IMG/VR virus record: IMGVR_UViG_3300017766_000396
Coordinates: 1 to 36,152 of that record
Origin: a virus
Taxonomy: Duplodnaviria; Caudoviricetes
Length of the DNA: 36,152 nt
Strand: one strand, 5' to 3'
The position numbers were made by a program, and so were the translations under genes. Positions 1 to 36,152 of the stretch are shown piece by piece. Under the pieces are notes generated by a model, which saw only the letters and a program-made list of their open reading frames with translations, did no database searches and had not been told where the DNA came from. Positions within the stretch are counted from its first letter, which is position 1. The number at the start of each line of letters is the position of its first letter.

Positions 1-123
1 CCATTGCATAGATTTGGTCACTTAATAATTTATGGACAGAATCTTTAATAGATGTCTGAAACTCTCGAGCACAAAGGATACGAGTAGGTCGCATAGCCGC
101 AATAATAAGCAAAGCCCTAGCAA
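1..123. repeat. Terminal direct repeat, copy 1 (circular assembly overlap)
   Basis: CCATTGCATAG...GCCCTAGCAA at 1-123 is identical to 36030-36152 and lies inside terL. Confidence 0.97.
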
Positions 124-256
124 TGCCCCAAGACTTAGCACCACCACGACCGCCATACAAAACCTTGTAACGAGCAGGGTCAAAAAGGATGGATAACTTT
201 TCAGGAAACTCAACCTTGGAGACAAGTTCCTTGAGCTCATTATTGGGCTGTGTCAT
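1..256 (-). CDS. terL: Terminase large subunit, N-terminal part (continues across the origin into 36029..34999; 428 aa in total)
   Basis: Hand translation from ATG at 256 gives MTQPNNELKELVSKVEFPEKLSILFDPARYKVLYGGRGGAKSWGIARALLIIAAMRPTRILCARE. It carries the Walker A GGRGGAKS and joins the 34999..36141 ORF in frame. Not in the ORF track. Confidence 0.93.
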   Translation of the reverse strand, partial: MTQPNNELKELVSKVEFPEKLSILFDPARYKVLYGGRGGAKSWGIARALLIIAAMRPTRILCAREFQTSIKDSVHKLLSDQIYAM

Positions 257-653
257 TAGGCTTTACAAAAGTTACTTGAATACCAGTTAATTCCTTGCCT
301 TCAGGACCACTAAGTTCTTGTTTGACTGTTTCAGACCACTTCATTTGGCTCTTAGTCCACCAAATCATGGCTGTAGTATCACCAGCCATAGCTTTTTGGA
401 ATAAACCACGACCAACTTGTGCATTAGCCTTGGCTTTGCCTTTAATAAGCTCATCGCCAAAATGCCGCCTTAAAGTAGCCAAACTAATGCCAGTTCTAAT
501 AACAGCACATATTTGTTCAAATGGAAGCCCATAACCACTTAATAACTCAACTTGGGCTTTTTCATCTTCAGTAGGCACAAATGGCTCACGACCCGCATTT
601 TCACGAGCTCCGCCCCATTCCCCCTTTTCTACCATATCTTTTTCAAGTTGCAT
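240..653 (-). CDS. terS: Terminase small subunit
   Basis: WGGARENAGR N-terminus, HTH-like segment and ELSGPEGK C-terminal motif; overlaps the terL start by 17 nt. Confidence 0.8.
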   Translation of the reverse strand: MQLEKDMVEKGEWGGARENAGREPFVPTEDEKAQVELLSGYGLPFEQICAVIRTGISLATLRRHFGDELIKGKAKANAQVGRGLFQKAMAGDTTAMIWWTKSQMKWSETVKQELSGPEGKELTGIQVTFVKPNDTAQ

Positions 654-1521
654 TTTTTAACATTTCCTTTAATTCTTCGCTTTTTACTTCAGGTTTGACT
701 TGAACAAGTTTAATTTCATAACTATTTTCCTTGATTTTGTCCCAGTCTATATCCTTTCGCCTTATTAGTTTGGCATCAAACTTTTTCCAAGCATCTTTAA
801 TAATATGTTGTGGTCTATCAAACCTACGATTAACAGTAACAACTCCAGGCCATAGTCTTTCCAATGATCTAGCCATTTTTAATCTGCCATCACCTTTGTA
901 CAAGACTTCAGCATTACCACCTTTCATGGTCATGGTAGCCATTTTGTCTATTAAGAATACATTAAACAAAACTGTACATAAGCCGCCACTTAGTACCTGT
1001 AAGCATAGATCAGTATCTTCGTTGTATCTACCTCGCCAACGATAGTCTATGTCATTCTGTATGCATAAACAGCTATAAACATGGACATTTAAGTTAAATG
1101 GTGGCTTTTTGCCTACAGCAAAGAATGTGTAATTTAAGCCGCCTATGGCTATATTTTCATAACGATTAATAAAATCTTCTGATGCTTTTAAAGCTATATT
1201 GGTATTACAGCGTATTCTTTTGCCTTTATGCAACCTACGAACCATATTGATATTGTCATCAAATATCCAATGTCTAGCGTAGCCAGCGGCTTTAGAGTGT
1301 TCCCATACCCAATTTCTAGCTGGAATACTACCTAAACCTAAGTTTTGAAATGGTAAGACTAATATCCTTTCCACCCCATAGATATCCGCATAAAGCTGTT
1401 TTTCTTGTGGTTCTACAACTATCTTAAAATCCACCCCATCTTCTACAAAGAAATTAGCTGTTAAACAACAGTCGTGCCTACCTTTGGATATTATGTAAAT
1501 AGGATATTCAGGCTTATTCAT
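643..1521 (-). CDS. GT-A fold glycosyltransferase, TET-associated (TAGT)/GREB1-like family
   Basis: Motifs YPIYIISKGR, ARNWVWEHS, HWIFDDNI (DxD-like), RYNEDTDLCLQVL and TMTMKGGN are typical of this family. Confidence 0.78.
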   Translation of the reverse strand: MNKPEYPIYIISKGRHDCCLTANFFVEDGVDFKIVVEPQEKQLYADIYGVERILVLPFQNLGLGSIPARNWVWEHSKAAGYARHWIFDDNINMVRRLHKGKRIRCNTNIALKASEDFINRYENIAIGGLNYTFFAVGKKPPFNLNVHVYSCLCIQNDIDYRWRGRYNEDTDLCLQVLSGGLCTVLFNVFLIDKMATMTMKGGNAEVLYKGDGRLKMARSLERLWPGVVTVNRRFDRPQHIIKDAWKKFDAKLIRRKDIDWDKIKENSYEIKLVQVKPEVKSEELKEMLKNAT

Positions 1522-2167
1522 ACTTTACTGAGGAAATATCTTCATTTTCCCGAGGTGGCCACCAGCAAGACCAAGTTGTGCCGCCATCTTTACCCATTTT
1601 TAATTTGGATAAGGATGCAAACTGCTCTCTATCTTCTTCAGACCTGAATTGAATGGCAATCTTAATTGGATCTTCTTTGGCTTGATAGTCAGGCATGCCC
1701 ACCCATTCAGCCGCTTCATTGATATTTGCTATTTCTTTGCCATGTCTTGTAACCATAACCAAGTTAGCAAGCATCATTTCATCGTAGCCAGTGCCCAATA
1801 GACCATCTATATCGTCATCCTTGACCTTTTTAAGGATTTCCGATAGTGACCTATCATCTATTTCAGCTAATCGCCCTACCTCGTTATCACCAGCCAAGAT
1901 TTTTAATGCTTGTGGGCTTTCAGGATCAATATCAAGCTTAATAATGCTAATTTCAGTCATACCAAGCTTTTTAGCGGCTTTAATAATGCCATGACCAGCC
2001 AAAATAGTATTATCTTGCGCCACCACAATGTTTTTATAAAACCCATTTTGCTTAATACTTTGCATTAAATGGGCTATTTGGTCATCATGATGCTCTCGAT
2101 AGTTTCTATCGTGATTTTTTAAAGTGTCTATTTTGACAATTTGCGAAGCATTAACCTTGGCTTTCAT
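1514..2167 (-). CDS. ParB/Srx N-terminal domain protein fused to a small C-terminal domain
   Basis: NYREH..QIAHLMQSIKQNGF..IVV...ILAGHG..AAKKLG...GDN is the ParB-N pattern; probable start is ATG 2167 (MKAKVN), overlapping the upstream small ORF. Confidence 0.82.
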   Translation of the reverse strand: MKAKVNASQIVKIDTLKNHDRNYREHHDDQIAHLMQSIKQNGFYKNIVVAQDNTILAGHGIIKAAKKLGMTEISIIKLDIDPESPQALKILAGDNEVGRLAEIDDRSLSEILKKVKDDDIDGLLGTGYDEMMLANLVMVTRHGKEIANINEAAEWVGMPDYQAKEDPIKIAIQFRSEEDREQFASLSKLKMGKDGGTTWSCWWPPRENEDISSVKYE

Positions 2168-2312
2168 CAATTTCCTCTGATTTGGCTGGTATTTGTGGCA
2201 AAGCTTGTCCATGAATCTTAGCTACTAATGGAGCACATTCCGAATACGGATTTTTACCAACGGAAGCCAAAACATAATTAATTTCTTCAAGGGTTAAATC
2301 TAATTTAATCAT
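2151..2312 (-). CDS. Small hypothetical protein (53 aa)
   Basis: MIKLDLTLEEINYVLASVGKNPYSECAPLVAKIHGQALPQ...; ATGA overlap with the upstream stop; below the track cutoff. Confidence 0.75.
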   Translation of the reverse strand: MIKLDLTLEEINYVLASVGKNPYSECAPLVAKIHGQALPQIPAKSEEIDESQG

Positions 2313-2665
2313 TTTTTACCTTTTACAGTTTTGGCAGCCATCTTAAATTCTTTAGCTGTAGGCGCATCTTTTGAGCCTGGTTTACGCATTTTTTCACCTG
2401 ATCCAGCTTTGATGCGTTCTTGTTTAGCATGTATATTGGCATATAAGCCAGGTTTAGTTGCCATAGTCTTACTCCTAGTTGTAGCCTTTTTAACGGCTGG
2501 TTTGCGTTTTACTGCTGTTTTAGGTGCTTTTTCAACTTTATCTAACGCAGACTGGTAAATCCTATTGCTTTCTAATGCGTTTTTTTGCATTTCTTTTAAT
2601 TCAGGAGGATAGTAATTAATCCAATACTTAAAAGATTGAATAACTTTTTTTAATGATTTAAGCAT
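2309..2665 (-). CDS. Basic hypothetical protein with an internal in-frame start at 2464 (MATKPGLYANIHAK...)
   Basis: Lys-rich ORF; ATG 2665 overlaps the groES end; AGGAG sits 7 nt upstream of the internal ATG at 2464. Confidence 0.65.
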   Translation of the reverse strand: MLKSLKKVIQSFKYWINYYPPELKEMQKNALESNRIYQSALDKVEKAPKTAVKRKPAVKKATTRSKTMATKPGLYANIHAKQERIKAGSGEKMRKPGSKDAPTAKEFKMAAKTVKGKK

Positions 2666-2969
2666 TTTCAGCTTCCACAAAACAAACATCTTGCCAAGAC
2701 ATCACCAAGTATTTAGTGCCATCTTCTTCATATTTAAAGTATTTTAAATATTCTTCGCCTGGATCATCATTCATAGTGCCAAATCGGATGCGAGCACCCA
2801 CTTCTATTGGCATATCTTCCCTGCGACCATTAGGAAGCTTCTTGCCAGGGCCTACGGCAATGACAGTTCCCATGTTTTCTACTTCTTTGTTTGCAACAAT
2901 AATTACGCTGGAAAGCTTTCTTACATCAGGCTTTACAACAATTTTGTCACCCATTGGCTTTAATCTCAT
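2658..2969 (-). CDS. groES: GroES/Cpn10-like co-chaperonin
   Basis: LKPMGDKIVVKP...GTVIAVGPGK...IEVGARIRF...KYLVMSWQDV matches the Cpn10 pattern. Confidence 0.88.
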   Translation of the reverse strand: MRLKPMGDKIVVKPDVRKLSSVIIVANKEVENMGTVIAVGPGKKLPNGRREDMPIEVGARIRFGTMNDDPGEEYLKYFKYEEDGTKYLVMSWQDVCFVEAENA

Positions 2970-3199
2970 GATTTCTTCGGCCTTCCTCTAGATTTTTTAA
3001 CATCAGGAGCAACCGAAGGTTCAGCAATAGACTCAACCAAAGCTTGAAATGCAGGGCTTGAAATGGAAAATTCACCGCACCAGCCATTGCTAGATGCGTT
3101 TATTGCGGAAGGGTATCTATGGCACATTCCCATGCCCCTATCGCCTAAAGAAAAAAATCGACAAGAATTACAACATTCTTTATCGTTTACATCAGCCAT
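2966..3199 (-). CDS. Small Cys4 metal-binding protein (HiPIP-like spacing) with an RGRP tail
   Basis: C10-x2-C13-x12-C26-x14-C41 with GWC; C-terminal KKSRGRPKK; GGAG upstream of the start. Confidence 0.7.
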   Translation of the reverse strand: MADVNDKECCNSCRFFSLGDRGMGMCHRYPSAINASSNGWCGEFSISSPAFQALVESIAEPSVAPDVKKSRGRPKKS

Positions 3200-3225
3200 T
3201 TAGTTCTCCGATTACTATTTGGTTA

Positions 3226-3259
3226 GAAAACCCTGTAAGCCTTCACTTATAGGGTTTTC
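3226..3259. terminator. Stem-loop, possible bidirectional intrinsic terminator
   Basis: GAAAACCCTGTAAG-CCTTCA-CTTATAGGGTTTTC with T-runs on both strands. Confidence 0.65.
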
Positions 3260-3271
3260 GCTTTTTAAAGC

Positions 3272-3508
3272 TTACTTCTGACCAGCATCTTCCTTGGCAT
3301 AAGCAGTACGCTTGTGCTCATAGCAAACACCAGCAGTACGACCAGTATTGAACAGCTTGTCAGATCCAACTGCATCTTCCATACCCATTGCAACACCACC
3401 TTTTAATGGCTCATGACGCTCACCTTTTGTATCAGCGGCATCAGCGCCTTTAGGCATTACACCACCTGTACGCAAAGGAATACCTTTGCTTGAATCCATC
3501 TTACCCAT
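3272..3508 (-). CDS. Hypothetical protein (78 aa), first gene of the packaging-associated operon
   Basis: Start at MGKMDSSK (3508), preceded by AAAGGA and downstream of the promoter at 3556-3583. Confidence 0.75.
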   Translation of the reverse strand: MGKMDSSKGIPLRTGGVMPKGADAADTKGERHEPLKGGVAMGMEDAVGSDKLFNTGRTAGVCYEHKRTAYAKEDAGQK

Positions 3509-3555
3509 AACATTTCCTTTTTTAGCTAAAAAGACTGCAAAAGCGCAGTTTCTTA

Positions 3556-3583
3556 ATTTTATGGTGATTTTAAGCCATGTCAA
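3556..3583 (-). promoter_or_regulatory. Sigma70-type promoter for the GroES/ParB/GT/terminase operon
   Basis: TTGACA-16 nt-TAAAAT on the minus strand, followed by a short leader hairpin (ACTGC/GCAGT). Confidence 0.6.
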
Positions 3584-3857
3584 GCATTTTAATAAGCCTT
3601 ATTGCGGCATCTACAGAATCAACTCTGCTTACCGCACCTCCTCGCCAATCTTGCATAAATTTAATTTGTGGTTCTGTAAAGGTGGCTTTGGTATCACGCT
3701 TAATTTCCACGAGGACAGACTTTCCCTTGTATCCGACAAGCAAATCAGGACAACCACGACCAACAGTTGAAAGATTAAGAACAGAAGCACCCAACGCAAT
3801 AAAGGTATGAATAAGCTGCTTTTGGTTTTCATCAACCCTCTTTTTGTAGTAAGTCAT
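3570..3857 (-). CDS. PD-(D/E)XK endonuclease (VRR-NUC/resolvase-like)
   Basis: VDENQ...GCPDLLVGYKG..VLVEIK...TEPQ..F...W.G. Confidence 0.8.
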   Translation of the reverse strand: MTYYKKRVDENQKQLIHTFIALGASVLNLSTVGRGCPDLLVGYKGKSVLVEIKRDTKATFTEPQIKFMQDWRGGAVSRVDSVDAAIRLIKMLDMA

Positions 3858-4119
3858 TTGTTTTTTCTACTAATTCCTCAGGGCTTATTCCCCAATAAGA
3901 TGTAAATCCTTTAGCCCCAAGTGCGTGATAACTGGAATTTCCAAGTCTATGGTGGTAAGCGCATAAGGGGACTGCAGGCGCAAGCGAACGCTTGCCTCCG
4001 TACCTTCGAATGTGGTGAATTTCCACTTCTGTATCGGTGTCGGTAATACCTTTTTGCCTGCACAATATGCAGCCCAGTCGTGCCAGTTTTGCATAATGTT
4101 CTCTTTCAGCTTTAGTCAT
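3832..4119 (-). CDS. HNH-type zinc nuclease (Ref/DUF968-like)
   Basis: GCILC...EIHHIR...PLCAYHHR...H. Confidence 0.75.
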   Translation of the reverse strand: MTKAEREHYAKLARLGCILCRQKGITDTDTEVEIHHIRRYGGKRSLAPAVPLCAYHHRLGNSSYHALGAKGFTSYWGISPEELVEKTNDLLQKEG

Positions 4120-4597
4120 CTAACCAGTCTTTTTCCTTTGGTGCGCACGTATTGTCATTTAAAGCATATTGTGGAACCCAAAACTGTGGATTTCGCCCAA
4201 TTTGCTTAACTTTCCAATATTCTTGCTTTTTAGCATCTTTACCCATTATCCAGCCACGAATTGTATAAGTTCCAAGCATTCCAGTTAAAAGATAATACTT
4301 TCGTTCATCTTTGTCCCAAGTGTGCATTTCAAGGTCGCCATCTTCATAATGAGTGCATCTTACATCCACATCATCAACATCAGCACCACCTTTTACGCCT
4401 TTTGACCAAAATTTGTTTAAATGTTTGGCTAAAGCGGCTTCAGCCAATGCACCTTTAACCATTCTGCCAAATAAATCATGCTGTGGCTCACCCGACCTAC
4501 TCCATAAATCATTGTTTTTTATGTTTTCTATGGCTCTTTGACAGCCAATTAAAGATGCCATTTGTATTTCAGCAGGAGTTAAACTAATTATGGTCAT
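4112..4597 (-). CDS. Hypothetical protein, possible PD-(D/E)XK-fold nuclease
   Basis: GALAEAALAKHL...ADVDDVDVRCT...IRGWIMG pattern; coupled to its neighbours. Confidence 0.55.
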   Translation of the reverse strand: MTIISLTPAEIQMASLIGCQRAIENIKNNDLWSRSGEPQHDLFGRMVKGALAEAALAKHLNKFWSKGVKGGADVDDVDVRCTHYEDGDLEMHTWDKDERKYYLLTGMLGTYTIRGWIMGKDAKKQEYWKVKQIGRNPQFWVPQYALNDNTCAPKEKDWLDD

Positions 4598-4742
4598 GGG
4601 CTATATCCTCTAGCTTTAAAGCATTTTCTACCAAAGCATTAGCAAATTTAATGGCATTTTCTTTATCTTGAGCCACCATTGCGTTGTAATAGGCTTGCAA
4701 TAGGTTTTTTACATTTAAATAAGGTTGGCTAAAGTCTTTCAT
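4584..4742 (-). CDS. Small hypothetical protein (52 aa)
   Basis: MKDFSQPYLNVKNLLQAYYNAMVAQDKENAIKFANALVENALKLEDIAHDHN fills the gap between track ORFs and abuts the upstream stop. Confidence 0.7.
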   Translation of the reverse strand: MKDFSQPYLNVKNLLQAYYNAMVAQDKENAIKFANALVENALKLEDIAHDHN

Positions 4743-5078
4743 TTACATATTTCCTTGTCTGCGGTTTGAAGATAAAGTGCGCCAAATATCAATAATGCGC
4801 ATTTCGTGGTTTCTTTGGTTATCCAAAGTTTTAAAGTTTTTAAAAGCATCAGCGTAAGCCTTAACAGCTTCTTCGTATTTAACGCTTGATAAAGCCTTTG
4901 CTTCTCTTTCTGCTACGGTTCCTTCGGCTAACAGGAAAGAATGGCTTTTAGCCTGTTTTAAGCCTTCCTCAAGGTATTTAACTTGACCAGCCCATGCTGC
5001 ATGGCTTTCATCAGTACTTGATAGCTTAATTAATGCTTCTTCTACACGATTTTCAGTTAATTGTTCCAAATTCATCAC
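4743..5078 (-). CDS. Helical/coiled-coil hypothetical protein
   Basis: Intact ORF in the operon; TVAEREAKA and IDIWRTLSSNRR segments. Confidence 0.75.
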   Translation of the reverse strand: MMNLEQLTENRVEEALIKLSSTDESHAAWAGQVKYLEEGLKQAKSHSFLLAEGTVAEREAKALSSVKYEEAVKAYADAFKNFKTLDNQRNHEMRIIDIWRTLSSNRRQGNM

Positions 5079-5296
5079 TTCCTCCAGTCATTTGCACTTC
5101 CCCGATTACCTTTACGCCATTGGTCATTAAAATCTTTTTCAATTTTGTGCCATCTTTTGTAAAGACCTGTATCTACTACCCACTTCCTAAAACCTTGTAA
5201 TCCGTGTTCTTGCCTAGCTTTTAAGCAATAACGCACATCACATTGATGCCTAAATTCTTCGCTATGCAACCAGTTTTCGCTTTTCACGTTGAGCAA
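5075..5296 (-). CDS. Hypothetical protein
   Basis: SEEFRHQCDVRY...QWRKGNRG..DWR; overlaps both neighbours; start uncertain. Confidence 0.65.
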   Translation of the reverse strand: MLNVKSENWLHSEEFRHQCDVRYCLKARQEHGLQGFRKWVVDTGLYKRWHKIEKDFNDQWRKGNRGSANDWRK

Positions 5297-6038
5297 TCAC
5301 AAAGTTTTTCATTTCCCAATATGAGTTAAACCTAGATTTAGCAGGATCACCACATTCAGCCCTATATGCAGCTTCTATTTGTTGATCGTTGCCTAAAGGC
5401 AGCTCCTTAGCCTTTTCAACCTCGGTAATAATCCAATCGGCTTTAAACCCACTCCAACCACGCTCACAACAAAGTTCCATGACAGATTGAAGTGACATAT
5501 TAGCTTTTGCTGCTTCACGCTGTAAGCCTTTTAAAACAGTTTCTGTAATGGGTGCTTTTTTCTTTTCCCTTAACTTTTTATAATCCTGAAAAACAGAATC
5601 CAAAACTCCGTTAGGAGTAATAGTCTTTATTATTGGTTTATGGTTATTGGTTATTGGTTTATGGTTAGCATTGCGTTCGGTATGCGGTTTTAATGCGAAC
5701 GCATCAGAACCCTTATCTTTATTGCCCCAGCGAGCCAATGCAGAAGCCCTAGCTTTGTCAGATTTACCATGATATTGAGCAATGGTTTCATCGCATCGTT
5801 TGTGTACATACCCTTTTTTGGTTAATTCAAAGAAGTCTGCAAGCACATTTTTAAGCGCAAGTTCTTCATCCGCATTGCGAATGCTATGCGACCGCATAAC
5901 CTTAGATATGTCACTAGGTAATGGTTTTTCATCCAAATAATAGCTATCCAAAAGTTGCCGATAAATACCATGCTCTAACAAACTCAGATGAGAAGTATCT
6001 TTTCGATAATCCGCTATATTATGTTGGTAATAGTGCAT
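5262..6038 (-). CDS. Replication initiator, YdaU/DUF1376 family
   Basis: MHYYQHNIADYRKDTSHLSLLEHGIYRQLLDSYY N-terminus; follows cro as lambda O does; internal iteron-like repeats. Confidence 0.82.
   Translation of the reverse strand: MHYYQHNIADYRKDTSHLSLLEHGIYRQLLDSYYLDEKPLPSDISKVMRSHSIRNADEELALKNVLADFFELTKKGYVHKRCDETIAQYHGKSDKARASALARWGNKDKGSDAFALKPHTERNANHKPITNNHKPIIKTITPNGVLDSVFQDYKKLREKKKAPITETVLKGLQREAAKANMSLQSVMELCCERGWSGFKADWIITEVEKAKELPLGNDQQIEAAYRAECGDPAKSRFNSYWEMKNFVIAQREKRKLVA
5631..5705. repeat. Iteron-like repeats, candidate replication origin inside the initiator gene
   Basis: Five TGGTT units at ~7-nt period (5631-5667), then three TGCG units at 11-nt period. Confidence 0.55.
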
Positions 6039-6039
6039 T

Positions 6040-6243
6040 TCAGTCCTTTGTAAAAAGGTCAGGTCGTGCCATATAACGATTAAACTTACCCTGAGTTGCA
6101 TCCTCCAGTTTTTTTAAGTATTTAACAGGAATGCCTTTAGCCCTTTCCCATCTATAGAATGTGGCTGGCTGTACACCTAGTAAGTTAGCAGCTTCTATAG
6201 CACCACCATATTCCGCCTTTAATTCATTTAAAAATAAGTTCAT
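6040..6243 (-). CDS. cro: Cro-like HTH regulator
   Basis: GGAIEAANLLGVQPATFYRW...IP......LEDAT.GK.....ARPDLF is the Cro/YdaS pattern; strong AAGGAGG RBS. Confidence 0.85.
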   Translation of the reverse strand: MNLFLNELKAEYGGAIEAANLLGVQPATFYRWERAKGIPVKYLKKLEDATQGKFNRYMARPDLFTKD

Positions 6244-6284
6244 AAAACCTCCTTAGGTAGAACTATATACCAAAACTAAATAAA

Positions 6285-6381
6285 AATTAAAAATATTTAA
6301 AAAAATTGTTTACTTTTGCTTAGATAGGTTTATATTGCTTATGTAGTCTAATTTTTTACAACAAATTGATGAAGGGAATTA
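6285..6381 (+). promoter_or_regulatory. Early promoter/leader module, copy 1
   Basis: AT-rich divergent intergenic region; blocks AATTAAAAATATTTAAAAAAA, TGCTTATGT and TGATGAAGGGAATTA are shared with 7388-7478. Confidence 0.6.
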
Positions 6382-6384
6382 CAA

Positions 6385-7347
6385 ATGGCACATGATTTAA
6401 CACAACGCATTGATGGTACTTACGAAATGGCTTTTGTTGGTGAAACGCCTTGGCATGGTCTTGGTCAAGAACTAGAACAAGGTGCATCTTTTGACCAATG
6501 GCAAAAAGCGGCTGGCATGGACTGGTCTATACATACAAGTCCTGTTATGTACGAAACAGGAAATTGCAATCGTGAAATAGAAACATTAACTTTTACAGGA
6601 CAAAATGTCTTGTATCGCTCGGACAATAACGAACCTTTATCAGTAGTTACCAATAGATATAAACCTGTCCAGCCTGTTGAGGTTTTACATTTTTTTAAGT
6701 CATTGGTAGATGAAAACGGCTTTAAATTACATACTGCTGGCACTTTAAAAGGTGGTCGCAGAATGTGGGCATTGGCTGAAACAGGCAATTTTGGTGAAGT
6801 TACGGCTGACGACAAAGTTGGTGGTTATTTACTTTTATCCACAAGCTGTGACAGAACTTTAGCCACAACTGCTAGATTTACCTCCATTCGTGTGGTTTGC
6901 AATAACACCCTAACAATGGCTGTTGGTGAAAATGCTAATACTGTGTCATTTAGCCACATACAAAAGTTTGACCACGAAAAAGTTAAAGCCAAGCTTGGTA
7001 ATGCTGTAGGGGCTTTTGGTGCATTTATTGACATGGGTAAATACCTACAAAAACAACAAATGAATGTCCATGCATCTAGCCAATTCTTACTAAATCTTTT
7101 ACGGCAGGATGATCAACCAAATGAATTGGTTTTGGCTGGCAAAAACTTTAATAAGATTTTGTCATTATTTGAAACCGAATCTAAAGGCAATGATTTAGTT
7201 GGTCATACCAAATGGGGAATGCTTAATGCGGTTACAGAATATGTAGACCACTTTGCTGGCAATTCTCAAGACAATAGACTTAACAATGCTTGGTTTGGTA
7301 ATGGTGAAAGACTTAAAAATAAAGCTAAAGAATTATTGCTAGCGTAA
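6385..7347 (+). CDS. DUF932 / TIGR03299 phage-plasmid protein
   Basis: MAFVGETPWHGLG, TAGTLKGGRRMWALA, FTSIRVVCNNTL and WGMLNAVTEYVDH motifs. Confidence 0.88.
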   Translation: MAHDLTQRIDGTYEMAFVGETPWHGLGQELEQGASFDQWQKAAGMDWSIHTSPVMYETGNCNREIETLTFTGQNVLYRSDNNEPLSVVTNRYKPVQPVEVLHFFKSLVDENGFKLHTAGTLKGGRRMWALAETGNFGEVTADDKVGGYLLLSTSCDRTLATTARFTSIRVVCNNTLTMAVGENANTVSFSHIQKFDHEKVKAKLGNAVGAFGAFIDMGKYLQKQQMNVHASSQFLLNLLRQDDQPNELVLAGKNFNKILSLFETESKGNDLVGHTKWGMLNAVTEYVDHFAGNSQDNRLNNAWFGNGERLKNKAKELLLA

Positions 7348-7351
7348 GGAT

Positions 7352-7374
7352 AAGGGGCTTGCCCCTTTTCTTTT
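7352..7374 (+). terminator. Intrinsic terminator after the DUF932 gene
   Basis: AAGGGGC-TT-GCCCCTT followed by TTCTTTT. Confidence 0.75.
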
Positions 7375-7387
7375 CACTATGTAAAAT

Positions 7388-7478
7388 AATTAAAAATATT
7401 TAAAAAAAACTGAAAAAACAGTCAAATGCGTGATATTATGCTTATGTGGTCTTTTTTAACAAGTGATGAAGGGAATTA
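7388..7478 (+). promoter_or_regulatory. Early promoter/leader module, copy 2
   Basis: Same three blocks as 6285-6381; the first two are offset by the same 51 nt. Confidence 0.6.
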
Positions 7479-7480
7479 TT

Positions 7481-7675
7481 ATGGTTATCAACAAACTTAA
7501 CTCCTCTACCTATAGGGTAATTCTAGGTTCTGCCGAGGGTCAGACTTACTACATTCAAAAACGCAAAACTGGCACATGGGCTGTAGCTCAAAAAGGTGCA
7601 ATTTTGGACTTTGCTCCAACTCGTGATCAGGCAATCAATGCCGCTGTGTCCATTTTTAAAGGTGTAGCAGCATGA
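7481..7675 (+). CDS. Hypothetical early protein
   Basis: ATG 7481 follows the GAAGGGA leader; MVINKLNSSTYRV... Confidence 0.7.
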   Translation: MVINKLNSSTYRVILGSAEGQTYYIQKRKTGTWAVAQKGAILDFAPTRDQAINAAVSIFKGVAA

Positions 7676-7764
7676 AAAATCTTATTGCAGAACTATCAGT
7701 AATGGTCTTTTTTGGTGTTTTATTTGGCGCAATGTTTGCCTACGGACTTTTAGGAGGATTTTAA
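7672..7764 (+). CDS. 30-aa single-pass membrane peptide
   Basis: MKNLIAELSVMVFFGVLFGAMFAYGLLGGF; ATGA overlap with the upstream stop; not in the track. Confidence 0.65.
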   Translation: MKNLIAELSVMVFFGVLFGAMFAYGLLGGF

Positions 7765-7766
7765 TT

Positions 7767-8060
7767 ATGGGTATGTCTAGACACGATGCTTATTACGAGC
7801 CTGACGATTATGACGACCGCTCAGACGAAATTGACGAGCGCACTTATGAACTAATGAAGGTTGGTGCTAAATACGACTACAAAACGGCTCAAGCAGTTTA
7901 TGAATCTATGGGTGACCTAGATACAGACCAAGCTAATGCTTTGCAAGATGCAATTAATACCAACGATTATGAAATTATTGGCCGCAAAGTAATGATGTTG
8001 GCTATGGAATATATGGAACGCTTTGCCAAAGATGCGGCTGAAGGAGAAATTAATGACTGA
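7767..8060 (+). CDS. Acidic hypothetical protein
   Basis: AGGAGG RBS; intact ORF. Confidence 0.75.
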   Translation: MGMSRHDAYYEPDDYDDRSDEIDERTYELMKVGAKYDYKTAQAVYESMGDLDTDQANALQDAINTNDYEIIGRKVMMLAMEYMERFAKDAAEGEIND

Positions 8061-8268
8061 TGTAGCCAAATTAAGTCATGCTGAAATAGCTTGTTATGAA
8101 ATGTACGACCAAATTGACGAAGTATTTTGCAGTTTGGTTGTATTAAAGGCTTTTTTAAATTCAGACGAATATAACAAATTCCATGCAGTAAGCATGATAG
8201 ATGGGCTGGTTCGCCAGCTTATTAACAACCAATGCGACATGATGCAAACCGCAAAACTTGAATACTAA
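8053..8268 (+). CDS. Hypothetical protein
   Basis: Start at MTDVAK after AAGGAG. Confidence 0.7.
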   Translation: MTDVAKLSHAEIACYEMYDQIDEVFCSLVVLKAFLNSDEYNKFHAVSMIDGLVRQLINNQCDMMQTAKLEY

Positions 8269-8278
8269 GGATAAAGTG

Positions 8279-8818
8279 ATGAAAACTTTTAACGAATTAA
8301 GACTTATTAATGTAAATGAACATACCGAGAAAAAAGGCAAATTTACTTACTTATCTTGGACTTGGGCTGTGGACACTTTATTGCAAAACGACCCATCAGC
8401 CACTTGGACTTTTGGCGACCCTGTTTACTTTAACGAGTCAATTATGGTGTTTTGCACAGTAACTGCTATGGGTAAGTCTATGACTTGTCAAATGCCAGTT
8501 TTAAATAATATGAACAAAGCTATACCTAATCCAAATGCTATGGATGTGAATACAGCCATGATGCGCTGCTTAGTTAAGACTATCAGCTTATTTGGTATTG
8601 GTCTATACATTTACGCTGGCGAGGATTTGCCTGAAGAAGAACCAGTAGACTTAACAGAAGAATCCAATAAATGGATTGAAGCTATAAATCAATGCGAATC
8701 TTTATTACAACTTAAGGAAACCTATGGTAATGCCTATAAAGCCTTGTCCAAAGACAAATCAGCAGTCGAATCCATATCAATCGCCAAAGATGCTCAAAAA
8801 GCCAAACTGGGAACTTAA
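8279..8818 (+). CDS. sak: Single-strand annealing protein, Sak/DUF1071 (Rad52-like)
   Basis: INVNEHTEKKG.FTYLSWTWA...DVNTAMMRCLVK..SLFGIGLYIYAGEDLP; next to an exonuclease. Confidence 0.85.
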   Translation: MKTFNELRLINVNEHTEKKGKFTYLSWTWAVDTLLQNDPSATWTFGDPVYFNESIMVFCTVTAMGKSMTCQMPVLNNMNKAIPNPNAMDVNTAMMRCLVKTISLFGIGLYIYAGEDLPEEEPVDLTEESNKWIEAINQCESLLQLKETYGNAYKALSKDKSAVESISIAKDAQKAKLGT

Positions 8819-8863
8819 AGCCATGTTTGATTCCATTTTAAGAAAAGAAAAAGAGGCTCGTAA

Positions 8864-9526
8864 ATGACTACATTTACCACCGAAGATCGCTTAAATGCGT
8901 ACATAGGCGTTGAACAAGGCTCGGATGAATGGTTACGCATTCGACTTGGCAAAGTGACTGCTAGTGGCGTTGCTGATGTTCTAGCAAGGACCAAAAGCGG
9001 TGTTTCAGCTTCAAGAGGTAATTATCTTATTAAACTGGCTTTGCAACGAGTTACTGGGCAAATTGAAGATGGTTTTACCAGCGATGCTATGCAATGGGGA
9101 ATAGATAATGAAGCCCAAGCTAGAGTAGCTTATGAAGTTAAATCAGGCAATTTTGTAGATCAAATAGCTTTTGTAGACCATCCTACGATTAAATGGTTTG
9201 GGGCTAGTCCTGATGGCATGATTAATCATGATGGCTTGGTGGAAATTAAATGCCCAAATAGCTCTACGCATTGGTCATACATTAAAGCTGGTGAGCCGCC
9301 ACTTAAATATTACATACAAATGCAAGCGCAAATGGCTTGTACAAATAGGGAATGGTGCGATTTTGTATCTTTTGACCCTCGTATGCCTGACAGAAGCAAA
9401 TTATTTGTAAAACGCATTATGCGTAGCAATGACTTTATTTCCGACATGGAAAGTGAAGTTAAAACATTTTTGGATGAAGTGGAAGTAGAAGTAAATCTTA
9501 TGAAAGGCAATGCAAATGGCAATTAA
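8864..9526 (+). CDS. YqaJ/lambda-exonuclease family protein
   Basis: EQGSDEWLRIRLGKVTAS, MQWGIDNE, GASPDG...VEIKCP, QMQAQM, WCDFVSFDPR. Confidence 0.92.
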   Translation: MTTFTTEDRLNAYIGVEQGSDEWLRIRLGKVTASGVADVLARTKSGVSASRGNYLIKLALQRVTGQIEDGFTSDAMQWGIDNEAQARVAYEVKSGNFVDQIAFVDHPTIKWFGASPDGMINHDGLVEIKCPNSSTHWSYIKAGEPPLKYYIQMQAQMACTNREWCDFVSFDPRMPDRSKLFVKRIMRSNDFISDMESEVKTFLDEVEVEVNLMKGNANGN

Positions 9527-9773
9527 ATACTATGTAAAAGCGGCAATTTCGGAATATACAGACCAATCAGGTGCTAATAAAAAGCGTTATCAAACTATTG
9601 GCATTATTACGGAAACCAAAAAGGGCGATTTAATGATGAAATTAGAAATGATTCCATTATTAGGGCTTAAAGAAGGCACTTTATGGGCTTATTTAAATGT
9701 GCCTGAAGATAAACCTGAAGGTAAACAATCTAGCCAATCTTTACAACAAATTGAAGACGATGTTCCATTCTAA
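9516..9773 (+). CDS. Putative ssDNA-binding protein
   Basis: EYTDQSG.NKKRYQTIG beta-rich core and acidic EDDVPF tail; follows sak/exo. Confidence 0.65.
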   Translation: MAIKYYVKAAISEYTDQSGANKKRYQTIGIITETKKGDLMMKLEMIPLLGLKEGTLWAYLNVPEDKPEGKQSSQSLQQIEDDVPF

Positions 9774-9784
9774 GGAGAATTACC

Positions 9785-9916
9785 ATGTTTAAAAAAGCAC
9801 TTGTATCAGCAGCAGTATTTTTTGTAATTGGCTTTGCTTATGCCCAGCAAGCTCAATGCTGGCAGCAATATGTTTGTGGTGGTGGCGGATGCCAATGGGT
9901 AACAATTTGCCGTTAA
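9785..9916 (+). CDS. 43-aa secreted four-cysteine peptide
   Basis: AAGGAG RBS; MFKKALVSAAVFFVIGFAYA signal peptide followed by QQAQCWQQYVCGGGGCQWVTICR; not in the track. Confidence 0.78.
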   Translation: MFKKALVSAAVFFVIGFAYAQQAQCWQQYVCGGGGCQWVTICR

Positions 9917-9933
9917 ATTTTAAGGAGTAAGTG

Positions 9934-10236
9934 ATGAAAAAAGTAATCGGAGCTTTTTTATTGGTTAGCTTGGCAGCTTGTTCAGGGCCAGGAGGAGTTA
10001 AATACAATACTGATGCTGCACCGCAAACGCTTTATATTGATCCTGCTGTGCAAGCTATGTCAAGGTCAGAAACCATTCAAGCCAGCAAAGAATGTGAAGC
10101 TGGCGGAATGCAGCCATTGATTATTTATGGCAAACGAAGAATAGGAAATTCAGCAACAAGTAATGATATTCCTGTGGAAGTTATTTGCACAACTCGCTGG
10201 GACTTGATACAAAGGAGCTATGCAAAGCATGACTAG
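9934..10236 (+). CDS. Lipoprotein
   Basis: AAGGAG RBS; MKKVIGAFLLVSLAAC lipobox (Cys16); two further Cys. Confidence 0.8.
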   Translation: MKKVIGAFLLVSLAACSGPGGVKYNTDAAPQTLYIDPAVQAMSRSETIQASKECEAGGMQPLIIYGKRRIGNSATSNDIPVEVICTTRWDLIQRSYAKHD

Positions 10237-10387
10237 AGAAAAATTGGCTTTTAGCTTGTTAAGGTTAATGATTGCCCATGATTGGAAGTTTGATGTGACT
10301 GAAAAAGATTGGGACAGTCAAGCTGTAGAAAGGGCTTTTAGGATTGCTGACCTATTTATTAAAGAAAGCGAGATTACAAATGTCTAA
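10220..10387 (+). CDS. Small hypothetical protein (55 aa)
   Basis: AAGGAG upstream; MQSMTREKLAFSLLRLMIAHDW...AFRIADLFIKE; alternative start at 10229; not in the track. Confidence 0.7.
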   Translation: MQSMTREKLAFSLLRLMIAHDWKFDVTEKDWDSQAVERAFRIADLFIKESEITNV

Positions 10388-10586
10388 TGACCATATTTGG
10401 ACTAAAGCTGGAACTGATATTACTATTCGATGGAAAATGGAGGGCTGGACTCCTCCATCAGAACAACAGGAATATAAAGACAAGTGGCGATACTTTCAAA
10501 ACTTGCCTTTGCGCCAGTTGGATGATGCTGCAAAACAGCAATATGAAGCAGTATTACGCAAAGCTAAAGTAGCGAGGATTAAATGA
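10380..10586 (+). CDS. Hypothetical protein
   Basis: Start at MSNDHIWTKAGTDI..RW...GWTPPSEQ; overlaps both neighbours. Confidence 0.7.
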   Translation: MSNDHIWTKAGTDITIRWKMEGWTPPSEQQEYKDKWRYFQNLPLRQLDDAAKQQYEAVLRKAKVARIK

Positions 10587-10771
10587 CAGAAGAAAATATA
10601 CCTTTTGCTGGCAACATGAAAGTTCCTTCAGATCCTTGTGAAGAAGCTTTCTTTGCACTTTATCCTGATTTTTTCTATGAAAAATCTACTTCTTTAATGC
10701 TTTGGACTCAAGCCTGGCAAGCAGCATTAGACCATGTAGAAAACAAAAAACCATTGATTCAGCTTATATGA
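10583..10771 (+). CDS. Hypothetical protein, last plus-strand gene
   Basis: ATGA overlap; WTQAWQAAL motif common in small phage proteins. Confidence 0.7.
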   Translation: MTEENIPFAGNMKVPSDPCEEAFFALYPDFFYEKSTSLMLWTQAWQAALDHVENKKPLIQLI

Positions 10772-10860
10772 CGGCAGTTAAGCCAACGATCAAGGATGCA
10801 ACAAGTAAGGGCTTTTTTGGCTTTCGACCTTACAAGCAGCAGTTGCCAAATTGATGCCGT
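10771..10860. ncRNA. Candidate structured RNA/DNA element at the convergence of the early and late operons
   Basis: Nested stems ACGGCA/TGCCGT, TCAA/TTGA, GCAAC/GTTGC and GTAAGG/CCTTAC, plus AAGCCAA/TTGGCTT cross-pairing. Confidence 0.45.
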
Positions 10861-11009
10861 TATTTTTTAGGATGAGCCTTATCCATAGGCTCTTTCTCAT
10901 GTTTTCTTAGTTCTCTTTTAAGCTCAAAAACACCATTACGCAAAGTGATCATTTCTTTATCTTCACGCTTTTGCTCTGCTTTTGTTTCTTTGTAGAATTT
11001 ATCAGCCAT
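10860..11009 (-). CDS. Small charged hypothetical protein (49 aa)
   Basis: AGGAG RBS; MADKFYKETKAEQKREDKEMITLRNGVFELKRELRKHEKEPMDKAHPKK; not in the track. Confidence 0.7.
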   Translation of the reverse strand: MADKFYKETKAEQKREDKEMITLRNGVFELKRELRKHEKEPMDKAHPKK

Positions 11010-11010
11010 C

Positions 11011-11607
11011 TTATGCTCCTAATATATCCATAGCTTTATGGATTCGATTGATTCGGTCATCAAGTCCTATAACACCGCCATTGATCCGCTTGGTCATGGT
11101 AGTCCAATCTTCTGCATCTGCCAAGGCACTTAAGTTTTTCTTGTTCCAAAACCATCCAGCCGACATACAAGCCCATTCAGGTTCTAATAGAAGTTCAGGA
11201 TGCTCTGCAAATGGCTGTCCTAGGGCATCTCCACACACAGTCACATTAGAACGGCCTGTAAGCTGTATAAGCCCTTTTCCATGAAACCGCCATCCATCAC
11301 CATCCTGAGTGTTTCCAAGATCTGCCCTGCCGCCATAAACTTTATTGGCTATCTTTTCAGGATTTCTTTCGTATTTGGTAGCTTCTTCTATAGTAGGAAA
11401 GCGACTAGGCCATGTAGCCATTAGTCCTTTTGCGCTGTAATTTAAGTTTTCTTCTAGAGTTTTAAAATTATTTGATTCATGTCCACATTGCCCAATAAAG
11501 GCTGCTTGTCTTGTAGGAGTGTTTATTTGATATTTTTCAAAAGTATCATTTAATGGTTTTAGCCACTTTTTGTCTATTCCAAGGGCTTGTAACTGCTTAT
11601 TTGTCAT
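11011..11607 (-). CDS. Endolysin, glycoside hydrolase family 19 (chitinase-like)
   Basis: AAFIGQCGHES..F..LEENLNYS, PEKIANKVY, DGWRFHGKGLIQLTG, SAGWFW, TKRINGG..GLDDR. Confidence 0.92.
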   Translation of the reverse strand: MTNKQLQALGIDKKWLKPLNDTFEKYQINTPTRQAAFIGQCGHESNNFKTLEENLNYSAKGLMATWPSRFPTIEEATKYERNPEKIANKVYGGRADLGNTQDGDGWRFHGKGLIQLTGRSNVTVCGDALGQPFAEHPELLLEPEWACMSAGWFWNKKNLSALADAEDWTTMTKRINGGVIGLDDRINRIHKAMDILGA

Positions 11608-11821
11608 CTTCTGATTCACCTAATTTAATTCCAGCCACCAAGCCCACGAATGCACCAACCACCATTTGAAAAGCTGGTGTAACAGCCTTAAAAATTTCAC
11701 TATTATCTATTGAGGAATCAAATAAACCTTTAAGCAATACGCTAACCATAGACAGCAAAATAATAGCCAAAGTAATAGTGGCAATAAGAGTTACCCAAAG
11801 TGCTACATTTTGCTTGTTCAT
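11597..11821 (-). CDS. Two-TM membrane protein, possible holin/antiholin
   Basis: Two hydrophobic segments; directly upstream of the endolysin; GGAGG upstream of ATG 11821. Confidence 0.6.
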   Translation of the reverse strand: MNKQNVALWVTLIATITLAIILLSMVSVLLKGLFDSSIDNSEIFKAVTPAFQMVVGAFVGLVAGIKLGESEDDK

Positions 11822-11860
11822 TTTGGGCTTCCTCCAGGGCATCCTAGTACCCAATAATAT

Positions 11861-12244
11861 TCACTTGATTGATTCATATTGTTTATAGCAAGATTCTAAA
11901 GAAATTCTTATTTCGTCTGCCCTGGCAGCTTCCCTGACAAGAAACTCTGCATCCTCGGCATAAAGGGCTGATCCGTTGCAACCCTTTCCAGTTGTGGCTT
12001 CTGAGGAACGGCTGGTACGCTTACGCAACTCGCTAACAGCATCAACAAGCTGAGTATTAATAACTTTGATTTGAGCATCTTTGTCTGTCCTTATTTTGTC
12101 GGCACTTGCTTGATATTGGTGTTCTTTATCTCGGATTGTTTTTTCGGCTTTGCTTTGCTGATAGGAACAACCATTAACAAACCCACCGCAAAATAAGGCC
12201 ACAGCAACCATAGCAATAATGGCATAAATGTTTACTCCAAACAT
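11861..12244 (-). CDS. Rz: Inner-membrane spanin (Rz-like)
   Basis: N-terminal TM segment, coiled coil and RADE....L..C C-terminus; contains a nested lipoprotein ORF. Confidence 0.78.
   Translation of the reverse strand: MFGVNIYAIIAMVAVALFCGGFVNGCSYQQSKAEKTIRDKEHQYQASADKIRTDKDAQIKVINTQLVDAVSELRKRTSRSSEATTGKGCNGSALYAEDAEFLVREAARADEIRISLESCYKQYESIK
11908..12078 (-). CDS. Rz1: Outer-membrane spanin lipoprotein (Rz1-like), nested out of frame in Rz
   Basis: MLKSKLLILSLLMLLASC lipobox followed by Pro-rich VSVPAVPQKPQ...; AAGGA upstream; not in the track. Confidence 0.78.
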   Translation of the reverse strand: MLKSKLLILSLLMLLASCVSVPAVPQKPQLERVATDQPFMPRMQSFLSGKLPGQTK

Positions 12245-12789
12245 TACACAAGCCTTGGACTAAAAGCAAAAGTAGCAGGGTAATCAGCAATAAACGGCGC
12301 GTTAGTTGGGTCGTTTACATATTGTGGATCAACCAAAGCTCTAATATTCCACCCTAAATTTAAGTAAAGTGTCTTACCGAACATAGGCTTAAACCATACA
12401 AATTGGAATAATCCTTGTCCATAAACATACAAATAGCCAGGATGTGATTCATCACAATGCAAATCGCCTAAATAGCTGATACCGCTTGTGCCATGCAAAT
12501 ATTTGACTGCGAAGCCGTAAAAAGGATTGCGCCATAGCCATTGAACTCTAGACCACCAAGAATGACTGTGTTTTTCTTCCCAGCCATGATCGCCATCTAA
12601 ACTGTTATCAGGAGTTTGCCACCATGAAATCCATTTGAATAGTCTTGACCCTGTTCCCCATTTAGTTCCGTTATCAAGCCAGCCATCTTGTTCTGATTTT
12701 AATAAAGCCAAAATAAAAGCTAATGGGAATGTAAGAATAGTTCCTACAAGATTAATTATTACTAAAAAAGGGTAAAGAATATAGTTCAT
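12244..12789 (-). CDS. Trp-rich membrane-anchored hypothetical protein
   Basis: N-terminal TM; WWQTPDNSLDGD and WLWRNPFYGF motifs; lies in the lysis region. Confidence 0.75.
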   Translation of the reverse strand: MNYILYPFLVIINLVGTILTFPLAFILALLKSEQDGWLDNGTKWGTGSRLFKWISWWQTPDNSLDGDHGWEEKHSHSWWSRVQWLWRNPFYGFAVKYLHGTSGISYLGDLHCDESHPGYLYVYGQGLFQFVWFKPMFGKTLYLNLGWNIRALVDPQYVNDPTNAPFIADYPATFAFSPRLV

Positions 12790-12971
12790 CGTATAGGCCC
12801 TGTGGTTATAAATCGTAAGATAGCGACAATAATGCCTATAGCCACCAAAATAATGCCGTAGTATTTTTGGTCAATAATAGATTGCAAATAGGGGAAAGTG
12901 GCTTCTAATGCACCAAAAATAACCAATGCTAGTGAAAACCACATAGTTTTAGATTGGCGCATCCGTTTCAT
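12786..12971 (-). CDS. Putative holin
   Basis: 61 aa with two TM segments; SKTMWF...LRFITTGPI. Confidence 0.65.
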   Translation of the reverse strand: MKRMRQSKTMWFSLALVIFGALEATFPYLQSIIDQKYYGIILVAIGIIVAILRFITTGPIR

Positions 12972-13195
12972 TTATGAAATAACCAACTTGAAATATAAGT
13001 TATAAATCCACCAATAATGGAAGCAACAGTCATTCCCATCCAAAAACCACCTTTGGATTTATTGGCAAGCTCTAATAGCTCTTTAATATCTCTATCCATA
13101 GAATCTACTTTGTGCTGCAAATGTTCCACTTGATTAACCAATCCACCAAATTTGAACATATCGAATTTTTCAAGGTCAGCCATGATAATGTCCAT
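12968..13195 (-). CDS. Coiled-coil plus C-terminal TM protein (lysis-associated)
   Basis: Heptad region followed by KSKGGFWMGMTVASIIGGFITYI; start uncertain (13195 or 13183). Confidence 0.7.
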   Translation of the reverse strand: MDIIMADLEKFDMFKFGGLVNQVEHLQHKVDSMDRDIKELLELANKSKGGFWMGMTVASIIGGFITYISSWLFHK

Positions 13196-13740
13196 CAAGT
13201 TTTCATTATGTAGGCAAGAGAATAATACAAAGGTGTATTAGATCCTGCGCTTGTCATTACTCCTGATGAAACAAATCCGCCTGTTGCATTGACTGAGAAT
13301 GTATTTCCTGATCCAACTACAAAGCTATCTTGTAAATTTGGAGTGCCGTTTGTTCCGTTACACAATACATATCCAGCAGGAACGGCAGTAATTGCTCCTG
13401 ACCATACTAGAATAGCTCCGCTTGGCACATTGACCAGACTTGCAGATGATGGAATACCAGCAATATTATCGTATGTATAAAGAGTTACATTGGCAGCAGT
13501 AGCCAATACAAACTTATAAGAATAGGTGCTATTTAGCCAAATTTCAGTTGGAGCAATACCATTTACACCTAAAACGATAGGGTTTGGGCAAGCAATAGTT
13601 CCCTGATTGTTTGTATAGGTAGCTAATGGAGTTGTTGATCCTGCTGCATAGGTATATAACAGACCACCAGCCATAGGCAAAGTGTCAGCACCTATAAATG
13701 GTGTCATTGAGTTGCCTATTGGCGATAGTAAGACTGTCAT
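13195..13740 (-). CDS. Short tail-fibre protein: virion-binding N-domain plus tail collar domain
   Basis: GGLLYTYAAGSTTPLATY...NPIVL; collar PSGAILVWSG...PAGYVLCNGTNGTPNLQDSFVVG; YYSLAYIMK end. Confidence 0.75.
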   Translation of the reverse strand: MTVLLSPIGNSMTPFIGADTLPMAGGLLYTYAAGSTTPLATYTNNQGTIACPNPIVLGVNGIAPTEIWLNSTYSYKFVLATAANVTLYTYDNIAGIPSSASLVNVPSGAILVWSGAITAVPAGYVLCNGTNGTPNLQDSFVVGSGNTFSVNATGGFVSSGVMTSAGSNTPLYYSLAYIMKT

Positions 13741-13743
13741 TTT

Positions 13744-15849
13744 TTAATCCTTCAATATGTCTGAAATTTTATTGCCTTTTTTGTTTTGCTCTACACCAGC
13801 ACCAAATTCAGTAGCTTTTTCTGCTTGTTTTTTATTTCTGCTTTTTTCCATAAATTGTGATCCTGCTCTAACAGCTTCACCAACAAAAGGAATATTTAAA
13901 CTAGCTCCAGCAACCTCCGCCGCCGCTGAACCATATCTTTGAAGCATATTTGCTCCTGCTGGCGCAGTATTTGAAAAATTAACAAATGAACCTTCAGGAG
14001 TTGATTTTGTAAGCCTGGAAACTTCAGCATAATCCAACAATTTAACAGAATTTTCTTTGCCAAATAAAGGCTCAAGTCTGCCATTTAATTGTAAATCTTC
14101 AATAAAGTTAGCCATCTTCATTGGATTAAGATTGCCACTACCATCGGTAGATTCACGAATCATGTAATCCATAGTGCCTTGAGCAAAGTTTTGTTTTGCA
14201 ACTGGATCTCTATTAAGAACTTCCATTGCTTGACCAAAGTAATCATTTTTAGATCGAAATGCCACTTTTGGAACAAAGTCTTTGCTGTCCAATCCACCAC
14301 GACTTGCTTGACCATAAAAATCGTTACTCTTTTCAAGGTCACGATTTGATTTAAATAAACTTCTAGCTTCATCAGCAACTGCTTTAATAGAACCAACTTC
14401 ATTAGCTAATGGTAAATTTTCTAATTCGTTTCTTACAACGCTTAAAGCATTTACAACATTTCCATCTCCACCTTTTTCGGCTTTTCTTGATTCTCTAGCA
14501 ATAATTGTTCTAAGTCTTTCAAATTTATTAAGATTCATTTGTGATTTGCCATCAGCATAATCATCAATTCTTTTCATAATTTGAGCAGGAACAAAGTCTT
14601 GTATGTCCTCAAGATCCAAAGCTTCTCTTGCGGATTTACCAAAAGCTTTACCATCAATTTCAAGCTTTCCGCCGCCAAGTTGTTTTAATTCTTCGTATTT
14701 AACTTCTGCTAATTTATCGTTTTTCTTAATTAAATCATCAATAGAATTAATAGCATTTGTTGAATTTTCAACATAAGAAAGCCCTTTTACATCAGGAGTA
14801 AACTCATTCTTGTAAATCTCGGCTCTTTCTTTAAGAATTTGATTTTGCTCATTAAATTTAGAAACAAGCTGTTCTTTAATGCCTCTATCATTTCTTTCTT
14901 GAGAAATAAGGTTTGCATCTTGCAGGGCTTGACCTTCTGTAAGCTGTAATCTAGGATCTACAGATAAGGCTTTATTTTGTCTAGCAACTGCTTCAGGATT
15001 TACAGAGCCTCCAGCTTGCTCAATTGTGTTTACCTTTTGAGCTAATGCAGGATTAAGGGCAGGGGCTTGTTGTGCCATGACTACTGGCTGTCCTGTAGCT
15101 GGATCAAGAACTTCAACAGCTTTAGGTGCAATAGGAGCAGTACCAGGTGCGCCACCAGCCGTTACTGGTTGTGCTGGCTCTCTTGTTAAATTAGCTCTTG
15201 CTTGGTCAAATTGATTTCTTACATCATTAATAGCATTTTTAACAATTGGTTTGCCAACCTCATAAGCTTTACCACCTCCAAGAATGGCAATGCTATTCAT
15301 CATGTTTGCCACATCTTCTTTTGGAAGCCCAGTTTGCTTTGATAGCCAATCTGCACCCTTGTCCATGTTTTCACCAATAAATTGATTAAAACGCTGGCTG
15401 GCTTCTTGTTTGTAAGCAGGATCTTCTGTAATTCCAAATACTTTACCAAATGGCTTGTCTAATGCACCTGATACAGTTTGTGCAATTTCAGCAGATCTTT
15501 CAGGGCTTGTGAAAGGTCTTACTACGGCTTGTGTTACATAACCAACCGCAGAAGGAATGGCAGAACCAATTGTTGTATCTAATACAGAAGCAACACCTTT
15601 GCCAACATCTTTCATAAAAGGACTATTAATTGCTTGTGATCCTATTGGATTTCTAGCAAAAAATTCTGTTCCTTTTAATACATTACTTGGTGTAGAAGAT
15701 GCTTGTGCAGCAATAGATTCAGCTTTATACGGCTTTAATTCAGTTAATAGTGAATTAATATCGTATTCTTTAGCTCCACCAGTTGCCGCATCTGATGATT
15801 TAATATTGCTTAATAAATCATTGATGTCATATTCTTGAGCAGTTGCCAT
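13744..15849 (-). CDS. Putative DNA ejection (internal virion) protein, largest of three
   Basis: 701-aa helical protein in the P22 gp16-equivalent position; assignment by synteny only. Confidence 0.6.
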   Translation of the reverse strand: MATAQEYDINDLLSNIKSSDAATGGAKEYDINSLLTELKPYKAESIAAQASSTPSNVLKGTEFFARNPIGSQAINSPFMKDVGKGVASVLDTTIGSAIPSAVGYVTQAVVRPFTSPERSAEIAQTVSGALDKPFGKVFGITEDPAYKQEASQRFNQFIGENMDKGADWLSKQTGLPKEDVANMMNSIAILGGGKAYEVGKPIVKNAINDVRNQFDQARANLTREPAQPVTAGGAPGTAPIAPKAVEVLDPATGQPVVMAQQAPALNPALAQKVNTIEQAGGSVNPEAVARQNKALSVDPRLQLTEGQALQDANLISQERNDRGIKEQLVSKFNEQNQILKERAEIYKNEFTPDVKGLSYVENSTNAINSIDDLIKKNDKLAEVKYEELKQLGGGKLEIDGKAFGKSAREALDLEDIQDFVPAQIMKRIDDYADGKSQMNLNKFERLRTIIARESRKAEKGGDGNVVNALSVVRNELENLPLANEVGSIKAVADEARSLFKSNRDLEKSNDFYGQASRGGLDSKDFVPKVAFRSKNDYFGQAMEVLNRDPVAKQNFAQGTMDYMIRESTDGSGNLNPMKMANFIEDLQLNGRLEPLFGKENSVKLLDYAEVSRLTKSTPEGSFVNFSNTAPAGANMLQRYGSAAAEVAGASLNIPFVGEAVRAGSQFMEKSRNKKQAEKATEFGAGVEQNKKGNKISDILKD

Positions 15850-17360
15850 TATTGACCTCCATTAACCAGCTTTAGGAGAGTTTGTCTTTGCAATTCAAGT
15901 TCTTGTCGTTTTTTTAGCGGCATAGAACCAAGGTCTTTTTGCAAAGCTTTTATGTCATCAGCATCTAAATTAACTTTTCCTTGCCCTTCGCCAACAATAG
16001 CAATGTATTTCATCAAAGCTGGATTTTGAGCCAATTTAGCAAATTGATTGTTAAATTCAGCAACACGACCAAAATTAGGGTTTGCTGGATTTCCGCCATT
16101 ATTAAGAACACCTTTGGCTTGCAATTCTTCAGTTGTAACCCAAGCATTATCTTGTCTAATTAAGTCCACTAATGCTTCTTTTTTAAGTTCTAAAGTGCCA
16201 TAAGCCTTACGCTTGGCATCAGCATCAGCATCAGATTTAGGAGATAAATTTTGAACTCTTTGGGCTAAATATTTAGCCAACTCTTGTTCTTTTGCACTCA
16301 AGTTTTCTTGTCTAATTTTTCCAGCAATATAGCTTTGAACAGATCCAGTATTAACGCTTGGGTCTTTTAATAAAGTTAATATATTTCCGTTAATAGTTTT
16401 AACAGTAGGTATATGTCCAAATTCACTTCTTGGGTTATTAAACTGATCTTGAGCTTTAGCTACTGCTTGTTGAGTTTGTGCAACTCTAGCGTTAAAGTTT
16501 GCAGGAGATTCATTAGCACCTTGCGTAAGCTGATCGGATACTGGCTTTGCTCTAGGAGCTTGTGGATTAACTTGTGGCTGAACATTACCCTGTGGCTGAA
16601 CATTTGTTCCTGAAGTTCCCATAGTATTTAATGGAACAGTATTTCCGCTACCAACTTGAGGCTGGCTGCCAGGCTGTCTGCCACCGCCAATAACAGTAGG
16701 TTGCCCTGTAATTGGGTTTGCAAATACTTGAGGAGTAATAGTTGTAGCTATTGCTGGCCCTGTTTGTGCTCCTGGAGCAACTCCAGTAACTGTTTGGTTT
16801 CCTGTTGCCGTAGGAACAATAGCACCACCCACATTAGTTAATGTAGATGCTGGATAAAGCTTATCCATTTGTGATTGAGCAGACAATGTAGAAGCTAAAT
16901 TACTAGCCAAATAAGCTTGATAATCTTTTGTAGTTCCCTTTTCAGGCAACCCTTGTAATGCCTGTTTAACAGCATCAGGCCCTAAATTAAAATCTTTAGC
17001 GTGTTGAATTGTTGCTTGAATAATGTCATCAGCATTTAAATTAGGCTTTTGAAATAATTTTTGTTGTTGCTGTACAGCAGATTCTAATTGTTTTCGGTTG
17101 TATGCTAATTGTTCACCACCTAAAGCAACATCTGCCCTTTTAGTTCCTAATTGTGCTGTTTCAGATTCAGCTTTTGCTCTAGCAACATCTGCATCATAAG
17201 TTGCTTTTGCTTTTTTTAAGGCTTGTTGCTGCGTATCAATAGTAAGCATATTGCCCAAAGTGGACAAAAGGTTGCCGCTTGAACCGCCTAATTGAACATT
17301 TTGTGGGGCAGCAAATGCTTGCTGATTTACATTGGTACTAGGGGAAAATTCAAAAGCCAT
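15849..17360 (-). CDS. Putative DNA ejection protein
   Basis: Gln/Ala-rich 503 aa in the gp20-equivalent position; assignment by synteny. Confidence 0.6.
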   Translation of the reverse strand: MAFEFSPSTNVNQQAFAAPQNVQLGGSSGNLLSTLGNMLTIDTQQQALKKAKATYDADVARAKAESETAQLGTKRADVALGGEQLAYNRKQLESAVQQQQKLFQKPNLNADDIIQATIQHAKDFNLGPDAVKQALQGLPEKGTTKDYQAYLASNLASTLSAQSQMDKLYPASTLTNVGGAIVPTATGNQTVTGVAPGAQTGPAIATTITPQVFANPITGQPTVIGGGRQPGSQPQVGSGNTVPLNTMGTSGTNVQPQGNVQPQVNPQAPRAKPVSDQLTQGANESPANFNARVAQTQQAVAKAQDQFNNPRSEFGHIPTVKTINGNILTLLKDPSVNTGSVQSYIAGKIRQENLSAKEQELAKYLAQRVQNLSPKSDADADAKRKAYGTLELKKEALVDLIRQDNAWVTTEELQAKGVLNNGGNPANPNFGRVAEFNNQFAKLAQNPALMKYIAIVGEGQGKVNLDADDIKALQKDLGSMPLKKRQELELQRQTLLKLVNGGQ

Positions 17361-17375
17361 TTTTTTATCCTAATC

Positions 17376-18194
17376 TTATGTTCTTAAAAAGTCAGCAATA
17401 GAACCAAGACCTTGACCACCTTGATTGTATTGAGCAACTGAATTTTCAGCCGCCCTTTGACCAGCAGTAATGTTATTTCCAGCCAGTATGTTGCCTTGAC
17501 CAGTATAGGTACTAGCCAAACTATTGCCTTGCCCAATGTTCATATTAGCCAAATTACCACCTTGATTGGCATATAGATTGGATAGAGCAGAGCCGTAACC
17601 ACTTTGTATATTAGCCAAAGCCGTTGTAGGGGCAGCAGCCATGCTGGATGTGGAATTTAAATTACCAAAAATGTTATTTCTTTGGCTGTTAAAGTTTTCA
17701 AAAGCTTTTTGATAAGCATTTTGTGCAAAGTTTTGTGTAAAAGTATTTAGACCTTGCAGGGCATTGCCACTAAGCATACCACCACCAGTATTTGCCATAG
17801 CAGCAGCATTACCCTGGCCTTGCTTTAATTGAAAATCATAATTAGGAGCAAGATTGCTTTGCAAATCCTGGTTATTAAATTGTCTAGTGCCATAACCTGA
17901 AGAAATAAGATCACTCAAAGCATTATTAGAAGTATTAGCTACATTTCCATAAGACTGTAATGTTCCTGTGGCAACAGGATAAGCATCTCTAAGTGCTTGA
18001 CCAGCATTAGAGTATTGATTATTAAAGTTGGTTTGTGCGTTGTTATAGCCAGCATTTAATTCATTTCTAGCTTGCCCATAGGAATCTTTAATAATGCCAG
18101 CAGCATTTGAAAAGCCCTGTTGCTGCTGTCTATTACCAGTATCAATACCAGCAATATTAGCTATATTTCCAATGACGGATGATATTGCGCCCAT
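17376..18194 (-). CDS. Putative DNA ejection/pilot protein (gp7-like)
   Basis: Gln/Asn/Gly-rich; PNYDFQLKQG...GGMLSGNALQGL motif. Confidence 0.68.
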   Translation of the reverse strand: MGAISSVIGNIANIAGIDTGNRQQQQGFSNAAGIIKDSYGQARNELNAGYNNAQTNFNNQYSNAGQALRDAYPVATGTLQSYGNVANTSNNALSDLISSGYGTRQFNNQDLQSNLAPNYDFQLKQGQGNAAAMANTGGGMLSGNALQGLNTFTQNFAQNAYQKAFENFNSQRNNIFGNLNSTSSMAAAPTTALANIQSGYGSALSNLYANQGGNLANMNIGQGNSLASTYTGQGNILAGNNITAGQRAAENSVAQYNQGGQGLGSIADFLRT

Positions 18195-18203
18195 TTATTT
18201 CTC

Positions 18204-18671
18204 CTAGTGCCTAATTATCGGCTGTTGCAACAATTTAGTAAATACTTTATCCATTGGTTTGCATCCTAAATATTTAAAAATACTAGAATTATCGTAACCA
18301 ACCTTGGTAGCGTATAAAACTAAATCCACTCCAATATCTTTCAAATAATCCTGTGCAAACTTAAACATTTTAATGCCGTTAAATCCTTTTCTGTATTCAG
18401 GCTTTAGGAAATACAAATCCTCATGAGCCGTTAAACAGTTTTTATAATGAATGTGCGGCATTACAAAAAACACTATATAACCCACTAATTCATCACCATC
18501 TTTAGCCGATACAAATACCAGCTTCTTGCTGTTATACAAAGATTCGTATGTGTCGTAATCTATGTCCAAACCAAAATCTTTTAATGTTTCAACTTCTTCA
18601 TAATGCTGACCAATAATTGCCTTAAATTTAGGCAAATTTTCTATCCAATCATCAACTTTGTAAGTAATCAT
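18204..18671 (-). CDS. GNAT-fold acetyltransferase-like protein
   Basis: DGDELVGYIVF...EDLYFLKPEYRKGFNGIKMF (acetyl-CoA-binding motif A). Confidence 0.78.
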   Translation of the reverse strand: MITYKVDDWIENLPKFKAIIGQHYEEVETLKDFGLDIDYDTYESLYNSKKLVFVSAKDGDELVGYIVFFVMPHIHYKNCLTAHEDLYFLKPEYRKGFNGIKMFKFAQDYLKDIGVDLVLYATKVGYDNSSIFKYLGCKPMDKVFTKLLQQPIIRH

Positions 18672-18910
18672 GGATTGTAATAAGGCACTTTATAGGGTTT
18701 ACCCTCAATCGTAACATTCATAAATCCTACTGGATTAGCTGGCAAAGTAGCTGCCCCTGTAGTTGCAGTAGGAGATGATGTACCATTCATCAAATTTAAG
18801 AAGAACTGAATCCATGCTCTGCTTGGCCTATTAATAGGAGGAGCATCCAAAAAATCAGTTTGGGGCAAAGGATTTGCAGTATTTCCAGCAAAGATTTGAT
18901 TGACAGCCAT
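18668..18910 (-). CDS. Small virion-module protein
   Basis: PSRAWIQFFLNL and ATLPANPVGF...KVPYY; directly after the gp10-like gene. Confidence 0.7.
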   Translation of the reverse strand: MAVNQIFAGNTANPLPQTDFLDAPPINRPSRAWIQFFLNLMNGTSSPTATTGAATLPANPVGFMNVTIEGKPYKVPYYNP

Positions 18911-20895
18911 TAATTATCTCCTTGTGAGCCTTTTAGATTGGCAGAAATAATGACAGCTTTAATTGGGTCTGTCACTACAACCTCAAAAATTCTATCTCTA
19001 GCTGTTCCAAGCCTTCTCCACATTGCACGATGTCTATATTTACCTTGCTGTCCAATGTCTTGCCAATACTCTTTAGACCAAGTAGAGCCGCCATCATTTG
19101 ACCAACGCAGCATAGCTTTAGGGTCAAATAGCACATCATTAGGTCTAATTTGACCAGCATAGCCTAAAACATAGATTTCTTGCAATTCTAATGTCAATGG
19201 CTCATCCAAAGGAATAGTGTAAGGATTGCCTAAATAAGTATTTCTATCTCTAGAAAAGCCTCCAGTTCCAACTCCAGGCTGGAACTGAATTTGCAATTCA
19301 TCAAAGAATTGCCTTTGCAGATCAGCAACCAAATGAGGAGCTCTACGCAATCTGCGTATTTCATCGCCATTATCTGTGTAAACAGATTGGTCTAATTGGT
19401 ATAGGTTGCCATTTTCCCAATCACCTACAACTACGATTCCTTGGAAAACAGCCGCACAATTACTGCGATGGCGATGGTAAACATTGTTTTGATCTACCCA
19501 AAGCCATTTGTGCCATAAGCCAGTAGTAAAGTCAAAAGCCCAAGTAATGTCTATTGTAGGAAAACTAACGACATAAACTTCATGTCCTTCTAGCTGGTAT
19601 GTGTAAGCTATAGCATCAGAAGTATATTGATCTAAAAGGCTGTTTTCAACGGCATGAGTAGAAATACGCTGTGGTGTATAGCCATTCATCAAAACTATCT
19701 GATTTAAGCCACGAATGTTTTGCGAAACATAGGCAAATGAAGATCCTACTCTAGCTACTGAATATGGGGCTACGATACCTTGTTGAGTAGAGCTTCCAGG
19801 AATCCTTTGATAGGCTAAAGGAAATGTGCCTTGGTCATTCCAAACTTCGGTAGATTTTTCACCTAAAAGATAAAGCTGACCATTGTTGGCTATTAAAGAC
19901 ACCAAGTTATCAGGAGAAGTGAATTTGCTACCAAAGCTCAAAGGCTGTGTAATAGGGCTTAAAAGGTCAGAAACAGCAAATTGCTGGCTTTCAGGTCTGC
20001 TGTAGATAAAGTAATTGTCATTAACATCAACTACAGTACCGCCTTCAAAAGCTCCATCTGTGGATGGCAGCACAGTAAATTGCTGTGCATACATTGTTCT
20101 TGAAGAAAGAGTTAATGATCCACCGCTTAAAATGTATGTTCCAGCACCACCAGTACCAGTACCTAAAGCCGTAATAATTGTTCCTGTTGGTATTCCTGCA
20201 CCAGTAATAGTTGTTCCTATGGAAATAGTTCCAAAAGAAACGGCAGAAACTGTCAGGGTTACAACTGAACCAGCAGTTGCAATAGAACCAGTTAATACTG
20301 TATTGGCGGCATCAGCATAAAAAACCTCTGAAGGAATATTTTGCGAATTATTAACAGTCCAAGTATTTCCTGAACCAGCAGTAATAATTGTGCCTTCCAA
20401 TACACCTACACCATAAATTTGCGATCCAACAGTTATAGCACCTGATGTTACGCTGCTTACATTTAATGTTGTTCCTGAGATTGATCCATTGAAAGTAGTG
20501 CTATCAGGAGAACCAATTAACCAAGAATAACGATTTGCACCATCTACGATATAAACATAGATACCATTATCAGTAATGCTGATAGGGCCTGTAGTGGTTA
20601 AAAGCTGACCAATAATTGCAGATGTTGCATTGTAGGCAACTGAATAAACATATTGACCGCATACAGCAATTAATTGTGAGCCTCCTGAAGATATAGTTCT
20701 AAGACCACGAACAGGCTCATCAGGCTGTAAATTGGTTAAAAACTTTAAGCCTGGAGTTGGATAAAGGGCAACAACACCTCTTTCTCCTGGCTGTTTTGTA
20801 GGATCTACTTCAGGCCGCCAATTAATACATTCTTGGTCATTTTGATAGATGGAAGGGGCTGTGTAGGATGCTCCTACAAATCCAAAGTCAGCCAT
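18910..20895 (-). CDS. P22 gp10-like tail hub / packaged-DNA stabilisation protein
   Basis: Start at MADFGFVGASY; LYPTPGL, RISTHAVE, AMLRWSNDGGSTWS and WRRLGTARDRIFEV motifs. Confidence 0.85.
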   Translation of the reverse strand: MADFGFVGASYTAPSIYQNDQECINWRPEVDPTKQPGERGVVALYPTPGLKFLTNLQPDEPVRGLRTISSGGSQLIAVCGQYVYSVAYNATSAIIGQLLTTTGPISITDNGIYVYIVDGANRYSWLIGSPDSTTFNGSISGTTLNVSSVTSGAITVGSQIYGVGVLEGTIITAGSGNTWTVNNSQNIPSEVFYADAANTVLTGSIATAGSVVTLTVSAVSFGTISIGTTITGAGIPTGTIITALGTGTGGAGTYILSGGSLTLSSRTMYAQQFTVLPSTDGAFEGGTVVDVNDNYFIYSRPESQQFAVSDLLSPITQPLSFGSKFTSPDNLVSLIANNGQLYLLGEKSTEVWNDQGTFPLAYQRIPGSSTQQGIVAPYSVARVGSSFAYVSQNIRGLNQIVLMNGYTPQRISTHAVENSLLDQYTSDAIAYTYQLEGHEVYVVSFPTIDITWAFDFTTGLWHKWLWVDQNNVYHRHRSNCAAVFQGIVVVGDWENGNLYQLDQSVYTDNGDEIRRLRRAPHLVADLQRQFFDELQIQFQPGVGTGGFSRDRNTYLGNPYTIPLDEPLTLELQEIYVLGYAGQIRPNDVLFDPKAMLRWSNDGGSTWSKEYWQDIGQQGKYRHRAMWRRLGTARDRIFEVVVTDPIKAVIISANLKGSQGDN

Positions 20896-22094
20896 TATCC
20901 TGTAAATCCACCAGTTAGAATCCAACCAGCATCTCTAGCTCTACCTGAAAGCATTGCATCAGGATAACTAGCAACAATAACTGGCTTCATATTTGTGCGT
21001 TTTAAAGTAGCTTTTGCTTGAGCAGCATACGCATTAATCATGCCAATTTGAACTGTAGAAACTTTGCCGTACATAGGCATCATTCGTTCAGCTAAATTCC
21101 AACGCAAAGCCATCGAATAGCCTTGTGGAAATACCAAATCTTCATACAAATTGTCATAAGTGCTAAACAAAGTTTGGGCAAATATGTGCATTTCTCCTTG
21201 AGAAGGATTAGGCCATACAGTTACATTGCCTGAATCTGCTCCAGGATTAAAGTAAAGAGCTTTAGGCCAAGGGCCATTTAAACTTTTTAATCCAATTTGA
21301 TTGTAATTGTCTAAAGCTAAAAGGCTAACTTGATAATCTAATCCGCCATTCAAAATAGGCTGACCATTGCTGGTAGTGTTTACCCTTACAAAAGCACTAT
21401 CAATACCTAATGGCTTTTGATAGTAAAGGGTAATAGGAATATCGGTTACAGAAGCACCCATAGTGGTACTAGCAACAGTTTGGCTTGTGCTTACTGTGTA
21501 TGTACCAACTCCACCGCTTGCGCTGATTACAGAGCTTATAGTCGTTCCTGAAGTAACTCCTGTGCCTGTAAGAGTTGCCCCTGCTCCAATATAACCAGCA
21601 GAAACAGCAGTTACAGTTAAAGTAGTTCCTGAGATTGAGCCTGTAAATACGGCTGGAGGAGTAGTTGCATCATTATTAAGCCTGTAAGTACCAGCTTCGT
21701 TTACATTGCCGCCAGCACCAGTTAAAAACTCAACAATCTTGGTATTTACACCATTAACACCAATACCGCTTAAAGTTTGCCCTTGGGCTACTGCACCAGT
21801 AGTAACTCCAGTTACAGTTAAAATTTTGCCTGAAATTGAGCCTGTAATGGAAGCACCAATGTAATTTGCCGTACTAGGATCAGGGCCAATAGTGTATTGA
21901 AATTGACCTGGAATGACAGGAAATACAATTTCTGTGATGTTATAAACCATCATGTTCTCATTTGACCATTGGTCAATAAGATCATTAAGCATTTCTAAGC
22001 CATCTTGAGCCGCTTCAGGAGTTGGAACTTCACCAGCTTCTAATGCTCCAATGTCTTTTAAAGCTCTTGAAATAATGTCTATAGGCTGTGTCAT
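20895..22094 (-). CDS. P22 gp4-like head-to-tail adaptor with inserted beta modules
   Basis: DIISRALKDIGAL..GE.PT....QDGLEMLNDLIDQW and FPQGYSMALRWNLAERMMPMYG. Confidence 0.8.
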   Translation of the reverse strand: MTQPIDIISRALKDIGALEAGEVPTPEAAQDGLEMLNDLIDQWSNENMMVYNITEIVFPVIPGQFQYTIGPDPSTANYIGASITGSISGKILTVTGVTTGAVAQGQTLSGIGVNGVNTKIVEFLTGAGGNVNEAGTYRLNNDATTPPAVFTGSISGTTLTVTAVSAGYIGAGATLTGTGVTSGTTISSVISASGGVGTYTVSTSQTVASTTMGASVTDIPITLYYQKPLGIDSAFVRVNTTSNGQPILNGGLDYQVSLLALDNYNQIGLKSLNGPWPKALYFNPGADSGNVTVWPNPSQGEMHIFAQTLFSTYDNLYEDLVFPQGYSMALRWNLAERMMPMYGKVSTVQIGMINAYAAQAKATLKRTNMKPVIVASYPDAMLSGRARDAGWILTGGFTG

Positions 22095-22103
22095 ATTATT
22101 CCA

Positions 22104-22418
22104 CTAAATTTTTACTGTAAATGTAGGCTTAATCCAAGGCTTTTTGATAGTATTTTGCTGATTTAAGCTGGTTAATTGCTTTTCTAAATTACTTTCAATA
22201 ATACAAGATTCATCAATAATTGACTCTTTTTTTATCCAATCAATAATGTCTTTTTCAATGGTCTGATCTATTACTTTGTGGGTTTTATCTTTAAAAAACC
22301 AGTTTCCTTCGGTTGTAACAGAATTAGATTCATCAGAGGCAATTACTCTGTATTTCACTTGAGCTAATGCCTCTGATTCTTCAATTAAATCTAAAATAGA
22401 CCATTTAAAAGCTATCAT
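22104..22418 (-). CDS. Hypothetical tail-associated protein
   Basis: FKWSI.DL...EKDIIDWIK...LEKQL...KPW; coupled to the fibre gene. Confidence 0.7.
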   Translation of the reverse strand: MIAFKWSILDLIEESEALAQVKYRVIASDESNSVTTEGNWFFKDKTHKVIDQTIEKDIIDWIKKESIIDESCIIESNLEKQLTSLNQQNTIKKPWIKPTFTVKI

Positions 22419-23572
22419 CCTGTGTATGTTCCTGAACTTGAATAGACCAATACAGTATTGTCACCAACAGTTGTAATTGTTGGAGAGCCAGTAGTTGTTC
22501 CTGAATAGCTTGCAGTTGGAACAGAAAGGATTACAACACCTGATCCGCCATTGCCAGGATTAGAAGTGCTTTGTGATCCACCGCCTCCTGCTCCACGATT
22601 AGCTGTTCCTGCTGTAGCTGAACCTGAACCTGAAGAACCATTACCACCAATTCCGCTACCGCCTGTACCGCCTACTGGAGTTCCAGGAGAACCAATAGAT
22701 GCTCCACCGCCACCAGCAGCATAATAAAGAACGCTTCCAGTAATATTTGAAGTTAAACCAGCACCTCCGCTACCGCCTGAATAAGAGCCAGCATTACCTC
22801 CGCTACCGCCAGCACCGCCTCCTCCACCAGCAGCAGTATTACCATTTCCGTCTACGAATACGCTAGTTGTTCCTTGTCCGCCACTAAAGCCTTGACCTGA
22901 CACTCCAGCACCGCCAGCAGCACCAGTTCCAGTTCCTGAATTGTCTAAACCGCAACCGCCACCACCTGATCCACCAGCACCGCCAGGACTAGATGCTCCG
23001 CCACCATAACCACCGCCTGAAGCAACCAAAGCAGTAGCAAGACTTGAATTAGAACCAGCACTTCCAGGCTGCCCTGTTCCGTTATTTGCACCACCAGCAC
23101 CAATAGTAATTGTGTAAGAAGTGCCTACAGTTAATGCAACAGTAGATACCAAGAAACCGCCTCCGCCACCGCCACCACCTGAATAATTCCAGCTACCGCC
23201 TGAACCACCGCCAGCAACAGCTAAAGCATAAATGTTGTAGTTTGGAGGAGTTGTAGACGATAATTTTATCCATTGATTTCCTGCATAAGCCTCAATATAG
23301 CCACTTGAATCTGTGTTATATCGAATCATGCCGTTTACAGGGGAAGAAGGTCTTTGAACAGTATTACCTACAGATAGCAAAACTGCACCAGTAGATGTAA
23401 ATGCTCCTTGACCAGTAACAGTTAGATTATTAACAGTTAAGTTATTGCTGCTATCAGTAATTAGCAAAGTACCATTTTCGGCAGGAAGCGTTACAGTTAC
23501 ATCACTTGCTGTATCAGCATTAGTTAATGTGACTGAGCCGCCTGATGGCCCTAAAAATATTAAATCGGACAT
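22415..23572 (-). CDS. Glycine-rich tail-fibre-like protein
   Basis: TLPAENGT, GNTVQRPSSPVNGMIRYNTD and one Gly-rich domain (VAGGGSGG...GGSGVVIL). Confidence 0.75.
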   Translation of the reverse strand: MSDLIFLGPSGGSVTLTNADTASDVTVTLPAENGTLLITDSSNNLTVNNLTVTGQGAFTSTGAVLLSVGNTVQRPSSPVNGMIRYNTDSSGYIEAYAGNQWIKLSSTTPPNYNIYALAVAGGGSGGSWNYSGGGGGGGGFLVSTVALTVGTSYTITIGAGGANNGTGQPGSAGSNSSLATALVASGGGYGGGASSPGGAGGSGGGGCGLDNSGTGTGAAGGAGVSGQGFSGGQGTTSVFVDGNGNTAAGGGGGAGGSGGNAGSYSGGSGGAGLTSNITGSVLYYAAGGGGASIGSPGTPVGGTGGSGIGGNGSSGSGSATAGTANRGAGGGGSQSTSNPGNGGSGVVILSVPTASYSGTTTGSPTITTVGDNTVLVYSSSGTYTG

Positions 23573-23582
23573 AATTTATTCC

Positions 23583-23933
23583 TTAAATAGCAACCCAAGA
23601 TTGTGTAGCTTCATTCCAAGAGTATTGTTTTCCGTCTGTTGGCATAGCTACTGGAGCTACCCAAAGATAACTATCTTGATCTAATGTCCAGCTTGGATAA
23701 GGCTGTGGTGCAGCAAATCCTGTGCCATCGTATGTATAGCCAATTCCAGCATAGTTTTTGTTTAAAGCAACTCCGCCATCAGGCTGACCATCAACACCAT
23801 AATGAACACCGCCTCTAGTGTTATAGCTAGTCTGAACCCATCCATGACCGACAGCACCACTATCAATAAAATCTTGATCGGCTACGATTACTTGGGTTAC
23901 TACTTGATTTTCTATTTTAGCGAAATGTGCCAT
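23583..23933 (-). CDS. Conserved fibre-associated protein (possible chaperone)
   Basis: MAHFAKI...VTQVIV...WVQTSYN...NYAGIGYTYD...PQPYPSW...WVAPVAMP. Confidence 0.75.
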   Translation of the reverse strand: MAHFAKIENQVVTQVIVADQDFIDSGAVGHGWVQTSYNTRGGVHYGVDGQPDGGVALNKNYAGIGYTYDGTGFAAPQPYPSWTLDQDSYLWVAPVAMPTDGKQYSWNEATQSWVAI

Positions 23934-23942
23934 ATTGTTTCC

Positions 23943-25031
23943 TTATCTTGCGTTAGCGTATTTAAATGGGTTTTCAGCAAATGCCATGTATATGTAAGTG
24001 CTTCCGTTTTGGTTGTAATCAGAGCTAGTTGTTCTTAATTTGAAGCCATTTGATAGAGCATCAATATTAATTGTTGTAGCTTCTGCCGAATTACTATTAG
24101 GATACAAAACAGAATTCATAACATTGTAAGTATTTCTTGATGTATCTTGTGTAACCCAATAACTACCAGCAATTGATGAAGATTTAATCATTACAAATTT
24201 AGGTCTAAAACCTGTATATACAAAAGTACCATCAGTAGAGCCATTTCCTGTATAACTATTAAATTGACTAAAGCCAGCTATTTCTGCCCAGCAATAAGCT
24301 ACAGCAGCACTATTAGCAACTAATGTTACATCGCCTCTAATTCCAAATACTGTCGAAGTGGGTAAAGCATCGCCCCAAATTTGACTTAATGTAGTTAAAG
24401 CACTTGTATCATTTAATCTTAAAAACTGGTTTACATTGGTAACAACGGCAGAAGAATAAACAACCCAATTTGATTCTGAGGCTGAATTTTTTACAATTAT
24501 TAATTTAGGTGTAACTCCTAAACCATGACCAACTGTTCCATTGGTATTTACACCAGTAGCTGTAAAGGTAACAATACTAAACCCAGCAGTAGCATTAACA
24601 CTTACTGTGCTTGTTTGAGAACCAGCAGTATTAGTTGATGTAGTGCCTTGTCCAGCTTGCCATTGCCATGCAACATAGGTGTAACCTGATTCGTTTTGCC
24701 AGTAAGCTGGCGCACTACCATTTGCAAGGGTAAAGCCATTGCTATTAAGTGTTGTAATTCCACCTTGAGATGCTGGCAATACTGCACCACCCACATTTTG
24801 TGCGTAAGTAGCATCAGAATAAAGGTTATTGTAATAACCACTTGTCTGCCCACGAACAGAATCGCTAAGAATATTTAAATACCCTGATGCTGGATTTGTT
24901 CTTGATTTAGTCCACACCAAGTCAGGCTTAAATCCGCCAGCATTAACAATGTTTTGCGTAGAACTTGTGCCAGTATAAGTAGTAGCATCCATTACTGTCC
25001 GACCATTAGGAATTGCGTATGTAGTTGGCAT
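23943..25031 (-). CDS. Tail-fibre distal / receptor-binding domain protein
   Basis: Repeated YTG.G, FKPDLVWTKSR, VGHGLGVTPKLIIVK, YTGFRPKFVMIK and YIYMAFAENPFKYANAR. Confidence 0.75.
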   Translation of the reverse strand: MPTTYAIPNGRTVMDATTYTGTSSTQNIVNAGGFKPDLVWTKSRTNPASGYLNILSDSVRGQTSGYYNNLYSDATYAQNVGGAVLPASQGGITTLNSNGFTLANGSAPAYWQNESGYTYVAWQWQAGQGTTSTNTAGSQTSTVSVNATAGFSIVTFTATGVNTNGTVGHGLGVTPKLIIVKNSASESNWVVYSSAVVTNVNQFLRLNDTSALTTLSQIWGDALPTSTVFGIRGDVTLVANSAAVAYCWAEIAGFSQFNSYTGNGSTDGTFVYTGFRPKFVMIKSSSIAGSYWVTQDTSRNTYNVMNSVLYPNSNSAEATTINIDALSNGFKLRTTSSDYNQNGSTYIYMAFAENPFKYANAR

Positions 25032-25035
25032 AGTC

Positions 25036-27960
25036 TTATAGGTTGTAAGTGTTAAGAGCTACAAAGCCTGTAGGAGGAGTATAGACAAATGGTTGCTGAC
25101 CAAAATTAATTGTTGGAGCATCAGCAGCAGATGAACCAGCAACAGCCGAAACAGGAAAATAAGTAGCCGTTGTTAATCCAGTAAATGCAACACCCTGGCT
25201 TGTATTATTTTTGTAATAAGTAAGCGTTCCAGCATCAGCATCAAAAGCAACACCAATTAAATCGCCTGTTGTATAAGTAGCTCCGTAAGCTGTTCCCACA
25301 TTATTATTGTATTTATTGCCGTTGTATTGATAGCCCCATCCGTAAGCATCAGTTCCAAGACCTGAACTTGTTGAAGCTGCCTGTGAAGTTGCAATGCCTA
25401 CAGAAGCTGCTGGAGTATTTGATGTGTAAATCCATTCAAAATAATACTTACCAGTTGTAGGATAAGCCATTGATGCACGATTTACTGTCCAGCCTGAACT
25501 AGAGTAAACACGCAGATTTCCATTGTCTACAGTAGCATTTGTGCCTTTATCCAAAGGATTTATAACTGGATAATTAGCTACAGTTGCACTTGTTAATGTA
25601 GGAACATCAGTCATTGGATCATAGGTTGCACCAGCAGTTACGCTAATGTTATTAGTAGCCCAGTTGTTACCCATTGGGCTAAAGTCATAGCCTAAAGTAG
25701 TTGTGGATGCTGTATTGCTAAATGGCAAATAAAAGCCGTTAGTGCCGTATGAACCAGCATAGGTAATTGGTTGCCATACTCCATAGCTATTAAATGTACC
25801 AAAGCTATTAGGTGTTAATGCTTGACCATCTATAAATTGAACATTGCTTAAATAACCATCAAAATTACCTGCTGGCATTGTTTGATTTAAATATCTAGCA
25901 ATATAGTGACCAGCTACTGAGTTAAATGCTGTATCTGTATTTTGAGCCAAATAATCACTTCCAGTAAATGTTTGCTGAACACCATTCACATATAGTTTAG
26001 TTCTATTAGATGCTGTTGCTTGTGTAGTGTCCATTGCCAAAACAACATGATACCAAGCTGAAGGATCACGAAATACTGCGTTGGTTGTTAAACCTGATGC
26101 CTGACCAGCCCCATAAAAACGAATAGTATCGGCAGAAAGAAACGCAATAGAATCTTCATTCCCACCTGAAGCAACCGATTCAAGAGCTTGTAATGAACCC
26201 AAAACACCTCTTTTAACCCAGCCACTCCATGTCCAAGTTTTGCGATTGCCTGTTGTTGTTGGAGTGCGAGATAAATAAGCGGAATTGCTTTGACGGAATC
26301 TTAAAGAATTGCCAATGTAAGTTAATGGAGTCAAGTAGCCTGAACTTGTGAAAGTATGGATTACATTGCCACCAGCTAGAGTTACTGTGCCACCAGCCAT
26401 TTGCTGAGTAGAGCCAGGGTAACTAATAATTACAATGCCTGAACCGCCAGCACCGCCTGAAATATATCCGCCTCTTGATCCACCACCGCCTGAACCTAAA
26501 TTGGCAGTTCCAGCAGTTCCAGCACCAGTACCTGATCCATCACCGCCTCCGCCAGTACCGCCAGTTCCGCCAGTTCCAGTACGGCCTGAAAGATAAAATC
26601 CAGCACCTCCGCCTCCACCGCCAGCATAGGTTACGCTACTGCCACTTATTGAAGAAGCTGCGCCATTTCCACCATTTCCACCTTGACTTGTAGATCCTGC
26701 ACCACCTACAGCACCAGCACCGCCACCGCCTCCTGCACCAGTATTTCCTGCACTTGTGCCAGCACCACCAGCATTACCTTGGCTAGTAGTAGCAGATCCT
26801 CCAGTTGTAGTAGTTGCTCCACCGCCACCGCCACCTGAACCACCAGTAGCTCCATTGTCGCTAGAGTTTGTATATCCACCGCTACCACCACCTACTGAAG
26901 CTGTGGCATAAGCACTAAATACAGAGTTTGAGCCTGAAGATGCTGCTGTAGCACCGCCAGCACCAACTGTAACCACATATATTGAGTTTGTATCAACATC
27001 TAAATCTGATCCTGATAACATTCCTCCTGCACCACCACCACCAGCAGCAAATCCACCTGAAGTATCAGTTCCACCAGCACCACCACCAGCCAATATTAAA
27101 TAACTTACTGTTAATGTGCTTAAAGGAACTAAGCTGCCTGAAGTTGTAAAGGTATGAATAGTTGAGCCGCCAACAGATGTGACTATACCGCCACCAAATT
27201 GTTGCACTCCAACATAAGAAATAATTACCACTCCTGATCCGCCATTACCGCCACTAGGAGGAGTTCCGCTACTAAAACCAGCAGCACCATTACCACCATT
27301 TCCTAAACTAGCAGTTCCAGCAGTACCTGAAGCTGCACCTGAACTTGCTCCTCCAGTACCACCAGTAGAATAAGTTACAGATGAACCTGAAATACTTGAT
27401 GCTGTGCCTGTGCCTCCAGCACCTCCTGTGCCTGTGCCGCTACCTACTGCACCACCAGCACCACTTGCACCTCCGCCTCCGCCTCCGCCTGTGTTAGAAG
27501 CATCTGTGGAATTTCCGCCAGCATTGCCTTGCCCACTTGGAGAAGCTGAACCGCCAGTTGCATTTGTATCTGCACAACCACCACCGCCTGATCCGCCTGA
27601 AGCAGCAACCTGGTTTGAAGTTGCACCTGATCCGCCACCAGTTGATGTGACAGCATTGAATACTGAGTTAGATCCGTTTGTAGGCTGAGTTCCTGTAGAT
27701 GGATAAGCAATTCCTACTCCACCTGATCCACCAGCACCAATTGTAACTGTATAAGTTACACCTAGGCTTAAAGATGTTGTTCCAGTTTGATAACCACCAG
27801 CACCTCCACCGCCCATACCTCTTGAATTTAAATTGCCAAAGTTTTGTCCACCACCTCCGCCACCAGCTACGATTAAATAAGTAGCATTAACTCCAGCAGC
27901 CCCAGCACTAAAGCCAAAGGCAGATAGACAAGCAGTACCAAATTTGGATAAACGAGGCAT
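25036..27960 (-). CDS. Large tail fibre: two Gly-rich domains, LamG/concanavalin-like lectin and SPRY-like domain
   Basis: Two YLI.AGGG..GG...IHTFT.SG repeats; SLRF...WTWSGWVKRG...FRDPSAWYHVV...FDGYLS; GKYYFE...GDLIGVAFDADAG. Confidence 0.82.
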   Translation of the reverse strand: MPRLSKFGTACLSAFGFSAGAAGVNATYLIVAGGGGGGQNFGNLNSRGMGGGGAGGYQTGTTSLSLGVTYTVTIGAGGSGGVGIAYPSTGTQPTNGSNSVFNAVTSTGGGSGATSNQVAASGGSGGGGCADTNATGGSASPSGQGNAGGNSTDASNTGGGGGGGASGAGGAVGSGTGTGGAGGTGTASSISGSSVTYSTGGTGGASSGAASGTAGTASLGNGGNGAAGFSSGTPPSGGNGGSGVVIISYVGVQQFGGGIVTSVGGSTIHTFTTSGSLVPLSTLTVSYLILAGGGAGGTDTSGGFAAGGGGAGGMLSGSDLDVDTNSIYVVTVGAGGATAASSGSNSVFSAYATASVGGGSGGYTNSSDNGATGGSGGGGGGATTTTGGSATTSQGNAGGAGTSAGNTGAGGGGGAGAVGGAGSTSQGGNGGNGAASSISGSSVTYAGGGGGGAGFYLSGRTGTGGTGGTGGGGDGSGTGAGTAGTANLGSGGGGSRGGYISGGAGGSGIVIISYPGSTQQMAGGTVTLAGGNVIHTFTSSGYLTPLTYIGNSLRFRQSNSAYLSRTPTTTGNRKTWTWSGWVKRGVLGSLQALESVASGGNEDSIAFLSADTIRFYGAGQASGLTTNAVFRDPSAWYHVVLAMDTTQATASNRTKLYVNGVQQTFTGSDYLAQNTDTAFNSVAGHYIARYLNQTMPAGNFDGYLSNVQFIDGQALTPNSFGTFNSYGVWQPITYAGSYGTNGFYLPFSNTASTTTLGYDFSPMGNNWATNNISVTAGATYDPMTDVPTLTSATVANYPVINPLDKGTNATVDNGNLRVYSSSGWTVNRASMAYPTTGKYYFEWIYTSNTPAASVGIATSQAASTSSGLGTDAYGWGYQYNGNKYNNNVGTAYGATYTTGDLIGVAFDADAGTLTYYKNNTSQGVAFTGLTTATYFPVSAVAGSSAADAPTINFGQQPFVYTPPTGFVALNTYNL

Positions 27961-28983
27961 TTATGAGAATTTAGTTTGTGAGGCCAATACTGTGTAAGTA
28001 GCTGACCCAGTTTTAATAATGACATAGTTATAAACATCAACGGCACTTGCGTTTCCGCTTGTAGGAGCAGAACCTTGCCATTTTGTAGTAACACCTGAAG
28101 TAGTGCCATCAATCTGAACAGCAGAGTTGTAATAAGCAGTAGCACCTTGAGTTACGGCAAAAGACAAACAAAGTGTATCGTTTGTAGCCATTACAGTATT
28201 CAAAGAAGTGCCGCTAGAGCCCCTGAAATTAACAGTCCAGTTAGCTGAAGCATTGCTTGTGTAATACAAAACTGACTGAGTTGTTACATCATAGTTAATA
28301 GTGCCAGTTGCAGCAGTAGCTGAAACAGTTGAAGGCTCTGCAATGTTTGGTGTTTTAAACCCATAAGCACTTGATGTGCCAGCCATATTAGCTGAAATAA
28401 GGCTTAAAAGACCAGTAGAAGGGTTAATGCTAACCTTTGTAGAACCAGTATTAATAGTAGAAATACTACCGCTTGTGGCACTTGTAAAGGTTAAATAACG
28501 GCTTGCATTGGTTGTTGTGTCATCCGCAACAGTAATGCCAGTAGCGGCAGTAGTCCATGTAGGAGCAGAAGATCCATTGCTGGTTAAAAACTGACCAGTT
28601 GTGCCATTTGCTATAAAAGCTGTAACTCCAGCAGCACTTTGATAAGGAATTTGACTTGCAGCACCACCAGCTAATGCAGTAGATAAAGAAGCAGTTCCAG
28701 TTACATTACCAATAAAGCTTGTTGCTGACAATGCGCCTGTAGACGGATTAAAGATTAACTTTGAAGAAGTAACATTTAACGCAGTTGTATTACCTGAATC
28801 AATATCGCTAAAAGTTACATAATAAGAATCGTTATTAGTCGTATTATTAATGCCAAGACTTGTAACTCCACCTACAGTAAATGGAACTCCTTGACCTACA
28901 AAAGTGTTAAAACTTCCATCTTGATTAAAGTAAGCCTGGACAGGAAGTAGATTTTGAACTGTAGAATTAGCTGGACTTGACAT
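27961..28983 (-). CDS. Ser/Thr-rich tail-fibre-like structural protein
   Basis: Two ...Y.TF....SG....N..S.K...NPSTG.LS repeats; ends DVYNYVIIKTGSATYTVLASQTKF. Confidence 0.7.
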   Translation of the reverse strand: MSSPANSTVQNLLPVQAYFNQDGSFNTFVGQGVPFTVGGVTSLGINNTTNNDSYYVTFSDIDSGNTTALNVTSSKLIFNPSTGALSATSFIGNVTGTASLSTALAGGAASQIPYQSAAGVTAFIANGTTGQFLTSNGSSAPTWTTAATGITVADDTTTNASRYLTFTSATSGSISTINTGSTKVSINPSTGLLSLISANMAGTSSAYGFKTPNIAEPSTVSATAATGTINYDVTTQSVLYYTSNASANWTVNFRGSSGTSLNTVMATNDTLCLSFAVTQGATAYYNSAVQIDGTTSGVTTKWQGSAPTSGNASAVDVYNYVIIKTGSATYTVLASQTKFS

Positions 28984-28992
28984 AATTTAGCC

Positions 28993-29496
28993 TTAACTTG
29001 CAGTATGCAATATAGAATAATTCAAAGAAACTGCTTCGCTATACGCATTATTTGTGCTGTTTTTAATTACCACACTAAATGAACCATCACCAATAGAAGC
29101 AATAAATACATTATATGCACCCAATGTGCCGCCTGAAGCAATAGAACAAATTACATTATCATCTGCACTTATTGAGCTATTTGTAACAATAAAAACAGCT
29201 TGTGCAGAAGGAGCTAATTGACTGCTTGCAGTAACAATTTTTCCTGATGAAGTGTTTATTGTCACACCAGTAGATTTGTTATTTGTTTGCGTTACAGTAG
29301 CAAAGTTTCCTGAAGCATAACCAATAGTTGAAGTCGCTTGAATAACTTCCGCAGTAACAGTTGTGGCATTGATGGGGCAAGAAATTTCATTTCCACCCTG
29401 CCCAAAAAGACCTAAACAGTTGCCATCTGCATCATATTTAGCCTGAACTGGCAATAAATTAGTTGAACTAGTGCTTGCAACTTGGTTTGAGCTCAT
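28993..29496 (-). CDS. Minor structural protein
   Basis: Beta-rich; VTQTNNKSTGVTIN..SGKI; N-terminus resembles that of the downstream gene. Confidence 0.65.
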   Translation of the reverse strand: MSSNQVASTSSTNLLPVQAKYDADGNCLGLFGQGGNEISCPINATTVTAEVIQATSTIGYASGNFATVTQTNNKSTGVTINTSSGKIVTASSQLAPSAQAVFIVTNSSISADDNVICSIASGGTLGAYNVFIASIGDGSFSVVIKNSTNNAYSEAVSLNYSILHTAS

Positions 29497-29825
29497 TAGT
29501 TAATTCCTTCACCTGGAGTAATTTCTACAGATGCTGCGCTTGCAATAAACCAAGCATTAGGAGGAATTCCAGCAAAAACAGCTACTCCGTTAGCAGGAAT
29601 AGACAAAGTATTTGCAGAAGGAACACCAGCAGTAGGAGCAGTAACGACAGGAGTAGAAGTGCCATCAAAAGGTTCTTGTGGTTGCCAGCTAATGCGTACA
29701 AGGCTAGAAGTCAAATTAACAATACGATAGCCAGTTGGATACATATTGTTGCTAGTCGTAACTTGAACAGCAGATGTGCCGACCAAATAGGTAGATCCAA
29801 ATGGAGTAAATGCTGAGTTATACAT
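29496..29825 (-). CDS. Small beta-rich structural protein
   Basis: AAGGA RBS; ends EITPGEGIN; lies in the head module. Confidence 0.7.
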   Translation of the reverse strand: MYNSAFTPFGSTYLVGTSAVQVTTSNNMYPTGYRIVNLTSSLVRISWQPQEPFDGTSTPVVTAPTAGVPSANTLSIPANGVAVFAGIPPNAWFIASAASVEITPGEGIN

Positions 29826-29870
29826 TCTTTTTTCCTTATAAAAAGGTCAATTCATTATATGTTATTTAAG

Positions 29871-29898
29871 AAAAAAAGCCACGCTTTTTGGGCATGGC
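29871..29898 (-). terminator. Intrinsic terminator
   Basis: Minus strand GCCATGC-CCAAAAA-GCGTGGC followed by TTTTTTT. Confidence 0.75.
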
Positions 29899-29922
29899 CT
29901 TTTCCTTTTACATCAGCTTTAT

Positions 29923-30366
29923 TTAAGCAGATACGCTAAAGTCGTAACCATAAACATAAACATCAAAAGTCGCACCAGCTACAGCAGTAGTTAGTGGAGC
30001 AGTAACATTTAAATAGAGGTTTTGAACAGTTGTTGCAGCAGTTTGTGCAGTAGGAGCAACCAAAGAAACACCTACAACAGAAGCTAAGTTAGCGGCTGTA
30101 ATTGCACCATACAAGCTAGAACCGCCTGAAGTTGTTGCTACACCCATAGCTAAACCAGTAGGTGTAACTGCTGCACCTGACAGATTTAGGTTAGTAACGA
30201 TCAAGCTTTGTGGCAAAAATACAGAGCTATTAACTACTTGCATTGGATAGCTTGCAATAGCGTTAGCGTTTACATTCTTAATAGTAGCGATCAAGCGCAG
30301 GGTTTGGCTTGTCGTTACATTTGAAGGATGCGAACTAGTGGTAACTGCTGGGCCTGGATTAGACAT
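29923..30366 (-). CDS. Putative capsid decoration protein
   Basis: Ala/Thr/Val-rich 147 aa directly after the coat gene; ends ATFDVYVYGYD. Confidence 0.6.
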   Translation of the reverse strand: MSNPGPAVTTSSHPSNVTTSQTLRLIATIKNVNANAIASYPMQVVNSSVFLPQSLIVTNLNLSGAAVTPTGLAMGVATTSGGSSLYGAITAANLASVVGVSLVAPTAQTAATTVQNLYLNVTAPLTTAVAGATFDVYVYGYDFSVSA

Positions 30367-30388
30367 AATTATTTCCTTTTAAATATTT

Positions 30389-30413
30389 AAAAAGGAAGGG
30401 CTTTCGCCCCTCC
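30389..30413 (-). terminator. Intrinsic terminator after the major capsid gene
   Basis: GGAGGGGC-GAAA-GCCCTTCC followed by TTTTT. Confidence 0.85.
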
Positions 30414-30417
30414 ATTA

Positions 30418-31692
30418 TTAAGCCGCAACTCGGCAAGCAAGTTCTTGATAGAGTGGGGCCCAGCCGTACAGCACATCAACTCGAGTAGGAATAGAATCGT
30501 TGTTAATGGTGTATTGACGAACTACACGCATTGACAGACCAATTTCCTTGTCTGATGCACGACCAGCAAAATGAACACCTTCAGGCAATTCCAAGTCAGC
30601 CATAGCCAAAGTAAACGCATTTTTGTGCATTACGATGTTCTGTGGAGAAACTACACCTGATCCGCTTGCATTGTATTGGCTTGCAAAGAAGGCAACAGCA
30701 GCAGTAGAGCTAGTTGTAGGAATTGACACATTTTGGAACTGACCGCCTGAAATAACAGCAGGAGAAACAGTAACAGAAACGCTAGAACCTGAAGCAACTG
30801 AAACAGCAGATTTAACTACGAATGAACGCAGTTTGTTTGTGCCGTAAGCTTGACGATTCTGTGGGTTTACTGCATATACACCAGCAATAGTGAAAGTGTC
30901 ACCAGCGTTCAAGTTGATAGTACCAGTATTGGCGGCTGTCAAAGTGATTGTGGACTGTGAAGCCCAGCCTGATGTCAAGAAACCAGTTGCAGTTGTAGTG
31001 TTTACAGATGCTGTAACAGTATTGGTTGAAAAGTTACCAAAAGTTTGTGAAACGATGTTTTGGTCAAGCTTCCAGTTCATACCGCCTGAATCACGACCCA
31101 TCAAGCCCTTGGTGTATTGGCTAGAGATTTGAGTTGTAGGAACAAACAAACCTTTTAAGCTGTCTACGATAGTAGCTGATGTGAACGGCTCAACGATACA
31201 GCTTCTACGACCATCACGAGGTGCACCTTCAGAATCCAAGTAAGCTTGGGCATTCAAATAAGTGAGCAAAGATGTTGGAGGAGTACCAGCAGTACCAACG
31301 ATGTTAGCTGTGTTCAAGTTAGCAGTAGTTGTGCCGTCAAAGTCAATTTTGTTGGCAATAGCAGCTACGGCTGGCTTCAGAATACGATCAGAGAACATAT
31401 CCAAAGACAAAGCTAAGTCTTGAGTTGTGAATTGTGTATCCACATGGAACTGAGTTGAAAGAGTTACAGGAACTGAAGTTTCGTTCAAGTCCTCAACATT
31501 CAAAGCAGGGCCAGTAGTACCAATGAAACGACCAGGTCTACGGACATTGACTGTTGCGCCAATTTTTGCGCCAACTACAGCAAATTGGTCATCGTAGTTA
31601 CGATCTACTTCAGAAGAAAATGTTAATTCGTTTTCGAGAACCATCAACGCTTCGTTGGTGATTTTCGAGATAGTTAATAGCGTATTTGCCAT
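30418..31692 (-). CDS. Major capsid protein, P22 gp5-like
   Basis: MANTLLTISKITNEALMVLENEL, KIGATVNVRRP, GDTFTIAGVYAVNP and RVDVLYGWAPLY.ELACR. Confidence 0.92.
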   Translation of the reverse strand: MANTLLTISKITNEALMVLENELTFSSEVDRNYDDQFAVVGAKIGATVNVRRPGRFIGTTGPALNVEDLNETSVPVTLSTQFHVDTQFTTQDLALSLDMFSDRILKPAVAAIANKIDFDGTTTANLNTANIVGTAGTPPTSLLTYLNAQAYLDSEGAPRDGRRSCIVEPFTSATIVDSLKGLFVPTTQISSQYTKGLMGRDSGGMNWKLDQNIVSQTFGNFSTNTVTASVNTTTATGFLTSGWASQSTITLTAANTGTINLNAGDTFTIAGVYAVNPQNRQAYGTNKLRSFVVKSAVSVASGSSVSVTVSPAVISGGQFQNVSIPTTSSTAAVAFFASQYNASGSGVVSPQNIVMHKNAFTLAMADLELPEGVHFAGRASDKEIGLSMRVVRQYTINNDSIPTRVDVLYGWAPLYQELACRVAA

Positions 31693-31721
31693 GATTTAAA
31701 TCTCCAAAAAAATTAGGTTTA

Positions 31722-32648
31722 TCAGCGTATCCGATTAGCTTTTCGAGCAGCTTTCCATTGGGCATATGAGCCGTAGAATTCACCATTGGTGTCTACAAGC
31801 ACATCTGCTCCAGCAGATTTACCACCCTTTAATGGGCTAATTGGTGCTGGTGCTTTACTTTGAGTAACAGTTTTTGCTTTAACTTCAGGCTTTTCATCTT
31901 GGGCCTCAAATCTAGCTTCCAAACGACCAATCTCTTTAAGAGCTTTGATAGCTGGCATTTTTGACAAGGATTCAGCGTATTCATCATCAGAAGCCAAGTG
32001 GTAAAGGATTTGTGCTCCAACATCTGATTCAATGATTGCATCACGCACAGCATCACTTACAACTGTGGTGCTACTGGCTACAATTTCATCAAAATCAGGC
32101 ATAGAACTCTTTGCCTTTGCTACTTTTTGATTCCAATTCTCAATTACTTTATTGCGTTCTTCATCAGCTTTACGCTGTGATTCGGCAATGTCCCTATCTC
32201 TTAATGCTTTTTCAGCACTCCATTCCGCTAATGCTTCTGCATATTCAAAAGCATCATTGAACTGGCTTGCTTGTGGCTTGTCATCAACATTAGCTGTTTG
32301 GGCTATAGGTTGAGGATTTGCCCTTGCTTCAACTTCTCTTAAACGCTGTTCTAAGGCATTTGCACGATCTTCAGCTTCCTGAGCTCGCTTAGTTACTTTA
32401 GAAAAACGCTTTTCTAACTTGTCTTTCGGCTTTTCTGATTCCTCTGCTGCATCCTCTGCCTTCGGTTCACTCGAAGATTCCTCAGTCCCTGGCTCTGAAT
32501 CAGCGTTTTCCTCTACAGGAGCATCAACTGTTTCAGCCGCAGTTTCTTCAGGAGAATCCGCTAAACCTAATCTTTCTGCATAAAATTCTGCCGCATTACC
32601 ACTAGTTACTACATTGCTTGCTTCTCTTACTTCATTGACTTCGGCCAT
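31722..32648 (-). CDS. Scaffolding protein
   Basis: Acidic N-terminus and coiled coil between portal and coat; EIGRLEA..., KAPAPISPL and basic C-terminus. Confidence 0.82.
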   Translation of the reverse strand: MAEVNEVREASNVVTSGNAAEFYAERLGLADSPEETAAETVDAPVEENADSEPGTEESSSEPKAEDAAEESEKPKDKLEKRFSKVTKRAQEAEDRANALEQRLREVEARANPQPIAQTANVDDKPQASQFNDAFEYAEALAEWSAEKALRDRDIAESQRKADEERNKVIENWNQKVAKAKSSMPDFDEIVASSTTVVSDAVRDAIIESDVGAQILYHLASDDEYAESLSKMPAIKALKEIGRLEARFEAQDEKPEVKAKTVTQSKAPAPISPLKGGKSAGADVLVDTNGEFYGSYAQWKAARKANRIR

Positions 32649-32678
32649 GATTTCTCAAGCTCCTAGTTATTACCACCG

Positions 32679-32707
32679 ATTAAAATACTAAATTCTTTAT
32701 TTGTCAA
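32679..32707 (-). promoter_or_regulatory. Sigma70-type promoter for scaffold/capsid genes
   Basis: TTGACA-17 nt-TTTAAT upstream of AGGAG and the scaffold ATG. Confidence 0.6.
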
Positions 32708-32874
32708 TTATCTTCTAATAATGACTTAATTTCATCTTGATGCTTTTTAAGCTCATCAGCGGTCATTCCGTCATAAATGCTTTTAGGCTGGTCAGGCTCA
32801 TATTTCTTACCAGCCCTTTTAGCCAATTCTTTCATTTTCCATTCCAAGACATTACTTCCAGTTAATGTAGGCAT
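32704..32874 (-). CDS. Small hypothetical protein (56 aa) between portal and scaffold
   Basis: GGAG RBS; MPTLTGSNVLEWKMKELAKRAGKKYEPDQPK...; not in the track. Confidence 0.72.
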   Translation of the reverse strand: MPTLTGSNVLEWKMKELAKRAGKKYEPDQPKSIYDGMTADELKKHQDEIKSLLEDN

Positions 32875-32885
32875 ATTTTCTCCGA

Positions 32886-34967
32886 TTAAATTGCTCTTTC
32901 AATAGCTTCTGTATCTGCTGCTCTTTCTGACCTTTCATCAATCTTAGACAAGATAAGGGCTAATTTAGCTTTCATGCGTTCAATTTCAAGCCTTGTTTCG
33001 CTGTCAATAATAGTGTCATGTGCTTTAGCTTCGACTTGCATCTGTGAATCAGTCATACGAGCATCAATATCCATCTGCTTACGAGCAGTTTCGGAAGCTT
33101 GTTTTTGTTCTTCAATCGAGGCACGATACTTCATATCCATCTGCATAGCTTGAAGCTGCTGCTGCAAATCTTGGATAACTTGCTGGCTTTGAGCCAACTG
33201 CATCTGAACTTGTGGCGGAATATCTGATTTATCGTCAATCTGAGCCAATGGATTAGCGGCAGCCAAACGATCTGCAATAATGTCTGCACCTGGGAAGTCC
33301 ATATTTCGGAACACCAAATCGCCAGCTTGCTTCATCAAATCAGGATCTACACCCATCATGCTAATCATGGATTCAACAGCTTCCTGTCGCTTAGAGTTAT
33401 AGCCAGGGCCTGTTTCCATAACAATGTCGTATTCGCCAACAGTTACATCATTAAGGATGGTTTCAACACCCATCTCATCCATAGCTTTTTGATTGACATT
33501 AACAATCTCGCCCTTGCCATCATCTCCAATAATGCGTAAAACTCTTTCGCTGTCATAAACATGAGGAATCAAGTCAAGGATAATGCGACCAGTTTGCTTA
33601 ATAGAACGAGTTAAATTATCGTAATAATGATAATTAGTCATGTCAGTTTGCTGCTGCTGACCTTGAATTGCTTTGCCTGACTGATTACCCTGTGGAAGCA
33701 TAGATGGATCATAGATACCCACTACAGCCATCAAATCGGCATTTAATCCTTCTAAAGCTGTAGCAATTCCCATTGGAGGAGCTTCAGGCTGCAATCTTTG
33801 CGGAGCAGGAGCTTCTCTGCCTTCACTATCTGTTTGCTTGTAACGCAATACAGGCATAGATTTAATGTTAGCTTGCGCCCACTCATCTTCATGGCCTTCA
33901 TCTTGGCCTTCAGCCAATAGCCATTTAGCTTTAGGAGCAAGGGCAACAGATTCTGTAAGGGCAGTAGACCAAAAGTTATACATCCTTTGTGGATCTTTAG
34001 CCATGCGAGTAAGACCAAACTTCTTCTTCTTGCTATCAACAATGAGTTGCTGACCATAAACAGGCACAACTGGAATGTATTTACCAGCCCAATCTCGGCT
34101 TTCCAAGATTTGCATACCAGTAAGTTTTACCCATTTAATCTGCTTTTTAACTGTAACCCTGCGGCTTACTTCATAAATACCAGCAGCCAACATAACATCC
34201 TGGCTTGGCATTTCATCTTCATAAACAGTAGTGCCATCGCTTAAAAGCACCAGTTTTGTATGCTTATATTCTGTGTAGAAATACTCGGCAATCCGAATAT
34301 CTTCTTTTGTGATCCATTCTGATTGGCTATCGCCTGTGCCTCTAGGTGTAAATCCTGCATCAGTTTCCGCATCAGGATACATCTTACGGAAAGCTTCTTT
34401 GCTTACAACCTCAGTAATTAAGCACTTTTCGGCATCTGAGCCATCAGGCTCATTGCTATTAGGATCAAAATAAACCATAAAAGGATTTTCAATCCTCTTG
34501 ATGTAAATCTCCTGATCGAATGAGTCAGGTCTAACATAATCAGTAGTAATGCGCCAATAGCCCCAACCCATGCGAACAGCAAAATCAAAAGCATTGTCAT
34601 AAGCGGCATCAGCATCAGATTGCTCCTCTACATGGCGGCAAATGCCAGTAATGATTTGAGCCATTTTCTCATCGGATTGAGTATTCATTCCATGAGCTTT
34701 GATTCTTGGTCTTTGCTGTCTTTGGCTATTAGCAATTTGACGGCAATACGCATCAATCTTATTGATGGTCAGATAAGGTCTAGATTCAAGCAAACGGCTG
34801 TTTTGTATCTCTACAGGCCATTGATCTCCACCAGCAAACTTTAAATCATCTAAAGCTTCAACACGATTATTGGAGTCATTATCAGAGCAAAAGCGCAGGA
34901 ATTCCTTGGCTTCATCAATGATGCTATCTTCATTGTCATCTGCGTATTCTGAATCGTAGATACCCAT
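32886..34967 (-). CDS. Portal protein, P22-like
   Basis: DDLKFAGGDQWP...RPYLTINKI, IPVVPVYG, KDPQRMYNFW, SGKAI, GEYDIVMETGPGYNSKRQEA and a Gln-rich barrel. Confidence 0.92.
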   Translation of the reverse strand: MGIYDSEYADDNEDSIIDEAKEFLRFCSDNDSNNRVEALDDLKFAGGDQWPVEIQNSRLLESRPYLTINKIDAYCRQIANSQRQQRPRIKAHGMNTQSDEKMAQIITGICRHVEEQSDADAAYDNAFDFAVRMGWGYWRITTDYVRPDSFDQEIYIKRIENPFMVYFDPNSNEPDGSDAEKCLITEVVSKEAFRKMYPDAETDAGFTPRGTGDSQSEWITKEDIRIAEYFYTEYKHTKLVLLSDGTTVYEDEMPSQDVMLAAGIYEVSRRVTVKKQIKWVKLTGMQILESRDWAGKYIPVVPVYGQQLIVDSKKKKFGLTRMAKDPQRMYNFWSTALTESVALAPKAKWLLAEGQDEGHEDEWAQANIKSMPVLRYKQTDSEGREAPAPQRLQPEAPPMGIATALEGLNADLMAVVGIYDPSMLPQGNQSGKAIQGQQQQTDMTNYHYYDNLTRSIKQTGRIILDLIPHVYDSERVLRIIGDDGKGEIVNVNQKAMDEMGVETILNDVTVGEYDIVMETGPGYNSKRQEAVESMISMMGVDPDLMKQAGDLVFRNMDFPGADIIADRLAAANPLAQIDDKSDIPPQVQMQLAQSQQVIQDLQQQLQAMQMDMKYRASIEEQKQASETARKQMDIDARMTDSQMQVEAKAHDTIIDSETRLEIERMKAKLALILSKIDERSERAADTEAIERAI

Positions 34968-34998
34968 AGGTGATCCTTATATCATATTTGTCAATAGT

Positions 34999-36152
34999 TT
35001 AAGACATCCAACTAGAAACTTGGTAATTTATTTTCTTTGCTGTTTTCTTTTTAGGCTCATTAATCATTAATCCAATGTAACGGAAGGCATCTGCGCCATG
35101 TGAATAATTGTCATGCAAAGGCTTACGACTAAATGCGCCAGTTTCTGGGTCAGTATCATACCTATAATGCCTTAAACATTGTAGTCCTTCATAGCAGTTT
35201 TCTCTATCAAAATAACATTTGCTAAAGATAGTCCTTGCGGCATTAATTGAATCAGCTATAGGTACTCGGTCAATAATTCTGACATTAAAGCCTGCCGCCC
35301 TAACAATATCCTCAATACTTCTACCATGTGCAGCCAAAGTCTTATTTTGAGCATCATGTGGCAAATAAAGTGTTTCATAGACATAACCAAAGGTTTGCAT
35401 TTTGGCTAATATCTCACTCATAGTGGTTTGATTTGTCTCGTAATAGCGTATAAGCCTTGTTTCCATACCTACAAATTGCAGAAACCACACCGCTGTTGCA
35501 TCCGACCAACCAATGTCAAAAATGGCAAGTACAGGCTTGGTGGCATCATAAGGCACTCTAGTAATCCTGCCATCAAATTCGGCTTGTTGCATTTCTTTAG
35601 CAAAAATAGCCCCATCTACAGTTTGGCGACACATTCCTTCCCAAACGGTATTGTAGGATTCTCTATCTCTAGCGTATAAAGCATCCTTTTCAAGCCTTAA
35701 AGTCTCAGGAAACCAAGGATTGTCTTGCCAGTTCACTTTAGCAACCAAGCAATCACTAGGTGGATTGGCTACAAAGCGTTGGTAAGTCTCATCCGTTTCC
35801 AATTCAGGGTTAAAACTAATCCAAATTTCGGACTTTTCTTTACGAATGGTAGGAATAAGCACCGACCAACTTAGTTTTGATGTTGTATTGGCTTCTTCCA
35901 CCCAACATATATCCACACCTTCGTATGACTTAACATTGGCAATATTGTTTTTTAAGCCTACAAATGCGAATTCTGAGCCATTTTTGCCACGAATAGAATT
36001 TTGTGTAATCTCAAAGTGTGCATCAAGTTCCATTGCATAGATTTGGTCACTTAATAATTTATGGACAGAATCTTTAATAGATGTCTGAAACTCTCGAGCA
36101 CAAAGGATACGAGTAGGTCGCATAGCCGCAATAATAAGCAAAGCCCTAGCAA
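34999..36152 (-). CDS. terL: Terminase large subunit (PBSX-family-like), C-terminal part
   Basis: ILCAREFQTSIKDSV, ICWVEEA (Walker B), ISFNP, FDIGWSD and HGADAFRY; the true start is at 256 across the origin. Confidence 0.93.
   Translation of the reverse strand, partial: ARALLIIAAMRPTRILCAREFQTSIKDSVHKLLSDQIYAMELDAHFEITQNSIRGKNGSEFAFVGLKNNIANVKSYEGVDICWVEEANTTSKLSWSVLIPTIRKEKSEIWISFNPELETDETYQRFVANPPSDCLVAKVNWQDNPWFPETLRLEKDALYARDRESYNTVWEGMCRQTVDGAIFAKEMQQAEFDGRITRVPYDATKPVLAIFDIGWSDATAVWFLQFVGMETRLIRYYETNQTTMSEILAKMQTFGYVYETLYLPHDAQNKTLAAHGRSIEDIVRAAGFNVRIIDRVPIADSINAARTIFSKCYFDRENCYEGLQCLRHYRYDTDPETGAFSRKPLHDNYSHGADAFRYIGLMINEPKKKTAKKINYQVSSWMS
36030..36152. repeat. Terminal direct repeat, copy 2
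   Basis: Identical to 1-123. Confidence 0.97.

Follow-up and report, generated by a model that had tools for sequence, protein, structure and literature searches.

Two adjoining genes of this phage, encoding a ParB-fusion protein and a glycosyltransferase (GT) of the "TAGT" family, form a mobile cassette in which a short "WxGMP" module travels with the TAGT. Located here at the C terminus of the ParB fusion, this module is the most constant partner of the GT; the original prediction overlooked it, and the constant partner is the module and not ParB itself. Because no DNA-preparing enzyme can be detected, the phage likely adds sugar directly to its own unprepared DNA, and the reading we favor, at somewhat less than an even chance, is that the pair performs post-replicative, site-limited glycosylation of canonical phage DNA without prior hydroxymethylation. 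A wider proposal, advanced tentatively, is that a widespread TAGT clade defined by the WxGMP module, which is able to ride on ParB, would glycosylate canonical DNA in one step.

The window, that is, the whole stretch of 36,152 nucleotides analyzed, comes from a freshwater phage. Its termini share a 123-nt repeat (36030-36152 is a copy of 1-123, an assembly terminal repeat), giving a circular phage genome of 36,029 bp; CheckV completeness is 55% for the record, despite these terminal repeats, and 100% and 99% for two relatives with colinear genomes (36.7 and 34.3 kb). No RNA data set is listed for the stretch, and the two DNA runs compared with it may be those from which it was assembled, hence not independent. 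The 55 open reading frames (ORFs) of the window cover 96.6% of the circle, with three gaps of 141-239 nt. Of the features in Table 1, terL (428 aa) starts at 256, crosses the origin, and ends at 34999, and the ParB fusion, identical in length to its closest relatives, starts with an ATG at 2167 preceded by a GAGG Shine-Dalgarno sequence. The head-to-tail overlaps claimed for the ParB fusion, GT, terS, and terL are genuine, measuring 8, 11, and 17 nt on the minus strand. Their interpretation as the mark of one coupled unit fares less well: such overlaps join most of the genes read leftward between 6243 and 240, and because they extend through the whole operon they were rejected as a sign of a dedicated unit.

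Table 1. Annotated features of the cassette and the adjoining terminase genes (window coordinates)
Feature	Position	Strand	Basis
ParB-N + WxGMP module fusion, 217 aa, without HTH DNA-binding domain	1514..2167	-	Pfam PF02195, AlphaFold model, Foldseek, alignments
ParB/Srx-fold N-terminal domain, residues 8-112	1832..2146	-	profile searches, AlphaFold model and Foldseek
WxGMP module, residues 150-215 of the ParB fusion	1523..1720	-	sequence comparison across loci
TAGT-family GT-A glycosyltransferase, 292 aa, pI 9.2	643..1521	-	PF20691, alignment, model
terS (small terminase), 137 aa	240..653	-	phrog_309 (E=1.2e-13) and place before terL
terL 5' part, running on across the origin	1..256	-	ORF
terL 3' part	34999..36152	-	PF04466

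The proposed assignment of the GT to TAGT is upheld by a match of residues 6-202 to the full length of PF20691 (profile 1-205 of 205; E=1.2e-46, 159.7 bits against a curated cut-off of 27.5 bits), by a match to phrog_842 (E=4e-36), and by a model (pLDDT 89) with a GT-A fold, for which the best named matches in a viral structure library are TAGTs (TM 0.65-0.76). Recognizable residues include R15, D88-D89-N90, the clade-specific W162-R-G-R-Y-N-E168-D169, KGGN, and R236/H239. The R...DD...ED catalytic frame (R15, D88, D89, E168, D169) is intact, and all 30 clade members aligned have it unchanged, the third DD(D) position being N, not D; the clade-specific acceptor-side residues (YN before ED, DDN) are unlike those of TET-adjacent TAGTs and T6. 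In a quick tree the clade forms a separate TAGT branch (62 rows on one side, SH-aLRT 97), and its profile matches the T6 TAGT weakly (probability 2%, with a single sequence on one side). Database proteins related at E<=0.001 number at least 8000, some of which fall outside the clade, and about 2800 viral stretches are estimated to match two clade motifs. A tblastn search with the GT gave 25 records, the cultured carriers infecting Aeromonas, Vibrio, Shewanella, and Tenacibaculum. Genes near the GT include an epimerase in 16 of 90 contexts and a second TAGT in 13 of 90, with a DXD GT, an FkbM methyltransferase, and an RGP mutase in others; these are sugar-tailoring genes, arranged as in the DNA glycan clusters built around TET but with no oxygenase. 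In one T4-like relative, two TAGTs lie two genes from the DNA polymerase.

Structural comparison also bears on a decidedly improbable alternative, in which the GT would glycosylate a host surface polymer, a defense protein, or a small molecule, as in TarP-like receptor masking or anti-defense. RmlT and TarP, whose substrates are ribitol-phosphate polymers, are among the best matches of the model to solved structures, but these are generic GT-A matches (TM about 0.4-0.5, Z 12-14, many ties), and DNA-acting phage GT-As match TarP too (Pyle preprint); a sequence search of solved structures yielded two chance matches only (E about 0.1). Moreover, no membrane segment is apparent in the GT model, and the clade is carried in hosts with very different envelopes.

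The absence of any recognizable acceptor-making enzyme, as originally claimed, is borne out in the window and in 17 near-complete relatives. Pfam and PHROG searches of the 55 ORFs found no TET/JBP, C5-methyltransferase, thymidylate synthase, nucleotide kinase, or polymerase, and six-frame searches of the window with PF12851, PF00303, PF00145, PF04055, PF13640, and a relative's TET were empty. The same searches found their positive controls (P12024L for TET, T6 gp42 for PF00303), and are by nature blind to a priming enzyme of new fold. None of the 17 relatives at least 90% complete has a match to TET, thymidylate-synthase-like, radical-SAM, or 2OG PF13640 families; a C5-methyltransferase is present in 2. 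A weak thymidylate synthase match in Aeh1 was rejected as falling within gp47. In these searches the window shows no hydroxymethylase, kinase, or polymerase of a T-even-type pre-replicative hydroxymethyl-pyrimidine pathway and, like the 17 relatives, no TET/JBP of a TET/JBP-GT hypermodification cluster.

A conventional hydroxylated base supplied by an enzyme of the host, by a co-infecting element, or by a phage enzyme whose fold is unrecognized would retain the known TAGT chemistry, and is quite unlikely as the acceptor. Consistent with it are a hydroxymethylase-like gene about 29 kb from the GT in PTm1, a cultured clade member, a radical-SAM gene adjoining the GT in two fragmentary contexts (L125 and L136), several small window ORFs without any Pfam or PHROG family, and the ORF at 4112-4597, for which an Atlas search found unnamed and DUF5843 look-alikes and no oxygenase. 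Against it, of all window genes only those for the GT and ParB recur in more than 3 of 16 whole relative genomes, and no third gene is shared, a result that sustains the predicted minimal two-gene unit. The hosts of the carriers are unrelated, and we know of no universal bacterial hydroxymethyl base. Nor does ParB offer a source: its motif arginine is often lost and the domain is optional, making it a poor candidate catalyst, and a role as acceptor-making kinase was rejected on the same grounds.

The ParB fusion matches PF02195 (ParB_N) over residues 11-83 (E=4e-6), and Foldseek matches of its AlphaFold model are ParB N-domains. The GxxR arginine motif reads GHGI in the window, and 37 of 62 contexts have lost the arginine; 14 of 91 contexts have no ParB at all. 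With no such arginine, no HTH in the model, and no ParA in the window, the protein is without the traits of canonical partitioning ParB CTPases and shows the ParB176-type architecture, a ParB N-domain plus C-terminal domain, without HTH, adjoining an enzyme.

The WxGMP module (EWxGMP...F...DR..F...SxWxP...D; about 70 aa) is acidic (pI 4.7) and matches no Pfam family and no convincing PHROG family; in an Atlas search it found unnamed viral clusters of 73-78 aa without Pfam. It lies within 3.5 kb of the GT in 136 of 149 loci and occurs in three architectures: fused to ParB, standalone, and fused to the GT N terminus, as in Aeh1. Since 97 TET loci yielded neither the module nor any GT scoring more than 100 bits against the clade profile, the clade and TET are mutually exclusive in this sample. 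Identities of GT and module correlate at 0.52 and those of GT and ParB-N at 0.47, which does not set the module apart from ParB-N. The monomer model is of low confidence (pLDDT 46-69 over parts of residues 141-217), and the module may resemble ParB C-terminal dimerization domains, as judged by eye. In the literature searched there is no description of the module and no test of the clade, although older or supplementary surveys could cover related contexts; passages of PMC7824862 and PMC11780129 contain nothing relevant.

Among 84 independent contexts that could be assessed, a terL follows the cassette by no more than 4.5 kb in 53 and probably in 4 others, the distance being within 1 kb in 33, whereas 27 have none. 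The cassette is present in just 2 of the 53 close terL relatives and missing from the other 51. The predicted action at packaging finds no support in that form, linkage being common and not obligatory. These counts cut both ways for the improbable suggestion that the pair protects DNA ends, not bases, by capping free hydroxyls or phosphates at nicks, at the ends cut by terminase, or in the pac region only. Ends and nicks are the sole hydroxyls of canonical DNA, the terminase is often close, and in Kuja, a single case, two fused GTs come after an annotated DNA end protector gene; however, more than a quarter of contexts have no terminase within the 4.5-kb limit, neighboring terminases belong to several unrelated families, and close relatives package their DNA without the cassette.

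The occupants of the same slot in those 53 relatives are ParB-N6/N4-methyltransferases in 9, a lone methyltransferase in 1, ParB with a GT-like gene and TET/JBP in 1 (L206), this cassette in 2, LPD/ART-like genes, which are non-modifying, in 17, and none of these in 23. Since slot-mates include ParB-DNA methyltransferase and ParB + GT-like + TET cassettes, DNA is indicated as the target. The middle gene of L206 has no Pfam or convincing PHROG family and is GT-like by motifs only, and the clade profile matches it weakly (probability 0.3%, with a single sequence on one side). The idea that the cassette derives from an L206-type one that recently lost its TET was rejected, the GT and the ParB tail being of different families. 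Restriction sites are depleted in the genome (CCGG 0, ACGT and CGCG 0.05 of expected), and because many are still purged a blanket shield is unlikely; such persisting avoidance is compatible with a local mark, as end capping would leave. As TET-bearing L206 purges sites as well, avoidance fails to separate cassette-bearing, cassette-free, and TET-bearing relatives and cannot discriminate among the rival explanations.

Another possibility, though an unlikely one, is that the GT O-glycosylates a phage protein, such as capsid, tail, or Gly/Ser/Thr-rich fibers, its late-operon place reflecting virion assembly. GREB1 is a protein O-GlcNAc transferase of the TAGT family (PMC7968844), and Cluster O mycobacteriophage GTs have been proposed as capsid modifiers (PMC4351075). 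Hydroxyl chemistry on protein requires no primer, several window virion genes are Gly/Ser/Thr-rich, and in Vibrio phage 1.076.O a module-GT fusion is flanked by genes for the portal and for head morphogenesis. Freeman 2023 reportedly gave later proof of virion glycosylation. The 25 tblastn records include no actinobacteriophage and no mycobacteriophage GT. Further against a protein target, the cassette is shared by phages without any structural gene in common with the window, the GT still being 46-91% identical, and ParB helpers and slot-mates indicate DNA.

For direct glycosylation of canonical DNA, the preferred reading, a mechanism may be proposed. The TAGTs characterized from phages and kinetoplastids have DNA as their substrate (PMC13216743; Pyle preprint 10.1101/2023.12.21.572611), and the ParB that activates T-dioxygenases on double-stranded DNA consists of ParB-N and a short C-terminal domain, without HTH (PMC13229309). 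By analogy with ParB176 and its dioxygenase, the ParB N-domain here would be dispensable, serving to load or activate the enzyme on double-stranded DNA and having no catalytic role. The acidic module would bind the basic GT and act as an accessory subdomain, as suggested by natural fusions in which only 5-11 residues separate it from the GT's first strand. A host NDP-sugar would be the donor, re-tailored in some relatives by the epimerase or second GT. As acceptor, a heteroatom of an ordinary nucleotide would serve, within a restricted sequence context; the simplest candidate is an exocyclic amine, the target of the N6/N4 methyltransferases found in the same slot. The site ahead of terS would give late expression with no obligatory link to the packaging motor. 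Counting against this reading, base amines are poor nucleophiles, and to our knowledge every characterized TAGT-family acceptor is a hydroxyl (5hmU, 5hmC, glucose, Ser/Thr). Also counted against it are the family's ability to turn to proteins, as GREB1 shows, the purging of restriction sites, the undiscriminating identity correlation of the module, the PTm1, L125, and L136 genes, the C5-methyltransferases, and the non-modifying slot occupants.

In the literature found, phage DNA glycosylation begins with a hydroxylated base, and surveys have dropped about 65% of GT contigs because these lacked a hydroxylated-base enzyme (Pyle preprint 10.1101/2023.12.21.572611). The present finding marks out one large clade of orphan TAGTs and names its constant partner domain. 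If direct glycosylation is correct, it would represent a primer-free route to DNA hypermodification, existing in cultured phages such as Aeh1, which had been assumed to be without major DNA modification, and would allow ordinary DNA to be sugar-labeled with a single enzyme. Canonical base, DNA end, or protein as acceptor would each be new chemistry for the TAGT family in phages.

The cassette can be compared with its closest known systems. With other PF20691 members (T2/T6 beta-glucosyl-HMC-alpha-glucosyltransferase, kinetoplastid JGT, and TET-adjacent phage GT-As) the GT shares the GT-A fold, R...DD...ED, KGG, and a second GT and epimerase as accessory genes; its clade differs in the invariant DDN and RWxxxYNED motifs, in occurring without TET, 5mC methyltransferase, or dCMP/dUMP hydroxymethylase (17 near-complete carriers, with the two C5-methyltransferase exceptions), and in pairing with the WxGMP module, which the T6 and P12024L loci lack. 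Solitary TAGTs are already in print (288 of 753 genomes without alpha/beta-GT, function called undefined; PMC13216743, Supplementary Tables S2/S3), and the module pairing is the addition: ParB and terminase are absent from the main text of that paper and ParB from the supplement examined. Those of Aeh1 (NP_943971), Kuja, and PTm1 belong to the same clade (38-43% identity), and the N-terminal extension of these proteins is the module that ends the window ParB fusion. GREB1 has a related GT domain that likewise works without TET, but is eukaryotic, transfers O-GlcNAc to protein, and is without ParB or module (PMC7968844). The 5mYOX176/ParB176 cassettes (O'Toole et al. PNAS 2026, PMC13229309) have the same ParB N-domain, linker, and short C-terminal domain without HTH, and ParB-dependent T-dioxygenase cassettes are often near the terminase, a TET version occupying the same slot in L206; here, in contrast, the partner is a glycosyltransferase, the motif arginine is lost, and the C-terminal family is different (in 70 of the 97 TET loci, ParB-N is followed by a KKAIQIEF-type tail). 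The ParB-N6/N4 DNA methyltransferase fusions before terS (PHROG 498, PF02195+PF01555) have the same slot and the same ParB-N and act post-replicatively on canonical DNA with no priming, as proposed here, but transfer methyl from SAM in a single chain, whereas the window cassette is predicted to transfer sugar with module and enzyme split.

The cassette formed by the ParB-module protein and its glycosyltransferase (GT) is real and widespread and, as judged from sequence, the GT is a TAGT family member that lies outside TET- or hydroxymethylase-based pathways. The genome that carries it is circular and 36,029 bp long; the two ends of the window share a 123-nt repeat, and the gene set is P22-like, including portal, scaffold, coat, head closure, Sak/YqaJ recombination, and lysis genes. 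Despite a CheckV completeness of 55% for the record, the window is taken as complete because most of its genes recur in two relatives, one of 36.7 kb rated 100% and the other of 34.3 kb rated 99%. Interspersed among the virion genes, the phage encodes a GroES co-chaperonin and a GNAT acetyltransferase (2658-2969 and 18204-18671). Several Gly/Ser/Thr-rich fibre-like genes lie at 22415-27960 (Gly_rich_2, DUF7483, SPRY), the two largest of which are unmatched in the two closest whole genomes. In the region 6040-10771 the only genes recognised are a Cro/YdaS-like HTH protein, a replication protein with DUF1376, DUF932, Sak, and YqaJ, with no integrase or CI-type repressor among them.

Genes of the cassette and adjoining terminase
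Feature	Position	Strand	Profile match
ParB N-domain protein, 217 aa	1514-2167	minus	PF02195, E=4e-6
TAGT glycosyltransferase, 292 aa	643-1521	minus	PF20691, E=1.2e-46, whole profile
terS	240-653	minus	
terL	256 across origin to 34999	minus	

The TAGT identity claimed in the original prediction is borne out by this profile search. The head-to-tail overlaps of 8, 11, and 17 nt joining these four genes are likewise present, but they are ordinary in this genome and do not single out the coupled unit once proposed: along the leftward run that starts at 6243, most genes overlap in the same manner. A confident model of the GT (pLDDT 89, pTM 0.88) has a GT-A fold, for which the best named structural matches are TAGT-named viral proteins and the solved-structure matches generic GT-A enzymes only. 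Invariant across 30 aligned GTs are R15, D88, D89, N90, W162, R163, Y166, N167, E168, D169, G201-G202-N203, R236, and H239. The ParB model matches ParB N-domains and lacks an HTH; in 37 of 62 contexts, GHG[VI] stands at the ParB arginine motif.

The real partner of the GT is the WxGMP module, a conserved stretch of ~70 residues (EWxGMP...F...DR..F...SxWxP) at the C terminus of the ParB protein, for which no Pfam family was found. Of 149 loci searched with a profile, 136 have the module on the same strand as the GT and no more than 3.5 kb from it, fused to ParB-N in 113, as stand-alone genes of 80-100 aa in 9, fused to the GT N terminus in 8, and cut by a contig end in 6; the 27 ParB-fused members used to build the profile match by construction, the stand-alone and GT-fused copies lying outside it. 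Among the 13 loci without the module, 9 have less than 700 nt upstream, Vibrio phages 1.076.O and 1.124.O carry an interrupted copy, which an earlier profile had matched at E about 2e-4, and the TET-adjacent P12024L belongs to another clade; L074 also lacks it. Collapsed at 85% GT identity, these loci represent 91 contexts, of which 66 have the ParB-module form, 8 the fusion to the GT, 6 the module on its own, 3 a truncated copy, and 8 no module. At 97 loci recovered with two TET queries the module was never found; ParB-N occurs in 70 of them, and their best GT scores 100 bits on the clade profile. The module has 332 relatives in the database, the best 150 of which comprise 61 ParB-module, 47 ParB-ParB-module, 39 module-only (fragments included), 2 ParB-module-GT, and 1 module-GT proteins.

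In a quick tree of 87 rows, which samples 35 of the ParB-module main GTs, a branch with SH-aLRT 97 separates 62 clade GTs from second paralogues, TET-adjacent GTs, and T6. This separation is partly circular because the clade label came from a score cut, and the T6 branch is very long. The GT is basic (pI 9.2) and the module acidic (pI 4.7); natural fusions, by themselves, suggest that the module may dock on the GT. In Vibrio phage Kuja (L088:4239-6927), two tandem module-GT fusions directly follow a gene annotated as DNA end protector. Two database relatives extend the ParB-module protein, as seen by eye, with an apparent SAM methyltransferase (P0123) and an apparent DXD-type GT (P0219), and tailoring enzymes can therefore be fused to the carrier.

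The predicted absence of a recognisable acceptor-making enzyme holds. None of the 55 ORFs of the window, covering 96.6% of the circle, matches a TET/JBP, C5-methyltransferase, thymidylate synthase, kinase, or polymerase, and six-frame searches with the TET from a close relative and with PF12851, PF00303, PF00145, PF04055, and PF13640 gave no match. PF12851, which matched the positive control P12024L, was found in 0 of 35 and 0 of 22 GT-bearing IMG/VR records and in 0 of 5 cultured clade phages. The 17 IMG/VR carriers at least 90% complete showed no TET, thymidylate-synthase-like, radical SAM, or PF13640 match, with a C5-methyltransferase in two.

That a conventional acceptor is supplied by an unseen primer enzyme is quite improbable. 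Counting against a primer-free reading are a hydroxymethylase-like gene ~29 kb from the GT in PTm1 and, in two fragmentary loci (L125:2662-3765 and the c180 gene of L136), a radical-SAM gene that comes immediately after the clade GT and may tailor the sugar or make an acceptor. Thymidylate synthase matches in Aeh1 are to the canonical enzyme only, in agreement with a table that, in the portion available, does not list gene 42 for this phage (PMC2993671); the single match in Kuja is annotated thyA. Sixteen whole relatives were compared, 15 of them at least 90% complete and the other rated 38% but bearing terminal repeats. All 16 have the GT, 15 have the ParB protein, and every other window gene occurs in at most 3; among all gene families, the next commonest is a terminase, in 8. 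Because the GT and ParB are the sole window genes in more than three of these, a hidden primer common to carriers seems unlikely, unless too diverged for BLAST at 1e-5.

The link to packaging, also part of the original prediction, is looser than proposed. Of 84 contexts that could be assessed, 53 have a large terminase no more than 4.5 kb after the cassette (33 of them no more than 1 kb), another 4 probably do, and 27 do not; six contexts were too short and P12024L was dropped. A reverse survey with the window terL, from 26 of 64 parts scanned, gave 80 loci at 70-97% identity, of which 53 have 1.5 kb or more of upstream sequence. In these 53, the slot ahead of terS holds the cassette in only 2, ParB with an N6/N4-methyltransferase in 9, a lone methyltransferase in 1, ParB with a GT-like gene and TET/JBP in 1, an LPD/ART-like gene in 17, and none of these in 23. 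Cassettes are exchanged at this slot. Packaging can proceed without the present one, so that it is not a packaging module in the strict sense; all other ParB cassettes seen in the slot carry DNA-modifying enzymes. The TET/JBP case (L206:3396-5520, IMGVR_UViG_3300017766_000730) is a close relative (terL 82%) whose GT-like gene (237 aa) is unclassified and belongs to no Pfam or PHROG family. The LPD/ART-like genes (L209:1071-2099, L217:4534-5559, and others) encode 300-350 aa, with LPD23 or weak ART-PolyVal matches, just upstream of terS. In the L126:7800-14000 region, a probable terminase is preceded by a cassette in which four TAGT paralogues are accompanied by an RGP-type sugar mutase and three ParB-N matches.

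From the family, the module-GT pairing, the lack of detectable primers, and the slot exchange, we tentatively favour a reading, falling somewhat short of an even chance, in which the pair would add sugar to canonical phage DNA after replication and at limited sequences, with ParB-N as an optional loader; DNA as target, the acceptor atom, the ParB role, and late timing are presumed. Its main weakness is chemical, in that known TAGT acceptors are hydroxyls. Capping of DNA ends or nicks is a distinctly improbable alternative, and host surface or small-molecule targets are more doubtful still. The acceptor of the GT is directly testable. In window 1-36029, CCGG, CAGCTG, CCATGG, GGATCC, and GTTAAC are absent, ACGT and CGCG stand at 0.05 of expected, and CASTG and CCAGA are nearly absent, a strong avoidance of restriction-like words that suggests hosts from a group rich in R-M systems. 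Purging of so many restriction sites argues against a blanket DNA shield; it is equally true of the TET-bearing L206.

No description of the WxGMP module or test of the clade was found by literature search. Solitary TAGTs are reported in 288 of 753 phage genomes, the available text listing Aeh1, Kuja, and PTm1 without mention of ParB (PMC13216743). In another survey, ~65% of GT contigs lack 5mYOX or ThyS and were judged less likely DNA-modifying (Pyle et al. bioRxiv 10.1101/2023.12.21.572611). That the GT glycosylates a virion protein is rather unlikely; GREB1 acts on protein (PMC7968844), and capsid glycosylation is proposed for cluster O (PMC4351075). Other papers assign a T6-like TAGT to second-glucose addition (PMC13390438), relay a 2013 proposal that modifying enzymes are directed by ParB during packaging (PMC8256090), and show a ParB with an N-domain and C-terminal domain, and no HTH, that activates a T-dioxygenase on dsDNA (PMC13229309).
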